Origin: an uncultured Ruminococcus sp.
GTDB taxonomy: Bacteria; Bacillota; Clostridia; Oscillospirales; Ruminococcaceae
Direction: 5' to 3'
Length of the DNA: 64,000 nucleotides
Assembly: GCA_947627445.1 (NCBI GenBank)
Contig: CANQWA010000008.1
Location: forward strand, 3,530-67,529
Below the pieces are notes generated by a model. It did no database searches, had not been told where the DNA came from, and saw only the letters and a program-made list of their open reading frames with translations. Below, in pieces: positions 1 to 64,000 of the stretch. The first letter of the stretch is position 1, and each line of letters opens with the position of its first letter. The position numbers and the translations under genes were made by a program.

Positions 1-2
1 TT

Positions 3-3000
3 ATGATGCAGAAAAAAAGCCATTTCATGCGTGTAACCAGCCTTTTGACAGCCGCTGTGCTGACCGTCAGCATAACACTTCTGCCAGCAACGGCTGCGGA
101 AGAAGTGACAGCAGAAACTGTCATTCCCATTGATACCGAACATTTTCCGGATGAAACATTCCGGCATTATGTCAGCGAATACCTGGATACTCTCACTTGG
201 AACGAAGAAGAAGAACTCTCCGGCAAGGACGGTATGCTCTCCCAGTCGGAGATGGAAGCAGTCACGCAAATTGACGTTACCGGCATGGGCATCAAAACAC
301 TGGAAGGCATCGGATCTTTCACATCCCTTACCACGCTGCTATGTGACAACAATGCTCTCACGGCTCTGGATTTATCTCAGAATACCGCCTTGACCAAGCT
401 GAGCTGCTCGAACAATCAGCTGGCGGAATTGACGCTGTCTCAGAATGCTCCCCTGGAGAGCCTGGTTTGTTATTTCAATCCAATGCCGGCACTGGACATC
501 GGCAGCCCGGCGAATCTGACAGATTTCCATGTGATCAGCAATCTGACAGAGCAAGCCGGTTCAGACGGCAGCGGCGGCTATTTTGTCGAACTCCCTGCTG
601 CGGTGGATTTCAGCCGTCTGTCTGTCGACGAATCCGGCGGTGTCGAAGCGGATGCCGCCAATCATCGGATTCTATTGCCGTCTCTTTCGGATTTTTTCTA
701 TACATATGCCATCGACGAAAGCAGAAGCATGTATGTTGCCGTGCAGCCGGTACTGCCCCTGACAGACGATGTCTTTCCCGATCCGGCATTCCGGGCGGTA
801 TTGCAGGAAAACGATGACACGGACAAAGACGGCAGCCTTGCGCCGGCAGAGCTATCCAATATCACCTCGCTGGTTCTGGACAGCAGCTATGGCATCACAG
901 ATCTGACCGGAATCCGTCATCTGAGCAGCCTGACCGATCTGGATGTTTCCGGCGTATCCATGGATCTGCTGGATCTTTCCGGATTGAATCAGCTGGCGGT
1001 CCTCGATTGCCGTGCATGCGGACTTTCCGCCCTGAACCTGACCGGACTGACCAGTCTGAAGGACTTGGACTGCAGCGGCAATCGGCTGACCTCGCTGGAA
1101 CTGACTGGACTGACCGGACTGGAAACACTGAGGTGTGCGGATAATCAGCTGACCTCCCTCCAGCTGACCGGATTGACCAGTCTGACCGATCTGGATGGTG
1201 CAAACAATCAGCTGGCTGCATTGGATCTGGCAGATACACCGGCAGACATTACTGTCCATGTGCAGGATAACACACGGCAGATCACCGTCCCCCTGAATTG
1301 TCGGTTTCCCTTGTCCGATCTGCCGGAAATGGATCCTGCCCGTATTGTACCGGACAGCCTGACCCATGCTGTGCTGGACGGGGATACCTTGGTGCTGGAC
1401 GATCTGACCGGAGAGGCAGTATCTTATACATACATTTTACGCCAGACAGAAACCGAAACAGTGACCGAGGATTTTTCTCTGATGCCTGCGGCAGGAAAGC
1501 TGGAAATCAGCGCTGCGGTTTTCCCGGATGAGAAATTCCGCAGCGTTGTTCAGACAGTGGATACCGATGGCGACGGCTATCTCAGTCTGGATGAGACAGA
1601 GGCTGTCACAGAATGGGATCTTTCTGGCAGGAACATCCGAGATCTTACCGGAATCTCCCTTTTCCCGTCTCTGACCGTTCTGGATGTTTCCGGCAACAGC
1701 CTGCGTTCGCTGGATGTATCGGCGCTGACGGAACTGCAAGAGCTGAACTGTTCCATCAACAACCTCACCTCTCTGGAACTTGGCACAGCAGATGTTCTCC
1801 GAGAGCTGAACTGTGCCCAAAATAATCTAACCCAGCTCCGGCTTAGCACGCTGCTGTCTTTGGAAACACTGGATTGCAGCAGCAACAAGCTGGCATCACT
1901 GGAACTGTCCGGCTTGAACCATCTGACCACATTGCGCTGCAGCCGCAATGCCCTGACTGCTTTGCAGCTGCCGGCAGGAGACGCACGGCTGGAACAGCTG
2001 GCGTGTAACAGCAACCAGTTGACGGTACTGGAACTGTCCGGCTGCCGGAATCTGACGCATCTCAACTGTTCTTCCAATGCCCTGACGGAACTGGAGCTGT
2101 CCGGCTTGTCACAGCTCGAAGAGGTACTTTGTGCCAACAATCAGCTGACAAAGCTGGATCTGACAAACTGCGGTTGTCTCACCTATCTCAACTGCTCCGC
2201 CAACCAGCTGACGGAGCTGGAACTCTCCGGACTGGAACTTTTGACAGCCGTGGATTGCCTGTACAATCAGCTCTGCTGTCTGCATCTGCCGGAGCGTTCG
2301 GATGGTGCAGTGCCTGCGGCTTCTCTTGCGGGCAATGTCTGTCCGGTACAGCTGGATTTTCTGGGGCGCATCAGGCTGTCACAACTTCCCGGCGGATGGG
2401 ATCCATCCCGTGTTTCTGGTCTGGAAAATGGCAGTATTGTGGGGGATTTTCTCACTGTCACCGATCCGGAACAGAATGTCACCTATGACTACAATATATC
2501 CAACTCTGACAAAAAGATTACCGCAAGCTTTACCATTCAGCCCATGGCTGCCACGGAAAGTACACGTCTTGCCATAGATGCCATTCACTTTCCGGATGAA
2601 GTTTTCCGCCGTTTGATTCGCCAGTATGACCTGGACGAAGACGGCTATTTCTACCGCATCGAGTTAGAACTGGTGGATGCTTTGATCGCAAACAATCTGG
2701 GTATCCGTGATCTGACTGGTGTGGAGTATTTCTCTGCACTGGAGACGCTGGAATGCACGGGCAACAACATCGCAGAACTGAAACTCTCCGGACTGCCCAA
2801 GCTGCGGACGATTAACTGTGCCATCAATAATATCTCCGTGCTGGAACTGTCTGACCTGCCGGCGCTGAAACAGCTGTACTGCGACTATAACCAACTGACG
2901 GAACTGGAACTGTCCGGTGTCCCCGGGGTGTCAGACCTCTCCTGTTCCGGCAATCAGTTGACGGAACTGCATGTGACAGGTCTGCCGGCATTAGAGTATC

Positions 3001-5774
3001 TGTACTGCGAGATGAATGATCTGACCGAACTGGATCTGCATGGATTGTCTGATCTGCAATATCTGGATTGCAGCGGCAACGCCTTGACGGAACTGGATCT
3101 GACCGAGCAGACCCATCTGGTGCAGTTGGGATGCCGTGAGAACTATCTCACCTGTCTGGATGTATCTCACTCTGTGCAGTCGGTACGTGTTTCAGCGGAG
3201 AACAACTGTGTGGAAATTCAGGTGCCGGCCATTTCCACATTGGATCTTTCCACGATCCCCGGCGGCTTTGTCAGCGATGACGTAGACCCGGGCAGCTGGA
3301 CGAATGCCGTCTGTGAGAACAATATCATTACCATTCAGGATCTCAGCCAGCCGGTGACCTATGATTATGTGATTGATACGAAAAGGGGACTGGTCGCCAC
3401 CTTTACTTGGATGCCCAGATTGTCCGAGGATGCAGGCATTGCCATTGACAGCCGTTTTCCGGATGAAGCCTTCCGCAGCTATGTGCAGGAGCATCTGGAT
3501 ATCAACGGGGACGGTTTTCTGGCGGTCTCAGAGATCGAAGCAGTCCATCAGATCCATGTGCCGGGACTGGATATCCAAGATCTCACCGGCATCACAACAT
3601 TCGTCCATCTGACCGATCTGAACTGTGACAGCAACAAACTGACCAACTTGGATCTGACCGGGCTGACCCATCTGCAGAATTTGTCCTGCCGGCAAAATTG
3701 CCTGACATCCCTGGATGTCCTCCATCTTACAGAGCTGCGGACCCTCCGTTGCGGTGCAAACCAGCTGACGGATCTGGATCTGCATCTCAACCATCTGTTG
3801 ACCACGCTGGAATGCGCACAGAATCAGCTGACCAGGCTGGCAGTAAACGCCCAACCAGATCTCACATCTCTCCAGTGTTCGGATAACCAGATTCAGACCA
3901 TTTCTCTCACCGGCAGTTCTCTTCTGGAGCTGGATTGCCACATGAATGCGTTCTTTGAGCTGCCTCTGGAGAATCTGGTTTCTCTAAAAAGCCTGGACTG
4001 CTCGGATAACATGCTCACCGGCGCACTGGATTTGTCCCGGATGCATGATCTACAGACACTTGTTGCAGACAACAACGGCTTTTACAGCCTGATCCTTGCC
4101 CCCGATGCCCTCCTGGATGATTTTTCCATGCAAAACTGCATCACCACGATCACGCCGGATCTGGACGCAGATGACAACGTGATCTATGACTTGTCCAAGC
4201 TTGACGGACTGGATGCTGCCAGATGCAGCGAATGGGTGAACGCCAGTCAGCAGGGGACAATGCTCACCATAGACAATCCGCTGGATTCCATGACATATCG
4301 CTATGATACCGGTCATGAAAACGTCTCTCCCGAGTTTATCCTCCGGGCAGATCAGATCCCGATAGAAGCAGCGGACATTGTGCTGGAACAGACGGAATAT
4401 GTTTTCCACAACACCTTTTACACGCCCATGGTGACAGTGACTGTAGGCGGCAGATCCCTACAGGAAAATGTGGACTATACCGTCCGATATGTGGACAACC
4501 ATGACGCCGGAACGGCGACTGTCATTGTGAAAGCTGTAGAGGGTTCTTCCTGGTACGGCTGGACATCTGCAACTTTTGAGATTCGTAAGGCAACGCCGGT
4601 TGTCTCTCCCGAGATCGAGCAGCGTGTGTATTATGAGGGCGAAAAATCCCCCGAACTGGTGCTGGGTGAGGGCAGCGATCATGGGGATATCGCCTGGACA
4701 TCGGCATTCCGAAACTATCTGCTGGAAGCTGGTATCAATGTACTGGAATGGATTTTTACACCTACGGACAACAGGAATGTGGAATCCGTTCAGGGGACGA
4801 TAGAGATTCTCGCCCAGAGCACAGAGACTTCTGCCAGTACCACGACAGAAACAACCACGACGACGGCTATTGTCACCGCCACTGCCCCAGGCTCAGAACA
4901 GCGAACCGAAAAAACCGACTCCAGGTCGACGACTGCCACGACGATGGTTTCAGCATCATCTGTGCCGGAAACAACGTCCCTGACAGAGACATCCAGCCAG
5001 TTGGAAAGCGAAACGACGGTGACATGGGAGACGACGACATCCCAGACGACATCCCAAGAGAGTAAGACCTCTGCCCATGCCGTCACGACAACGGTCACCA
5101 TTGTGGTACCCGTTGGCAGCAGCAGTGCTGTCTCCACAACGACCCATGTCAGTCTGTCCACCAGCAGCAAAACAACCACTTCTGCCACCACATTTACCAG
5201 ACCCGTCGGAAGTACCTATACCTTTACCACCACTACCATCCCCACCGAAAGCACCCAAACCACGAGTTCCCTCGTGACAACGTCCACCGCCGATGTGACC
5301 ACAGAATCCGGCAGTCAGACTACTGGTTTATCCACAACGTCAGAGGGGATATCCTCCGCTTCTTTTGTGACAACGACGTCTCAGACGACGACAACCGTAT
5401 CCTCTACCAGACGTTCGATCAGCATTACAAAGCCTCCTGTCACGACAGACGCGTTCGGCGGAACGGGTACAACTACCACGACGATTCAGCGTGAAATTCC
5501 CACGGTGACGGGCGATGCGAACTTCAACCATGAGGTTGACAGCGGAGATGCCTTTGAGGTACTTCTCTATTCGTCCAATATTGCCATTGGCAACAGTGCC
5601 TATATGCTCTATCCGGATGATATGCTGATCAATTATACGCTGCTGATGCTCTGCGATGTGGACAAAAATCATAAGGTAGACAGTTCAGATGCATTCTGGA
5701 TCTTAAAATATGTCTCCTATCAATCCCTTGGCATAGATGCCGCCTGGGAGGATGTCATAAATGGCACTGCCTGA
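3..5774 (+). CDS. Secreted multi-module leucine-rich-repeat protein with MBG/Ig-like domain, Ser/Thr-rich stalk and C-terminal dockerin
   Basis: N-terminal signal-peptide-like segment. Five modules each start with FPDxxFR, then a DxDxDG-type loop and LxxLxCxxNxLxxLxL repeats. MBG-like segment (TPMVTVTVGGRSLQENVDYTVRY) at ~4356-4590, Thr/Ser-rich ~4810-5500, and a duplicated dockerin Ca-loop (GDANFNHEVDSGDA...CDVDKNHKVDSSDA). The RBS lies outside the window. Confidence 0.85.
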   Translation: MMQKKSHFMRVTSLLTAAVLTVSITLLPATAAEEVTAETVIPIDTEHFPDETFRHYVSEYLDTLTWNEEEELSGKDGMLSQSEMEAVTQIDVTGMGIKTLEGIGSFTSLTTLLCDNNALTALDLSQNTALTKLSCSNNQLAELTLSQNAPLESLVCYFNPMPALDIGSPANLTDFHVISNLTEQAGSDGSGGYFVELPAAVDFSRLSVDESGGVEADAANHRILLPSLSDFFYTYAIDESRSMYVAVQPVLPLTDDVFPDPAFRAVLQENDDTDKDGSLAPAELSNITSLVLDSSYGITDLTGIRHLSSLTDLDVSGVSMDLLDLSGLNQLAVLDCRACGLSALNLTGLTSLKDLDCSGNRLTSLELTGLTGLETLRCADNQLTSLQLTGLTSLTDLDGANNQLAALDLADTPADITVHVQDNTRQITVPLNCRFPLSDLPEMDPARIVPDSLTHAVLDGDTLVLDDLTGEAVSYTYILRQTETETVTEDFSLMPAAGKLEISAAVFPDEKFRSVVQTVDTDGDGYLSLDETEAVTEWDLSGRNIRDLTGISLFPSLTVLDVSGNSLRSLDVSALTELQELNCSINNLTSLELGTADVLRELNCAQNNLTQLRLSTLLSLETLDCSSNKLASLELSGLNHLTTLRCSRNALTALQLPAGDARLEQLACNSNQLTVLELSGCRNLTHLNCSSNALTELELSGLSQLEEVLCANNQLTKLDLTNCGCLTYLNCSANQLTELELSGLELLTAVDCLYNQLCCLHLPERSDGAVPAASLAGNVCPVQLDFLGRIRLSQLPGGWDPSRVSGLENGSIVGDFLTVTDPEQNVTYDYNISNSDKKITASFTIQPMAATESTRLAIDAIHFPDEVFRRLIRQYDLDEDGYFYRIELELVDALIANNLGIRDLTGVEYFSALETLECTGNNIAELKLSGLPKLRTINCAINNISVLELSDLPALKQLYCDYNQLTELELSGVPGVSDLSCSGNQLTELHVTGLPALEYLYCEMNDLTELDLHGLSDLQYLDCSGNALTELDLTEQTHLVQLGCRENYLTCLDVSHSVQSVRVSAENNCVEIQVPAISTLDLSTIPGGFVSDDVDPGSWTNAVCENNIITIQDLSQPVTYDYVIDTKRGLVATFTWMPRLSEDAGIAIDSRFPDEAFRSYVQEHLDINGDGFLAVSEIEAVHQIHVPGLDIQDLTGITTFVHLTDLNCDSNKLTNLDLTGLTHLQNLSCRQNCLTSLDVLHLTELRTLRCGANQLTDLDLHLNHLLTTLECAQNQLTRLAVNAQPDLTSLQCSDNQIQTISLTGSSLLELDCHMNAFFELPLENLVSLKSLDCSDNMLTGALDLSRMHDLQTLVADNNGFYSLILAPDALLDDFSMQNCITTITPDLDADDNVIYDLSKLDGLDAARCSEWVNASQQGTMLTIDNPLDSMTYRYDTGHENVSPEFILRADQIPIEAADIVLEQTEYVFHNTFYTPMVTVTVGGRSLQENVDYTVRYVDNHDAGTATVIVKAVEGSSWYGWTSATFEIRKATPVVSPEIEQRVYYEGEKSPELVLGEGSDHGDIAWTSAFRNYLLEAGINVLEWIFTPTDNRNVESVQGTIEILAQSTETSASTTTETTTTTAIVTATAPGSEQRTEKTDSRSTTATTMVSASSVPETTSLTETSSQLESETTVTWETTTSQTTSQESKTSAHAVTTTVTIVVPVGSSSAVSTTTHVSLSTSSKTTTSATTFTRPVGSTYTFTTTTIPTESTQTTSSLVTTSTADVTTESGSQTTGLSTTSEGISSASFVTTTSQTTTTVSSTRRSISITKPPVTTDAFGGTGTTTTTIQREIPTVTGDANFNHEVDSGDAFEVLLYSSNIAIGNSAYMLYPDDMLINYTLLMLCDVDKNHKVDSSDAFWILKYVSYQSLGIDAAWEDVINGTA

Positions 5775-5790
5775 TATATTCCGAACCATA

Positions 5791-5838
5791 ACAAAACATG
5801 CAGACAGCTGTGAAAGGCTGTCTGCATGTTGTTTTGTT
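5791..5838. terminator. Bidirectional intrinsic terminator between convergent genes
   Basis: Perfect 14-bp stem AACATGCAGACAGC (5795-5808) / GCTGTCTGCATGTT (5817-5830) with A-rich and T-rich flanks. Confidence 0.85.
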
Positions 5839-6794
5839 CACGGTTCATGCTGCTGGGATGATTCTGTGACAGTGAGAATAAATCCGCCTCGATTGTCGCC
5901 GGAAACTTGGTATACCGACCCTTTTGGCAATTCAATGGCAGCAGTTCCGTCATCCTCGGCAGGAATATAATAAATCGTATAGTTATTTCCATGATCCGAA
6001 TAGTGCAGTCCGTCGGAACCCCAGGTGAAATTCTGGAGATAGTCCAGATATTCCTCCAGGCAAAGCGCATTTTCGTGCATAATTGCCGCATGAAGCTTTC
6101 CCACATAGCGGAAATGATGGGGAGCATAGGCAACGCCGGTCACCTCGGTCTTATCCGCAGGATAGCGGACAATAAAGCCGTATTCCCAGGAATTTGCCGT
6201 CATCCATTCATTGTCCTTCTGAATGTAGGGAACGACCTCGCCGGTGCTGGTGATGAGCCCAATATCGAATCCATAGCCGCAGGCACGATCGGGCAGGGCA
6301 TTGGAGTATAGCGACATAGAAGCATCCGTGGTGCTGTCAATCTGGAGATTGGACCAACCCATTGCTGACGCATAGTCGCTGAATAGTGCGCCCATAGGCT
6401 CTAATATTTCCCGCTGGATGGCAAGAGAGGGTTCTCTTGGCTGGATATTCTGATTGGTATTGGCGGAAAAATCTGAGAAGGTCTGGCTTCCGGTATACGG
6501 ATGTGCCTGATCCACCAAGATCAGCGGACCATTGGCTTGATCTGCTGCGGAGAGCTGTATCAGATCCACGTTGCTTGGCGGTTCGGTGGTTTCTTCTTCT
6601 GTGGTGTTTTCTTCTATGCGTTCTTTGTCAGACTTAGCGCCAGGTGCAAAGCCGTCGACGCCGACGATGTTTTCTTCTGTGGGTGTCCATAATATTCTGG
6701 AAATCGTGTCAAATGCATATATTCCAAAAATGAGCAAAATCAGACAGGCAACAAATCCGGCAAAGCTAAGATGTCTTTTCGGATGATTTGCCAA
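5838..6794 (-). CDS. VanY-like (peptidase M15B) membrane-anchored protein with degenerate active site
   Basis: TTG start with GGGGG-containing RBS, N-terminal TM helix, and the M15B signature W...NSWEYGFIVRYP.DK..VTG..Y.P.H.RYVG. The SxH and EPWH motifs are altered (PDR; APHH). Confidence 0.75.
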   Translation of the reverse strand: MANHPKRHLSFAGFVACLILLIFGIYAFDTISRILWTPTEENIVGVDGFAPGAKSDKERIEENTTEEETTEPPSNVDLIQLSAADQANGPLILVDQAHPYTGSQTFSDFSANTNQNIQPREPSLAIQREILEPMGALFSDYASAMGWSNLQIDSTTDASMSLYSNALPDRACGYGFDIGLITSTGEVVPYIQKDNEWMTANSWEYGFIVRYPADKTEVTGVAYAPHHFRYVGKLHAAIMHENALCLEEYLDYLQNFTWGSDGLHYSDHGNNYTIYYIPAEDDGTAAIELPKGSVYQVSGDNRGGFILTVTESSQQHEP

Positions 6795-6839
6795 AAATCA
6801 CGCCCCCTTCCTGTGCAATGGATCCGATGAAAAAAAGAG

Positions 6840-7946
6840 TTACTCGCCTTCTTCCGGTTCTTCCGACGATTCTGTCTCTTCTTCCCAATGCAGATCATCG
6901 GGCATCTCATATCCGCCGTCGATCAGACCGTAGATGGCAAAGGTGTCAAAGATAGACTTCCAGTAGGAAATTTTTCCATGCGCTGTCACGGCGACATATT
7001 CCCGTCCGGATGTATCCGCCGCATAGGAGACAAGCGCATGACCTGCCTCATCTGTATAGCCTGTTTTTCCGGCGATGATCTTCATGCCGGTTACTTCGTC
7101 ACCGTACATGCGGCTATACATGGTGCTGGTTAGGAGAATGCCCTCCGGGTGCTGCTCGGTGGGAGCAGTAGTATATTGATAGGTACCTAAAATCTCACGG
7201 CAAAGATCATTTTGCATCACATATGTCATCAGCATGGCAATATCCAGTGCTGTGCTGTAGTGGTTTTCGTCGTGCAGTCCGCTGGCATTCATGAAATGGG
7301 TATGCTTTAGTCCTAACTTCTCCGCCTTTTCATTCATCAGTTCCACAAAAGCCTCTTCCGAACCGGCAACATAAATGGCTGCTGCCGTGGTAGCGTCTGC
7401 GCCGGAGGGGAGGGCAATGCCGTAGAGGACATCCTTCATGCAAATGACCTCTCCCTCTTCAAAGCCTGCACGGGATGCATCTTCGGCAACAAGGGGGGCA
7501 ATGATGTCATATGTCATGGTAAAGGTGTCGTCCAGATCTTCAATATTTTCTGCGGCGATCAAAAGGGTCATGATCTTTGTCATGGATGCTGGATAAATCT
7601 GCTCTTCGGCATCCCGGTAAGCCAGAATGGTATTATCCGTCACATCCACCAGCACCATATTGTCACAGTAGACATTGTTGGATTGCAGTTCTACGGCGTT
7701 TTCACGGTAGGTGGGGAATGTCAGTGCAATAGAAGGTTCGGTTGGCGGTTCGGTTGGCGATTCTGTGGTGGCAGCGGTGGTTTGCTGGTTGGCAGCTGGA
7801 ACGGGAACATTTCGTTTATGGACTCTTCCGCCGCCCCGGATTAGTAAAACGGCTGCAAATATCAGGACAATGGCAATGCATAGGACGCCGACAGCAGCTT
7901 GCCACAGAGCTTGTTTTTGGATGTGTCGTCTTCTTCTCTTTCTCAT
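6840..7946 (-). CDS. Serine-type D-alanyl-D-alanine carboxypeptidase (peptidase S11, LMW PBP)
   Basis: SxxK (YPASMTK), SGAD at the SxN position, HFMNASGL, KTG (GKTGYT) and an N-terminal TM anchor. Start moved to ATG 7946 (MRKRRRR) because of a GGGAG RBS. Confidence 0.9.
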   Translation of the reverse strand: MRKRRRRHIQKQALWQAAVGVLCIAIVLIFAAVLLIRGGGRVHKRNVPVPAANQQTTAATTESPTEPPTEPSIALTFPTYRENAVELQSNNVYCDNMVLVDVTDNTILAYRDAEEQIYPASMTKIMTLLIAAENIEDLDDTFTMTYDIIAPLVAEDASRAGFEEGEVICMKDVLYGIALPSGADATTAAAIYVAGSEEAFVELMNEKAEKLGLKHTHFMNASGLHDENHYSTALDIAMLMTYVMQNDLCREILGTYQYTTAPTEQHPEGILLTSTMYSRMYGDEVTGMKIIAGKTGYTDEAGHALVSYAADTSGREYVAVTAHGKISYWKSIFDTFAIYGLIDGGYEMPDDLHWEEETESSEEPEEGE

Positions 7947-7990
7947 ATGTTTTTCTCCCGTAGATATTGTCTGTATAGTTATACACATTT

Positions 7991-8019
7991 ATTATAAACT
8001 ATTTTCCGGCATTTGTCAA
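7991..8019 (-). promoter_or_regulatory. Sigma-A promoter for the S11 carboxypeptidase gene
   Basis: TTGACA (8019-8014), 17 nt, TATAAT (7996-7991): perfect consensus. Confidence 0.85.
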
Positions 8020-8090
8020 TGGGCATGCAAAAGCTTCGGGTGGATTAATGCGTGAACAAAACATGAATGGATAGCCAATCCTCTCTGTCC

Positions 8091-8128
8091 AAAAAAAAGG
8101 CACCATACCCCAAAGAGGATATGGTGCC
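8091..8128 (-). terminator. Intrinsic terminator of cel48
   Basis: Stem GGCACCATA/TATGGTGCC (8099-8128) followed on the minus strand by T8. Confidence 0.9.
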
Positions 8129-8173
8129 CGTCTTATGATCTGTTATTCAAATCATCTCAAAGTCAAACGAGAA

Positions 8174-11128
8174 TTAGTCGTTCGGCAGAGAAGTTGTCAG
8201 GTGAACCAGGAAACGCAGCAGAGAGATGGAGTCATCTACTGTAACACCACCAATGCCGTTGCAGTTTGCATTCAGCAGAGCCTGATCGTTCAGCGTAACA
8301 GCAGCTGCGCAGTACTTATTCAGCAGGATTGCATCGGTCAGGTCGATCTTACCATCCAGGTTCACATCACCCAGCAGAACATCCTTTTCAGTGCCGCTGA
8401 CTGAGGTGGTGGTTTCATCCGTAGAAGTTGTGGTAGAATCTGTGGTGGTATTAGCTGCAGTTACAGTAACCGTCACTTCAGCGGTATTACCGTCTGCATC
8501 GGTAACAGTTACCGTCGTAGAACCAGGAGCAACGCCAGTAACGGTACCGTTCTCATCAACATCAGCAATGCTAGGATCAGCAGACTCGAAAGTGCAGCCG
8601 TCTTTGCTGGGCTTGATGGTATCTGTTTCGCCAACTTCCAGCTCGAGTTCGCTTTTGTCGACGGTCAGATCGGTGCTCGGATTAACCTCGGAAGAATCCG
8701 GTGTCAGCTCAGGATACAGCTCATACATAGCACCATTTGCCATCAAAATATCGCCGGCATGCCAGAATCTGTGCATCTTGTACTCATAACCATCTGTGCT
8801 GCCAGTTGCATCGTATTCAGCCTTAGCTGCCTGATACATCGCAGAATCTGCATACTGAGAACGAATGTCCACAAATGCAACGCCATCCTTGATGGTATCG
8901 CCGTTCGGCATCGTACCAGTGTAGCGGTCAGCAGCCAGAACCTTACCATGACCGTTTTCTCTTGTGCCGTTCGGCAGAACCAGCTTGGTTTCCCACAGAC
9001 GTGTCAGGTTGCTGTTGTGTTCCCACGGAGACAGACCGATGTCATCACGATTTGCCTTCCACTCTCTGTCAAGGAGTTCCTTTGCCAGGTACAGAGCCTG
9101 GAGAGCCTTGTCATCAGAAGAAGTCGAAGCAGCATCCGTCTTGGACTTGTAAGAAGCCTCAGCCTTTGCCAGATCAGAGCTGCTTACGCCGTGTGCCTTT
9201 GCATAGTACAGCAGGGTATTTGCCAAAGAAGATGTGCAGCCCAGGTCAGCGCCGTAGCCAACGATGGTGCTCTTCAGACCCGTATTCTCCTGATATTTAC
9301 CGCTCCATGTGTTGGGCTCGCCTTCCCAGATCAAGCTGGAGGGAACGTCAAAGGATTCACCGTCATCGACAACGCCGGAAGAAATATCCGGAATGGTGAA
9401 TGTAGTCTTTGCGGTATCATACGGCTCATAGTAAGCGTCAAATGTCTTTTCAGCGTTAGCCTTACCCAGGATGGTGTAATCCAGGAACCAGCCAACCCAC
9501 TTATCCAACACGGTCTCCAGAGACTCAGACAGCGTCATGCCAGTCTGACCGATCTGCGGATCTTCGCCGCCGCTCTTTACGACATAGAGGAGTTCAGCCA
9601 GACGCTGTGCAGCCCATACCTGGTTACCGATCCAGTGGTTAGAGCCCGGATCCGCATATACAGGATGCTCTACATACAGCATTTTGTTGAATGTGCTCTT
9701 GTGACCATAGTGATCCTTATCAGCAGTCTCATAACGGCCGTTCACAGAGTTTGTGGAACCGCCGGCGAACGGACCGTCCACAGAGGACAGCCACAGATAG
9801 TATTCAATCTGTGTCTCCAGAGAAGTCTGGAAGTCCTGCGTAGCGCCATTAGACTTCATGCCGGCATTGAGATCACTGTCATATACCAGCGCATAAGCAG
9901 CCAGCGGGTTCTGATAGAATTCATGGCAGTGAGAAGCGCCGATCTGCCATGCCCAGTTGTTGGTGTCATATGCACCGCCCCAGGATGTGTACCAGTTCAT
10001 CAGATAGTGTTTACCCTGGTCGGAGCCGCCGCCGCCCCAAATACTGGTGCAGCCAATTTCTTTATAGTACTTATCGTACATATTGTTACGGGTTTCGTCA
10101 CCCATCTTACCAGCCAGTGCGGAAATGGACTGATTGCCGCCCCACTTGCTGTTTACCTGTACATCGCCTACGCCCCAACGGTTTGCAGCGTATACAGCCT
10201 GGATCGCACGATCCTCGGCGTCAGGCGCATTGGTGTAGGACCACTGTTCAGCCGGGTTGTCCTCGGTGTTGAAGAAGCCCTTCATACCGCCGTTGCCCTT
10301 GATGCCATAGCCCTTATTGTGCATATCTACGCAGGCGTGCGGGATGGTTTCCCAACAAGATTCCTGCTCACCACGCTGGAAGGTGTTGATCAGCATGAAG
10401 TTGCCCGATACATTTTTCTGACCGCCGTTGCCGCCGTTTGCCTTGTTGAAGCCATACCAGTCGTCTACGTCAGCCAGCCAGTGCATCAGGTACAGACCGC
10501 CGTCGCTGCCGTATGCACTGCAGAAGCTTGCATGAAGCGGGTTAGAAGCAGTGTTTCCGCCCTGCATGTCGGTCGGATACATTTCGATCTGTTCCCATTC
10601 TTCCGAAACAGTTGCACTCAGGCTGCTGCCCAGTCCCATAAACTGATATGCGCTGGAGCCCTGTGTATCCGGGATCATGGTGGACTCCATGGTGAGCCAT
10701 GCCTTAGACAGATCGCCGACTGTCTCATCCGCAGCGTCCTTGATGTTCTTGACGGTTACCTTGCCGTCCTTTGCATCCTGAACAATGTGGTCACGCATTG
10801 CAGCAATCCATACCAAGTAGGACATCGCCTCAGATGTGGTTTCATGACCATAGTCCGGCGCTTCGATACACAGCTCTTCTACAGCGTGATACGGTACGCC
10901 GAAACCACCGTTTACTGTGCTGTTGCTGGACAGATAGCCATTCGTCTGACCGTCAACGATGACGTCCTCATACAGGGACATGAAGCGTCCTGCATATGTG
11001 TCATCGCCGAACTGTTCGTCCTTGGTTCTCTCGTATGCAGCAGATGCAGCTACCGGCACTACAGCGGAGCATGTCATTGCAGCAGCGAGAATCGCAGACA
11101 GGAATGTTTTGCTTTTCTTGAATTGCAT
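8174..11128 (-). CDS. cel48: Cellulosomal GH48 processive cellulase with Ig-like (Big_2-type) domain, Thr linker and dockerin
   Basis: GH48 signatures GVPYH..E.LCIEAPDYGHETTSEAMSY, INTFQRGEQESCWET, YTNAPDAEDRA and RFWHAGD. Signal peptide from ATG 11128 (MQFKKSKTFLS) with a GAGAGGGG RBS. C-terminal GDVNLDGKIDLTD dockerin. Confidence 0.95.
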   Translation of the reverse strand: MQFKKSKTFLSAILAAAMTCSAVVPVAASAAYERTKDEQFGDDTYAGRFMSLYEDVIVDGQTNGYLSSNSTVNGGFGVPYHAVEELCIEAPDYGHETTSEAMSYLVWIAAMRDHIVQDAKDGKVTVKNIKDAADETVGDLSKAWLTMESTMIPDTQGSSAYQFMGLGSSLSATVSEEWEQIEMYPTDMQGGNTASNPLHASFCSAYGSDGGLYLMHWLADVDDWYGFNKANGGNGGQKNVSGNFMLINTFQRGEQESCWETIPHACVDMHNKGYGIKGNGGMKGFFNTEDNPAEQWSYTNAPDAEDRAIQAVYAANRWGVGDVQVNSKWGGNQSISALAGKMGDETRNNMYDKYYKEIGCTSIWGGGGSDQGKHYLMNWYTSWGGAYDTNNWAWQIGASHCHEFYQNPLAAYALVYDSDLNAGMKSNGATQDFQTSLETQIEYYLWLSSVDGPFAGGSTNSVNGRYETADKDHYGHKSTFNKMLYVEHPVYADPGSNHWIGNQVWAAQRLAELLYVVKSGGEDPQIGQTGMTLSESLETVLDKWVGWFLDYTILGKANAEKTFDAYYEPYDTAKTTFTIPDISSGVVDDGESFDVPSSLIWEGEPNTWSGKYQENTGLKSTIVGYGADLGCTSSLANTLLYYAKAHGVSSSDLAKAEASYKSKTDAASTSSDDKALQALYLAKELLDREWKANRDDIGLSPWEHNSNLTRLWETKLVLPNGTRENGHGKVLAADRYTGTMPNGDTIKDGVAFVDIRSQYADSAMYQAAKAEYDATGSTDGYEYKMHRFWHAGDILMANGAMYELYPELTPDSSEVNPSTDLTVDKSELELEVGETDTIKPSKDGCTFESADPSIADVDENGTVTGVAPGSTTVTVTDADGNTAEVTVTVTAANTTTDSTTTSTDETTTSVSGTEKDVLLGDVNLDGKIDLTDAILLNKYCAAAVTLNDQALLNANCNGIGGVTVDDSISLLRFLVHLTTSLPND

Positions 11129-11286
11129 TTCTGAAAATTCCCCTCTCTTAATGGAATTAGATTGATGATTAGAAATGGTCGTGACCGGTCTATATGGGTA
11201 CGCATACAGGAAACGGTCGGAAGATTCAGAGGATCTCCGTGCAATTTCGGTCGAATCACACATGAATCCCCACTATTGATAAAAAA

Positions 11287-11315
11287 ATTATACACCTATT
11301 TCTAAAAGATGTCAA
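11287..11315 (-). promoter_or_regulatory. Sigma-A promoter of cel48 (gives a ~150-nt 5' leader)
   Basis: TTGACA (11315-11310), 17 nt, TATAAT (11292-11287). Confidence 0.85.
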
Positions 11316-11586
11316 CCCTTTGCATAGTTTTTCAGGGATTCCCTTGACAATTTTGTATGAATAGACAGATTTTGCGTTTTCGATTTGGTTACTTTGCCTA
11401 TAACTTCCGGATTCTGCTGCAAAATTCTGGCAAAATTTTGGCGTTTCGCAGAATCATCGGCTGTCTTTCACACAGCTTTCACAGGATTGTGGGATACTGT
11501 TTTTGCGGAATTCCTGCATTTTTTTCGCATGGATGCAAAAATTTATCCATGATATTGATGTTTCATGATATCGTTACACTCTGTTT

Positions 11587-11615
11587 ATGACAGGAACATA
11601 TTATTTTGCGATAAT
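11587..11615 (+). promoter_or_regulatory. Possible sigma-A promoter of the ABC operon
   Basis: ATGACA, 17 nt, GATAAT with a TG extension; one mismatch in each box. Confidence 0.45.
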
Positions 11616-11702
11616 AAAACCGTACAGGCTTTTTAGAAGTAAGATCCATTCCTGCCTCTTGCTTCTCAACATCTTGCCTCTGGCAAGCAAAGGAGTTATC
11701 AT

Positions 11703-12776
11703 ATGGTAGAAATCAAAAATCTGACCAAATATTATGGGAACAAAGCGGCACTGAAAGGCGTCAGCTTTACCATCCAGAAAAATGAAGTCCTGGGCTTTCT
11801 TGGACCCAACGGTGCCGGAAAGTCTACTACATTAAATATTATCGCAGGCGTGATTCCTGCTACATCCGGAACGGTGACGGTCGATGGTTATGACATTGTC
11901 CAGCAGCCGGTAAAGGCAAAGAAGAGCATCGGATTTTTGCCGGAGATTCCGCCCATCTATCCCGACATGAAGGTGCGGGAATATCTGATGTTTGTGGCGG
12001 GACTCAAGGGCGTTCCGGCGGAAAAGCGTCGTACAGAGGTAGAGCGTGCCATGGAGCGGCTGAAGATTACCGATGTGCAGAAGCGGCTGATCCGCAATTT
12101 GTCTAAGGGTTATAAACAGCGTGTGGGCTTTGCACAGGCGCTGCTGGGAAATCCGCCGGTGATTATTCTGGACGAGCCTACAGTCGGTCTTGACCCCACG
12201 CAGCTTTTGGAAGTGCGCAATCTCATTATGGATCTGCGCCACGATCATGCCATTATTCTCAGTTCTCACATTCTGGGAGAGATTAGTGCTGTCTGTGACC
12301 GGATTGTCATCATCAACCACGGCGAGATCAAAGCCAACGATACGATTGAAAATCTGGAGCAGAGCATGGAATCCAGCCTGATCCTCCAGCTGAAAGTCCA
12401 GGGCAGTTCCCGTGAGGTCAGCAAGATCGCGCAGGGCGTAGAGGGCGTTTTCAGCGTGAGCAACATCCAGTTTGTCAAAACGGGCGTATATACTTATGAT
12501 GTGGAGATCGAAAAAGAATCTGTCCGAAACGCATTGCTCTCTGCGCTGCTTCAGCATGGACTGGAAGTGCTGGAGGTCTCCACCGAGAAAAAGAACCTGG
12601 AACAGGTTTTCACCAAACTGGTCAATCAGAAGAATTCTGACGGCGGTTTACAGGAACTGCTGGCAGAACTGCGCACAGAATCCGAAGCTGCGGATGCAGA
12701 GGATGACGGGCACAAGGACGATGCGGGCGAATTCTCGGAAGAGGCTGGGGATGATGCCGCAGAAAAGGAGGAATAA
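11703..12776 (+). CDS. ABC transporter ATP-binding protein (GldA-like) with acidic tail
   Basis: Walker A GPNGAGKST, signature LSKGYKQRV, Walker B IILDEP, H-loop SSH. Confidence 0.9.
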   Translation: MVEIKNLTKYYGNKAALKGVSFTIQKNEVLGFLGPNGAGKSTTLNIIAGVIPATSGTVTVDGYDIVQQPVKAKKSIGFLPEIPPIYPDMKVREYLMFVAGLKGVPAEKRRTEVERAMERLKITDVQKRLIRNLSKGYKQRVGFAQALLGNPPVIILDEPTVGLDPTQLLEVRNLIMDLRHDHAIILSSHILGEISAVCDRIVIINHGEIKANDTIENLEQSMESSLILQLKVQGSSREVSKIAQGVEGVFSVSNIQFVKTGVYTYDVEIEKESVRNALLSALLQHGLEVLEVSTEKKNLEQVFTKLVNQKNSDGGLQELLAELRTESEAADAEDDGHKDDAGEFSEEAGDDAAEKEE

Positions 12777-12782
12777 TACCCG

Positions 12783-13514
12783 ATGTTTGCACTATATAAA
12801 AAAGAACTGCACAGCTATTTTCTGTCGCCCATTGCCTATCTGGTCATTGCCTTTTTTACGGCAACATTTTCTCTGACCTTTGTGATGGATATTTCCAACG
12901 TGACATCCTCTGTGTATGAGTTTTCGTTTTCATCCATTTTCTATGTGAATCTGTTCTATTTCATTATTCTGCTGCCCCTGCTGACCATGCGTACCTTTGC
13001 GGAAGAGCGGAAAAACGGCACAGAGACATTGCTGTTGTCCAGTCCATTGAATGTCACCCAGATCGTTCTGGCAAAGTTTCTGGCGGCAGCCACAATCCTG
13101 CTGACCATGCTGGTGGTTTCCATGATCTATCCGGTGATCACTGCCATGTACGGACGTGTGATCTGGGCGAGCTTGTTTTGTACGTATATCGGATTTTTTC
13201 TGTTTGGTCTGGTCTGTATTGCTGTGGGAACATGCATTTCTTCTCTCACAGAAATGCCTATCCTGTCCATTCTCATAAGTGAGCTGGTCATGCTGCTCCT
13301 GCTGCTGATGGACAACCTGAGTGCCACTGCCTTTCTGTCCAGCATTCCGGTGTTGTCGGATATCCTGGCATGGTTCTCCAATCAGTCCAAGTTTTACACT
13401 TTTTCTCAGGGACTGCTGCAATTCTCGGATATTTTTGGATATGTCACAGAGATTCTGGTGTTCCTGATCTGGACCATCATTTCTGTGGAAAAAAGACGCT
13501 GGAGCCGGAGGTAA
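12783..13514 (+). CDS. ABC-2 type permease (GldF-like)
   Basis: About six TM segments; KELxSYFxSPxAY N-terminus and TMRxFAEERKxGTxxLL motif. Confidence 0.85.
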   Translation: MFALYKKELHSYFLSPIAYLVIAFFTATFSLTFVMDISNVTSSVYEFSFSSIFYVNLFYFIILLPLLTMRTFAEERKNGTETLLLSSPLNVTQIVLAKFLAAATILLTMLVVSMIYPVITAMYGRVIWASLFCTYIGFFLFGLVCIAVGTCISSLTEMPILSILISELVMLLLLLMDNLSATAFLSSIPVLSDILAWFSNQSKFYTFSQGLLQFSDIFGYVTEILVFLIWTIISVEKRRWSRR

Positions 13515-13520
13515 CTGAAG

Positions 13521-14987
13521 ATGAAAAATGAAGCAAAATTCCGGAACTGGAAAAATACAAAATTTGCCAGTGTGGCATGGATTCTTGCGATCCTGGTGCT
13601 GGTGATCGCTGTGGTGCTGAATATGATTGCCGCACGGTTGGATTTCAGTTGGGACGTTTCGCCCAACCAGAAATACAGTCTGACACGCACCACGGAAGAA
13701 TATCTGGACAAGCTGGATGCCGAAGGTGTGACAGTGGATTTTTATTTTCTGGCAGAGATGGAGGATCTGGAAAAGGATACCGAATCCCTGACCCTCTATC
13801 GTGCGCTGAAAGCCTATGAGGATCACGACTGTATCCATATGATTGATTTTGATCCCAACACCAACGAAGAGATGATGGAAAAGATCAACGGCGACAATGC
13901 CTTCCGCCTTTCCACCGGCGATATGATCTTTGTCTGCGGGGAAAAAAAGCGCCGTCTGCCGGGCAATTCCATGTATCAGGTTCATACCGATGAGGATGGC
14001 AATCAGACCGGAGAAGATTTCAGCGGTGAAAACCTGATTACCGGAACCATCAAGGCTGTGGTGGATGATTTTACCCCTGTGATCTATTTCCTCACGGGAC
14101 ATGGAGAGAAGCCTTTGGATCAGTACACCAGCTTCTCCAATAACCTGACCAACTATAACTATACGGCAAAGGAACTGAATCTTTCCACCGCAGACCGTGT
14201 ACCGGAAGATGCTGCCATGGTGCTGGTGGCTGCGCCCAAAAAGGACATTGCAGGCGATGAAAAGGATAAACTGGACGCCTATCTGGATGAGGGCGGCAAT
14301 ATTAGCCTGATGATGTCTCCCAACGGCGGCAGTTTTGCCTATACCAATCTGGAAGCTGTGATGCAGGATTATGGCTTCTATATGGACTATGACCGGGTGT
14401 ATGAGACGGATGCGTCTTATCACATTTCCGGAGACAATACCACCATCCAGTGTGAACTGAACGAGCTGGACAGCGACAGCGAAGCGGCTGACCTGACTTC
14501 TGCGCTGGTGGGTGAGGGATTGTATACCTTTATGCCGGAATCCCGAAGCTTTCGGTATGACAGCGATGGCGGCAAATTTACCATTGTCCCCATGATCACC
14601 ACCTATGATTCGGCGGTGGGAGAGCCTTACGGCGGCGTCAGCGATGATCCGGAGGAAATCGACGGCAGCATGATGCTGGCGGCGTATTCCCAGAGCAACG
14701 GCAGAAGTGAATCCAAGATGGCAGTCTTTGGCAATGCCGAATTTATCGACGATACACACGTGACAGATGAGACGGTGATCGTACCGGTCTACCTGTTCCT
14801 CAGTGTCATTAGCTGGATGTACGGCAGTGATGTGGATATGGGCATTGCTTCCAAAACGGACAGCATGGACGAGATCTCACTCCAGGAGCAGAGCTTTGCG
14901 CAGGGGCTGATTGTGGTGCTGACCGTGATTCCTCTTGCCATTATGGCTGTGGGCGTGGGCATCTGGATCAAGCGTCGGAATTCGTAA
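13521..14987 (+). CDS. GldG-like ABC-associated membrane protein with large extracellular domain
   Basis: TM, then DVSPNQKYSLT, YFLTGHGE, LVAAPKKD..., MAVFGNAEF, then C-terminal TM. This is the GldG/ABC_transp_aux layout. Confidence 0.8.
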   Translation: MKNEAKFRNWKNTKFASVAWILAILVLVIAVVLNMIAARLDFSWDVSPNQKYSLTRTTEEYLDKLDAEGVTVDFYFLAEMEDLEKDTESLTLYRALKAYEDHDCIHMIDFDPNTNEEMMEKINGDNAFRLSTGDMIFVCGEKKRRLPGNSMYQVHTDEDGNQTGEDFSGENLITGTIKAVVDDFTPVIYFLTGHGEKPLDQYTSFSNNLTNYNYTAKELNLSTADRVPEDAAMVLVAAPKKDIAGDEKDKLDAYLDEGGNISLMMSPNGGSFAYTNLEAVMQDYGFYMDYDRVYETDASYHISGDNTTIQCELNELDSDSEAADLTSALVGEGLYTFMPESRSFRYDSDGGKFTIVPMITTYDSAVGEPYGGVSDDPEEIDGSMMLAAYSQSNGRSESKMAVFGNAEFIDDTHVTDETVIVPVYLFLSVISWMYGSDVDMGIASKTDSMDEISLQEQSFAQGLIVVLTVIPLAIMAVGVGIWIKRRNS

Positions 14988-15012
14988 TCCGATATCGCAG
15001 GAGGAATATGGC

Positions 15013-16398
15013 ATGAAAAGACAACTGATTCTTGGTCTGATCCTGCTGGTGCTGGTGGCGGCAGCATTTGCCGCCTATTTCCTGGTCGATCGCTATGTTG
15101 CCAACAAGGAACAGAAGGCAGCGGAGAAAGCGGCTGAGCTGCAAATCGCCAGCTTTAACTCCAGTGCAGTGACGAAGCTGGATCTCCACACACCGGAACT
15201 GGATTATACGGTAGAGCTGACAGATGCTGGTGACTGGGCAGTCACCAACGAGGAGCTGAACATCAACTCCTATTATATCACGGCGCTGCTGACCCAGGGC
15301 TGCGATTTGACCGCAGACAAAGATCTGGGAATCGTCGGCGAAACGGAAATGGAAAGCTATGGACTGACAGATCCGATTTCCATTACCTATTATACGGACA
15401 GCGGCAGCGTGAAAATCTATGTGGGAAATTCTTCACCCACCAATGAATACTTCTACATGATGAAAGAGGGCAGCGACCATGTATACCTGGTGGATGCCGA
15501 TGTTGCGGGCTATCTCTATGTGACGAAGGGGCAGCTGCGGTATCGCTATGTGATGGAGGATACCTCGGCGGAGATCACCCAGGTCTCCCTGAAACACGGG
15601 GACGCATTCGTCTATGATCTGACCCTGACAGACGGCGAATGGGAAATGACAGAGCCTTTTGATCTGCCTCTGACCATCAACTATGCCAACCTGACATCCT
15701 TGTTTGTCGACATCCAGCATCTCGAAGCGGATGATTTCGGTGAACCGGAAGAAGAGATCAACCGGGAGAATGCCTATACCTTTCGGTTTACCCTGGAAAG
15801 CGGAGAGGTCACAACATTGATTTTTGAGGAATATGATCCTCTGACCGTTTCTATGGTAAAATGTCTCCGGGAGGAGACAGGAGATATCCTGATCTTTGAG
15901 TCCAGTTATATCACATTTCTGCAATCCAAGGCAGAGGATCTTCTTCTGGAATCGCTGTGTGAACCGGCGATCGAGGACGTAAAGGAACTGACGTTCCAGT
16001 ATGAGGGCTCATATAACGACAAAACGGTTTCGATTGACGATACCTTTGCGTGGAATGCAGACGAAGGAACCTATAGCCGAAACGGCAAGGCATTTTCTTC
16101 GGAGGAAGCCATTGCTGCTTTTCAGAGGTTCTTCTTGAATGCCACCATTATCTGCTATGATGAGATCGATCTCAGTCAGAAGCTTCCGGCAGAAGAACCA
16201 GCACTGACCCTGCGGTATGACTGCACAGACGGCAGCACCCGTGAGCTGACCCTGTACCGGAAGAGTGCTACAACATATCTGGCGTGTGTGGACGGAGAGT
16301 TTGTCTATGCATTGGTGCGGCAGCGTGAACTCAGCGGCGATGATATGATTTTGGAAGCATATGATGCATTGCTGGATGTTCTGAATTCCGAGACATGA
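15013..16398 (+). CDS. DUF4340-type membrane-anchored protein
   Basis: N-terminal TM, YGLxxP and IYVGNSSPTNEYFY-type motifs, position after gldG-like gene. Start set to ATG 15013 after a GGAGG RBS. Confidence 0.7.
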   Translation: MKRQLILGLILLVLVAAAFAAYFLVDRYVANKEQKAAEKAAELQIASFNSSAVTKLDLHTPELDYTVELTDAGDWAVTNEELNINSYYITALLTQGCDLTADKDLGIVGETEMESYGLTDPISITYYTDSGSVKIYVGNSSPTNEYFYMMKEGSDHVYLVDADVAGYLYVTKGQLRYRYVMEDTSAEITQVSLKHGDAFVYDLTLTDGEWEMTEPFDLPLTINYANLTSLFVDIQHLEADDFGEPEEEINRENAYTFRFTLESGEVTTLIFEEYDPLTVSMVKCLREETGDILIFESSYITFLQSKAEDLLLESLCEPAIEDVKELTFQYEGSYNDKTVSIDDTFAWNADEGTYSRNGKAFSSEEAIAAFQRFFLNATIICYDEIDLSQKLPAEEPALTLRYDCTDGSTRELTLYRKSATTYLACVDGEFVYALVRQRELSGDDMILEAYDALLDVLNSET

Positions 16399-16401
16399 CA
16401 G

Positions 16402-16438
16402 AAAAGGCGATACCGTTTCAGCGGCGTCGCTTTTTTCT
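16402..16438 (+). terminator. Intrinsic terminator of the ABC operon
   Basis: AAAAGGCGATACCG...CGGCGTCGCTTTTTT hairpin followed by a T tract. Confidence 0.8.
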
Positions 16439-16527
16439 TAGAGCCGGAACAGGCGCTTATCGGACAGCCGCCGCAATGTTTACAAAGAATGGTAACACTG
16501 CTGCTATGTCTTTGTGCGGTATTGCCC

Positions 16528-16556
16528 TTGATTTTTTCTCCAGAAAATGCTATAAT
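16528..16556 (+). promoter_or_regulatory. Sigma-A promoter upstream of the yicC-gmk-rpoZ operon
   Basis: TTGATT, 17 nt, TATAAT with an extended TG. Confidence 0.8.
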
Positions 16557-16571
16557 GATTTCGTATATCAT

Positions 16572-16702
16572 GGATCTTCCCGGAAACTTCCGAAGCATCA
16601 TCTTCCTCTGGCGCAGGACAAAATATCCGGCGGAATCCGGCACTTCTCCAGTTTTGAAAGAGGTTTTAGAGGTTGGATATGATGCCATGCTGCCGAAGAT
16701 CC
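16572..16702 (+). ncRNA. Candidate structured RNA or 5' leader (unclassified)
   Basis: Ends pair as GGATCTTC/GAAGATCC, with an inner GCATCAT/ATGATGC stem extended by CTCT/AGAG. It starts just after the predicted TSS. Confidence 0.4.
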
Positions 16703-16736
16703 GGTAACACAGAAACAGGAAAAAGAGGTGACAGCC

Positions 16737-17645
16737 TTGAAAAGTATGACCGGCTATGGACGGGGTACTTCCAAAACAGAACAGTATGAGATCACAGCAG
16801 AGCTGCGTGCCGTCAATTGCCGGTATCTGGAGCTTTCTGTCCGGTTGCCCCGGTGCTATGTCTATCTGGAGGAAAAGCTGAAGGAACTGATTCAGACGGG
16901 GATCTCCCGGGGAAAGGCAGAGCTTTCTCTAACCATCCTGGCTGCGGATGGAAAAGCACCGGATATCCGGATCCATCACGGTGTCGTAAAAGCCTATCTG
17001 GCGGCAATGACAGAGGAAAATCAGAGACTTGCCGCTGAATTGGGCGGCATGGCTTCTGAGGGATATCTGCCCCAGGATCTGACTCTTTCCACACTGCTCC
17101 AGCTGCCGAATGCCTTTCAGGTGCAGCAGGTGACAGAGGATGCCGCCGTGATGTGGGAGTTCATCTGCCCGGCGGTGCAGGAGGCATTGGCACAATTTAC
17201 GCAGATGCGTGAGATAGAGGGGCTGCGGCTGAAACAGGACATCGTTTTCCGGCTGGATGCTCTGGAACAAATGGTCTGCCAGGTGGAAGAGCTGGCACCC
17301 CGAATCGTGACGCAGTATTACAACAAGCTGTACAAGAAGATCACGGAGCTGCTGGAAAGCACTGCGGTGGACGAATCCCGGCTGGTGACAGAGGCTGCTG
17401 TCTTGGCAGAAAAGATTGCAGTGGATGAAGAGACGGTCCGGCTGCACAGCCATATCGCACAATTCCGCACGCTGCTGGAAAGTGCAGAACCGGTAGGCAG
17501 AAAGATGGATTTTCTGGTGCAGGAAATGAATCGTGAGGTCAACACCACCGGCTCAAAGGCGCAGTCTCTGGAGATTACCCGGTTGGTGGTGGATATGAAA
17601 TCAGAGATCGAAAAAATTCGTGAACAGATTCAGAATATCGAATAG
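16737..17645 (+). CDS. yicC: YicC/YloC family endoribonuclease
   Basis: KSMTGYGRG N-terminus, EETVRL.SH and GRKMDFLVQEMNREVNT.GSK...EKIREQIQNIE. TTG start after a GAGGTG RBS. Confidence 0.92.
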   Translation: MKSMTGYGRGTSKTEQYEITAELRAVNCRYLELSVRLPRCYVYLEEKLKELIQTGISRGKAELSLTILAADGKAPDIRIHHGVVKAYLAAMTEENQRLAAELGGMASEGYLPQDLTLSTLLQLPNAFQVQQVTEDAAVMWEFICPAVQEALAQFTQMREIEGLRLKQDIVFRLDALEQMVCQVEELAPRIVTQYYNKLYKKITELLESTAVDESRLVTEAAVLAEKIAVDEETVRLHSHIAQFRTLLESAEPVGRKMDFLVQEMNREVNTTGSKAQSLEITRLVVDMKSEIEKIREQIQNIE

Positions 17646-17659
17646 GGAGGTGCTGATGG

Positions 17660-18262
17660 ATGAAAAGAGGAACGTTATTTGTGGTGTCCGGACCGTCTGG
17701 CTGCGGAAAGGGGACGATCTTGGCGGAAATCCGAAAAGACCCCGGGGTGTTTATTTCCGTTTCTGCCACAACACGGGGCATGCGTCCCGGTGAGACTGAC
17801 GGCGTCAGCTATCATTTTCTCACACGTGAAAAGTTTGAGTCGTTGATCAGAAACGACGGCGTGCTGGAATATGCCGAGTACTGCGGCAATTATTACGGCA
17901 CACCCCGCCAGCCCGTCGAGGAGCATCTGGCGGCAGGAGAAAACGTGATTCTGGAGATCGAAGTGGTGGGTGCCATGAAGATACGGGAGAAATGTCCGGA
18001 GGCTGTATTTCTGTTTATTGCGCCTCCGTCTCTGTCGGAGTTGGAACGCCGGCTGAGAAAGCGGGGGACAGAGGCAGAGGAAGTGATTCAGAACCGGGTG
18101 GCGCAGGCAACACGGGAGATTCTATGCGCAAAGGATTATGATTATGTGGTACGCAACGGCGAGCTTGCTGATGCCATTGCCGATGTCAAGGCAATCCTGC
18201 GTGCAGAATCCATGAAGATCGCAAAAAATCAGATGATAATTGATGAGGTGCTTGGAAAATGA
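17660..18262 (+). CDS. gmk: Guanylate kinase
   Basis: SGPSGCGKGT P-loop, SVSATTR.MRPGETDGVSYHF, YYGTP. Confidence 0.97.
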   Translation: MKRGTLFVVSGPSGCGKGTILAEIRKDPGVFISVSATTRGMRPGETDGVSYHFLTREKFESLIRNDGVLEYAEYCGNYYGTPRQPVEEHLAAGENVILEIEVVGAMKIREKCPEAVFLFIAPPSLSELERRLRKRGTEAEEVIQNRVAQATREILCAKDYDYVVRNGELADAIADVKAILRAESMKIAKNQMIIDEVLGK

Positions 18263-18471
18263 ATATGTTAAGACCGTCTGTGAATCAGTTGATTACCAAA
18301 AATGAAAGCAGTTACTCCCTGGTGATCGGTGTGGCAAAGCGTGCCCGGGGCATTGCGGATGAGCTGGTTGCCGAGCAAAAAATTCTGGAAGAAAAGCCGG
18401 TGAAGACTGCAATCCGTGAGCTGGCAGCCGGCAAGTACCGGATCATTGAGCGAAACGACAGCAGCCGATAA
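18259..18471 (+). CDS. rpoZ: RNA polymerase omega subunit
   Basis: MLRPS...SxYSLVIGVAKRAR...KPVKTAIRE; follows gmk. Confidence 0.9.
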   Translation: MNMLRPSVNQLITKNESSYSLVIGVAKRARGIADELVAEQKILEEKPVKTAIRELAAGKYRIIERNDSSR

Positions 18472-20926
18472 ATGATGGAAACAGTTGCAGCTCTGCCTCG
18501 GATTTGGTGTGTGGGTGTTGCCGTGAATGCGGCTTCCTACTCCTTTGACCGGCTGTTTTCCTATGTTTCCACCAAGGAGATTCTGCCGGGCTGCCGTGTG
18601 GTGGTTCCCTTTGGAAAGGGCAATGCCAAACGAGTGGGCATTGTACTGTGAAAAACAGCAGCATCAGCCCCGGCAGCAGTTGAAATCCGTCTATGCGGTG
18701 ATCGACAATCAGCCGGTGCTTTCGGCGGAAATGCTGGATATGGTGTTCTGGCTCAAGGAGATGACCTTCTGTACCTATTATGATGCCGTGCGGACGATCC
18801 TGCCGGCAGGGATGCAGGTACAGCTGGTGGAAACGGTGACAGTTGCGGAAGCGCCGCCGGATATTCCTCTCACAGAGACGGAAGAGCGGCTCTGGTTTTT
18901 TCTGCGAAATGCCAGAACCAGACAAGAACGGGATAAGATTCTTTCTGGACTGGATGCCGGGGGAAAGCGTGCGGCACAGAGATTGACAGAAAAGGGCTTT
19001 CTCATCCGCCGGGAACAGGTGAAGGAGAAAAGTCACGGACAGTCCGGGTTGAAAATGCTCCGTCTGGCACCGGTACAGCCGGATTTCCTGCGGCTCACCA
19101 AGACACAGCAAAAGCTGGTGAATCTGTTGAAAGAGACTGGTGCGCTTTCGGAAAAAGAGGCGTGCTATCTCAGTGGTGTTTCTCCGTCTGTGGCAAAAAA
19201 GGTGGTGAAAGCCGGTGCGGCAGAATCCTATACCATCAAGCCTGAGCTGACAAACGATACAGATGTACCGCCGTGCGGCAGCCCGGAGGAAATCACATTG
19301 TCTCCGGAGCAAGCGGATGTTACCGACAGGATGATAGCGGCTCTGGATGAAGGGATGCATGTGTATCTGCTCCATGGCGTCACAGGAAGCGGTAAGACCA
19401 ATGTGTTCATCCGTTTGATTGATGCTGTGGTAAAGCGTGACATGCAGGTGATTCTGTTGGTGCCGGAAATTGCCCTGACCCCCCAGATCGTGGGAAAATT
19501 CTGCAGTCTATTCGGGAATATTGTGGCAGTGGTACACAGTGAGCTTTCTCTGGGACAGAGAAGCGATACCTGGCGGCGGATCGCTGCCGGAGACGCCAAA
19601 ATTGTCATTGGCACACGAAGCGCCGTATTTGCACCGGTGCAGAAGCTGGGGCTGATCGTGGTGGACGAGGAAGGAGAGCGCACTTATAAATCCGATAGTG
19701 CTCCCCGGTATCATGCGGTTTCTGCGGCGAAAAAACGCTGTCAGACGCATCACTGTCCGCTGCTGTTGGCGTCGGCAACGCCTTCTATAGAGAGTTATTA
19801 TTATGCCAGACGGCATGTCTACACGTTGCTGGAGATGAAGCAGCGGTATAACCAGTCGCCGCTTCCTCATGTGGAAGTGGTGGATATGCAGGAGGAACGT
19901 GCCCAGGGAAACGACGGCATGTTCTCCCGGGCTTTAGCAGAGGCACTTCGAGACAATCTCCGTGCCGGAAAGCAGTCGTTACTGCTGCTGAACCGCCGGG
20001 GCTATCATACCATTATCAGCTGTGCTTCCTGCAATCAGCCGGTATATTGCCCCAATTGCAGCGTGCCAATGACCTATCACAAAGTCAATGACAGTTTGCT
20101 ATGTCATTACTGCGGATATACCCAGGAACAGGTGACAGTTTGTCCTGCCTGCGGCGGGCATCATCTGCGGCGCATGGGCTTTGGGACTCAGCGGCTGGAG
20201 GAAGAACTGCATCAGATTGTGCCGAATGCACGTATTCTGCGCATGGATGCGGACACCACCATGTCCCGGTATGCCTATGAGGAACGCTTTTCTGCCTTCC
20301 GAAAGGGCGAGTATGACATAATGGCAGGCACGCAGATGATCGGCAAGGGGCTGGATTTCCCCCGTGTAACCCTGGTGGGGGTGCTGTCTGTGGACAAGGC
20401 GCTGTATGCCGGAGATTTCCGCAGCTATGAGCGTACCTTTTCTCTGGTGACCCAAGTGGTGGGCAGGAGCGGCAGAGGCGAACTCCCGGGGCGTGCGATT
20501 CTGCAGACCAGTATGCCGGATCATTATGTGCTGCGGCTTGCGGCACAGCAGGCATATCCGGCGTTTTATGAACAGGAGATCGCACTGCGCCGTCAGCTGA
20601 TCTTTCCGCCGGTGTGCGATATTTGTGTGATCGGTTTTTCCGGTGTGAAAGAGCAGGAGGTACAGGCGGCAGCCAGGGTGACAGTGGATATTCTGCAACA
20701 GCAGCTTTTGGAAAAAGCGTTTTCTTATCCCATCTGGGTACTGAAACCTGTGCCTTGCAGCTATGGCAGGATCAACGGAAAATACCGCTATCAGCTGGTG
20801 ATCAAATGTAAGAACACCCAACCCTACCGCGAGCTGATCCGGACGGTGTTATGGGAAGCCGGCGGACAAAAGGAATGTGCCAGAGTTCAGCTTTATGCGG
20901 ATATGAACGGGGATATTGGAATATAA
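18472..20926 (+). CDS. priA: Primosomal protein N' (PriA); as sequenced it is split by a +1 frameshift near 18645-18651
   Basis: Frame from ATG 18472 encodes the PriA N-terminal domain (FDRLFSY...PGCRVVVPFGKGN..RVGIVL) and stops at TGA 18649-18651. The +1 frame continues with LKSV..VID..P, GVTGSGKT, DEEGE, two Zn-knuckle CxxC pairs and GTQMIGKGLDFP. Confidence 0.9.
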
Positions 20927-20979
20927 TATAGATGACCCTTTCGGGGGAATCAGAAACAACAAGGAACGAGGAAGAAGCT

Positions 20980-21450
20980 ATGGCAATACGAAGAATTATC
21001 CAAGAAGGGGATCCGATCCTGCGGATGCGATGCCGTGCTGTGACGGAATTCGACGAACGGCTGCATCTGCTGCTGGACGATATGCACGAAACATTGGATC
21101 AGGCGCAGGGCGTTGGTCTGGCAGGACCTCAGGTGGGCTATTGCCGCCGGCTTTTTATCATGCATCTGGGGGATGTGCGCATTGAGGCGATCAACCCGGA
21201 GATTGTGAAGAAAAGCGGCAAACAGCGAGTGCTGGAGGGCTGCCTTTCCGTGCCGGATAAGTGGGGTTATGTGACACGCCCGGCAAAGTGCAGGCTGCGT
21301 GCCCAGAACCGCCATGGAGAATGGTTTGAATTGACTCTGACAGCACTGGGGGCACAGTGCGCCTGTCACGAAAATGCGCATCTGGACGGCGAGCTGTTTG
21401 TGGACATCGTGGAAGAATTTGTTGACCCGGAGGAGCAGAAAGAAGCATGA
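20980..21450 (+). CDS. def: Peptide deformylase
   Basis: GVGLAGPQVG, EGCLS, HENAH (HExxH). Confidence 0.95.
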   Translation: MAIRRIIQEGDPILRMRCRAVTEFDERLHLLLDDMHETLDQAQGVGLAGPQVGYCRRLFIMHLGDVRIEAINPEIVKKSGKQRVLEGCLSVPDKWGYVTRPAKCRLRAQNRHGEWFELTLTALGAQCACHENAHLDGELFVDIVEEFVDPEEQKEA

Positions 21451-22370
21451 GGATCGTTTATATGGGAACGCCGGATATTGCCGTACCTTGTCTGCGCTTG
21501 CTGGCGGATGGAAAGCATGAAGTCGTGGGCGTATTCACACAGCCTGACCGCCCCAAGGGGCGTGGGCATCATACCATTCCCACACCGGTAAAAGCTGCGG
21601 CGGCGGCATATGGGTTTCCGGTATATCAGCCTCTCTCTTTGCGAAGGGGCGAGGAGGCACAGGCTGCCATAGAGACGCTGCGCCAGTTTGCACCGGATCT
21701 GATCGTGGTCATGGCATACGGGCAGATTCTGCCCAAGGAAGTGCTGGAACTGCCGAAGCATGGCTGCATCAATCTGCATGCTTCTCTGCTGCCGGCATAT
21801 CGTGGGGCAGCACCCATTCAGTGGGCGATCTTAAACGGCGAAACCAAAACTGGTGTGACCGCCATGCAGATGGCAGAGGGTCTGGATACCGGGGACATGC
21901 TGCTCAAAAAGGAAATTTCTATCGGTGAAGAGGAAACTGCTGCAGAACTTCACGACCGTCTGGCAGCGCTTTCCGCAGAAGTGCTGGCAGAAACGCTGAC
22001 GGCACTGGAGCAGGGAACGCTCCGGGCAGAGCCGCAGAACGATGCGCTTTCCAGCTATGCCAGCCGAATCACCAAGGAAATGTCCGCACTGGATTTCACC
22101 AGACCGGCGGCAGAGCTGCATGATCGAATCCGTGCGATTACGGGATTTACCATACTGGAGGGCAAGCGGCTGAAGGTCTATGCTTCCCGTGTGACAGAGC
22201 CGGTTTCCGGTACACCGGGAACCATTGTCGACGAAAAAGCCTTTGTGGTGGCTTGCGGCGACGGCAAAGGTCTCAGATTGACGGAGATTCAGCCCGAGGG
22301 CAAACGGCGTATGACAGCGGAGGAATTTCTTCGCGGAAAAACACTGTGCAAAGGCGAAACATTGGGATAA
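21447..22370 (+). CDS. fmt: Methionyl-tRNA formyltransferase
   Basis: MGTPDIA, TQPDRPKGRG, INLHASLLP.YRGAAPIQ, GLDTGD. Confidence 0.97.
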   Translation: MRIVYMGTPDIAVPCLRLLADGKHEVVGVFTQPDRPKGRGHHTIPTPVKAAAAAYGFPVYQPLSLRRGEEAQAAIETLRQFAPDLIVVMAYGQILPKEVLELPKHGCINLHASLLPAYRGAAPIQWAILNGETKTGVTAMQMAEGLDTGDMLLKKEISIGEEETAAELHDRLAALSAEVLAETLTALEQGTLRAEPQNDALSSYASRITKEMSALDFTRPAAELHDRIRAITGFTILEGKRLKVYASRVTEPVSGTPGTIVDEKAFVVACGDGKGLRLTEIQPEGKRRMTAEEFLRGKTLCKGETLG

Positions 22371-22401
22371 CATCCAACACTAACCCAAAAAGGAGGAGCT
22401 T

Positions 22402-23088
22402 ATGCTTTACGGATATGGTCTTTTGATCCTTGGTCTGGTGATCAGTCTTGCGGCTTCATGGCATGTGAAAGCGACATTCCGGCGGTATTCTAAGGAGAAG
22501 AACGTCCGAGGATTGACCGGCGCACAGACGGCACGAATGATTCTGGATGGACACGGTCTGTATCATGTCGGCGTGGAACGGATCTCCGGTAAGCTGACAG
22601 ACCACTTTGATCCCGCTGCCAATGTGGTGCGGCTGTCAAACAGCACCTATGACTCTGACTCAGTGGCGGCAGTGGGCGTTGCTGCCCACGAATGCGGTCA
22701 TGCGGTGCAGTATGCCGAGGAATACGGTCCCATGTCCACCCGCACCGCCGTACTCCGAGTCTCTCAGATCGGCTCACAGTTCTGGTATCTGATCTTTGTG
22801 GTGGGCATTTTTCTGGGCAGCAGCCTTCTGGGAGAAACTTTGCAGATCATCGGAATTGTGCTGTTCTCCCTGATTGTCCTGTTTCAGCTGGTCACTCTGC
22901 CGGTGGAATTCAATGCCAGCAGCCGAGCCATGGAGACCATGGAATCCAGATATATCCTCAGTGACGATGAGTTGGGAAAAGCTCGGAAGGTGCTGACTGC
23001 GGCAGCTCTGACATATGTGGCGGCTTTGGTGACCGCTCTGCTGCAATTGCTGCGGCTGATCCGGATTGCCAGAGGCGGACGGAGATGA
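22402..23088 (+). CDS. Membrane zinc metallopeptidase (YugP/Zn_peptidase_2 family)
   Basis: LTDHFDP, AAHECGHAVQ (HExxH), TLPVEFNASSRA, AAALTYVA. Confidence 0.9.
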   Translation: MLYGYGLLILGLVISLAASWHVKATFRRYSKEKNVRGLTGAQTARMILDGHGLYHVGVERISGKLTDHFDPAANVVRLSNSTYDSDSVAAVGVAAHECGHAVQYAEEYGPMSTRTAVLRVSQIGSQFWYLIFVVGIFLGSSLLGETLQIIGIVLFSLIVLFQLVTLPVEFNASSRAMETMESRYILSDDELGKARKVLTAAALTYVAALVTALLQLLRLIRIARGGRR

Positions 23089-24389
23089 GTGTACGCAAAA
23101 CCGTTGTGCAGCTATTGAACCGTACCGAGCAGGAGAAAAGCTATTCCAATCTGTTGCTGGATGCGGTGCTGTCCGGTTCTTCTTTGTCGCAGCGGGACAA
23201 AGGACTTTGCACGGCGCTGTACTACGGCGTGACAGAACGGCGGATCACGCTGGATGCGGTGATTGCCCGATACAGCAGCCAGCCCCTGAAAAAGCTGGAT
23301 CAAACCGTGCGGAATATCCTGCGGCTGGGGGTATATCAGCTCTTATATTGCAGCAGCATCCCCCAGCGTGCAGCCGTGAACGAAAGCGTCAATCTCACCC
23401 GCTCGATGAAAAAAGCCAGTGCTTCCGGGTTTGTCAACGGTGTGCTGCGCAGCTTTATCCGGGACGAGTGCCGGATTCCCTATCCGGCAGACAAGCTGGA
23501 AGCCATGGCAGTAGAATATGCCGTTCCCATGTGGCTGCTCAGACGGCTTCTGACCGCCTACGGAGAGGAAACCACCGCAGCATTTTTGCAAGATGCCCTA
23601 AAGCCGGCGCCGCGTTTTATCCGCCGTAACCCGATGGCGTGTTCTTCAGAGGAACTGGAAGCCGCTATGGGAGACAAGATCGAAAAGCTGGCATTTCCGG
23701 CAAATGCATACCGGCTGCACGCCGGTGAGATCCGCCGGCTGGAGACGTTCCGGAAGGGCTGGTTTTATGTGCAGGATATTTCCTCGCAGCTCTGCGGTGA
23801 AATTCTGGATGCACAGCCGGGAGAGACCGTACTGGACTTATGCGCAGCACCCGGGGGAAAAACCTGTACCATCGGACTTTCTATGGCAGGAAAGGGAACC
23901 GTACATGCCTTTGATCTGGCAGAGCATCGGGTAAGGCTTATTGCCGACAATGTGCAGCGGTTGGGGCTGACCAATGTGACAGCAAATCCGGGCGATGCCA
24001 CTGTGTTCCGGGAGGAATTTGCCGGGGCAGACCGGGTGCTTTGCGATGTGCCTTGCTCTGGCATCGGTGTGCTGCGCCGAAAGCCGGAGATCAAGGAGAA
24101 ATCCCCGGAGGAACTGAAAGACCTACCGGCGCTCCAGCTGAAAATTCTGGAAAATGGTGCACGGTATGTAAAGCCCGGCGGTATCCTGCAGTATTCCACC
24201 TGCACCATACTGCCGGAGGAAAATCAGCAGGTGGCAGAGCGTTTTCTGAAAGCTCATCCAGCGTTTTCCCCTGAACCTCTGATGCCCCGATGGGGAGGCG
24301 TCTTTGCAGAATCTATGCTGACCATGCTGCCGGAGCAGTTCGGCGGCGATGGTTTCTTTGTGGCGAAATTCAAACGTCATCATGGATGA
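23085..24389 (+). CDS. rsmB: 16S rRNA m5C967 methyltransferase
   Basis: NusB-like N-domain, DLCAAPGGKT, DVPCSG.G, YSTCT. Confidence 0.95.
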   Translation: MSVRKTVVQLLNRTEQEKSYSNLLLDAVLSGSSLSQRDKGLCTALYYGVTERRITLDAVIARYSSQPLKKLDQTVRNILRLGVYQLLYCSSIPQRAAVNESVNLTRSMKKASASGFVNGVLRSFIRDECRIPYPADKLEAMAVEYAVPMWLLRRLLTAYGEETTAAFLQDALKPAPRFIRRNPMACSSEELEAAMGDKIEKLAFPANAYRLHAGEIRRLETFRKGWFYVQDISSQLCGEILDAQPGETVLDLCAAPGGKTCTIGLSMAGKGTVHAFDLAEHRVRLIADNVQRLGLTNVTANPGDATVFREEFAGADRVLCDVPCSGIGVLRRKPEIKEKSPEELKDLPALQLKILENGARYVKPGGILQYSTCTILPEENQQVAERFLKAHPAFSPEPLMPRWGGVFAESMLTMLPEQFGGDGFFVAKFKRHHG

Positions 24390-24411
24390 GATGGAAAGGA
24401 GGAGCGAAACC

Positions 24412-25524
24412 ATGGAAAAAACGGACATTTTATCCCTGTCTCTGGAAGAACTGACCGAAAAAATGGTTGAAATGGGTGAGCCGAAATTCCGGGGAAAAGA
24501 GCTCTTTTCATGGCTGCATCAGAAGCAAGTGACCGATTTTTCTCAAATGACCTCGCTTTCTCTCCAACTACGCCGTAAGCTGGACGAAATTTTTTGTATA
24601 AATAGACTAAAAATCGCCAGAAAGCTTGCATCTTCTATGGATGATACGGTAAAATATCTATATGAGCTTCCCGACAGCAATTTTGTGGAGACGGTTCTAA
24701 TGGCGTATCACCACGGCAACAGTCTGTGTATTTCCACTCAGGTGGGCTGCCGGATGGGCTGTCAGTTCTGTGCTTCTGCCATCGCCGGATTTGTCCGGCA
24801 TTTGACCCCGGCAGAAATGCTGCTTCAGATCTATGAGACGCAGCGGGATACCGGACGGCGGATTGACAATCTGGTACTCATGGGCATCGGAGAGCCGCTG
24901 GATAATTTCGACCATGTGCTGAAATTCTTCCGGCTGCTGTCCCATGCCAGCGGATACGGGTTGAGTCTGCGTCATGTGACGGTTTCTACCTGCGGTTTGG
25001 TTCCGCAAATTCGTCAGCTGGCAGATCTGCGGCTGGGAGTGACTCTTTCGGTTTCTCTCCACAGCCCGGATAACCATCGGCGCAGCGAGATCATGCCCGT
25101 CAACCGGAAATATCCCATAGAAGAACTGCTGGATGCCTGCCGGTACTATTTTTCCATGACCGGCAGACGGGTGACCATGGAATACGCCGTGATGGAAGGT
25201 GTCAATTGCAGCAAAGAGGCTGCAAAACAGCTTGCCAAGCGGCTCAAAGGGATGCAGTGTCATGTGAACCTGATCCCGGTCAATCCTGTGGCAGAGCGGC
25301 AGTTCCGGGCTATGCGGAAAACCGCCGAGCAGTTTCAGGCGAAACTGACCAGTCTGGGCATCCACTCTACCATACGCCGGACACTGGGCAGTGATATACA
25401 AGCGGCATGCGGTCAGCTGAGACGGGATGCAAACCGTCAGCGGGACTGTGCATGTCAAAACTTGTTCTCAGAATCTTTCCACATAGAAGTCGTGGAAAAT
25501 CCTCATGGAGGTGACGGAAATTGA
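24412..25524 (+). CDS. rlmN: 23S rRNA m2A2503/tRNA methyltransferase (radical SAM) with C-terminal extension
   Basis: CISTQVGCRMGCQFC, MGIGEP, SLH, DIQAACGQL. Start set to ATG 24412 after a GGAGG RBS. Confidence 0.95.
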   Translation: MEKTDILSLSLEELTEKMVEMGEPKFRGKELFSWLHQKQVTDFSQMTSLSLQLRRKLDEIFCINRLKIARKLASSMDDTVKYLYELPDSNFVETVLMAYHHGNSLCISTQVGCRMGCQFCASAIAGFVRHLTPAEMLLQIYETQRDTGRRIDNLVLMGIGEPLDNFDHVLKFFRLLSHASGYGLSLRHVTVSTCGLVPQIRQLADLRLGVTLSVSLHSPDNHRRSEIMPVNRKYPIEELLDACRYYFSMTGRRVTMEYAVMEGVNCSKEAAKQLAKRLKGMQCHVNLIPVNPVAERQFRAMRKTAEQFQAKLTSLGIHSTIRRTLGSDIQAACGQLRRDANRQRDCACQNLFSESFHIEVVENPHGGDGN

Positions 25525-26273
25525 CAGGTACATCGCAAACGCATATTGGCTATGTACGAAAGGAAAATCAGGATCGTGCCGAGATACGGCAGTTCGGAGA
25601 AAACTATTTGGCACTGGTCTGTGACGGTATGGGCGGTGAACGCTCTGGCAGCAAGGCCAGTTCTATGGCGGCAGAAATTTTCTTTGAGCATTTTACCGAG
25701 CAGTACACAGAGGGAATGGATGCCATGGACATCCGGGCGCTGATGCTCTCCGCTGTTTCGGCGGCAAATTCTGTGGTCTATACCACGGCACAGATGGACT
25801 ATCAGAACCATGGCATGGGAACGACCTGTGCGGCAGCATTTGTGGGTGACACGTATATTGACATTGTGAATGTGGGCGACAGCCGTGTCTATCTGCTGAC
25901 AGAGGGCGTTATGGAGCAGATCACGGTGGATCATACCGTGGTGGAGATGCTGATAGAACAGGGCGAAATTTCAGAATCTCAGAGAACGACCCATCCCCAG
26001 CGGCACATGCTGCTCAAGGCGGTGGGCGTTGAAAAAACGGTGGCACCGGATTTTTTCCGTGTCGATAAAACACAGCAGCAGAACTTTCAGCTATTGCTCT
26101 GCTCCGACGGGCTTTCCGGCTATTGCACCGATAAAGAGATACAGGCTGTGCTGGATGCAGAAGGGACGGCAGAGGAGACAGCAGAAAAACTGATTGAGCT
26201 TGCGCTTTCAAAAGGCGGCAGGGACAATGTTTCCGTTGTCGTTGTAAGAGAAAAAGAAGGAGGAACTGAATGA
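25521..26273 (+). CDS. prpC: PP2C-type Ser/Thr protein phosphatase
   Basis: G.VRKENQD, VCDGMGG, GMGTT, NVGDSR.Y, LLCSDGL, GGRDNVSV. Confidence 0.93.
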   Translation: MTGTSQTHIGYVRKENQDRAEIRQFGENYLALVCDGMGGERSGSKASSMAAEIFFEHFTEQYTEGMDAMDIRALMLSAVSAANSVVYTTAQMDYQNHGMGTTCAAAFVGDTYIDIVNVGDSRVYLLTEGVMEQITVDHTVVEMLIEQGEISESQRTTHPQRHMLLKAVGVEKTVAPDFFRVDKTQQQNFQLLLCSDGLSGYCTDKEIQAVLDAEGTAEETAEKLIELALSKGGRDNVSVVVVREKEGGTE

Positions 26274-28423
26274 TGGAGGACAAGTATATTGGCAAGCGTT
26301 TGGACGGGCGCTATGAATTGACCGCCTTGGTGGGGGCAGGCGGCATGGCAAATGTTTACAGTGCCACAGATGTGCTGGACGGCAATAAGAGAGTTGCCGT
26401 CAAGGTTCTGAAGCCGGAGTATTCTGAAAACGAAGAATTTCTGCACCGCTTCCGCAATGAGTCCAAGGCGATTGCCGTACTGTCACACCCGAATATTGTC
26501 AAGATCTTTGACATGGGCTTTTCAGACAAAATCCAGTATATCGTCATGGAATATATCGACGGCATTACCTTGAAAGATTATATCGACAGCGAGCGTGTGC
26601 TGAACTGGAAGGATGCGGTGCATTTTGTGGTGCAGATTCTCCGTGCTTTGCAGCATGCGCACAACAGAGGCATTGTACATCGGGACATCAAGCCGCAGAA
26701 TATTATGCTGCTCACAGACGGCACCATTAAGGTCATGGATTTCGGTATTGCCAAATTTGCCCGGGAAGAAAGCCGTACTGCGACGGCTCAGGCAATCGGC
26801 ACCGTACATTATATCAGTCCGGAACAGGCACGGGGCGACGAAACCGACGCCAGAAGCGATATTTATTCTGTCGGCGTCATGTTCTACGAGATGCTCACCG
26901 GTCAGAAGCCCTTTGATACGGACAACCTGGTTTCCATTGCCGTGATGCATATGCAGAATGTGCCTCAGCGTCCCCGGGATATCAACCCGAATATCCCCTC
27001 GGGTCTGGAAGAAATCATCATGCATGCCATGGAGAAGGATTCCAAGAAGCGGTATCAGAATGCCAATGACATGATCCGTGATATTGAAGCCTTTAAGGCA
27101 GATAATCGGATTATTTTCGGTTACTTCAACGCACCGGATGACAATGCCGGCACACAGTATTTCACACCGCCCCAGGATGTGCACAGACAGCAGCGGCAGC
27201 AGCAGATGCAGAACGGGTATGACAGTGAATACGATCAGAACGGCTATACCATGGTGGATGAGAGCGAGCCGGAGCGGCAAAAATCTCTGGCTGTGCCGAT
27301 TCTGACCGCCGTGACCATTGTGGTGGTGATTGTGGCTGCCATTGTCATTTGTATGATCTTGGGACAGAACACGGGCAGGGATGGCGGCACGACCGTAGAA
27401 GTGCCTGACGTGATCGGCATGGACTATGACGAGGCAGTGGTGAATTATCCCAATGTCGTTTTCGATGTGGCAGAACAGGAATATACCGACAAATATGAAG
27501 CCAATATCATCTATAAGCAGAGTGTGGACGGCGGTCAGTTTGTCAAGAAGGACAGTGACGGAAAGATTCAGCTTGCCATTGCCGTCAGCCGGGGTATCCA
27601 GAAGGTAGACGTTCCGGATCTGAACAACTATGAAGCAGCTGAGGCAAAGGAAGTGCTTCAGGATCTGGGACTCACTGTTGTGGAGAAAAAAACCCAGAGT
27701 ACCGTGGAAGAGGATATCGAAGCCGGACGTGTCATCCGAACCGATCCGAAAGCCGGTGAAAAGATCGTTGTCGGCGCAGAAATCACCATTTATGTGAGTC
27801 AGGGCGTTGCCGTGGACGAGGTGGATATCATCGAATTTGTCGGCATGGATATCGACCGGGCGAAGGAAGAATGTGAAAAGCGTCATCTGGAAGTAGAGAC
27901 CGAGGAAAAGCCTTCTGATGAAGAGAAAGGCACTGTCATTGAGCAAGATCCCGAGCCGGGTACTACCGTAGAAGCCGGTTCTACCGTAAAGCTGACCGTC
28001 AGCAGCGGTGAAGAACCGGAGGGCGAGATCACCTATGGCATTGTCAACCTGCCGAAGAGTACGATGAGCGGCATGTACACGCTGAACTTTACCGGAGAAG
28101 AGGGCGTCATTGCCAGCCGGCAGTTTGTGGCAGAGACATTGGATGACAATTCCGTCAGCGTGAAGGTGACCGGCAAGGGCAAACAAACGGTCAAGGTTTC
28201 CATTACCAGTGCCCAGAGCGGTCAGACGGCTGTGGTAGGCACCTATGTCTTTGACTTTGCCAACGGCAACTTTACCGTGACAGATGAGGATATCAGTGCC
28301 GCACTGAATGCCATTGCAGTCGTGACAGCGCCTGTACCCACACAGGCGCCTACAGAAGCACCCACTGAAGCACCGGCGCAGCCGGCAACAGAAGCGCCTG
28401 CTGCACCTGCGGAGGACGAATAA
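26270..28423 (+). CDS. prkC: PASTA-domain Ser/Thr kinase
   Basis: GAGGMA.VY, HRDIKPQN, DFGIAK, GTVHYISPEQ, TM helix and three PASTA-like repeats. Confidence 0.95.
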   Translation: MMEDKYIGKRLDGRYELTALVGAGGMANVYSATDVLDGNKRVAVKVLKPEYSENEEFLHRFRNESKAIAVLSHPNIVKIFDMGFSDKIQYIVMEYIDGITLKDYIDSERVLNWKDAVHFVVQILRALQHAHNRGIVHRDIKPQNIMLLTDGTIKVMDFGIAKFAREESRTATAQAIGTVHYISPEQARGDETDARSDIYSVGVMFYEMLTGQKPFDTDNLVSIAVMHMQNVPQRPRDINPNIPSGLEEIIMHAMEKDSKKRYQNANDMIRDIEAFKADNRIIFGYFNAPDDNAGTQYFTPPQDVHRQQRQQQMQNGYDSEYDQNGYTMVDESEPERQKSLAVPILTAVTIVVVIVAAIVICMILGQNTGRDGGTTVEVPDVIGMDYDEAVVNYPNVVFDVAEQEYTDKYEANIIYKQSVDGGQFVKKDSDGKIQLAIAVSRGIQKVDVPDLNNYEAAEAKEVLQDLGLTVVEKKTQSTVEEDIEAGRVIRTDPKAGEKIVVGAEITIYVSQGVAVDEVDIIEFVGMDIDRAKEECEKRHLEVETEEKPSDEEKGTVIEQDPEPGTTVEAGSTVKLTVSSGEEPEGEITYGIVNLPKSTMSGMYTLNFTGEEGVIASRQFVAETLDDNSVSVKVTGKGKQTVKVSITSAQSGQTAVVGTYVFDFANGNFTVTDEDISAALNAIAVVTAPVPTQAPTEAPTEAPAQPATEAPAAPAEDE

Positions 28424-28424
28424 T

Positions 28425-29321
28425 ATGACAGAACGTCCTGTACCGATACCGGAATATGCACAGGGCAGAATCACGACGTCAACAGGAGGCCTCTATACCG
28501 TAGAGACCTCCTGCGGCGTATGTACCTGCAAAGCAAGAGGCATATTTCGCAAAAGGGGCATTTCGCCCTGTGTGGGGGATTATGTACGGCTGTCTCAGGA
28601 CGGTGTGATCTGTGAGATTCTGCCCCGGAAAAACAGCATTCTGCGTCCGCCGGCAGCCAATCTGGATCAATTGTTGTTTGTCGTTTCCTCTTGTCAGCCG
28701 TCTCCCAATCTGATGCTGCTGGATTCTTTTCTGGCGGTGGCATATTATCAAGAGATTCAGCCGGTCATTGTGGTGACAAAGCTGGATATGGATGATGCGG
28801 CAGACTTTTGCTTGATCTACGAAAGTGCCGGAATCCCTGTGCTGCGGGTGGATTATGAGAAGCCGGAGAGTATCCGTGCGGTGGCAGAGCAGTTGAAAGG
28901 GCGTGTCAGCATGATGACGGGCAATTCCGGTGTGGGCAAGTCTACGCTGCTCAATGCCATTGACCCATCTTTAGAACTGAAGGTCGGCGAGATCAGTGGA
29001 AAGCTGGGACGGGGCAGACATACCACCCGGCAGGTACAGCTGTATGCTTGTGCCGGCGGTTATCTGGCAGATACGCCGGGATTTTCCACCTTTGAGGCGG
29101 AGCAGTATGTGCAGATGGAGAAGGAGCAGATCGCCGGGTGTTTTCCGGAATTTGCGCCATATCTGGGAAAATGCCGGTTTTCGGACTGTGCGCATGTGTG
29201 TGAAAAGGGCTGCGCTGTGTTGGAGGCTGTGAAACGGGGAGATATTTCGCAGAGCCGGCATAACGCCTATACGGCATTGTATCAGACGGCAAAGCAGAGA
29301 AAGGCGTGGGAAAACGGATGA
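28425..29321 (+). CDS. rsgA: Ribosome small subunit-dependent GTPase
   Basis: TKLD, GNSGVGKST, GRHTT, DTPGF, CRFSDCAHVCEKGC Zn finger. Confidence 0.96.
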   Translation: MTERPVPIPEYAQGRITTSTGGLYTVETSCGVCTCKARGIFRKRGISPCVGDYVRLSQDGVICEILPRKNSILRPPAANLDQLLFVVSSCQPSPNLMLLDSFLAVAYYQEIQPVIVVTKLDMDDAADFCLIYESAGIPVLRVDYEKPESIRAVAEQLKGRVSMMTGNSGVGKSTLLNAIDPSLELKVGEISGKLGRGRHTTRQVQLYACAGGYLADTPGFSTFEAEQYVQMEKEQIAGCFPEFAPYLGKCRFSDCAHVCEKGCAVLEAVKRGDISQSRHNAYTALYQTAKQRKAWENG

Positions 29322-29944
29322 AAACGGCACTGATATTCGGCGGTGCGCCATGTCGGGGAGAGAAGCAGCCTGTGCCTCCGGAGGCGGATCTGGTGATCTG
29401 TGCAGATGCCGGTCTGCGATTGGCGGCGGCAATGGGAATTCAGCCGGATGCGGCAGTGGGGGATTTTGATACATTGGGGATGATACCTACTGGTGTGGCT
29501 GTGGAGTTGTTCCCGCCGGAAAAAGATGATACGGATATGATGCTGGCAGTGAAATACGGACTGGCGCAGGGGTGTGACCGGTTTGTGATCTACGGCGGAC
29601 TGGGCGGTCGGCTGGATCATTTTATGGCAAATCTGCAAATGCTGTCTTTTCTGGCGGAGCGGGGTGCACAGGGAGTTTTGGTGGATGAGAATCACTGGAT
29701 GACCTTGCAGTCCGGTGGAACGACAGTGTGTTATCCCAGGAGAGAGGGAATGGTTTTTTCCTTGTTTGCCATCCATCGGGCATGCGAGGGTGTGACGATT
29801 CGGGGCGTGAAATATCCGTTGGAGAATGGTGTGCTGACGGCGGCGTTTCCGCTGGGCGTCAGTAACAGCATTACGGCGCAGCAGGCAGAGGTTACGGTAG
29901 AAAAAGGGGATCTGCTGGTGATGTATGCCAGAGATGTGCAATAG
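29318..29944 (+). CDS. thiN: Thiamine pyrophosphokinase
   Basis: CADAG, GDFD, EKDDTD, GGRLDH, YPL...LGVSN. Confidence 0.93.
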   Translation: MKTALIFGGAPCRGEKQPVPPEADLVICADAGLRLAAAMGIQPDAAVGDFDTLGMIPTGVAVELFPPEKDDTDMMLAVKYGLAQGCDRFVIYGGLGGRLDHFMANLQMLSFLAERGAQGVLVDENHWMTLQSGGTTVCYPRREGMVFSLFAIHRACEGVTIRGVKYPLENGVLTAAFPLGVSNSITAQQAEVTVEKGDLLVMYARDVQ

Positions 29945-29947
29945 AGA

Positions 29948-29988
29948 GAAAGCTGTATGGTTGGAGAGACTGTACAGCTTTTTTCTTT
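29948..29988 (+). terminator. Intrinsic terminator after thiN
   Basis: AAAGCTGTA...TACAGCTTT stem followed by TTTTCTTT. Confidence 0.85.
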
Positions 29989-30004
29989 GTGCGGGTTTGC
30001 CCTT

Positions 30005-30034
30005 GTTCTAACCTGTCCCATCGCTGCATAAGAT
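30005..30034 (+). promoter_or_regulatory. Possible sigma-E promoter of spoIIIA
   Basis: GTTCTAA, 15 nt, CATAAGAT (CATAnnnT -10 box) just upstream of spoIIIAA. This operon is known to be sigma-E dependent. Confidence 0.45.
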
Positions 30035-30063
30035 AAATCATGACAAAACAGGAGCGAAGCAGT

Positions 30064-30984
30064 ATGAAACAGACAGGAATGACAACCATGCTGCGGTACT
30101 TACCGCCGCCATTACAAAACGCACTGCGCCGGATGCAGTCTTCGGAACTGGAACAGATTCAGGAACTCCGTCTTCGGACAGAAAAACCCATTGGCATTCG
30201 CCTGGACAAAACAGAGTGTTTTCTCACCTCTCACGGGTTTCTTACCACAGATCCCATTTCAGCCGTAACCGTCTCTGCCAAAGACATGGAACAAACCTTT
30301 CAGGCAATCTGCGAATACTCTGTGTACCGCTATACCAAGGAGATCCGGGAAGGCTTTATCACACTCCCCGGAGGCAATCGTGTCGGCATCGCGGGAACCG
30401 CCGTATATCGTGACGGTGAATTGACCGGCATGCGGAGCATCAGCGGACTCAGCTTTCGTGCGGCGCATGAGATCACAGGTTGTGCGGAAGCTCTTTTGGG
30501 ACAAACTGGCGGAGGGATGCCTCAAAGTCTCCTCCTCGCCGGAACAGTGGGTTCCGGAAAAACCACCATGCTCCGGGATCTTTGTCGGCTGCTGGGAAAC
30601 CGCCAACCTGTCACCCTGGTGGACGAGCGCGGCGAAATCGCAGCCATGCACCGGGGAATACCCCGATATGATGTAGGCTGCCATACCGACGTGTTGGATG
30701 GGTTCTCTCGTGCTGAGGGGCTGATGACGGCGCTTCGTGTGCTGACGCCGGCGGTGCTGATCTGCGATGAGATCGGCACTGCGCAGGATGCAGAAGCGAT
30801 TCTGCGTGTCCATGGCTGCGGTGTACCAGTCATCGCATCTGCCCACGGCGCTTCTGTCAGAGATCTGGAACAACGTCAGGCGATCCGCCCGCTGCTGGAA
30901 CAAGGGGTGTTCCGGTATATCGCCGTGCTGGACGAAAAGCGACAAGGCGAATTGAAAACATTCCGGCAGGTGGCGGTGGGATGA
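30064..30984 (+). CDS. spoIIIAA: Stage III sporulation ATPase AA
   Basis: ELRLR..KP, GFITLPGGNRVGIAG, GSGKTTMLRDL.R, VDERGEIA, DEIG. Confidence 0.93.
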   Translation: MKQTGMTTMLRYLPPPLQNALRRMQSSELEQIQELRLRTEKPIGIRLDKTECFLTSHGFLTTDPISAVTVSAKDMEQTFQAICEYSVYRYTKEIREGFITLPGGNRVGIAGTAVYRDGELTGMRSISGLSFRAAHEITGCAEALLGQTGGGMPQSLLLAGTVGSGKTTMLRDLCRLLGNRQPVTLVDERGEIAAMHRGIPRYDVGCHTDVLDGFSRAEGLMTALRVLTPAVLICDEIGTAQDAEAILRVHGCGVPVIASAHGASVRDLEQRQAIRPLLEQGVFRYIAVLDEKRQGELKTFRQVAVG

Positions 30985-31481
30985 AGCTTGTGGGACTTTT
31001 ATTGGTGGTGCTGTGCGGGTTCGGGTCAGGAGCGCTGGCTGCTGGAAAGCTGCGGCAGGAATCCACAGCGGCTGTCCGCATCTGCCAACTGCTCCGGGAA
31101 TGGTCTGTGCAAATGGCGTTCCGGTGCAGTTCTGTGCCAGAGCTTTTGGAACAAACCGAACGGGAAGCTGCCTATCATGGATTTGGATTTCCGGCGGTGA
31201 TGTTACAGGCACTGGCGGAGGGTCAGCCGGTCAGCAGTGCCTGGCAAATCGGTATACAGCAGGAGAATCTGCTGACAGAACCGCTGAAACAGCTTTTGCT
31301 GCCTCTGGGCGATGAGCTTGGAACCAGTGATCTGGAGGGACAGTTGGAAACGCTGGAGCAGTATCGCCGGCATGCGGCAAGCCTGGCGGACGAACTGCGG
31401 CAAAAATCGGCGCCAAAGCAGCGGCTGTATCTCACCATGGGAGCGCTGGGCGGCATCATGGCAGCAATTCTGCTCTGCTGA
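30981..31481 (+). CDS. spoIIIAB: Stage III sporulation protein AB
   Basis: Position, N- and C-terminal TM segments, LGxSDLEGQ motif. Confidence 0.85.
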   Translation: MKLVGLLLVVLCGFGSGALAAGKLRQESTAAVRICQLLREWSVQMAFRCSSVPELLEQTEREAAYHGFGFPAVMLQALAEGQPVSSAWQIGIQQENLLTEPLKQLLLPLGDELGTSDLEGQLETLEQYRRHAASLADELRQKSAPKQRLYLTMGALGGIMAAILLC

Positions 31482-31633
31482 CGGGCACATGGGCACGATC
31501 ACGGCAAGCATTTCGGATAGAGTCAACACGCCCTGGATTCTGATGCCGATCCTCTTCATTCCGATAGATGGATCGATCAGATTTTGGAGGAGTCGTGTGA
31601 GAACTTGTTCTGAAAGGAAAGGACAGAAAAAGC

Positions 31634-31828
31634 ATGGACATTGAACTCATTTTCAAAATCGCCGGTACGGGAATTATTGTGGCGGTGCTGAATCTGGTTT
31701 TGAAACGGGCAGAACGGGAAGAACAGGCAATGATGACAACCCTGGCTGGACTGGTGGTCGTGCTGATGCTGCTCATTGACCAGATCGGTTCGCTCTTTGA
31801 ACGGGTCAAGGCGGTGTTCGGTTTATGA
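31634..31828 (+). CDS. spoIIIAC: Stage III sporulation protein AC
   Basis: MDIELIFKIAG.GIIVAVL..VLKRA.REEQA..TTLAG. Confidence 0.95.
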   Translation: MDIELIFKIAGTGIIVAVLNLVLKRAEREEQAMMTTLAGLVVVLMLLIDQIGSLFERVKAVFGL

Positions 31829-32217
31829 CAGAGGGAACAGCTACAGTTGCAGCCGTCTGCGTCTCAGCAGCGATTCTGGCAACCCTTCTGCGCCAATACT
31901 GCCGGGAACAAGCCATGTTTTGTACCATTGCTGCTTGTATCGCTGTGGGAACAGCGGCACTGCTCTATATGGAGCCGGTGACGGAAAGCGTAGGGGAATT
32001 GTTTTCCCGGACAGGTCTGCCAAAGGGATATCTGAAGATTCTGTGGAAAGCCCTGGGTATCTGCTATGTGACCACCATTGCAGGGGATCTCTGCCAAGAC
32101 TGCGGAGAAACGGCACTGGCACGTGTGGCAGAACTGTGGGGGAGAATTTCCCTGCTGCTGCTCTCTCTGCCTCTGCTGGAAACCCTATTGCAAACCGTGA
32201 CGGAGGTGCTGCCATGA
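31825..32217 (+). CDS. spoIIIAD: Stage III sporulation protein AD
   Basis: YLKILWKALGICYV...DLCQDCGE.ALA. Confidence 0.9.
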   Translation: MTEGTATVAAVCVSAAILATLLRQYCREQAMFCTIAACIAVGTAALLYMEPVTESVGELFSRTGLPKGYLKILWKALGICYVTTIAGDLCQDCGETALARVAELWGRISLLLLSLPLLETLLQTVTEVLP

Positions 32218-33362
32218 AACACTGGATGGTTGGCGTCGTGACCGCACTGCTGTTCACCCTGGGCTGGCTGCTGCTGCCGGAATGTGTCTGTGCAGAGGAA
32301 AGCAGCATGTCGGAAACGCTGTTGCAGGAGAGCGGTGCGGCAGATGTGACGGATGCACTGGACTGGGATGCCAGACAGATTCTGGAAGAACTGGGGATTT
32401 CGGGAGAACATCCGGAGAAAATGGCAGAGACCTTCACGCTGTCATCTGTATGGGACATGCTTACCAGGTTGATGAAAACCTATATTGCTGCGCCTTTGCA
32501 GCTATTGTCCGGTTTGATTGCCGTGATCCTGTTTGCTTCCTTGCTTTCCTGTTTTCACGGGGAAAAGCAGAACGCCTCGCAGCATCTTTTTGAATATTTC
32601 TGTACCCTGGCAGCAGTGACGATCCTGACCCAGCCCCTTTTGTGCAGCTTTTCTGCGGTGGAAGCTTCTCTGCGGCAGGGTGCGGAATTCATGCTGGCGT
32701 TTGTGCCGGTTTTTGTGGGCATCCTGATTGCCGGAGGCACTGCCGGAAGCGCCGTCTGTTATCAGACAGGCGTCATGGCACTGGCAGACGGCGTCATGCA
32801 ATTGATCTGCCGTGTGCTGTTGCCTCTGTGTACGATGAGCTTTGCGCTGGCAATCGTGGATGCCGTGAATCCATCGGTGTCGGTCAGTGGGTTATTGCAA
32901 TTGTCCCGCAAGGCAGTGACATGGAGTCTGGGGCTTTTGATGTCTGTCTTTCTGGGGGTGCTTTCTCTGCAAAGCTGGATGACAGGCAGTGTGGACACTG
33001 CTGCCACCAAGACGACGAAATATATGATCTCCAACTTTGTGCCAGTGGTGGGCAGTGCGGTTTCTGATGCATATGCCACGGTTCGGGGCAGCCTGCAAAT
33101 TTTGCGGAGCGCCACGGGAATCATCGGCATTGCCTCTTTGTGTGTGCTGTTTCTGCCGCCTTTGGTGCAGCTTTTACTGTACCGGGGCGTGATCGGCATT
33201 GGCACGGCTGTGGCGGAACTGTTTGGGGCAGAACGTCTGACCCGACTGCTGAAAGGCACACAGCAGGCACTGGCAATTGCATTTGCATTGCTGGTATGCT
33301 TTGGGGTAATGTTCATTATCGCCACCGCCATTGCAGTGACACTCGGGGAAGGAAGTGTATAG
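32214..33362 (+). CDS. spoIIIAE: Stage III sporulation protein AE
   Basis: Polytopic membrane protein with KY.ISNFVPVVG.AVSDA motif. Start set to ATG 32214. Confidence 0.9.
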   Translation: MKHWMVGVVTALLFTLGWLLLPECVCAEESSMSETLLQESGAADVTDALDWDARQILEELGISGEHPEKMAETFTLSSVWDMLTRLMKTYIAAPLQLLSGLIAVILFASLLSCFHGEKQNASQHLFEYFCTLAAVTILTQPLLCSFSAVEASLRQGAEFMLAFVPVFVGILIAGGTAGSAVCYQTGVMALADGVMQLICRVLLPLCTMSFALAIVDAVNPSVSVSGLLQLSRKAVTWSLGLLMSVFLGVLSLQSWMTGSVDTAATKTTKYMISNFVPVVGSAVSDAYATVRGSLQILRSATGIIGIASLCVLFLPPLVQLLLYRGVIGIGTAVAELFGAERLTRLLKGTQQALAIAFALLVCFGVMFIIATAIAVTLGEGSV

Positions 33363-33365
33363 CGT

Positions 33366-33827
33366 ATGGAAAAAGCCCAGGCGATCGTTCTCATCACCTG
33401 TGTCATCAGTGTGCTTTCCGGTGTGATGGATGCGTTAAAGCCGGATCATCGCTTCGACAAGCAGCTTCGTCTGCTGCTCAGCGTGGTGTTTGTGCTGGCA
33501 GTTCTCACGCCGTTTGCCGGCGGAGCGAGACAGTTCCGGCTGCATTGGAACAGTGGGGAGACATTTTCCTCAGATGCTCTGGCAAATGCTGCGGCAGAGG
33601 AGACGAAAACGGCTGCTGCCAGAAATCTGGAAGCTGCGTTGACGGAAATTCTGGCAGAAGGCGGTGTTCCGGGGGCAAGCCTTCAGGTAGTCATGCATAC
33701 AACCGAGGATGGCAGCATAGATATAGAACAAGTCACGGCATTCTGCTCCGATACCGAAACTGCATCCAGGCTGCTGACCCAATGTTTGGGCGAGGAGGTG
33801 AAAATCCATGTGGAAACAGCTTCGTGA
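33366..33827 (+). CDS. spoIIIAF: Stage III sporulation protein AF
   Basis: Position, two N-terminal TM helices, LxP...F.KQLRLLL.V pattern. Confidence 0.75.
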   Translation: MEKAQAIVLITCVISVLSGVMDALKPDHRFDKQLRLLLSVVFVLAVLTPFAGGARQFRLHWNSGETFSSDALANAAAEETKTAAARNLEAALTEILAEGGVPGASLQVVMHTTEDGSIDIEQVTAFCSDTETASRLLTQCLGEEVKIHVETAS

Positions 33828-34374
33828 AAAAGGAAAGCGTTGGCTGAAAGGAGAACGGGGCATACGGTTGGTGGTGCTGGCTGGTGTGGTCGGCATGGCA
33901 TTGATCCTGTTATCCAGTCTTTACCCGGAGAAACAGGAGAAACGTCAGACGAAATCGGTGCAGACGGATGCGGGGCAGACAGACCATGTACAGGCATATT
34001 GCGATGACCTGGAGCAGCAGCTGACAGACACCCTGAAACAGATAGAGGGTGTGGGAAATTGTCAGGTCATGCTGACAGCCGGCAGCACGGCGGAAACGGT
34101 GTATGTGCAGGACGAAGAACAGGACACGGCGGACAACCGGATTCAGTCCCAGAAAAAAACCGTTTTGATCTCGGACAGCGGCGGAGAAAGCGCCTTGGTG
34201 CAGAGAGTGCTTCAGCCTCAGATCAGCGGTGTGATCGTGGTTTGCGACGGTGCAGCCTCGTCTGTGGTGCAGGAGCGTGTCAGCCGGGCTGTACAGGCTG
34301 TACTGGATCTGCCGGCATATCGGGTTTGTATTGTGCCCTTCCAGAAGCAAGAAGATGAGAGCGTGTTCCCATAA
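33808..34374 (+). CDS. spoIIIAG: Stage III sporulation protein AG
   Basis: LE.QL...L.QIEGVG...VMLT and P.ISGVIVVCDGA....V...V..AVQA.L.LP..RV. Confidence 0.92.
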   Translation: MWKQLREKGKRWLKGERGIRLVVLAGVVGMALILLSSLYPEKQEKRQTKSVQTDAGQTDHVQAYCDDLEQQLTDTLKQIEGVGNCQVMLTAGSTAETVYVQDEEQDTADNRIQSQKKTVLISDSGGESALVQRVLQPQISGVIVVCDGAASSVVQERVSRAVQAVLDLPAYRVCIVPFQKQEDESVFP

Positions 34375-34547
34375 GGCAAACCCGCACAAAGAGCGCCTAA
34401 CGGCTTTGCACGTCATCTGCTTGCGTATTTTCCGTCATATTTCACCAAAATGCTCGTGAATACACCAAGTATTCACTGCGCTTTTGGTTTCATCTGACGA
34501 AAAATCTGACGGCGCATCTGACGCACCATCTTTGTGCGGATTTGCCG
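34374..34547. mobile_element. MITE-like element, family A (~174 bp)
   Basis: 18-bp terminal inverted repeats GGCAAACCCGCACAAAGA (34375-34392) / TCTTTGTGCGGATTTGCC (34529-34546), 17/18 match. TA/TAA flanks; the left flank is the spoIIIAG stop codon. Nested internal hairpin GTGAATAC/GTATTCAC. Confidence 0.7.
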
Positions 34548-34550
34548 TAA

Positions 34551-34640
34551 GGCACGTCTTTCCGGCAAATTTTCTCGACGCAGGCTGCGGATAATTCTGC
34601 CAACAAAAAGATGCGTTTTAGGCTGAGCGTCAACACGCCC
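34551..34640. repeat. Partial copy of the family-B MITE at 53310-53469 (reverse orientation)
   Basis: 34562-34640 aligns by eye to the reverse complement of 53310-53385 with 8 mismatches and a 3-nt indel. It ends in GCGTCAACACGCCC. Confidence 0.75.
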
Positions 34641-34672
34641 GAGTATACACAAACACAGAAAGGAATCATCTT

Positions 34673-35302
34673 ATGAAAAAACCATCCTTGATTATTGGAA
34701 AAAAACAGATCATTTTGTCCTGCCTGACACTGATGCTGGCAATTGCTGTCTATGTGAATTATGCCATGTCAGACGGCGATCTGAAAACGGCGGAGATCCA
34801 GAAGGAGGACGGTATCACCTACGGCGATACGGCTTTTGTCAACGCCGAAGCGCAGCCTCCTGCGGCAACCGCCACAGAACAGGAAGAACCGCATTCCACC
34901 GCTGCTATCAGTGAAGCGGATATCACCGCAGAAATGGAGGCAGCAGATACCGCAGCGGATTATTTTGCGCAGGCTCGCTTGCAGCGTACCGTCAGCCGGG
35001 ATGAGACTGTGGCGACTTTGCAATCCATCTTAGGCGGCGGCGACCGCACAGAGGATGAGCTGGTTACCGATGCCATTGCTGCGGTAGAGACATCCAAACT
35101 CATTGAGAGTGAGAGCAACATTGAGTCTCTGGTGAAAGCCCAGGGCTATTCGGATTGCATTGTTTATCTGGATGGCGACAGTGCCAAGGTCGTGGTGCAG
35201 ACTGACGGGCTGAATGCGGCACAGGCGGCTGCCATTAAAGATGTGATTCTGGGGGAGGTTTCGGTCGCCGCAGAAAATATCCGAATTTTTGAAGTAAAAT
35301 AG
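34673..35302 (+). CDS. spoIIIAH: Stage III sporulation protein AH
   Basis: L.LM.AIAVYVNY, YFAQARLQR...RDE, E..IESLVKAQGY.DCIV. Confidence 0.92.
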   Translation: MKKPSLIIGKKQIILSCLTLMLAIAVYVNYAMSDGDLKTAEIQKEDGITYGDTAFVNAEAQPPAATATEQEEPHSTAAISEADITAEMEAADTAADYFAQARLQRTVSRDETVATLQSILGGGDRTEDELVTDAIAAVETSKLIESESNIESLVKAQGYSDCIVYLDGDSAKVVVQTDGLNAAQAAAIKDVILGEVSVAAENIRIFEVK

Positions 35303-35331
35303 TTGTCTTTTTCTTGTTTTTTTGGTATAAT
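35303..35331 (+). promoter_or_regulatory. Sigma-A promoter upstream of the nusB operon
   Basis: TTGTCT, 17 nt, TATAAT with a TG extension. Confidence 0.75.
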
Positions 35332-35445
35332 AGAAGAAAGAACTGATTTTGACGGTCTGAGAACCGGCAGCAAAATTCACGAAATTCTTTCTGAAATGTC
35401 GATTTGTTCGGCCATACCAAAAGAAATCAAAGTGAAATGTGATCT

Positions 35446-35480
35446 GCTGCTGTATGTTTTCATATAGCAGCTTTTCTTTT
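35446..35480 (+). terminator. Intrinsic terminator inside the nusB leader
   Basis: 11-bp stem GCTGCTGTATG/CATATAGCAGC followed by TTTTCTTTT. Confidence 0.75.
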
Positions 35481-35547
35481 GGCGGAAATCATATTTGAGG
35501 GAAAAAGACTGTATGGGATACGGAAGCTTGAAAATCTGGAGGATGTT

Positions 35548-36003
35548 ATGACAAAAAATCAAAAGCATAAAAATCGGGAATATGCATTTTTGCTGCTCTA
35601 CGAGGCAATCATGCGGTCAGAGGAATTGCAAACGGTGGAGGATCTATATGCTTCCACAGAGGAAATGCTGGAACTGCCTATACCGGAACAGGTGAAGAAG
35701 CTTGTGTTCGGCGTCATGACCCAGGCGGAAGAACTGGACGCCATTATCGAAGCCCACAGCAAGCAGCGCAGTCTGAAACGTGTGCCGATGATCAATCGCA
35801 CCATTCTGCGGCTGGCACTGTATGAACTGCGCAACATACCGGAGACCCCCGTGAACGTGGTGATCAGTGAGGCGGTAGCGTTGTCTCAGGGATATGCATA
35901 TTCAGAGGATACGGCTTTTATCAACGGTGTGCTGGGTACTTATGCACGCTCGATGCAGCCGGCAAGGGAGGCGGGATCGGATGTCGCTGATTCTGGGGAT
36001 TGA
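35548..36003 (+). CDS. nusB: Transcription antitermination factor NusB
   Basis: R.YAF.LLYE, R...INRTILRLALYEL, P.NVVISEAV.L...Y, AFINGVLG. Start set to ATG 35548 after GGAGG. Confidence 0.93.
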   Translation: MTKNQKHKNREYAFLLLYEAIMRSEELQTVEDLYASTEEMLELPIPEQVKKLVFGVMTQAEELDAIIEAHSKQRSLKRVPMINRTILRLALYELRNIPETPVNVVISEAVALSQGYAYSEDTAFINGVLGTYARSMQPAREAGSDVADSGD

Positions 36004-36937
36004 TACCAGCAATTACACCACTTCCACGGCTGTGCTGGATATGGACACCGGAGAAATCTTGCAGGAAAAGCAGCTGCTTCCTGTCAAGCCGGGAGAGGCG
36101 GGTCTGCGGCAAAGCGATGCCGTGTTTCATCATACCCGGCAGCTTCCGGAGCTGATAGAACGGCAGGCGGTACGGCTCGCACAGGATAGACTCTGTGCAG
36201 TCTCGGCTTCTGCACGCCCCAGGAATGTGGAAGGCTCCTATATGCCCTGTTTTCTCACAGGGCTTGGAACGGCACGGTCGCTGGCAGCAGCGGCAAATAT
36301 TCCTCTGCATACCACATCGCATCAGATGGGGCATGTGCTGGCGGCGCTGTATTCCGCTGGAAAACTTGCTCTGCTGAGGCAGTCATTTCTGGCATTTCAT
36401 GTCAGCGGCGGAACGACAGACTTGCTCTATTGTGAGCCGGATGCAACAGACCTCTTGAAAATCACCTCCTGCGGTGCTTCTCTGGATCTGAAAGCCGGAC
36501 AGGTGATTGACAGGGTGGGTTTGATGCTGGGTTTGTCGTTTCCCTGCGGCAAGGCGCTGGAACAGTTGGCAGTGCAGAGCAAAAGAGAGTTTCGTGTCCG
36601 CCCAGTGATTCGCAGGATGGATTGCTGCCTTTCCGGCTTGGAGAATCAGTGCCGTGATATGGTGCAAAACCATCAGCCGTCGGAGGATGTTGCTAAATTC
36701 TGTCTGCTGACGATAGGCGAGACAGTTGCAGCCATGACAGCGGCGGCACAGAAACAATACGGAAAGCTGACGGTGGTCTATGCCGGGGGCGTGATGTCCA
36801 ACCGGCTGATACGCCCTATGCTGTCATCGTATGGTGAGGCGTGCTTTGCAGAGCCGGATTTTGCCTGTGACAATGCCGCTGGTATCGCCATCTACGGGGC
36901 ATGGCAGGAAAAGAGAGGTGTGTTGTGGCAATTTTAA
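35981..36937 (+). CDS. TsaD/Kae1-like (M22 family) paralogue
   Basis: LGIDTSNYTTS, LRQSDAVFHH, SHQMGH (HxxxH), HVSGGTT, AGQVIDRVG, DNAAGIA. Confidence 0.85.
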   Translation: MSLILGIDTSNYTTSTAVLDMDTGEILQEKQLLPVKPGEAGLRQSDAVFHHTRQLPELIERQAVRLAQDRLCAVSASARPRNVEGSYMPCFLTGLGTARSLAAAANIPLHTTSHQMGHVLAALYSAGKLALLRQSFLAFHVSGGTTDLLYCEPDATDLLKITSCGASLDLKAGQVIDRVGLMLGLSFPCGKALEQLAVQSKREFRVRPVIRRMDCCLSGLENQCRDMVQNHQPSEDVAKFCLLTIGETVAAMTAAAQKQYGKLTVVYAGGVMSNRLIRPMLSSYGEACFAEPDFACDNAAGIAIYGAWQEKRGVLWQF

Positions 36938-38106
36938 GCGTGACCCAGCTGAATCGCTATGTGGGGTTTCGGCTGAAGGAAGATAAAGCCCTGCAGGGCA
37001 TATTGGTACGGGGTGAGATCACCAATTTTACCAATCACTTTCGCTCAGGGCATTTGTATTTTACCCTCCGGGACGGAGAAAGCGGCGTCAAAGCCGTGAT
37101 GTTCCGCAGCAATGCCCAGCGGCTGAAATGCATACCAGAAGAGGGCATGACGGTTATTGTGGCAGCAACGGCTTCTTTGTATGAGCGTGACGGTGCATTT
37201 CAGCTATACGTGACGGATTTGCAGCCGGATGGTGCAGGGGCACAGGCTTTGGCATTAGAGCAGCTGAAAAAGAAGCTGACGGCAATGGGGGTGTTTGACA
37301 CGGCAGCCAAGCGCCCGATTCCCTCTATGCCGGAAAGAATCGGTGTGATCACATCTGACACCGGTGCGGCGTTGCAGGATGTGATTCACGTGATTCGCCG
37401 CAGATATCCCATAGGTACGCTGGCAGTCTATCCGGCACAGGTGCAGGGAGACAAGGCGGCAGATTCGATTTGCCTTGCCATTCTGGCAGCGGAGCAAGGG
37501 GGATGTGATGTGCTGATTGTGGGACGGGGCGGCGGCGCTTCGGAGGATCTACAGGCATTTCAGACGGAGCAGGTGGTTATGGCAGTCTACAACTGTACCG
37601 TGCCTGTGATCTCGGCAGTGGGACATGAAACCGACTGGACGCTGACCGATGCGGCGGCAGATCTCCGTGCCCCCACGCCTTCCGCGGCGGCGGAGATGGC
37701 AGTGCCGGATATCCGGCAATTGATGCAAAATATACAGGAGTATTCCCGGAGAATGACAGCGGCAGCAGAGGGGACTCTGGAACGCTGCCAAAGGGAATGG
37801 GATCGATTACAGGATCGTGTCAGGCTGCAATCACCGGCGCATCGGCAGACCATGGCACAGGAAGATCTGAATCGTCTGACAGAACGATTACAGGCAGGCA
37901 GTGTCCGGTTGCTGGAGGGTTGGCAGAATGAGCTGATGCAGATTGCGGCAAAGCTGGATCTGCTCAGTCCCCTGAAAATTTTGGGACGGGGATATGCCCT
38001 GGCGTATCACGGGGACACCTTGGTGAGATCTGCGGCGCAGGTGAGATCCGGTGACAGACTGCGGCTGCGACTGGCTGAGGGTGAAATTGAAGCGGAGGTG
38101 CAGTGA
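36925..38106 (+). CDS. xseA: Exodeoxyribonuclease VII large subunit
   Basis: GEITNF, SGHLYFTLRD, GRGGG..EDL.AF, SAVGHETD.TL.D.AAD.RAPTPSAAAE. Confidence 0.96.
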   Translation: MAILSVTQLNRYVGFRLKEDKALQGILVRGEITNFTNHFRSGHLYFTLRDGESGVKAVMFRSNAQRLKCIPEEGMTVIVAATASLYERDGAFQLYVTDLQPDGAGAQALALEQLKKKLTAMGVFDTAAKRPIPSMPERIGVITSDTGAALQDVIHVIRRRYPIGTLAVYPAQVQGDKAADSICLAILAAEQGGCDVLIVGRGGGASEDLQAFQTEQVVMAVYNCTVPVISAVGHETDWTLTDAAADLRAPTPSAAAEMAVPDIRQLMQNIQEYSRRMTAAAEGTLERCQREWDRLQDRVRLQSPAHRQTMAQEDLNRLTERLQAGSVRLLEGWQNELMQIAAKLDLLSPLKILGRGYALAYHGDTLVRSAAQVRSGDRLRLRLAEGEIEAEVQ

Positions 38107-38107
38107 G

Positions 38108-38332
38108 ATGGCATTTGAAGAACATATGAAACAGCTCCGTGAGCTGACACAAAAGCTGGAACAGGGGAATCTGCCCCTGGAAGAAGCCGTGACCACATAT
38201 ACAGAAGGTATGAAGCTGGCGGCGAAATGTCAGAAAGAATTACAGACGGCAAAGCTGAAAATAGAAAAGCAGACCACCCTGGTACAGAAGGAGGACAAGA
38301 CAGATGGAAGCGAAGTTTCAACAGCATCTTGA
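38108..38332 (+). CDS. xseB: Exodeoxyribonuclease VII small subunit
   Basis: FEE.MKQL.EL..KLEQG.LPLEEA...Y.EGM.L. Confidence 0.92.
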   Translation: MAFEEHMKQLRELTQKLEQGNLPLEEAVTTYTEGMKLAAKCQKELQTAKLKIEKQTTLVQKEDKTDGSEVSTAS

Positions 38333-39197
38333 ACAGCTGGCTTCTCAAATAGAGACGCATCTGATGGCGTATGTCCGTGTGACGCCGGAGATACAGCGGC
38401 AGGCAAAAGTGATGGAAGCCATGCAGTATTCTCTGGAAGCCGGGGGAAAACGAATTCGTCCGGTGCTTGTGCTGGAATTCTGCCGGATTTGCGGCGGCTC
38501 ACAGGAACAAGCAATGGCGGCAGCGTGTGCGCTGGAGATGATACACACCTTTTCCCTGATCCACGATGATCTGCCGGAAATGGACAACGATGATTTCCGA
38601 CGGGGAAAGCCCTCCTGCCACAAGGCATTTGGGGCAGATGTGGCGCTTCAGGCGGGAGATGCCATGTTGGTGGCTGCCTTTGCTGCGCTGATTGATGCAC
38701 CGTTGCTGACAGCGGAGCGAAAGCTGGAACTGCTGCACATTTTGGCGGAGGCCACTGGTGCTGCCGGGATGATTGGCGGTCAGATCATGGATATGGCGTT
38801 TGAACGGCGCAGCGATGTGACCTTGGAGGAGCAGGAAGCCATGTGTATGGCAAAGACCGGCGCACTGATCCGAGCGGCTTGCCGTCTTGGGTGTACGGCA
38901 GCAGGCGCATCGAAGGAGCGGACTGCACTGGCTGACAAGTACGGCGCAAAGCTGGGACTGGCATTCCAGATTGTGGATGATATTTTGGATGTGACAAGCA
39001 GTTCGGATGTGCTGGGCAAGCCGGTGGGAAGCGATGCAGAAGAGGGAAAGACCACCTTTTTGACGCTGCTGGGACTGAAGCAGGCACAGGAAAAGGCTGC
39101 GGATCTGACAAAAGAGGCAAAGGCACTGTTGGAACAGTTTCCAGAAAATGCGTTTCTGCTGGCGCTGACGGACGAATTATTATGTCGGAACAAATAA
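38304..39197 (+). CDS. ispA: Farnesyl/geranyl diphosphate synthase
   Basis: GGKRIRP, SLIHDDLP.MDNDD.RRGKP, FQIVDDILD, GSD...GK.T. Confidence 0.95.
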   Translation: MEAKFQQHLEQLASQIETHLMAYVRVTPEIQRQAKVMEAMQYSLEAGGKRIRPVLVLEFCRICGGSQEQAMAAACALEMIHTFSLIHDDLPEMDNDDFRRGKPSCHKAFGADVALQAGDAMLVAAFAALIDAPLLTAERKLELLHILAEATGAAGMIGGQIMDMAFERRSDVTLEEQEAMCMAKTGALIRAACRLGCTAAGASKERTALADKYGAKLGLAFQIVDDILDVTSSSDVLGKPVGSDAEEGKTTFLTLLGLKQAQEKAADLTKEAKALLEQFPENAFLLALTDELLCRNK

Positions 39198-39258
39198 AAA
39201 GGACAGAAGTATCAGAATCTGTCTGCAAAGGCAGATTCCAGCATATAGGGTATCAAAA

Positions 39259-41172
39259 ATGGATAAAAATCAAAGAATCAACCGCACAGAGATGCTGCTG
39301 GAACAGCTGGAGCTGCCGCAGGATCTGAAAAAACTGACACGGGAACAGTGTGAACAGCTTTGTGCGGAAATACGCAGGCTGCTGATTGACACGGTTTCCA
39401 AGACGGGCGGTCACTTGGCTTCCAATCTGGGGTCAGTGGAACTGACGGTGGCGATGCACCGGGTGTTTGAATCTCCCAAGGATCAGTTTGTGTGGGATGT
39501 GGGGCATCAGTGCTATACGCACAAGCTTCTCACGGGACGGTTGGAACAGTTCGGCTCACTGCGGCAGAAGGACGGGATTTCTGGTTTTCCGAAGCCGAAG
39601 GAATCGGAGCATGACAGATTTATCAGCGGTCACAGCAGTACGGCGATCTCCGTGGCAGCCGGCATTGCAGAGAGTATGCGCCTCCAAGGAGATACAGAGC
39701 ATTATGCCGTTGCTGTAGTCGGCGACGGCGCCATGACCGGGGGCTTGTCCTATGAGGGCATGAACAATGCCGGAAAGACAAAGAACAATCTCATTGTCCT
39801 GTTCAACGATAATGCCATGTCCATTTCCCGGAATGTGGGTGCGCTGGCACGGTATTTTGCCACCATTCGGGGCAGCGAGAGCTATGTCCGCACCAAACGT
39901 GCTGTGGAAAACCGGCTGAATCGATCTGCTGTCATCGGACCTTCTGTGGCAAAGGCGATCCGCAATTCCAAGGGCATGGTACGGGATATTTTCCTGAAAT
40001 CCGCCACCATGTTTGAGGATTTTGGCTTTGTATATTTGGGGCCGGTGGATGGACACAATGTGGCTGCTGTAGAAGAGGTTTTGGCAGCGGCAAAGGAATA
40101 TCACCGTCCAGTGTTGGTGCATGTCTGTACGACCAAGGGAAAAGGCTATGAGCCGGCAGAGCAGAATCCGGGAGAATTCCACGGTATTTCAAAATTTGAC
40201 ATTGAGACGGGAAATCCGGAAGTCTCGGGTACAGATTCCTATTCTGATGTGTTTGGGAAAGAACTGGTGCGTCTGGCACAGGAAGATCCCCGCATTTGTG
40301 CGGTGACGGCTGCCATGGAGCATGGAACCAGTCTGCATTACTTTGCACGAACACTTCCCCGGCGGTATTATGATGTGGGAATTGCTGAGCAGCATGCTGT
40401 GACCTTTTCGGCTGCTTTGGCTTCTCAGGGACAGCTTCCGGTATTTGCGGTGTATTCCTCTTTTTTACAGCGCGCTTATGATCAGCTGATGCACGATGTT
40501 GCCATTGGCGGTCTGCATGTGGTACTGGGCATCGACCGTGCCGGCGTAGTGGGCGAGGACGGTGAGACACATCACGGGTTGTATGATGTTTCCTTCCTCA
40601 GCACGGTGCCGGGAGCCGTGATATATGCACCTTCTTGTTATGACGAACTGCGGCTCTGTCTGCGCCGGGCGTTGTATAAGGACAAAGGGCTGGCGTGCGT
40701 GCGTTATCCCCGCGGCAAGGATGAGTCGGTTTTTGACAAGACAGCGCTGAACACGGAGTATACCCATGTTTCCTCCGGGCAGCGGACAGATGTGTTGTAT
40801 ATTTCCTATGGCAGAGTGTATGACCATTTGACCCGTGCTGCCAGCCGTGCCAGAGAACAGGGGATGCATTGTGATATGCTGAAGCTGACACGGATTTTTC
40901 CGGTTGCGGACACGGCAGTGGAGCTTTCCATGAGCTACAGCCACGTGGTGTTCCTGGAAGAAGCATACTATTACGGCGGCATTTCCCAGCTGTTCGGCGA
41001 TTTGCTGCTGGAACGGGGCTTTCAGGGCACATACCGCAGGATCGCCCCCAAGGCATATCTGGCACAGGCTTCTATCGCTTCTCAGATGGAGCAGATGGGA
41101 CTGTCGGAGCAGGCGATCTATGCAGATATGGAAACGCTGCTCCGGAAGGGAGAATGCCATGCCCAGACTTGA
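39259..41172 (+). CDS. dxs: 1-deoxy-D-xylulose-5-phosphate synthase
   Basis: GGHLASNLG, WDVGHQCY.HK, GHSST, GDGAMTGG, GIAEQHAV, DRAG.VGEDG.TH. Confidence 0.97.
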   Translation: MDKNQRINRTEMLLEQLELPQDLKKLTREQCEQLCAEIRRLLIDTVSKTGGHLASNLGSVELTVAMHRVFESPKDQFVWDVGHQCYTHKLLTGRLEQFGSLRQKDGISGFPKPKESEHDRFISGHSSTAISVAAGIAESMRLQGDTEHYAVAVVGDGAMTGGLSYEGMNNAGKTKNNLIVLFNDNAMSISRNVGALARYFATIRGSESYVRTKRAVENRLNRSAVIGPSVAKAIRNSKGMVRDIFLKSATMFEDFGFVYLGPVDGHNVAAVEEVLAAAKEYHRPVLVHVCTTKGKGYEPAEQNPGEFHGISKFDIETGNPEVSGTDSYSDVFGKELVRLAQEDPRICAVTAAMEHGTSLHYFARTLPRRYYDVGIAEQHAVTFSAALASQGQLPVFAVYSSFLQRAYDQLMHDVAIGGLHVVLGIDRAGVVGEDGETHHGLYDVSFLSTVPGAVIYAPSCYDELRLCLRRALYKDKGLACVRYPRGKDESVFDKTALNTEYTHVSSGQRTDVLYISYGRVYDHLTRAASRAREQGMHCDMLKLTRIFPVADTAVELSMSYSHVVFLEEAYYYGGISQLFGDLLLERGFQGTYRRIAPKAYLAQASIASQMEQMGLSEQAIYADMETLLRKGECHAQT

Positions 41173-41932
41173 TGCGGCTCTGGTGGAGCGTGGGCTGGCG
41201 CAGAGCCGGCAGCGTGCCAAGGAACTGATACTGGAGGGGCACGTTCTGGCAGGGGGCAAGGTCTGTACCAAACCTTCTTTTCCGGTAGAGGCAGAGGATG
41301 TGCTTGTCGTTACCGGGGGCGGAATTGCCTATGTGGGACGGGGCGGTTTGAAGTTGGAACATGCTCTGACCGCAGGAAAGATTGACCTGACAGGACAGAT
41401 CTGCATGGATATCGGCGCATCCACCGGCGGCTTTACGGATTGTATGCTCCAGAAGGGTGCGGCAAAAGTATATGCGGTGGATGTAGGACACGGGCAGTTG
41501 GCGCCGTCCCTGCGGCAGGATGCCCGTGTGGTGAATTGGGAGGGGACGGATATCCGCCTTTTGCCGGCGGATCGGTTGGAGCATCCGGTGGACTTTTTTT
41601 CCGTGGATGTGTCCTTTATTTCCCTGAAGCTGGTACTGCCGGCGGCAGTGGAATTTCTCAGAGACGGAGGAAAGGCAGTGGTGCTGATCAAGCCTCAGTT
41701 TGAAGCCGGACGGGAGAACATTGGGAAAAAGGGCATTGTGACCTCACGGAAAGCGCATTGGAAGGTGTTGACAGAAATACGACAGCTCTTTGCAGACCTG
41801 GGACTTTCCCTGCGTCTGCTGTGTCCGTCTCCTGTCCGGGGCGGCTCGGGAAACCGGGAATATCTGGCTGTGCTGGAAAAATCCTCCGCAGCCTCTGTGC
41901 CCGTGGATTTGTTGGAACTTACGCAGTTTTAG
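41159..41932 (+). CDS. tlyA: TlyA family RNA methyltransferase
   Basis: S4 domain, YVGRGG.KL, DIGASTGGFTDC, DVSFISL, LIKPQFE, GN.EYL. Confidence 0.95.
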   Translation: MPRLDAALVERGLAQSRQRAKELILEGHVLAGGKVCTKPSFPVEAEDVLVVTGGGIAYVGRGGLKLEHALTAGKIDLTGQICMDIGASTGGFTDCMLQKGAAKVYAVDVGHGQLAPSLRQDARVVNWEGTDIRLLPADRLEHPVDFFSVDVSFISLKLVLPAAVEFLRDGGKAVVLIKPQFEAGRENIGKKGIVTSRKAHWKVLTEIRQLFADLGLSLRLLCPSPVRGGSGNREYLAVLEKSSAASVPVDLLELTQF

Positions 41933-41976
41933 ACCTCCCTTCATCAGAAATGTGTGCGGATGATGAGAACAAGTTC
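41932..41976. repeat. 45-bp mini-element or MITE remnant at the tlyA stop
   Basis: Flanked by TTA on both sides. The right end GATGAGAACAAGTTC is identical to 47048-47062 and 49329-49343. Confidence 0.6.
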
Positions 41977-41997
41977 TTAGAATGATGGAGAATCGTT

Positions 41998-42870
41998 ATG
42001 AAGATCGTTTTATTTCCCCATTTACAAAGCGGCTGTGCCAATCAGGCAGCACGGCAGGTTTGTCAGGTGCTGCATCAGAATCAGCTCTCAGTCTGGGCAG
42101 ACCCCCGGAATCGGGACTTGCTGTCAGATATGGCATTTGTCCGCTTTGCCGATTTTCTGGAAGCGGTAGAGAGTGCAGATGTCGCCATTGCCATCGGCGG
42201 TGACGGAACGATGCTCCACTGTGCCCGCCACCTGGTGGGAACAGCGGCAAAGCTGTTGGGGATTAATACCGGACGGCTGGGCTTTCTGGCTTCTGTAGAG
42301 GCTGACCAGATCGGAGAGATCGCCCGGCTAAAGACCGGAGATTATCGTGTGTCCTGCCGGATGCTGATGCATGGCAAGCTGATGGACGAATCCGGCACAT
42401 GCGTCCGTTGTTTTTCGGCACTCAATGACATTGCGGTTTCCCGGAATTTTTCCCGGGTGGTGGATTTTACGGTTTCCAGGCATCAGAGAGTGCTGGGAAA
42501 TTACCGTGCGGACGGTCTGGTGTTTAGCACGCCCACCGGTTCGACTGCCTATGGACTTTCTGCTGGCGGACCGATCATTGAGCCGGAAATTTCCTGTATG
42601 GAAATGACTCTGATCTGTCCCCATGCCCTTTCTGCCAGACCGATGCTGTTCTCTCCGGAAAATCCCATTCAGATACGCTGTCAGGTGCGGGGAGAACAGG
42701 ATGTATATCTTTGTATTGACGGAGAAAAGCCCGTGGAATTTCCTGTGGGATATACCTTGGAGATCTGCGGATCGAAGCAGAGGCTGGATATACTGGATCT
42801 CAGCGGAAATACATTTTTTGACTCCCTGAGCCGGAAACTGATGCAGCCGTTAAAGGACGGCAGCTTGTGA
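41998..42870 (+). CDS. nadK: NAD(+) kinase
   Basis: GGDGT, GINTGRLGFL, ALND, DGL.FSTPTGSTAY.LSAGGP. Confidence 0.96.
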   Translation: MKIVLFPHLQSGCANQAARQVCQVLHQNQLSVWADPRNRDLLSDMAFVRFADFLEAVESADVAIAIGGDGTMLHCARHLVGTAAKLLGINTGRLGFLASVEADQIGEIARLKTGDYRVSCRMLMHGKLMDESGTCVRCFSALNDIAVSRNFSRVVDFTVSRHQRVLGNYRADGLVFSTPTGSTAYGLSAGGPIIEPEISCMEMTLICPHALSARPMLFSPENPIQIRCQVRGEQDVYLCIDGEKPVEFPVGYTLEICGSKQRLDILDLSGNTFFDSLSRKLMQPLKDGSL

Positions 42871-42878
42871 GGATATCA

Positions 42879-43316
42879 ATGAAGAAAGAACGACAGGATG
42901 CATTATTGCATTTAATTACAGAAGAAAATATATCCACCCAGGAAATGCTGCGGAAGCGTCTGGCAGAGATGGGCTTTTCTGTCACACAAGCGACATTGTC
43001 CAGAGATATCCGTGAGCTGAGACTGGCAAAGACCAGACGAGAGGGTAAGCTCTATTATACTGCCCCGATGAATCGGGAACTTTCTGTCTCCGACGGTATA
43101 CTGGGAGAAGCGGTGCTGTGGGCAGATCACGCCGGACATATGGCGGTAATTCATTGCCGCTCCGGTACTGCTCCGGCAGTCTGTGTGTTTCTGGATGCTT
43201 TGCAGCGTGAAGACGTGGTGGGAACCATCGCTGGAGACGATACGGTGTTCGTGCTGATGCGGACAGAGGCACTGGCACGGGAGTTCGTGAAATTTATGGG
43301 AACAGGGGGATTCTGA
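42879..43316 (+). CDS. argR: Arginine repressor
   Basis: ISTQ..L, VTQATLSRDIREL, GTIAGDDT. Confidence 0.93.
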   Translation: MKKERQDALLHLITEENISTQEMLRKRLAEMGFSVTQATLSRDIRELRLAKTRREGKLYYTAPMNRELSVSDGILGEAVLWADHAGHMAVIHCRSGTAPAVCVFLDALQREDVVGTIAGDDTVFVLMRTEALAREFVKFMGTGGF

Positions 43317-44977
43317 TGATCGCTGAACTGGAAATTGAAAATTTAGCCGTGATCGCCCATGCCCGGATTCCATTTTCACCAAAGCTGAATGTATTCACCG
43401 GTGAGACCGGTGCCGGAAAATCGATGTTGATCAGCGGCATTCATGCCATTCTGGGACAGCGTGTGACGAAAGACATTGTTCGCACCGGCTGTCAGAAGGC
43501 AACGGTAACGGCGCTGTTTACCCGACTTAGTCCTGCGGTCTGTGCCCGACTGGACGCCTTGTCTATTTCTCATGCGGACGATGAACTGCTGCTGACCAGA
43601 GAGATCGCAGCAGACGGAGGCAGTGCGGCACGTGTCAACGGACATCATACCACCGTTTCGATGCTTCGTGAGATCGGCGAAGCACTAATCGACATTCATG
43701 GACAGCATGACAATCAGGTGCTGCTGTCTCCTGAGTGCCATTTGCAGATCCTGGATGCATTTGGCGGAGATGACACATTATTGAAGCAATATCAAGAAAG
43801 CTTCCGAGCATTGCAGAACACGGCAAAACGGCTGAATCGCTTGGGTAAGCAGGAACAGGAAAGATCTAACCGCCGCCTGTATTTACAGAAGCTGGTTCAG
43901 TCCGTGGACGAGCTGGGACTGGAAATGGGAGAGGAGACGGCTCTTGAGGAGGAAAGCACTGTTTTGCAGCATGCGGAGAGTATTTCAGAAGCGCTCCGGC
44001 ATGCGGCGAACGCCATTGACGGAGACGACGCCTGCTCGGCAGTCCAGATGACAGACAATGCGGCAGATGATTTGGGAGAATTCTCCGATCTGCGGCAGGA
44101 ATTTGCGCTGTTGTGCCAGAGACTCAGTGAGGCTTCTATTGAACTGCGGGATATTGCGGATGAATGCCGGCGGCTGCAAGATCACATGGAGCTGGATCCA
44201 GAGCGGCAGACCTGGGTGCAGAAGCGGTTGAAGGACATCCGGCAGCTTTCCAGAGAATATCAATGTACCGGGGATGATCTGGTGACGCATCGGGATGAGG
44301 CAGATGGAGAACTGGCAGAGATGCAAAGTGCTTCTGAAGAGATCGCCCGGCTGAAAGAGGAAAAGGAACAGCTGTTGAAAACGGTTTCCAAACAGGCAAA
44401 GGCGCTGTCGGAATACCGAAAGCAGACGTTGGAACGGTTTGTCCGAGAAGTCACGGCAGAGCTGACCTTTCTGAATATGCCAAATGTGGTGCTGACAGGA
44501 AAGCACACGACAGGAAAGCTGACCATTCATGGTATGGACAGTCTGGAATTTCTCATCTCTGCCAATCCGGGAGAAGAGCCGCGTCCTCTGGCGCGTATTG
44601 CTTCCGGCGGTGAATTGTCCCGGATTATGCTGGCGCTGAAATGCGTGATGGCAGACCGTGACCAGATCCCTACGCTGATCTTTGATGAGATCGATACCGG
44701 CGTCAGCGGTAAGGCGGCGCAAAAGATCGGATTGAAGCTGCGGGAAGTAGGGCAGACCCACCAGGTGGTTTGTGTGACCCATTTGTCTCAGATCGCTGTG
44801 ATGGCGGATCATCATCTGATGATCGAGAAGCGGACGGATGGCGGCAGGACGGAGACGCATGTGGCGGCTCTGGATGCGCAGGAGCGTGTCTATGAAATCG
44901 CTCGGATCATGGGCGGGGAGAATCCCAGTGAACTGCTGCTTCAATCCGCCAAAGAAGAACTGGAACGATGGCGGTAA
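43316..44977 (+). CDS. recN: DNA repair protein RecN
   Basis: TGETGAGKS, IHGQH, ASGGELSR.MLA, IFDEID.GVSG, VTHL.Q.A. Confidence 0.97.
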   Translation: MIAELEIENLAVIAHARIPFSPKLNVFTGETGAGKSMLISGIHAILGQRVTKDIVRTGCQKATVTALFTRLSPAVCARLDALSISHADDELLLTREIAADGGSAARVNGHHTTVSMLREIGEALIDIHGQHDNQVLLSPECHLQILDAFGGDDTLLKQYQESFRALQNTAKRLNRLGKQEQERSNRRLYLQKLVQSVDELGLEMGEETALEEESTVLQHAESISEALRHAANAIDGDDACSAVQMTDNAADDLGEFSDLRQEFALLCQRLSEASIELRDIADECRRLQDHMELDPERQTWVQKRLKDIRQLSREYQCTGDDLVTHRDEADGELAEMQSASEEIARLKEEKEQLLKTVSKQAKALSEYRKQTLERFVREVTAELTFLNMPNVVLTGKHTTGKLTIHGMDSLEFLISANPGEEPRPLARIASGGELSRIMLALKCVMADRDQIPTLIFDEIDTGVSGKAAQKIGLKLREVGQTHQVVCVTHLSQIAVMADHHLMIEKRTDGGRTETHVAALDAQERVYEIARIMGGENPSELLLQSAKEELERWR

Positions 44978-45018
44978 GAACCTTTCCGCATACACATTTT
45001 CGGATAAAAACAGGTTTT
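44978..45018. repeat. ~40-bp mini-element at the recN stop
   Basis: Starts GAACC right after TAA and ends AAACAGGTTT. The core CCGCATACACATTTTCGGAT resembles the reverse complement of the 41932-41976 core. Confidence 0.5.
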
Positions 45019-45041
45019 CAAAATAAAGTGGTGAGACAACG

Positions 45042-46901
45042 ATGAAACAGCCGGAGGAACTGTTACAGCAATATTTTGGACACAGGTCGTTCCGTGAAGG
45101 ACAGCGCAAAGCAGTGGACGCCATCTTATCCGGAAAGGATCTCATGGCGGTGATGCCTACCGGCGCAGGAAAATCTGTGTGCTATCAGATTTCTGCCATG
45201 CTTCTGCCGGGAATGACCGTGGTGATCTCCCCCTTGATCTCCCTGATGAAGGATCAGGTGGAGGCGCTCTGGCAGGTGGGCATTCCTGCCGCCTATGTCA
45301 ACAGCAGCATTCCTGGCGGTCAGTACATGGAGATCATGAATCAGGCACGGCAAGGGGCATACAAGATTCTATATGTGGCGCCGGAACGGCTAATGACAGA
45401 GAGCTTTCTCCGGCTGGCGGCGTGTGTGCAGATCAGCATGGTGGCAGTGGACGAAGCCCACTGCGTTTCTCAGTGGGGACAGGATTTCCGTCAGAGCTAT
45501 TTGGATATCCCCGTGTTTGTCGAGCAGCTTTCTCATCGACCGGTCTGTGCTGCATTTACGGCAACGGCGACACGGCAGGTGGAACAGGATATTGTGAAAA
45601 TGCTCCGGCTGCGATTTCCCGAAATGCTGAAAACCGGCTTTGACCGGAAAAATCTGTTTTTCGGGATACGCCGTCCCAAGGATAAAATGGAGGAGCTGTT
45701 GACTGTGCTTCGGGACAATCCGAGCAAAAGCGGCATTGTCTACTGTTCCACCCGGAAAAATGTGGAAGAAGTTTGCCATGCGCTATGTGCAAAGGGTTAT
45801 GCTGCCACAAGGTATCACGCCGGACTGTCCGATCAGGAACGGGCGCAGAACCAGGAGGAATTTCTTTATGACCGCAAGCCGATAATGGTCGCCACCAATG
45901 CCTTTGGTATGGGTATTGATAAATCCAACGTTTCCTTTGTGGTGCATTATAACATGCCAAAGGATCTGGAAAGCTATTATCAGGAGGCAGGCAGAGCCGG
46001 ACGGGACGGTGAACCAGCACAGTGTATTCTGCTGTACAGCGGCAGAGATGTGCGAACCAGTCAGTTTTTGCTGGAGCGCAGCTGCGAGGAAATGGAGAAT
46101 GAGGACGAAACGCTCCGGCAGTCTCTTCTGGAAAAAAGCCGGGAACGTCTGCGGCAAATGACATTTTATGCCACATCCACAAGCTGTCTGCGCCACCGGA
46201 TTCTGCAATATTTCGGCGAGCGATCTCCGGAAAGCTGCGGAAACTGTTCCTGCTGTCAGGCCAATTACAAGGAGGAGGACATGACTCTCAGCGCCCAGAA
46301 GATCATCTCCTGTGTATATCGAGGACAGAAGGCTGGATATCATCTGAGCAGCCATATGACTTCCAATATACTGATCGGCAGCAAGAATGCGACCCTGCTG
46401 AGAATGGGGCTGGATCGGCTTTCTACCTATGGGCTGATGCAGGAGGAGACACGGCGGTCTGTGGGAGAGATGATCGACCGGCTTATCGAGGAGGGAAATC
46501 TGGGTGTACGTTCCTTCAAGGACTACCAGGAGCTTACGCTGACACCTGGTTCTGCGGCGATACTCCGGGGAGAGAAAAGAGTGACACGGCGGGTGCTGGA
46601 AAAGCAGGAAAAGTCTGCCGCTGTCAAGTCCAAGGCGGACAGTGTGGATCCGACCATGACACCAGCGGATCATGCCTTGTTTCAGAAGCTGCGGCAGCTG
46701 CGGACGAAACTGGCGGAAAAAGAGGGTGTTCCTCCGTATTTCATTTTCTCCGATGCGACACTTCGGGATATGTGCCGGAAAAAACCCGTGATGATGCGTG
46801 ATATCCGGCAGGTGTCTGGTGTGGGAACGATCAAGGCGCAGCGGTATGGCAAGCAATTTTTGCAGGCAGTGGTGCAGCATCTGGAGGAATTGGGGGACTA
46901 A
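45042..46901 (+). CDS. recQ: ATP-dependent DNA helicase RecQ
   Basis: PTGAGKS.CYQ, VDEAHCVSQWG.DFR, TATAT, GRAGRDG, Zn-binding CGNCSCC, RQC and HRDC domains. Confidence 0.97.
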   Translation: MKQPEELLQQYFGHRSFREGQRKAVDAILSGKDLMAVMPTGAGKSVCYQISAMLLPGMTVVISPLISLMKDQVEALWQVGIPAAYVNSSIPGGQYMEIMNQARQGAYKILYVAPERLMTESFLRLAACVQISMVAVDEAHCVSQWGQDFRQSYLDIPVFVEQLSHRPVCAAFTATATRQVEQDIVKMLRLRFPEMLKTGFDRKNLFFGIRRPKDKMEELLTVLRDNPSKSGIVYCSTRKNVEEVCHALCAKGYAATRYHAGLSDQERAQNQEEFLYDRKPIMVATNAFGMGIDKSNVSFVVHYNMPKDLESYYQEAGRAGRDGEPAQCILLYSGRDVRTSQFLLERSCEEMENEDETLRQSLLEKSRERLRQMTFYATSTSCLRHRILQYFGERSPESCGNCSCCQANYKEEDMTLSAQKIISCVYRGQKAGYHLSSHMTSNILIGSKNATLLRMGLDRLSTYGLMQEETRRSVGEMIDRLIEEGNLGVRSFKDYQELTLTPGSAAILRGEKRVTRRVLEKQEKSAAVKSKADSVDPTMTPADHALFQKLRQLRTKLAEKEGVPPYFIFSDATLRDMCRKKPVMMRDIRQVSGVGTIKAQRYGKQFLQAVVQHLEELGD

Positions 46902-47062
46902 GAACTGGTTCTCATCGGATATTGTACCTGTCTTTTCGGCAAATTTTGTCGATTGCTGCGTGGAAAAAGCTCACCATACGTTAGGTTGCTTTCGCTTTTT
47001 CGCCTTGCCCTCGTCAAAATGTTGCGCGAAAATCCATGGTCAAATCCGATGAGAACAAGTTC
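46902..47062. mobile_element. MITE-like element, family C (161 bp)
   Basis: 19-bp TIR GAACTGGTTCTCATCGGAT / ATCCGATGAGAACAAGTTC (18/19 match). TAA direct repeats at 46899-46901 (the recQ stop) and 47063-47065. Confidence 0.78.
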
Positions 47063-47109
47063 TAAGAACTGGTTCCGATGACTTTATGACAAAAAAGAGA
47101 GGGATCATC

Positions 47110-47598
47110 ATGGCAAAAGAAAAAATGGAAAAGACCAATGCCATGCGGATGCTGGATCGTGCCAAGATTCCCTATGTCTGTCACGTATGGGAAGAAGCCA
47201 CCGGACAGCATACTGGTGTGGAGCTTGCCCATGCATTGGGTGAAAATCCGGAACAGGTGTTCAAGACCCTGGTCACGGTGGGAAAATCCGGTGGGCATTT
47301 TGTGTTCCTCGTGCCGGTGGCAGAAGAACTGGATCTGAAAAAAGCAGCTGCCGCAGTAGGAGAAAAGGCGGTTTCCATGTGCAAAGCCAAAGAATTGCTG
47401 CCCCTCACCGGATATATCCATGGCGGCTGTTCGCCGGTGGGAATGAAAAAACAGTTTCCCACCGTGATACACGAAACGGCGGCGGAATTCGACACGATTC
47501 TATGCAGCGCCGGAAAGATTGGACACCAGTTGGAGATCTCCTTAGAGGCTCTGGGACGGATCGTACCCTTTGAGTTGGGGAATATTGTGGCGGAGTAA
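47110..47598 (+). CDS. ybaK: Cys-tRNA(Pro) deacylase YbaK/EbsC
   Basis: KTNAMR.LD, VFKTLV, ELDLKK.A, TGYIHGGCSP.GMKK, SAGK.G. Confidence 0.95.
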   Translation: MAKEKMEKTNAMRMLDRAKIPYVCHVWEEATGQHTGVELAHALGENPEQVFKTLVTVGKSGGHFVFLVPVAEELDLKKAAAAVGEKAVSMCKAKELLPLTGYIHGGCSPVGMKKQFPTVIHETAAEFDTILCSAGKIGHQLEISLEALGRIVPFELGNIVAE

Positions 47599-49089
47599 GC
47601 CGGCTGAGTCGGTTTTTCCCATGGAAAAAACAGCAAACACCAGCACATACAGCAGAAGTGCCAGGGTGAGAAACAGCGCAATTCCGGCGGGATTTTCTCG
47701 GAGCTGGGGGTGAAAGGCTTCCGGCAGCGACGCTGCTGAAAAAGAAAACAATACGGCAAACAGCGGTTTTCCGAGCAAGTGCCAGAACCGGAATCGCAGG
47801 TTTGCCGTTTTTAGCGCCATGCGGAGACGATTGCAGTTGCCAAAAACATTGCTGGTATAGTAGGACACCACGATGCCGTGGAATCCAAGCAGGGGAATGC
47901 AGATCAGCACCACGCAAATACGGATGACATATTCTGCCAGATAATTCAGAGAGGAAAAACCCTGTTTGCCCATGCCTTTGATCAGGGCTTCCAGCACGAT
48001 CTCCAGATAGATAAAGGGAACGACCGGTGCAAGCAGCCGGATCATTTTTCCTGAGAGATCGCCGCCGTCCATCAGTCTGCCGATGACATTGCCGTATTTC
48101 AGCAGAATGGCTGAAATCAGAATGGAAAAGATCAAGGTCAGCTGAATGACACGCTCTGTGAGCTGCTGCACACGCCGGTGATTTCCGGCGGTATTGGCAC
48201 GGGCGATCTCTGGAATGAGAATGCCGGACAGCGCACAGAGAATGGTGGAGGGAAAGAACAGCACGGGAATGACGATTCCCTCAAATGTGCCAAACTGCTG
48301 GAGTGCCTTGTGATTGCTGTCGCCAAATTGCCGGAGGGTCATGGGGATCAGAGCGTCGTTTGCGGTGCTGAGTGCTGAGGTGAGACATCCTCCCAATGCC
48401 ACCGGGATTGCCAGACGGAGATAGGAGAAGAATCCAAAGGAACATTTTCCCCGGTAGGATTCTCTGTGCCGGAAAAACAGGCAAATCATGAGAATGGCTG
48501 TGGTGCATGTACCGGCTGCCATAGAGCAAACCAAAAACCGGCAGACCTCTGGTGCGCTGGCATCGGCGTGATTCCACAGCAACAGCATCAGGATCAGACT
48601 GCGGAGGAGAAATTCCAGGATATCGCAGAAAGCGGTGATGGTCACACGGCAGACGGCGTTGAAATAGCCTTTGAGACAAGCGCTGCATCCGCCAATGGGG
48701 AGGAGCACAGCCATCATGCGGACTGCCTGTGCCATGCCGTTGCTCTGGAGAAACCGGATGCTGAGCGGTTCGGCAAAGATCCAGACGCTGACGGCGGTGG
48801 GGATGCTCAGGCAGAGGCAGAATGTGATGCTGTAACGCAGGATGCGGATGGGGTTGCCGTGAGGACGCCCCAGTTCTTCGGAGACGAAGCGGCTGGCACA
48901 GAGCATGGCATTGCCGCCGGCAATCATGGCTGCCAGATTGAAGAAAGAGCCGGCGAGGGAGATCGCTCCCACGGAGGCGGAACCGACACGGCGTGTCATC
49001 CATGCGTTCAGGAGAAGTGCCATGCATTCCAGGACAAATTGAATGGCAGTCATTTGTATGGTATCTTTCAGCACACTGCGCTTTCGCAT
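47542..49089 (-). CDS. SpoVB/MurJ-like MOP-family flippase (polysaccharide biosynthesis protein)
   Basis: About 14 TM segments, LKGYF, A.LEF..R, LIP..L, P..FFPST...ALS..L.PEI. Start set to ATG 49089 after an AAGGGTG RBS. Confidence 0.8.
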   Translation of the reverse strand: MRKRSVLKDTIQMTAIQFVLECMALLLNAWMTRRVGSASVGAISLAGSFFNLAAMIAGGNAMLCASRFVSEELGRPHGNPIRILRYSITFCLCLSIPTAVSVWIFAEPLSIRFLQSNGMAQAVRMMAVLLPIGGCSACLKGYFNAVCRVTITAFCDILEFLLRSLILMLLLWNHADASAPEVCRFLVCSMAAGTCTTAILMICLFFRHRESYRGKCSFGFFSYLRLAIPVALGGCLTSALSTANDALIPMTLRQFGDSNHKALQQFGTFEGIVIPVLFFPSTILCALSGILIPEIARANTAGNHRRVQQLTERVIQLTLIFSILISAILLKYGNVIGRLMDGGDLSGKMIRLLAPVVPFIYLEIVLEALIKGMGKQGFSSLNYLAEYVIRICVVLICIPLLGFHGIVVSYYTSNVFGNCNRLRMALKTANLRFRFWHLLGKPLFAVLFSFSAASLPEAFHPQLRENPAGIALFLTLALLLYVLVFAVFSMGKTDSAGLLRHNIPQLKGYDPSQSL

Positions 49090-49254
49090 AAAAGCATCAC
49101 CCTTTCGGTAAAGGGTATGCTTGTTTTTGGGAAAAGATGCAGATTCGGTAACGATGCGGCAATCCGAAAACATCCTACAGGCATCTCTTCCTCCCGATGA
49201 TTCTGTATCCATAAAACCTTGCTGACATCCTGGTGGCATGTTGGCAAATCATGC

Positions 49255-49283
49255 TTTACGAAATCCTAAAAATGTGGTATACT
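49255..49283 (+). promoter_or_regulatory. Sigma-A promoter for the DAG-kinase-family operon
   Basis: TTTACG, 17 nt, TATACT with a TG extension. Confidence 0.65.
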
Positions 49284-49300
49284 ATCATCATAAAGGCAAA

Positions 49301-49378
49301 GGCAAACCCGCACAAAGAGCACCTATCTGATGAGAACAAGTTCTAAGAACCTGTTCAGCATCTTGGAATAGACTCTAA
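49301..49378. repeat. Composite MITE remnant: family-A left end, family-C right end and a 29-bp mini-element
   Basis: GGCAAACCCGCACAAAGAG (as at 34375), then GATGAGAACAAGTTC-TAA, then GAACCTGTTC...GAATAGACTC-TAA. Confidence 0.7.
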
Positions 49379-49392
49379 AAGGAGGCATTTTT

Positions 49393-50427
49393 TTGAAACA
49401 GCTTTATTTTATCTGCAATCTCCATTCCGGCAGAGCAATGGTCAGCTCATACCTCGGTATGATCCTGGACAAGTTCACTGCCGCAGGATATGAAGTCACC
49501 ATTCATCCGACACAGGACAGAGGTGATGCCATCATCTGCGCCAAAGAAGCCTGCGACTGTGGCAGGTATGACGTTCTTGTCTGCTCCGGCGGCGACGGCA
49601 CTCTGAATGAGGTGATCCAGGGCTGCATGTCCAGCGAGACACCCTGTCCCATCGGCTATATTCCCTTCGGCTCAACCAACGATTTCGCTCGGGGTCTGGG
49701 TATTCCCAAAGATTCAGAAGCAGCTGTGGACTGCATTATCCACGGCGAACCCATTGCCGTGGATGTGGGCAATTTTAACGGCAAGCATTTCACCTATGTG
49801 GCAGCATTCGGCGCACTGACGGAAATATCCTATGAAACACCGCAAAAATTCAAGAATGTTCTGGGGCATGCTGCATATATATTGAATGGAATCTCTAAGC
49901 TGTCGAAAATCCGTGCCTGCCGGATGCGGATTGAATATGACGGCGATGTCATTGAGGACGAATTTCTGTACGGCATGGTGACCAATTCTTCCTCTGTGGC
50001 ACGGTTTCTGTCTCTGTCAGACGTGCAGTGGGATGATGGCTTATTTGAGGTCACATTGATCCCCAAGCCGGAAAATCTCATGGAATTGCGTCAATTAATC
50101 ACTGCTTTTTCCAAGATCCAGATTGGACCGGAAAAACGGTATCTCCACTATTTCCGCACCTCTTCCCTGAAAGTGACGAATTTAGATGACGAGCCGGTCT
50201 CCTGGACCATTGATGGGGAATACGGCGGTGCGGAACGCATCAATCTGATCTCCAACCAGAAGCAGGCAGTTTTCTTCCAGGTGGATCCTGCCATGCGGAT
50301 GCAGGCAGAGGAAGTGGGTGAAACCGGTCTTGCGGTTGTCATGCCGCCGAAGGATGAAATGTTTTCGCCGTTTCAGGAGTTGGACGGCATGGAGGACATC
50401 GGCAGCCTGGCGGAAAGTGAATCCTAA
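49393..50427 (+). CDS. Diacylglycerol/lipid kinase family protein (DagK/YegS-like)
   Basis: N.HSGR, SGGDGTLNEV, IP.GSTNDFAR.LGIP, YVAAFG, IDGEYG. TTG start after GGAGG. Confidence 0.9.
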   Translation: MKQLYFICNLHSGRAMVSSYLGMILDKFTAAGYEVTIHPTQDRGDAIICAKEACDCGRYDVLVCSGGDGTLNEVIQGCMSSETPCPIGYIPFGSTNDFARGLGIPKDSEAAVDCIIHGEPIAVDVGNFNGKHFTYVAAFGALTEISYETPQKFKNVLGHAAYILNGISKLSKIRACRMRIEYDGDVIEDEFLYGMVTNSSSVARFLSLSDVQWDDGLFEVTLIPKPENLMELRQLITAFSKIQIGPEKRYLHYFRTSSLKVTNLDDEPVSWTIDGEYGGAERINLISNQKQAVFFQVDPAMRMQAEEVGETGLAVVMPPKDEMFSPFQELDGMEDIGSLAESES

Positions 50428-50441
50428 AGGAGGTACAGGCA

Positions 50442-51209
50442 ATGGCGAATCGACAGTTTCACATTCACTGCGCACCGGGAGAAGCAGGGGAATATGTCTT
50501 TCTCCCCGGCGACCCGGGTCGTGTGCCGCAGATCGCTTCTTATCTGGAGCATCCGGTTCTTACGGCACAGAATCGGGAATATACCACCTATACCGGTTCC
50601 CTGGAGGGTACAAAGGTCAGTGTGACCTCTACAGGCATCGGCGGACCGTCCGCTGCCATTGCCATGGAGGAACTGATTGCATTGGGTGCGCACACGTTTC
50701 TCCGCATCGGCACCTGCGGCGGTATGCAGCCAGAGCTGATACCCGGTACATTGATCCTGCCCACCGGTGCTATCCGCATGGAAGGGACGACACAGGAGTA
50801 TATGCCCTTGGCGTTTCCGGCAGTACCGGATTTTGAACTGGCACACCGGCTGGCAGCGGCGGCAGCAGAAAAAGGCTATACCTGTACTGCCGGGGTGGTG
50901 CATTGCAAGGATTCTTTTTACGGGCAGCATGCGCCGGAAACCATGCCCACCGCAAAACAGCTTACCGATAGTTGGCATGCCTGGAAAGCAGCGGGCGCAC
51001 TGGCTTCTGAAATGGAATCCGCCGCATTGTTTATCACGGCGGCAGTGCGCCATGTACGGTGTGCGACAATCTTACAGATGATTTGGAATCAGGAACGGAC
51101 ACGGGTGACACGATCTGAGGATGAGGCAGAGGATGATATGACGCATGCCATTGAAACTGCTGTTTTGGCAATGCGCCGGACGATCCGGGCGGACAGGGAA
51201 AGGATATAG
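50442..51209 (+). CDS. udp: Uridine phosphorylase
   Basis: LPGDPGRV, STGIGGPSAAIA.EEL, RIGTCGG, DSFYGQH, EMESA. Confidence 0.93.
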   Translation: MANRQFHIHCAPGEAGEYVFLPGDPGRVPQIASYLEHPVLTAQNREYTTYTGSLEGTKVSVTSTGIGGPSAAIAMEELIALGAHTFLRIGTCGGMQPELIPGTLILPTGAIRMEGTTQEYMPLAFPAVPDFELAHRLAAAAAEKGYTCTAGVVHCKDSFYGQHAPETMPTAKQLTDSWHAWKAAGALASEMESAALFITAAVRHVRCATILQMIWNQERTRVTRSEDEAEDDMTHAIETAVLAMRRTIRADRERI

Positions 51210-51211
51210 CA

Positions 51212-51898
51212 GTGGCACACATATTTTGTATTGAGGACGATAACGGCATCCGGGAATTGATTACCTGTGCCGTGCAATCAGGAGGGTATACGGCAGAAGG
51301 GTTTTCCAGCGGCAAGGAAATGTTTGTCCGGTTGGAGGAGCAAAAGCCGGATCTGTTTCTTCTGGACATTATGCTGCCGGGAGAAAACGGCATTTCTATC
51401 CTGAAAAAGCTGAAAGCACAAACCGCAACAGCTGACATTCCGGTGATCATGCTGTCAGCAAAATCTACGGAGATCGATAAGGTCACCGGCTTGGAAAATG
51501 GTGCAGACGATTACATCACAAAGCCCTTTGGTATTATGGAACTGCTTTCCCGGATCAAGGCAGTACTTCGCCGCAGCAAAAACAGTAATACCGTCGAAAC
51601 ACGGCAGATGGAGATCAGCGGACTGGTCATCTGTCAGGATCAGCGAACCGTGCGGTATGATGACCGGGAAATCACTTTGACTTATAAGGAATTTGAACTG
51701 TTGGCGTATCTTATGCGCAATCGGGGCACAGCGGTCTCCCGGGATCGGCTGCTGGAGGAAGTGTGGGGTTTTCAATACGAAGGAGAGACACGCACGGTGG
51801 ATGCGCATATTAAAACACTGCGTCAGAAGTTAGACGCAGCAGGCTGTCAAAATCTCATTCAGACCATTCGTGGGTATGGCTATAAAATAGGAGGCTGA
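51212..51898 (+). CDS. OmpR/PhoP-family response regulator
   Basis: EDD, LLDIMLPG, GADDYITKPF, LT.KEFELL, RTVDAHIK.LR.KL, TIRGYGYK. Confidence 0.95.
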   Translation: MAHIFCIEDDNGIRELITCAVQSGGYTAEGFSSGKEMFVRLEEQKPDLFLLDIMLPGENGISILKKLKAQTATADIPVIMLSAKSTEIDKVTGLENGADDYITKPFGIMELLSRIKAVLRRSKNSNTVETRQMEISGLVICQDQRTVRYDDREITLTYKEFELLAYLMRNRGTAVSRDRLLEEVWGFQYEGETRTVDAHIKTLRQKLDAAGCQNLIQTIRGYGYKIGG

Positions 51899-51902
51899 AT
51901 TA

Positions 51903-53081
51903 ATGGAATGGATTCTATGGAGCTTGCTGGCACTGCTGGCGGCAGCTCTTGTCACCGGAGGAATCTATCATCTGAATTTCAGACAGCAGCAATGCAAGCA
52001 GCAGGAGGTCAACCGCCATGCGGTGGTGTCGGCTCAGCAGGAATTGAGCCGGATGCGCAATGCGTTGAAGCATCAGCAGGATATCATCAGTCTGATTCAA
52101 GAGCGTATGGTAGAAGGGCTTTTGGTACTGGATGATTCCGACAAAATTCAACTTGCCAACCGCACTGCCACGGCATTGCTGCAAATCACACAGGAGAACT
52201 GGGAGGATAAGTCCATATTTATCCTGACCGATAACCAGACGTTTCTGAGTGCTCTGCGCCGCTCCAAAACGGAACATGCTTCTTCGGTGCATCAGTTGAT
52301 GCAGATGGATGGCAAATATATCCGTGCTTATGTCAGCCGTGTGGAAATGGGAAAAATCCACGGAACGATCGTGCTGCTGGTGGATGTGACCTACAGCGTC
52401 AAAGCGGAGAAGATGCGGCAGGAGTTTACTGCCAATGTTTCTCACGAACTGAAAACACCTCTGACGACCATCAAAGGTTTCGGGGAGATGTTCAGCAGTG
52501 GAATGCTCACCCGGCAGGAGGATGTGCAGAAGTATGGTGCGATGATCGAACGGGAAAGCGAACGGCTGCTGTTTCTGATCAATGACATTATCCGGCTTTC
52601 TGAGATTGAAGAACATACGGAAAATCTGAATACGCCGGTAGAGCTTGCCAGTGCGGCAAAGGATGCCATTCAGATCTTGCATCAGAAGATTCAGGAAAAT
52701 CAGATGCAGGTCCGGTTGGAGGGAAGCTGCCTTTTATTGAAAAGCAATGAGGGCTATATCCGGGAGATGTTTATCAATCTCATTGACAATGCCATCAAGT
52801 ATAATCATACCGGAGGCGAGGTAGGAATTCGTCTTTCTCATCATGGGAGACAGGCGAAGATTGTGGTATGGGATAACGGTATTGGCATTCCCGTTCACGC
52901 CCAAAGCCGGATATTTGAGCGGTTTTATCGGGTGGATAAGAGCCGTTCCAAGGAGTGGGGCGGTACGGGACTGGGACTTTCGATTGTGAAGCATATTGTG
53001 GATTATCATGAGGGGACGATCTCGTTGAGGAGTGAACTGGGAAAGGGCACAGAGATCACCATTCTGCTTCCGGCACGGTAA
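51903..53081 (+). CDS. PhoR-like sensor histidine kinase (TM-PAS-HisKA-HATPase)
   Basis: EFTANVSHELKTPLT, NLIDNAIKY, DNGIGIP, RFYRVDKSRS, GGTGLGLSIV. Confidence 0.95.
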   Translation: MEWILWSLLALLAAALVTGGIYHLNFRQQQCKQQEVNRHAVVSAQQELSRMRNALKHQQDIISLIQERMVEGLLVLDDSDKIQLANRTATALLQITQENWEDKSIFILTDNQTFLSALRRSKTEHASSVHQLMQMDGKYIRAYVSRVEMGKIHGTIVLLVDVTYSVKAEKMRQEFTANVSHELKTPLTTIKGFGEMFSSGMLTRQEDVQKYGAMIERESERLLFLINDIIRLSEIEEHTENLNTPVELASAAKDAIQILHQKIQENQMQVRLEGSCLLLKSNEGYIREMFINLIDNAIKYNHTGGEVGIRLSHHGRQAKIVVWDNGIGIPVHAQSRIFERFYRVDKSRSKEWGGTGLGLSIVKHIVDYHEGTISLRSELGKGTEITILLPAR

Positions 53082-53124
53082 AAATAGGAAATCTTTTGAA
53101 CGTCAAAAGGAATGGAACAGACGG

Positions 53125-53160
53125 AAATACCCTCCTGATTCACGCAGGAGGGTATTTTTT
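53125..53160 (+). terminator. Intrinsic terminator after the kinase gene
   Basis: 13-bp stem AAATACCCTCCTG/CAGGAGGGTATTT plus T tract. Confidence 0.9.
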
Positions 53161-53309
53161 AGAACTTGTTCTCAGTTTGTATTTTGTTCGGTGTATGCTT
53201 CGGGTCATTTGCAGCAAAATCATTGGTTCATCGCTGTTTGGCGGTGTGCGTAAGGGGTTCAGACAGGAAGCCCGAAGAGAGACAGACTTCCTTTTTCGAC
53301 ATATTTTTA

Positions 53310-53469
53310 GGGCGTGTTGACACTAAGCCTAAAACACATCTTTTTGGCAGAATTTTACGCATACTGCGTCGAGAAAACTTGCCGGGCGACAGCCCGCCTG
53401 CGTTTTCTCTTCTTGTCTGCGCAGAAATTCTGCTCAAAAATCTGCGCTTTATTTTGTGTCAACACGCCC
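53310..53469. mobile_element. MITE-like element, family B (160 bp)
   Basis: Perfect 14-bp TIR GGGCGTGTTGACAC / GTGTCAACACGCCC with TA direct repeats (53308-9, 53470-1). The copA stop TAG is formed by the TA plus the first base of the element. Confidence 0.8.
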
Positions 53470-55985
53470 TAATCCAAAACCTCGTACCCCTGATCTGTCA
53501 CAGCTTTTTTCAAAGCGGCTTCATCTGCCGGGGCATTCAGCTTGACCACTACTGTGCCTGTTTCATGATCGGCAATCGCCTCGTCTACCGCCGGAAATGC
53601 CTCAAGTGCCTTTTTTACGGTTGCCTCGCAATGAGAGCACATCATTCCTTTGACGTTCAGTTTCATTTCCATTTTTTCTTCCTCCTGTAAATTTGTTGTC
53701 ATGGGGTGAATATCCAGCGGCCTCTTCCGGTCACGGTCTGTCCGATGCAGCCGGAACAGATTCAGCCGCAGGGCGTTTGTTACCACGCAGAAGCTGGAAA
53801 GGCTCATGGCTGCTGCGCCGAACATAGGATTCAGCTTCCAGCCCAACAGTGTGATAAACACACCGGCAGCCAATGGAATGCCAATACCATTGTAGATAAA
53901 TGCCCAGAATAGATTCTGGTGAATATTTCGTAATACGGCACGGCTCAGCCGGATCGCTGCTGGGACATCGGTGAGACGGTTTTTCATCAGGACAATGTCT
54001 GCGGCATCAATGGCAATATCCGTGCCTGCGCCGATGGCAATGCCGATATCTGCCCTGGTCAGCGCCGGTGCATCGTTGATGCCGTCACCTACCATCGCAA
54101 CCTTTCCCTGTTTTTTCAACTGCCGGATGACGGATTCTTTGCCGTCAGGCAGAACACCGGCAATGACTTCATCTACACCCACCTGTGCACCGATGGCGTT
54201 TGCGGTACGTGCATTGTCACCGGTGAGCATGACCGTATGAATGCCCATGTTCCGAAGCTGCCGGATCGCCTCCGGACTTTCTTCTTTAATGGTATCAGCC
54301 ACGGCGATGATGCCGGATAGCTTTCCGTCACGGCAAAAGAACAAGGGTGTTTTTCCTGCTTTTGCCAATGCCTCTGCCTGGTGCTGGATCTCTGTCGGAA
54401 TCTCTGTCACCGTGCGAATCAACTGCAGGCTGCCGCCGCAGACCGGACTGCCGTTAAGCTTTGCCGTTAAACCGTTGCCCGGCAACGCCTGAAAATCGGT
54501 GACCTGCTGCAAGGGCAGATGATGGTTCTCGCCGTATTGCACCACAGCTTTTGCCAGGGGATGCTCGCTGGGGGATTCCAGTGCATATGCCATGGAAAAA
54601 AGTTGTTCTTCTGTCACTTCCGATGTTGGGAGAATGTCTGTCACTTTGGGCTGTCCTTGTGTAATGGTACCAGTTTTGTCCAGAGCAATGATCTGCATTT
54701 TTCCGGTTTCTTCGGAAGAAGCTGCCGTTTTGAACAGAATGCCGTTTCTTGCACCAACACCATTTCCCACCATGATTGCCACAGGAGTCGCCAGTCCCAG
54801 CGCACAGGGGCAACTGATGACCAGCACAGAAATGCCTCTTGCTAGGGCAAAACCAACACGCTGTCCCACCAGAAGCCATACCAGAATCGTCACGGCAGCA
54901 ATGACAATGACCACTGGCACAAATACGCCGGAAACCCGGTCTGCTATTTTGGCAATCGGCGCTTTTGTTGCAGCAGCATCGCTGACCATGCGGATGATCT
55001 GGGACAGGGCAGTGTCCTCGCCCACACGTGTCGCCTCGCATTGCAAAAATCCGGACTGATTGATGGTAGCAGCAGAAACTGTATCTCCGACAGCCTTATC
55101 CACCGGAATGCTTTCTCCGGTCAACGCGGATTCATTGACAGCACTGCTGCCCTCTAAAATCACGCCGTCTACGGGAATGGATTCTCCGGGACGCACCACA
55201 AAGCGGTCACCCGGTTTTACTTGTTCAATGGGAATCACAACTTCTTTGCCGTTCCGCAGCAAAGTGGCTGTTTTGGGTGAGAGCGCCATAAGGCTTTTCA
55301 GTGCATCGGTGGTTTTTCCTTTGGAATGGGCTTCCAGCATTTTCCCAATGGTGATCAGGGTCAGAATCATAGCTGCGGATTCAAAGTAGAGGTCGTGCAT
55401 ATGATCCATGACGGCAGACATGTCATTTTCTATCTGTGCTGCCGTCATGGCGAACAGGGCGTAGGTGCTGTAGCCGAATGCTGCTGCTGAGCCAAGGGCT
55501 ACCAGGGTGTCCATGTTGGGGGAACGGTGGAGCAGGCTTTTGAAGCCGCTGATGAAAAATTTCTGGTTGATGACCATGATGGCAGCGGTGAGCAGAAGTT
55601 GCATCAAGCCCATTGCCACGTGATTGCCTTCCAGGAAGGGGGGCAGCCACCAGTTCCACATCATGTGTCCCATGGAGAGATACATCAGCGGAATGAGAAA
55701 GCACAGGGAAACGATCAAGCGGCGTTTTAGTGCCGGCGTATGACGGTCGGCAAGTGCATCGGCATCCGATGCAGATTTGGTTTCGGTGCCCTTCCGGGAA
55801 GCCCCATAGCCGGCGCTTTCCACTGCGGCAATGATTTCTTCCGGAGAAGCCGTTCCCTCTACGCCCATGGAGTTGGTCAGCAGGCTGACGGAACAGGAAG
55901 TCACGCCCTTGACCTGAGAGACAGCCTTTTCCACCCTGGTGCTGCATGCGGCACAGTTCATGCCGGTAACGTTGTATTGTTCCAT
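53469..55985 (-). CDS. copA: Cu(I)-exporting P1B-type ATPase with N- and C-terminal HMA domains
   Basis: [43 protein letters not shown]-terminal GMMCSHC. Confidence 0.95.
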
Positions 55986-56003
55986 AGGAATCCTCCTTTC
56001 CGG

Positions 56004-56312
56004 TTATCGCATGAGTTTTTGCAGAATGTTCACCAGCTCATCGATCACGTCATTCTTGCCATCACGAATATCATTGGCAACGCAGGTGCGGATGTGATTG
56101 GCAAGCAGTTCTTTGTTAAAAGCATTCAGGGCAGCAGTGACAGCGGATACCTGAACCAGAATATCTGTGCAGTAGGCGTTTTTTTCCACCATGCCGCGGA
56201 TGCCCCGGATTTGTCCCTCAATGCGGCTAAGACGGTTGAGTAGCTTGGTGTATTCTTCTTCTGAACGCTCTTTTGTTTTCTGACAGTGGGGACAGATTTT
56301 TTCTTCCGGCAT
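56004..56312 (-). CDS. csoR: Copper-sensing repressor CsoR
   Basis: NRL.RIEGQIRGI..MVE...YC.DIL.Q.SA...AL...L.NHIRTC (C-H-C ligands). Confidence 0.93.
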   Translation of the reverse strand: MPEEKICPHCQKTKERSEEEYTKLLNRLSRIEGQIRGIRGMVEKNAYCTDILVQVSAVTAALNAFNKELLANHIRTCVANDIRDGKNDVIDELVNILQKLMR

Positions 56313-56351
56313 GGGGGTTCCTCCTTTTCACCACAACGTGTTTACCTCTAT

Positions 56352-56380
56352 ATTATATACCCCTATGGGGTATTTGTCAA
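56352..56380 (-). promoter_or_regulatory. csoR-copA sigma-A promoter with CsoR operator in the spacer
   Basis: TTGACA, 17 nt, TATAAT. The palindrome ATACCCC-TAT-GGGGTAT (56357-56373) matches the known C/G-tract CsoR operator type. Confidence 0.9.
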
Positions 56381-56386
56381 GACCTT

Positions 56387-56432
56387 TTTTCGAGAAAAGT
56401 ATTGGTTTATTTTCGAGAAGAGTATGGGTTTA
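56387..56432. repeat. 23-bp tandem direct repeat
   Basis: TTTTCGAGAAAAGTATTGGTTTA / TTTTCGAGAAGAGTATGGGTTTA (21/23 identical). Confidence 0.7.
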
Positions 56433-56556
56433 TTTTATCCGATTATGCAAAAAAAACACGTACAGCGGCGTGAACCGTGATACGTGTAGATGATCAGAAC
56501 TTGTTTTCATAGAAATTTCATGCACGTCTTTCCGGGAGATTTTGGCAAATCCTACG

Positions 56557-57573
56557 TCAAAGTGCCTTGTCAGGCAAAAAGTCTGCCCGCTGTTTTTGAA
56601 GCGCCAGAAAATCCGCAGCCAGCATCTCTGCTTCTGCATAAGAGCCGAGATGATAACACCTCGCCCGAAACTTCGCAGCTCCATACAACCCATTCATGTA
56701 CCATGCTGCATGTTTTCGTGCTTCCCGGATGGCAATTTCCGGCGGCTTCTGGGGATTGCATTGCAGTATCAGCCGGATGTGATACAGCATGGTTTCCATG
56801 CGCTGCTCCAGAGTAGGTTGTCTGTATGCCTCACCAGAAATGACTGCCTCGATCTCCCGGAATACAAAGGGATTGCCATAGCTTCCTCTGCCCACCATGA
56901 CAAGATCACAGCCGGTCTGTTCGTACATGGCAAGACAGTCGGCGGCAGTACGGACATCGCCGTTGCCGATGACAGGAATCGTTACCGACTGCTTGACCTG
57001 CCGGATGGCATTCCAGTCCGCCTTGCCGCTGTAAAGCTGCTCCTTGGTGCGCCCGTGAACGGCAATGGCAGCAGCTCCTGCATCTTCCATTGCCTGTGCA
57101 AATTCCACGGCATTGCAGCAGCTTGCATCCCAGCCCAGCCGAAACTTGACCGTAACAGGTACACGGCTTTCCCGGACTGCAGCACGGACAATTTCCTGTG
57201 CCAGAGGAATGTCTTTCATCAAAGCACTGCCTGCACCGGTTGCGACGACCTTGTGAACAGGGCAGCCCATGTTGATGTCCAGCCAGTCGGGCTGGAACTG
57301 CTGCACCATGGCAGCGGCACGGGCAACAAAATCGGGTTCACTGCCGAAGAGCTGCAGCCCCATAGGGTGTTCGTTTTCTGTGATGGTGCAGAGCTGAGCA
57401 GAAGCTTTGTCTCCGTAGCATAAGCCTTTCACAGAAACCATTTCGCTGACAGCAGCGGCAGCACCGTATTCTCGGCAAAGGAGACGATATGCACGGTCGG
57501 CGACGCCTGCCATGGGTGCTAATATAGCGGTGCGGGGGATTTTCACAGAACCAATACAGCAAGTCGTTATCAT
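56557..57573 (-). CDS. dusB: tRNA-dihydrouridine synthase B
   Basis: LAPMAGV.D, QLFGS, DINMGCP..KV, GSALM, VHGRT..Q.YSG.ADW, GNGDV, MVGRG..GNP. Confidence 0.95.
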   Translation of the reverse strand: MITTCCIGSVKIPRTAILAPMAGVADRAYRLLCREYGAAAAVSEMVSVKGLCYGDKASAQLCTITENEHPMGLQLFGSEPDFVARAAAMVQQFQPDWLDINMGCPVHKVVATGAGSALMKDIPLAQEIVRAAVRESRVPVTVKFRLGWDASCCNAVEFAQAMEDAGAAAIAVHGRTKEQLYSGKADWNAIRQVKQSVTIPVIGNGDVRTAADCLAMYEQTGCDLVMVGRGSYGNPFVFREIEAVISGEAYRQPTLEQRMETMLYHIRLILQCNPQKPPEIAIREARKHAAWYMNGLYGAAKFRARCYHLGSYAEAEMLAADFLALQKQRADFLPDKAL

Positions 57574-57599
57574 ATACTTCCCTCTATTGCAAATCATGC

Positions 57600-57712
57600 A
57601 TATCTTTCGGTCAAAATTTCGTTATCCTGCGTCAGTTTCCCTTGCCTTGCATCAGCAAGGCTGCGGCAAGCTTCCTTGTCTGACAAATTTTTGCCTTGCA
57701 ATCTATGGCGCA
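57600..57712. repeat. Palindromic REP/MITE-like relic without intact termini
   Basis: Nested inverted repeats (GCCTTGC/GCAAGGC, CTTGCC/GGCAAG, GTCAG/CTGAC). Shares the TCTTTCGG..AAA.TTT...CTGCGT core with the 46902 element. Confidence 0.5.
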
Positions 57713-57788
57713 ATTTGCCATAGCGGAAAGCATATCATAACCTCCCGTGCCATATCGCAAATGACAAAAACTTTTGGCAAACGATTCG

Positions 57789-59591
57789 TCAAGGTTCGTC
57801 CGTCAAATCTCCGGTAACCAGCATTCCCCGCAAAACAGCCAAATCCAGCCCATTGATCTTTTCATCTGCATAAACATCCGCATTCCAAAACTGTTCATCG
57901 GTGAATCCATCCGTTCCCAGCAGATATTTCAGCAGAGAGACTGCATCGGCAACTGTGACTTCTTTATCCAGGTTCACATCACCGCTTTGCAGTTCTTGCA
58001 CCATCAGTCCGGAGAGCACCACCTGATAGGATTCTTCCTTCAGGCTGCCGCAGTCAATGTTCAACCGGACGTCCATATCTCTGTCTGCGGTATAGAGGAA
58101 CGTCTTTCGTTCCGGTTCGCTTCCGATCTGCATAGAATATCCGGTAACAGCCTGGAACGTATCGGGAACAGACTGCCATAACAGTGCCATATCGCCCCGG
58201 ATGATGCTGTCCAAGCCCTGTGTGTGGATATCAAAGGAGATTCGATAGCGGTGGCCTTTCTGTACGGGAATCGATTCGTAGAACAACACCATATCACTGA
58301 CAGAGTTTCCGCCGTTGACAACGTTCAGTGTCACGGAATCCGCATCCGGTTCATAGTTTTCGATATAGCCGGCACCATTGTTGTTGAACCAGTTCTTGTA
58401 GCCGAAAGGATCGGATGCAAGGTTGTCACCTCTGTCATATTCAGGAACAGGAGGTGCATCATATTCGATGCCTACAGCAGCCAGAATGCCTTCTACCAGT
58501 TCTGGGTGCTGCCAATAGCCGCCCCGGCGGTTCATCAGTCCGTAAGCCGTATCGTAATTGCCGTCATCCCATATCACGCAAGGAATTCCCAGGTCGGCTG
58601 CTTTGGAGAGGTATTCCTGAAACCATTGGATGCGCACATTGGGTTGATCCTTGTTGGATGCACCGAATTCCCCAATGATCACCGGAAAGCCCTGATGCAT
58701 CAGATACCGTTGCAGCTCACCAAACATCCAGTCCAGCTCGCTGCTGCTGTAATCTGTCACGTCGGGGGCAGAATAGTCGCAGAACTCCCAGGGGGTATAG
58801 TTGTGGACTTCGGCGATTAGTTTATCCGGAACGGTATCTTCAGGCATCACAAAATTCCGCATGATCTGTGCAGAAGAACCGCTTGCGGCATAGGTATTGC
58901 AGATCAGCACACGTTCTGCATTATTGCCGCCGGTAGATCTGACGGTATCTACAAAGAGTTGATTGTACAGGTTGATGGCATCTGTGCCGTCTGTATCGGG
59001 ATCCCACCAGTTGTTTTCATCATTGATCATCTCATTGAAGCCCTCAAACAACAGATGATAGTCATATCCCTCAAACCGCTCTGCAATTTGTGTCCAGAGT
59101 GCCTGTACCTTGTCGTGGTTTTCTTCATAATTCTCCACGGCAGCACGGATCCAGCCTTCTTCACCGGTATCGTGGTGAATGTTCAAGATCACATAAAATC
59201 CCGCATTATAGGCATCATCCACGATTTCCTGCACCCGGTTCATCCACACCTCACTGACCTGGAAATTCTCGTTCATTTTGTTTCCCCATGTGACAGGAAT
59301 GCGGATGGTATCAAAGCCGCTTTCCCGCACCAGCTGGAGCATTTCCTTTGTGGCAGGGGGATTTCCCCAATAGGTCTCATGCACCTGGGGTACATCACAG
59401 GTGATGCTTGTACGAGTGTCTAAGTCATTGCCCAGATTCCAGCCGATGGTCATATCGCTGACGATCTCCTCTGCTGTAGGGGACATGTCGGCAGAGGTTT
59501 CTGCATCGACAGAGGCTGGGAATGTCTGCCATACCATACTTGCCAGAGCGCAGGCTGTTACAGCTGACAAAAGATTTTTCATGATTTTCAT
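57789..59591 (-). CDS. GH5 endoglucanase (subfamily 4-like) with CBM4-like module and dockerin
   Basis: Signal peptide, GWNLGNDLD, IRIPVTW, NIHHD, FEGFNE (acid/base), IIGEFG (nucleophile), beta-sandwich module and GDVNLDKEVTVAD dockerin. Confidence 0.9.
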   Translation of the reverse strand: MKIMKNLLSAVTACALASMVWQTFPASVDAETSADMSPTAEEIVSDMTIGWNLGNDLDTRTSITCDVPQVHETYWGNPPATKEMLQLVRESGFDTIRIPVTWGNKMNENFQVSEVWMNRVQEIVDDAYNAGFYVILNIHHDTGEEGWIRAAVENYEENHDKVQALWTQIAERFEGYDYHLLFEGFNEMINDENNWWDPDTDGTDAINLYNQLFVDTVRSTGGNNAERVLICNTYAASGSSAQIMRNFVMPEDTVPDKLIAEVHNYTPWEFCDYSAPDVTDYSSSELDWMFGELQRYLMHQGFPVIIGEFGASNKDQPNVRIQWFQEYLSKAADLGIPCVIWDDGNYDTAYGLMNRRGGYWQHPELVEGILAAVGIEYDAPPVPEYDRGDNLASDPFGYKNWFNNNGAGYIENYEPDADSVTLNVVNGGNSVSDMVLFYESIPVQKGHRYRISFDIHTQGLDSIIRGDMALLWQSVPDTFQAVTGYSMQIGSEPERKTFLYTADRDMDVRLNIDCGSLKEESYQVVLSGLMVQELQSGDVNLDKEVTVADAVSLLKYLLGTDGFTDEQFWNADVYADEKINGLDLAVLRGMLVTGDLTDEP

Positions 59592-59611
59592 ATGCCATTC
59601 TCCTGACTGTG

Positions 59612-59893
59612 TTATCGGCGGAATAATCCCCGTTTTTTCTTTTCCGGGGTATCGGTGATTCTGCTGCGGACGATCCGAGCCATTTCTCCTACATTTTTCA
59701 TGCCGGAGACTTCCTGCATCCGAAATTTCATGCCGAATTCATGCTCTACAGCCTCCACCAGATTGATATGCTCCAGACTCTCCCAGCCATCAATGTCATT
59801 GGCTGTGGTATCGTCAGAAAGGCAGATCTCTTCGTCATCAAATACATCACGAAAGATCTCGGTCAGTTTTTCCATAATTTCTTCATGTGTCAT
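59612..59893 (-). CDS. Acyl carrier protein (FkbH-associated type)
   Basis: IFRDVFDD, GWESLEH..L..A.E.EFG..F (phosphopantetheine Ser). Overlaps the fkbH stop by 11 nt. Confidence 0.9.
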   Translation of the reverse strand: MTHEEIMEKLTEIFRDVFDDEEICLSDDTTANDIDGWESLEHINLVEAVEHEFGMKFRMQEVSGMKNVGEMARIVRSRITDTPEKKKRGLFRR

Positions 59894-61697
59894 TGCCTGT
59901 ATGCTCCTTTTCTGTCTGATTCACATGGATCACATGGTTTTTTGGCGTATAGTCACCAATGTCCAGAACCCATGTGCTGTCACCGTTTTCAAATTGTTCT
60001 TTCAGGGTAAAGCCAAAATCACGGTACAGCTCCCGTACCATATGATTCTTATCCGTCTGATAATAATAGCCGCAGATGGTTTCCATGCTTCTGCGGCGGC
60101 ACTGTGCGATCAACTCGTCCAGCATGGCGTATTCCATATGCCGCTTCAGCACCCGGCAGCTCATGAGCCAGAGCTCCATATGAAGCGTCTTTCCGGCAAT
60201 TTCTCCTATCACGACGGAAACAATGCCGTTATCCCCGAATTTGTCTTTCAGCCGTCCATATAGCCGAATATATTTGTCACTGGCAGCGATTTGCGCCATT
60301 TCACTCTGGGTATACCGGCGTGTGGTCAGATTGAACTGATTGCTTTTGTTGGTCAACTGCACGATACGGGGCAGTGCCAATGCTGTGAAATCCTGTATCT
60401 CTGCCTGCATTTCCAGCCCCAGCAGATATTCTGTATAGCTGGCATAGGATTTTTCCATATGCGTCCGCTGGATATTGGCACGGTACATGTCCATGCGCTT
60501 TGTATCCGCTTCGGAAAACAAGGCTGCTTCAAAATAACCGGCACCGTCCAGGACACGAATGCATTCTGCCGGTGATGCAAAGGGCGGCGCGGCGACTCCC
60601 GGCAGTTGTACCGATACAATCTCACGTTCTGCCGGATTGTCATCTACAAACACAAAGCTTTCCGGCAGAAGGGAAAGGGCTTCTGCGGTCTTTGTCAGAT
60701 TCTGGTCCTTTGGTTCCCAGTTTGCCGCCATGAAAACGAAGTCGTTTTCATGCAGTACCGAATCCGGGTGGTTCAACCCCAGCAGGGCATTTTCCCTATC
60801 GTTTTTGGAGCAGACTGTCAGCAGGACGCCCAATTGCCCCAGCGACTTGCAATATTCCTGCATTTCGGTGAAGGCCTCAGCCTCGGCAGTTTCCTGTCCG
60901 ATCACAATGCCTTCCTGTCCGTCATCGCCGATGACACCGCCCCAGAGAGTGTTGTCCAGATCCAGTGCCAGCACCTTTTTGGTTTTGCCGTAGATGCTGC
61001 GAATGATTCGGGTCAGGCTATAGGCAAATTCCGGAATCGCCGGCACACAAAGGGAATACTTGTATAAATACCAATAGGAGGGATCAGACCAGGCATCCAG
61101 TCCGTATCGTGCAGATAGGTAGTGGATATCATGGAGGTAGAAATCCGTGTGAGAAGCTGCATAAACCGCAAACCGGCGGTTCAACTCCGACACAAACCAG
61201 ACCATGCCGTGACAGTCATAGGCATCCCGGTTTCCGAGCAGGCGATAGGATGGCAGTTCAAAGTTGTTCTGGATGACAGGGCAGTGATAACGCTCTGCCA
61301 GATGCTCCCACATTTGCGTGAAATGGGACATCTGCCGTTCCAGTGCTGCCTGTACGGTTTCTTCGGAGCTGTTCAGAGGCAAGGGTGCTTCGGTGATGTT
61401 GCGCTGAGAGGTGTGAATGAAGATCAGCTCCGGCTGGAATGTCGTCAGCTCCGGCGGATCAAACATGGCATCCTGCCAGTACTGAGCATATTCGGATTGG
61501 TAGAATGCCGGCTCAATCCCTTCCTGCAGCAGAAACAGCTCCAGCATGGAGACAATGTCATTTGTCGTGGAACCGCCCAGAACCGCAATGCGTTTTTTGA
61601 TGCGTTGTGTGCCGTCCTCCAGCAAGGCTTTTTTGAGTTTCCGGCGCTTTTTCAGCAGCTCGTTGCTGTCAAAGGGGTATTGTAATTCTGGTATCAT
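59883..61697 (-). CDS. fkbH: FkbH-like HAD-IIIC glyceryl-ACP synthase with C-terminal GNAT-like domain
   Basis: LDLDNTLWGG..G.DG (DxDxT), CSKND, FVDDNP.ER, QL.NKSNQFNLTT.RY, D.FGDNG.V, MSCRV. Confidence 0.92.
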   Translation of the reverse strand: MIPELQYPFDSNELLKKRRKLKKALLEDGTQRIKKRIAVLGGSTTNDIVSMLELFLLQEGIEPAFYQSEYAQYWQDAMFDPPELTTFQPELIFIHTSQRNITEAPLPLNSSEETVQAALERQMSHFTQMWEHLAERYHCPVIQNNFELPSYRLLGNRDAYDCHGMVWFVSELNRRFAVYAASHTDFYLHDIHYLSARYGLDAWSDPSYWYLYKYSLCVPAIPEFAYSLTRIIRSIYGKTKKVLALDLDNTLWGGVIGDDGQEGIVIGQETAEAEAFTEMQEYCKSLGQLGVLLTVCSKNDRENALLGLNHPDSVLHENDFVFMAANWEPKDQNLTKTAEALSLLPESFVFVDDNPAEREIVSVQLPGVAAPPFASPAECIRVLDGAGYFEAALFSEADTKRMDMYRANIQRTHMEKSYASYTEYLLGLEMQAEIQDFTALALPRIVQLTNKSNQFNLTTRRYTQSEMAQIAASDKYIRLYGRLKDKFGDNGIVSVVIGEIAGKTLHMELWLMSCRVLKRHMEYAMLDELIAQCRRRSMETICGYYYQTDKNHMVRELYRDFGFTLKEQFENGDSTWVLDIGDYTPKNHVIHVNQTEKEHTGNDT

Positions 61698-61749
61698 GCG
61701 TCAGCTCCTTTTGCATAAAAGTTTATCTTTTGCGTCATTCCGGGAAAGG

Positions 61750-63405
61750 TTACTGCTTTCGCAGCACTTCCAGCTGTTCGCTGTTGCCGCCTGTTGCACT
61801 GAATGTGTTCATGGCAAACAGCACATCTGTTGCCCCTGCGTTTTTGATGAAATCCACTGCATTCCGCTCAAAATAACGCATATCCAACACGTAAATATCC
61901 GTAAAGGAATGCGTCAGATAGGGGACAAGGGCATTGCCGTAGCTGTCTTTGATCATCACCAGCGTCCTGTCGTTGTCACAGTCTGTATGCACATGTGTGA
62001 TTTTTTCATCACCGCCCATAAAGACCAGATACCAGCTTACCGGTTCTACGTTGTCCAATTGAATCATGAGATTGCCTTCACGCGGGTTGGTGAAATCCAC
62101 ATCATAATATTCTGTGGTATAGTCATTCTGGGGCGTATAATAGGTGAAATCCTCGGGGTTGTCCTGTAATACAGCACTTTTGGTAAAGGTATACATGCTT
62201 CCCACATAGCCGGATTTTGTGGTTTTTTTGTATTGGGACAGATCGGCAAAGGGCACATCCGCCGTTTTGGCAAAAGCCTGTGCGGCATAATATGCGCCAA
62301 GAGGAAGCCAATGGTGATCCGTCCGGGCATAGATATCCTCGCTGACATGGGCAGCCAATGCACTGTAAGCGTCCACGGGTACCACATGGTCCAGGTTTTC
62401 GTTGATATGGGCAATGTTATCCGGTTCGCTGCCGGTATATCCGGCATAAGAGGATGGCAGATAAAAGGAAACTGCCGTGGGTGCGACCAGAGAGTAGACA
62501 TTCACATCGTTTCCCAGCGCTTTCTTGTAACGGTTCAGAGATTTTGCATAGGATTCTCCCCGTGAAAAGCTGCCGCCGTACACACTGAGAGCACGATCAC
62601 CCACTAGCACAATGCCGTCACCCACATCCACAGGGTCGCCTTCCGGTTCGGGAAAAGTCACAGTAGTTGCCGTCGTGGTGGTCAAGGGTGTAGCAGCCGG
62701 ATGGTTTGTCGTGATAGAGTTTTCCGGAACAGGTGTTGCCGCAGGGGGCGTTGTTTCTGTCTGTATTTGCTTCACATTGCCAAAGAATTGCACCTGATCG
62801 GTACTGCGGATGCCCTTCATGCTGTCCATCCGGCTGATCAGTCTTTTGAAAAAGCTTCTGCCCGGCACAGTATCCTCAAAATAATGCATCAAATCTGCCA
62901 TATAGGAACCGTCTGCCACAGCATGCCACGAAAATGCAGGGAACTTTGCCAGCATCCGGTTTTCTTCAGCGGATTCTGTGGGATGAACGCCCACGATGAG
63001 AAATACGGAGCCGCCAAAGATCACAGCACTGACAACGGCGATCCGGATCACAGCGCTGATGTGCTTGGCAAGCACCATAGAACGCCGCTTGTCACGCCTT
63101 GCACGAATCTCTTCCAGAGATCCGGCATGACGTTCTGGTTCAGATGCTGTGGGCTTTTCCGCCGGAGACAAGACATCCTCTCCGGTTTCCGGCTGAGGTG
63201 TTGTCCCATCTGTATCGGACAGCAGAATTTCTGAGAAAATCTGTTCTTCTTCCTCTGACAGCGCCTCTTCCGGCACATGCAAAGACTGTTCACTCAGCAT
63301 ACGGAGTTTGTCGGATTCTTTTTGTATTTCCTGAAATTTCTCCGCCAGGGCGGCGTCCAGATCGAATTCCTCAGAATTCGGCTGCGTTTTTTGGGTATCT
63401 GACAT
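61750..63405 (-). CDS. DHHW-family (AlgJ/DltD-like SGNH) membrane-anchored acyltransferase
   Basis: TM anchor, ENR.LA.FP, Y.RTDHHW...GAY.A, KDSYGNA (Ser nucleophile). Start set to ATG 63405. Confidence 0.85.
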   Translation of the reverse strand: MSDTQKTQPNSEEFDLDAALAEKFQEIQKESDKLRMLSEQSLHVPEEALSEEEEQIFSEILLSDTDGTTPQPETGEDVLSPAEKPTASEPERHAGSLEEIRARRDKRRSMVLAKHISAVIRIAVVSAVIFGGSVFLIVGVHPTESAEENRMLAKFPAFSWHAVADGSYMADLMHYFEDTVPGRSFFKRLISRMDSMKGIRSTDQVQFFGNVKQIQTETTPPAATPVPENSITTNHPAATPLTTTTATTVTFPEPEGDPVDVGDGIVLVGDRALSVYGGSFSRGESYAKSLNRYKKALGNDVNVYSLVAPTAVSFYLPSSYAGYTGSEPDNIAHINENLDHVVPVDAYSALAAHVSEDIYARTDHHWLPLGAYYAAQAFAKTADVPFADLSQYKKTTKSGYVGSMYTFTKSAVLQDNPEDFTYYTPQNDYTTEYYDVDFTNPREGNLMIQLDNVEPVSWYLVFMGGDEKITHVHTDCDNDRTLVMIKDSYGNALVPYLTHSFTDIYVLDMRYFERNAVDFIKNAGATDVLFAMNTFSATGGNSEQLEVLRKQ

Positions 63406-63421
63406 CCAGTTTCCCCCCCCT

Positions 63422-64000
63422 TTAAAATTTCGCATATAAGAACGGTGTATAAGTGGCGTCTACCAATAAAATGCTGCTGATTACCAGAACCGCACCAGCA
63501 AGAACGGTTCCCGTCACAGAAAAGGCGACAGTCGCACTGGCGCTTTTCTGCATCAGCTTTTCCGGCAGGGACAGCAGCGGGAAGCAACAGATCACGGCAG
63601 CGATCAGCAAAAACAGATTGTTCTGCACAGAAGTCAGCAGAACAGCGTCGGTCAACCCTGTGCCGTTAAAACCAGCCATGGCGGCAAAAAGATCCCCTAC
63701 CTTGGTCAGACTGTCCTCTCCGGAACAGTAGAAGATGCCAAATCCGACAATAATAATGAGCTTATTGCACACATGGCGGAGTATTGCGGGGATCTTCTGC
63801 ATCCCCTTTTTGCCAATTCCGGTTTCCATGATCAGAAACAATCCATAATAGATGCCCCAGATGATATAGTTCCAGCTTGCACCATGCCATAAACCAGTAC
63901 AGAACCACACCAGCATCAGACCGCCGATTTTGCGGCGCTTTCCGAAAATGGGCACATACAGGAGATAATCCCGGAAGAATGTTCCCAGAGAAATGTGCCA
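63422..64000 (-). CDS. MBOAT family O-acyltransferase (AlgI/DltB-like), 5' end outside the window
   Basis: The frame stays open to the window edge: WHISLGTFFRDYL, TGLWHGASWNYIIWG (catalytic His), C-terminus PFLYAKF. Confidence 0.92.
   Translation of the reverse strand, partial: WHISLGTFFRDYLLYVPIFGKRRKIGGLMLVWFCTGLWHGASWNYIIWGIYYGLFLIMETGIGKKGMQKIPAILRHVCNKLIIIVGFGIFYCSGEDSLTKVGDLFAAMAGFNGTGLTDAVLLTSVQNNLFLLIAAVICCFPLLSLPEKLMQKSASATVAFSVTGTVLAGAVLVISSILLVDATYTPFLYAKF

Follow-up and report, generated by a model that had tools for sequence, protein, structure and literature searches.

A candidate carrier-protein-fed acyl relay for the cell envelope encoded by an MBOAT-DHHW-FkbH-ACP operon of an uncultured Ruminococcus

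The window analyzed here, a 64,000-nt stretch of the genome of an uncultured gut Ruminococcus sp., ends in an operon that encodes an MBOAT, a DHHW-family protein, an FkbH-like loader, and a small carrier protein. We propose, with a probability of roughly 60%, that this operon encodes an MBOAT-SGNH acyl relay, fed by a carrier protein, through which a cell-envelope polymer is esterified with glycerate drawn from 1,3-bisphosphoglycerate. The carrier protein likely serves as the acyl source of the MBOAT-SGNH pair, and the chances that the group delivered by the cassette is glyceryl are about even. Glyceryl ester transfer to an envelope polymer is the most likely function; the identities of the acyl group and of its acceptor are inferences. 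The overall interpretation in a preliminary description of this DNA, that of a Dlt-like relay that glycerylates a cell-surface polymer, is partly supported. Each of the computational checks suggested there gave a favourable result.

Organization of the operon

Open reading frames and HMM scans delineate four tightly packed minus-strand genes that form one operon (Table 1). The MBOAT and DHHW genes are separated by 16 nt and the DHHW and FkbH-like genes by 52 nt, whereas the carrier gene overlaps the stop codon of the FkbH-like gene by 11 nt. This spacing, already given in the preliminary description, is borne out with the DHHW start placed at ATG 63405, and it is this start, favoured by its better ribosome-binding site (GGGGGGGGAA), that sets the first gap at 16 nt. 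The catalytic motifs are all intact (RWHISL and GLWHG in the MBOAT; TDHHW, KDSYGN, and DMRY in the DHHW protein; DLDNT and SCRV in the loader; GWESL in the carrier protein), and the HMM matches agree with the domain assignments of the preliminary description, the carrier protein being matched by NCBIfam models below their curated cut-offs.

A sigma-70-like promoter (TTGTCA-18-TATAAT) lies on the contig beyond the window, 77 nt upstream of the MBOAT start (window-equivalent ~64911-64940), and is preceded by a terminator-like hairpin that belongs to the upstream gene. Farther upstream, within the 4.5 kb of contig past the window, are SPFH and NfeD genes followed by an MscS-like gene (the latter assigned by eye); the SPFH/NfeD pair is unrelated to the operon. 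The reported lack of AMP-ligase, PKS, and NRPS genes extends to these 4.5 kb beyond position 64000, and none was found elsewhere in the operon or its flanks either. On the other side, the GH5 gene starts 20 nt past the ACP stop codon, with a ribosome-binding site of its own and no terminator in the junction. This gene is probably co-transcribed with the operon here and is outside the conserved cassette, with a homologue downstream of the cassette in just one of the 80 related loci surveyed (L081, a weak match).

Table 1 Features of the operon and the adjacent GH5 gene in window coordinates.
Feature	Position	Strand	Basis
MBOAT gene	63422..64000, continuing past window end	-	PF03062; full ORF read from contig
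MBOAT His280 codon (RWHISL), predicted catalytic histidine	63995..63997	-	alignment to DltB RWHMSL
FLYAKF, C-terminal hexapeptide of MBOAT (residues 465-470, Tyr467)	63425..63442	-	FxYxxF acyl-shuttle motif by sequence
DHHW-family SGNH-like protein, 551 aa	61750..63405	-	PF14286 5.3e-46
Sole transmembrane anchor of DHHW protein (residues 118-140)	62986..63054	-	hydropathy scan
TDHHW motif, block V of DHHW family (residues 362-366)	62308..62322	-	aligned with TDHHW of PatB1 and 4NZK
Ser488 codon in KDSYGN, predicted acyl-enzyme nucleophile	61942..61944	-	aligned with KDSF of PatB1
FkbH-like loader, 604 aa	59883..61697	-	TIGR01686, TIGR01681, PF21211
HAD motif I DLDNT (Asp246, Asp248, Thr250)	60948..60962	-	invariant in cassette-type and PKS/NRPS-context homologues
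Cys514 codon in LMSCRV, predicted acyl-thioester cysteine of GNAT-fold domain	60156..60158	-	SCRV invariance
Acyl carrier protein, 93 aa	59612..59893	-	NCBIfam ACP models; PDB 2LML
Ser39 codon (GWESL), predicted phosphopantetheine attachment site	59777..59779	-	aligned with AWDSL of 2LML
GH5 endoglucanase with dockerin	57789..59591	-	PF00150 8.4e-60 + PF00404

FkbH-like loader and its carrier protein

The loader exceeds the curated cut-offs of both the FkbH-like model TIGR01686 (272.2 bits vs 146.65; 5.5e-81) and the HAD-IIIC model TIGR01681 (62.2 bits vs 35.75) and also matches PF21211. It consists of an N-terminal SGNH/flavodoxin-like domain, a HAD-IIIC phosphatase domain, and a C-terminal GNAT-fold domain, and Foldseek matches its AlphaFold2 model to 3SLR, GDSL esterases, and GNATs; PDB 3SLR is a homologue of the N-terminal and HAD domains (5.3e-46). 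In the model, Cys514 is surrounded by the GNAT fold, a pantetheine-binding fold. The homologues compared with it included ones from a zwittermicin-type NRPS/PKS cluster and from a tetronate-type cluster that contains KS, FabH-like, ACP, PPTase, and AfsA-related genes. Residues D246, D248, T250, S297, K330, and D352 of the loader are invariant with respect to these PKS/NRPS-context homologues, and S513-C514-R515-V516 does not vary across a set of seven sequences in which both types of clusters are represented. The overall identity to homologues in PKS/NRPS or capsule-linked contexts is just 27-33%, so that the substrate could differ.

The carrier protein is matched by NCBIfam ACP models (best 2.9e-07, with all matches under the curated cut-offs) and by PDB 2LML (6.6e-19), and its Pfam PP-binding score falls slightly short of the cut-off (19.4 vs 20.8). 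In homologous carrier proteins, the most frequent form of the attachment site is WDSL. The genome encodes one AcpS-type PPTase that could make holo-ACP. As the preliminary description supposed, there is no DltA to load the carrier: the top score of TIGR01734 in the genome is 76.6 bits, on another contig, against a cut-off of 559.85.

MBOAT and DHHW protein

The full MBOAT, 470 aa in length, starts at window-equivalent position 64834 on the contig, with the C-terminal 192 codons inside the window; these 192 aa match PF03062 (5e-09). Its nearest solved structures are those of DltB (6BUG/8JEM, 8e-29), and the RWHISL and GLWHG motifs align with RWHMSL and GFWHG of DltB, respectively, the catalytic histidine being universally conserved in MBOATs (PMC12148441). 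The C-terminus conforms to the FxYxxF motif, which carries the acyl-tyrosine role (PMC12148441), and such a terminus is found in 63 of the 64 complete MBOATs encoded in FkbH-centred loci at any distance from FkbH. Given that the shuttle is fused to the MBOAT, DltX would not be needed, and the intergenic gaps in the operon leave no room for a small ORF encoding a DltX-type microprotein. Assignment of the MBOAT as a DltB equivalog was considered and rejected: it scores 26.9 bits with TIGR04091 against a cut-off of 375, as measured on the 192 residues in the window, and the extra C-terminal helices and the fused motif are absent from DltB.

The DHHW protein scores 158 bits with PF14286 (cut-off 25) and, judging by sequence similarity, is a close homologue of the protein in structure 4NZK (3.8e-77), with a weaker match to PatB1 (5V8D, 6.1e-13). 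It starts with an acidic cytoplasmic tail of ~117 aa, followed by one transmembrane helix, a Thr/Pro-rich linker, and the extracytoplasmic catalytic domain. In addition to the motifs in Table 1, this domain contains DMRY at residues 508-511, the DxRY oxyanion motif of block II, which corresponds to DLRH in PatB1 and DIRY in 4NZK; PMC9487903 describes what Ser337 and Arg359 do in PatB1. The DHHW subfamily nearest to this protein is almost confined to FkbH neighbourhoods: in genomes sampled across the family at one per genus, matches with at least 45% identity numbered 10, of which 9 are encoded within 400 nt of an FkbH gene, and DHHW proteins with 31-43% identity are present in genomes without FkbH. 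The FLYAKF shuttle motif of the MBOAT and the 4NZK homology of the DHHW protein had both been missed in the preliminary description.

Conservation of the cassette

A relative is present in at least 598 species genomes, and 80 related loci were kept as the survey set. Of these loci, 76 encode a carrier protein no more than 5 kb from FkbH, and 58, across several phyla, encode an MBOAT within 6 kb; the identical four-gene order, an arrangement far beyond chance, is found in 28. By chance, an MBOAT gene would be expected at such a distance in ~1.6% of cases (3 MBOAT genes in 2.58 Mb). The proposed co-occurrence of FkbH, carrier protein, and MBOAT outside PKS/NRPS clusters is a widespread one. None of the 80 loci lies in a PKS/NRPS setting: when they were probed with NRPS/PKS proteins, the only matches were FabF/FabD-like genes in one locus and one AMP-ligase in a second. 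Beside the MBOAT, the loci encode three types of outer enzymes (DHHW, DltD-fold, and GDSL) in two gene orders. Among the 22 loci without an MBOAT within 6 kb, some are truncated contigs, and in three complete loci from Ruminiclostridium, a DHHW-DHHW-FkbH-ACP array immediately follows housekeeping genes and no MBOAT is close by.

In sister cassettes, the DHHW protein is swapped for one whose model (pLDDT 90) matches DltD first (3BMA, 6O93, 6PFX, 7DXM). These cassettes additionally encompass genes for a MaoC dehydratase, an SDR, and a glyoxalase-fold protein, all suited to tailoring a 2,3-dihydroxyacyl thioester, as well as an aldo-keto reductase (identified by eye) and a split transketolase. 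Some are located among envelope glycosylation genes of the GT2, GtrA-like (by eye), and GT-C-like varieties. The cassette on pSymB of Sinorhizobium meliloti, which consists of an MBOAT (ending in FLYQGF), a 409-aa protein, an ACP, and FkbH, adjoins rkpR and capsule ABC-transporter export genes.

Proposed acyl relay

Following the chemistry of the FkbH family, the loader would take the glycolytic acyl-phosphate 1,3-bisphosphoglycerate, its HAD-IIIC domain (Asp246, Asp248) would strip the 3-phosphate, and the glyceryl group would be held as a thioester on Cys514 of the GNAT-fold domain. From there, it would move onto the phosphopantetheine attached to Ser39 of the neighbouring carrier protein. 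As such a substrate is already activated, an ATP-using adenylase such as DltA would not be needed. By analogy with the DltC-to-DltB transfer and with PatA, glyceryl-ACP would dock at the cytoplasmic face of the MBOAT, and His280 would move the acyl group to Tyr467 of the FLYAKF shuttle at the outer face. The membrane-anchored DHHW protein, acting like PatB and PatB1, would then accept the acyl group on Ser488 and pass it on to a hydroxyl group in a wall glycan, a teichoic-acid-like polymer, or a glycoprotein. Glycerate esters have, to our knowledge, not been reported from Ruminococcus envelopes, and no paper describing an FkbH-ACP-MBOAT-DHHW route was found. Native gellan, which bears O-glycerate esters, provides a chemical precedent (PMC7009714).

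More broadly, it seems an even bet that FkbH-ACP-MBOAT-SGNH cassettes are a second widespread carrier-protein-dependent route of envelope acylation, parallel to D-alanylation, in which an activated C3 unit comes from 1,3-bisphosphoglycerate and a PatA-type MBOAT takes acyl-ACP rather than acyl-CoA. If so, the surface glycans of gut Clostridia, of rhizobia, and of members of other phyla would be expected to bear glyceryl esters, with lactyl/pyruvoyl-type esters instead where a dehydratase and a reductase are present.

Alternative explanations

The best surviving alternative, which we nevertheless consider unlikely, leaves the relay unchanged and replaces glyceryl with lactyl, pyruvoyl, 3-phosphoglyceryl, hydroxymalonyl, or an acyl group derived from some other phosphorylated acid. 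The limited identity of the loader to PKS/NRPS and capsule-linked homologues is compatible with this possibility, and so are the tailoring enzymes of the sister cassettes, from the MaoC dehydratase to the split transketolase, which imply that the family handles more than one final acyl group. Against it, no tailoring gene intervenes between loader and MBOAT in the operon, the catalytic residues common to glyceryl-ACP-forming relatives are all kept, and 1,3-bisphosphoglycerate is the substrate of all FkbH-like enzymes that we found described.

Somewhat less probable still is that two unrelated systems adjoin, namely, an MBOAT-DHHW O-acetyltransferase of the PatA1/PatB1 or CcsH/CcsI type that uses acetyl-CoA, and an FkbH-ACP pair that makes glyceryl-ACP for a lipid, glycolipid, or small molecule. 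Acetyl-CoA is the donor for the sole PatA-type MBOAT (with a fused shuttle) examined to date, and that study concludes that PatA-type pathways operate without a carrier protein (PMC12148441), so that ACP use by a PatA-type MBOAT would be unprecedented. Furthermore, DHHW proteins are common in genomes without FkbH (81/121 genomes vs 38/121), and FkbH-ACP pairs without an MBOAT exist. However, the proximity of the MBOAT to FkbH in 58 of the 80 loci persists across several phyla, all three outer-enzyme types, and both gene orders, the closest DHHW subfamily is found almost solely beside FkbH, the start and stop codons in the operon overlap or nearly touch, and other consumers of glyceryl-ACP (KS, FabH-like, FkbI/K/G) were not found nearby. 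The conservation of the carrier protein together with its loader argues that the donor differs from acyl-CoA.

The operon is very unlikely to be a remnant or minimal secondary-metabolite pathway of the tetronate, methoxymalonyl, or zwittermicin type with glyceryl-ACP as a building block: the FkbH family was defined in such pathways, and homologues are found in PKS/NRPS clusters on Streptomyces and Bacillus plasmids, but KS, FabH-like, condensation, adenylation, FkbI/K-type dehydrogenase, and methyltransferase genes are missing within 10 kb here and in 78 of the 80 relatives, and the partners conserved with FkbH are acyltransferases of the membrane and of the extracytoplasmic space. Equally improbable is a ccs-like module in which the MBOAT, the DHHW protein, and the closely adjoining GH5 enzyme acylate a self-made cellulose-like exopolysaccharide, as has been proposed for the Clostridial CcsH, CcsI, and CcsZ: the Clostridial ccs locus does unite GH5, MBOAT, and DHHW (PMC7710045), but here no GT2 or cellulose synthase gene (CcsA/CcsB) was found within the contig flanks, the dockerin, one of numerous in this genome, marks the GH5 protein as a cellulosome enzyme for plant fibre, and GH5 is not kept downstream of the cassette in relatives.

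Relation to known systems

The Dlt system (DltA, DltC, DltB, DltX, DltD) D-alanylates teichoic acids. In it, a carrier protein charged in the cytoplasm supplies an MBOAT, from which the acyl group travels via the tyrosine of FxYxxF to an SGNH-fold transferase on the extracytoplasmic side and finally reaches the polymer (PMC12148441). The proposed glyceryl relay resembles this system in its small carrier protein, in having DltB as the closest solved MBOAT, and, in the sister cassettes, in the DltD-fold outer enzyme. It differs in the loader, an FkbH-type phosphatase/acyltransferase predicted to act on a pre-activated acyl-phosphate, as opposed to DltA with ATP; in the shuttle tyrosine, fused to the MBOAT rather than located on the DltX microprotein; in the outer enzyme, which matches DHHW and not DltD; and in the predicted acyl group, a neutral hydroxy-acid instead of a cationic amino acid. 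With the PatA/PatB systems of Gram-negative peptidoglycan O-acetylation and the PatA1/PatB1 system that O-acetylates the secondary cell wall polysaccharide of Bacillus cereus, the operon shares an MBOAT with two extra C-terminal helices ending in FxYxxF and, specifically with PatB1, an outer enzyme with the DHHW, Ser nucleophile, and DxRY motifs. The donor in those systems is acetyl-CoA, and a carrier protein is stated to be absent from them (PMC12148441), whereas the operon has a carrier protein and loader of its own that are translationally coupled to the acyltransferase pair and inherited with it. The PatA-type fused shuttle and the PatB1-type DHHW protein thus make the operon a hybrid, Dlt-like in the use of a carrier protein and PatA/PatB1-like downstream; the earlier comparison with Dlt accordingly stands for the carrier protein and fails for the membrane half.

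The FkbH-type synthases of polyketide pathways (FkbH, OzmB, ZmaN, and the tetronate 'glycerate utilisation' enzymes) are similar to the loader in scoring above the TIGR01686 cut-off, in the HAD-IIIC motifs and the SCRV cysteine, and in the adjacent ACP gene, and a homologue from a Streptomyces tetronate cluster has the same full three-domain architecture. The differences are the identity of 27-31%, the lack of a KS, FabH-like, FkbI/K/G, or NRPS consumer here, and the envelope acyltransferases that are the conserved neighbours of the loader in the operon. The homologues of the DHHW protein, loader, and carrier protein with solved structures, 4NZK (Eubacterium siraeum EUBSIR_00411), 3SLR (Bacteroides fragilis BF1531), and 2LML (a putative ACP), respectively, are single, uncharacterized structural-genomics proteins, none of them placed in a pathway.

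The flagellin of Campylobacter jejuni strain 11168 carries nonulosonic acids modified with di-O-methylglyceroyl, and the flagellar glycosylation locus of this species has extra ACP genes. An FkbH-domain gene of this locus, cj1302 (PMC7099621), resembles the loader gene in belonging to a glycan-modification locus and not to a polyketide cluster; unlike the relay proposed here, the modification in C. jejuni would occur on a cytoplasmic nucleotide sugar, with no involvement of MBOAT-SGNH export.

Organization and boundaries of the operon

Contig C8 of the genome (80 contigs, 2.58 Mb) was read beyond the window (C8:3530-67529), through the remaining 4.5 kb. The ORF list and HMM scans bear out the four adjacent minus-strand genes, encoding an MBOAT protein, a DHHW-family protein, an FkbH-like protein (hereafter, the loader) and an acyl carrier protein (ACP). 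On the contig, the MBOAT gene starts at an ATG (MIFSRL...) with AAGGAAG in front of it; a promoter-like TTGTCA-18-TATAAT lies 77 nt upstream of this start, and the gene is preceded by a terminator-like hairpin that closes the upstream gene. A 529-aa ORF from an upstream GTG was dropped because the promoter lies upstream of the ATG, which is also preceded by a ribosome-binding site and agrees with the N-termini of the homologs. For the DHHW gene, the likeliest start is the ATG at 63405, which follows the ribosome-binding site GGGGGGGGAA; with this start the spacing reported in the preliminary description (gaps of 16 and 52 nt and an 11-nt overlap) is reproduced. By that description, an AMP-ligase, PKS or NRPS gene upstream that explains the ACP would count against the proposed relay; none is present in the remaining 4.5 kb of the contig.

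Farther upstream of the MBOAT gene, an SPFH/band-7 gene is accompanied by an NfeD gene and by a divergent gene that, by eye only, appears MscS-like. The NfeD-SPFH/band-7 pair directly precedes the operon, beyond the window, and takes the same place in front of the cassette at three other Ruminococcus-type loci (L002, L007 and L051). This arrangement may be no more than synteny, or may point to a functional connection with membrane microdomains.

At the other end, a GH5 endoglucanase gene begins 20 nt past the ACP stop codon, with a ribosome-binding site of its own (AGGAGAA). There is no terminator between the two genes, so that in this genome the envelope-acylation operon probably shares a transcript with the gene for a cellulosome enzyme. 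GH5 is missing at the corresponding position in relatives. A ccs-like acetyl-cellulose system, a reading prompted by the adjacent GH5, was rejected because there is no synthase and the GH5, which carries a dockerin, is not conserved alongside the cassette.

Features of the operon, its flanks and the loci compared with it (window coordinates unless stated otherwise)
Feature	Coordinates	Strand	Basis or remark
MBOAT	63422 to past the window end	-	ORF list and HMM scans; full 470 aa from contig
DHHW-family protein	61750-63405	-	PF14286, 5.3e-46; AlgX match weaker
Acidic N-terminal tail and anchor of DHHW protein	62986-63405	-	tail cytoplasmic, strongly acidic
FkbH-like protein (loader)	59883-61697	-	TIGR01686, 272 bits (cut-off 147); TIGR01681 (HAD-IIIC); PF21211 (FkbH_N)
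Acyl carrier protein, 93 aa	59612-59893	-	ORF list and HMM scans
GH5 endoglucanase	57789-59591	-	C-terminal dockerin
Dus tRNA-dihydrouridine synthase	56557-57597		
CopA-type ATPase and CsoR-like repressor genes	53469-56312 (CsoR-like, 56004-56312)	-	by eye only
NfeD-SPFH/band-7 pair	65041-66517 (window-equivalent); 8541-10017 of L001, the operon's own locus		
MBOAT and secreted GDSL protein	contig C1, 69101-71433	+	no carrier protein
Divergent MBOAT and DHHW-like protein	contig C1, 112583-115124	-	DHHW replaced by DPRW
Sinorhizobium meliloti pSymB cassette	5225-10260 of locus L083 (CP140955.1, 1048481-1053516)		MBOAT, 409-aa protein, ACP, FkbH-like protein

Catalytic residues and domains of the encoded proteins

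In the alignment of the MBOAT with DltB (structures 6BUG and 8JEM, 8e-29), RWHISL (His280) falls on RWHMSL of DltB and GLWHG on GFWHG. Its C-terminus (...TPFLYAKF) is an FxYxxF acyl-shuttle hexapeptide, a feature absent from the preliminary description. The DHHW protein is a close homolog of an uncharacterized Eubacterium siraeum protein of solved structure (4NZK, 3.8e-77) and a distant homolog of Bacillus cereus PatB1 (6.1e-13); its TDHHW, Ser488 (KDSYGN) and DMRY correspond to the block V, nucleophile and DxRY oxyanion motifs described for PatB1. The acidic tail in front of its single transmembrane helix (residues 118-140) measures about 117 aa and is conserved in the same genus only. In the carrier protein, Ser39 lies within GWESL, and the best solved relative is a putative ACP (2LML, 6.6e-19).

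At the sequence level, the solved relative of the loader, BF1531 (3SLR, 5.3e-46), covers the N-terminal and HAD parts only. When an AlphaFold2 model of the loader (mean pLDDT 77, pTM 0.44) was searched against the PDB, 3SLR came first, followed by many GNAT acetyltransferases that matched the C-terminal domain (target TM about 0.7), with additional matches to GDSL esterases attributed to the N-terminal domain. The loader thus combines a HAD-IIIC phosphatase with an SGNH/flavodoxin-like domain on its N-terminal side and a GNAT-fold domain on its C-terminal side; in our reading of the model, Cys514 lies in the GNAT-fold domain, where the final strand of a three-strand sheet leads into the next helix.

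Comparison sequences for the loader were drawn from annotated plasmids: a B. cereus homolog within a zwittermicin-type NRPS/PKS cluster, a Streptomyces homolog in a KS/FabH-like/ACP/PPTase/AfsA-related (tetronate-type) cluster, and another Streptomyces homolog adjoining an acyl-CoA dehydrogenase, an ACP and an NRPS. The loader is 27-31% identical to these cluster homologs, and D246, D248, T250, S297, K330, D352 and S513-C514-R515-V516 are invariant among them. From the sequences, we infer glyceryl-ACP-type chemistry for the loader clade.

Conservation of the gene linkage

The operon is real and well conserved. The loader has more than 8000 database relatives, the best 120 of which are all at least 47% identical to it, and nearly all at least 59%; the few named among these 120 come from Ruminococcus or Clostridia assemblies and are titled only 'HAD-IIIC family phosphatase' or 'FkbH-like'. 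Scanning one genome per species, we found at least 598 genomes with an FkbH relative and kept 80 loci with 10-kb flanks, in which neighbors were called by tblastn and ORF clustering. A carrier protein is encoded within 5 kb of FkbH in 76 of the 80 loci and an MBOAT within 6 kb in 58, the chance of MBOAT adjacency being about 1.6% (from three MBOAT genes in the 2.58-Mb genome). The exact order MBOAT > DHHW > FkbH > ACP is found in 28 loci, all from Oscillospiraceae, including the cultured Ruminococcus flavefaciens 007c (L051), and 63 of the 64 complete MBOATs in the surveyed loci end in FxYxxF.

As the preliminary description anticipated, these genes occur together outside PKS/NRPS clusters: B. 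cereus NRPS/PKS protein probes matched nothing in 78 of the 80 loci, the two exceptions being one locus with FabF/FabD-like genes and another with one AMP-ligase. On this basis, a PKS/NRPS or ligase context was rejected for the cassette.

In a family sample of 121 genomes (one per genus), an FkbH-like gene is present in 38 and a DHHW protein in 81. Nine of the 10 DHHW matches at 45% identity or more are located less than 400 nt from an FkbH gene, so that the DHHW protein of the operon represents a subfamily specialized for the cassette; DHHW proteins at 31-43% identity are present in genomes lacking FkbH.

The 22 loci without a nearby MBOAT include three complete ones from Ruminiclostridium (L030, L052 and L064), where a DHHW-DHHW-FkbH-ACP cassette comes directly after housekeeping genes (pth in L052 and L064, also mfd in L064) and the flanking 10 kb encode no MBOAT. 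In these cassettes, either the MBOAT is encoded elsewhere or the mode of working is different.

Sister cassettes with a DltD-like outer protein

The second common order, found in Lachnospiraceae, Christensenellaceae and others, is FkbH > ACP > tailoring genes > MBOAT > a 310-510-aa protein without a Pfam match. The tailoring genes encode a MaoC dehydratase, an SDR and a glyoxalase-fold protein, and sometimes also a split transketolase or (by eye) an aldo-keto reductase. We considered the 310-510-aa outer protein as a possible DHHW protein and rejected this assignment: profile-profile comparison with DHHW gave no signal, whereas the alignment motifs (invariant D50, G55, S57 and H290) and the fold indicate a DltD-like SGNH protein. 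In the structure search with its model (pLDDT 90), DltD structures (3BMA, 6O93, 6PFX and 7DXM) came first and GDSL hydrolases next, which identifies the sister cassettes as FkbH-ACP-MBOAT-DltD-like.

A dehydratase and a reductase acting on glyceryl-ACP would yield pyruvoyl-ACP and then lactyl-ACP, a route that fits a 2,3-dihydroxyacyl starting group; the same logic has been proposed for lactate starter units of trans-AT polyketide synthases. In five loci (L038, L055, L071, L078 and L080), the N- and C-terminal subunits of a split transketolase, together with the MaoC dehydratase, are encoded between FkbH and ACP, which hints at a C2 or otherwise remodeled hydroxy-acyl group on the carrier protein.

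In a third arrangement, from Lachnospiraceae, FkbH and ACP are surrounded by GT2 (by eye), GtrA-like (by eye), GT-C-like, DUF6044 and GDSL genes; these neighbors are typical envelope glycosylation machinery.

The cassette on pSymB of S. meliloti encodes an MBOAT ending in PPFLYQGF, an ACP with QWDSL and an FkbH-like protein with 38% identity; a few kilobases downstream of it come a gene for capsular polysaccharide biosynthesis, two ABC-transporter genes, rkpR and kpsF. Its 409-aa protein has no Pfam match, and the annotation as a 'TonB-dependent receptor' is probably erroneous. A literature search returned no paper on these genes. The position of this cassette by capsule export genes brings the idea of carrier-protein-fed acylation within reach of ordinary genetics.

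Comparison with known acylation systems and proposed mechanism

In the current account of bacterial MBOAT-SGNH acylation, Dlt is the only pathway fed by a carrier protein, and all others are fed by acyl-CoA and hence lack a carrier protein (PMC12148441). In Dlt, the FxYxxF motif is carried by the microprotein DltX, whereas PatA-type MBOATs have it fused to two additional helices at their own C-terminus, where the tyrosine of the motif takes over the acyl group from the MBOAT and delivers it to the SGNH partner (PMC12148441). The preliminary description proposed a Dlt-like relay, with FkbH replacing DltA, that places glyceryl esters on a cell-surface polymer. The likeness to Dlt holds for the carrier protein encoded with the MBOAT pair; the membrane half, given that FxYxxF is fused to the MBOAT, is PatA/PatB1-like rather than DltB/DltX/DltD-like. 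In contrast to the non-Dlt pathways, a carrier protein and a loader are here translationally coupled to a PatA/PatB1-like pair; for a PatA-type MBOAT, taking the acyl group from an ACP would be without precedent. We found no description of the cassette in literature searches outside subscription journals.

With its observed gene content, intact residues, structure and conserved linkage, the operon is best read as a new, carrier-protein-fed form of the MBOAT-SGNH envelope acylation systems. By analogy with the Dlt and PatAB mechanisms, and from the chemistry of the families involved, the loader would turn 1,3-bisphosphoglycerate into glyceryl-S-Cys514 and from this make glyceryl-S-ACP; the MBOAT would pass the acyl group from glyceryl-ACP to Tyr467; and the DHHW protein would transfer it via Ser488 to a polymer hydroxyl. 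A chemical precedent on a bacterial polysaccharide is native gellan, which bears O-glycerate esters (PMC7009714), and the flagellar glycan locus of Campylobacter jejuni holds an FkbH-domain gene (PMC7099621).

If this reading is correct, a carrier protein can serve a PatA-type MBOAT as acyl donor, and decoration of the cell surface is coupled straight to glycolytic flux. Abundant gut and rumen Firmicutes would then bear a previously unseen envelope ester, with possible effects on recognition by phages, lysozyme, lectins and the immune system. Three orphan structural-genomics structures (4NZK, 3SLR and 2LML) would gain a function, and glycerate esters like those of gellan a candidate gene set.

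Other putative acylation genes and neighboring genes in the genome

The genome encodes a single FkbH, one AcpS-type PPTase and no DltA, the best profile match being 76.6 bits (cut-off 559.85). A second PatA-type MBOAT, ending in NNPFLYFQF and followed by a secreted GDSL protein, presumably represents an acetyl-CoA-dependent O-acetylation system and would be a useful internal comparator for the cassette. In the other MBOAT pair on contig C1, the MBOAT lacks the FxYxxF tail and the adjoining DHHW-like protein (about 380 aa) has DPRW in place of DHHW; this pair may be catalytically altered and have another role. Relatives of the DPRW protein, at 25-33% identity, are present in most genomes of the family.

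The genes beyond GH5 are ordinary ones: a Dus gene lies upstream of both a small CsoR-like repressor gene and, downstream of the latter, a gene for a CopA-type copper P-type ATPase with two heavy-metal-binding domains.
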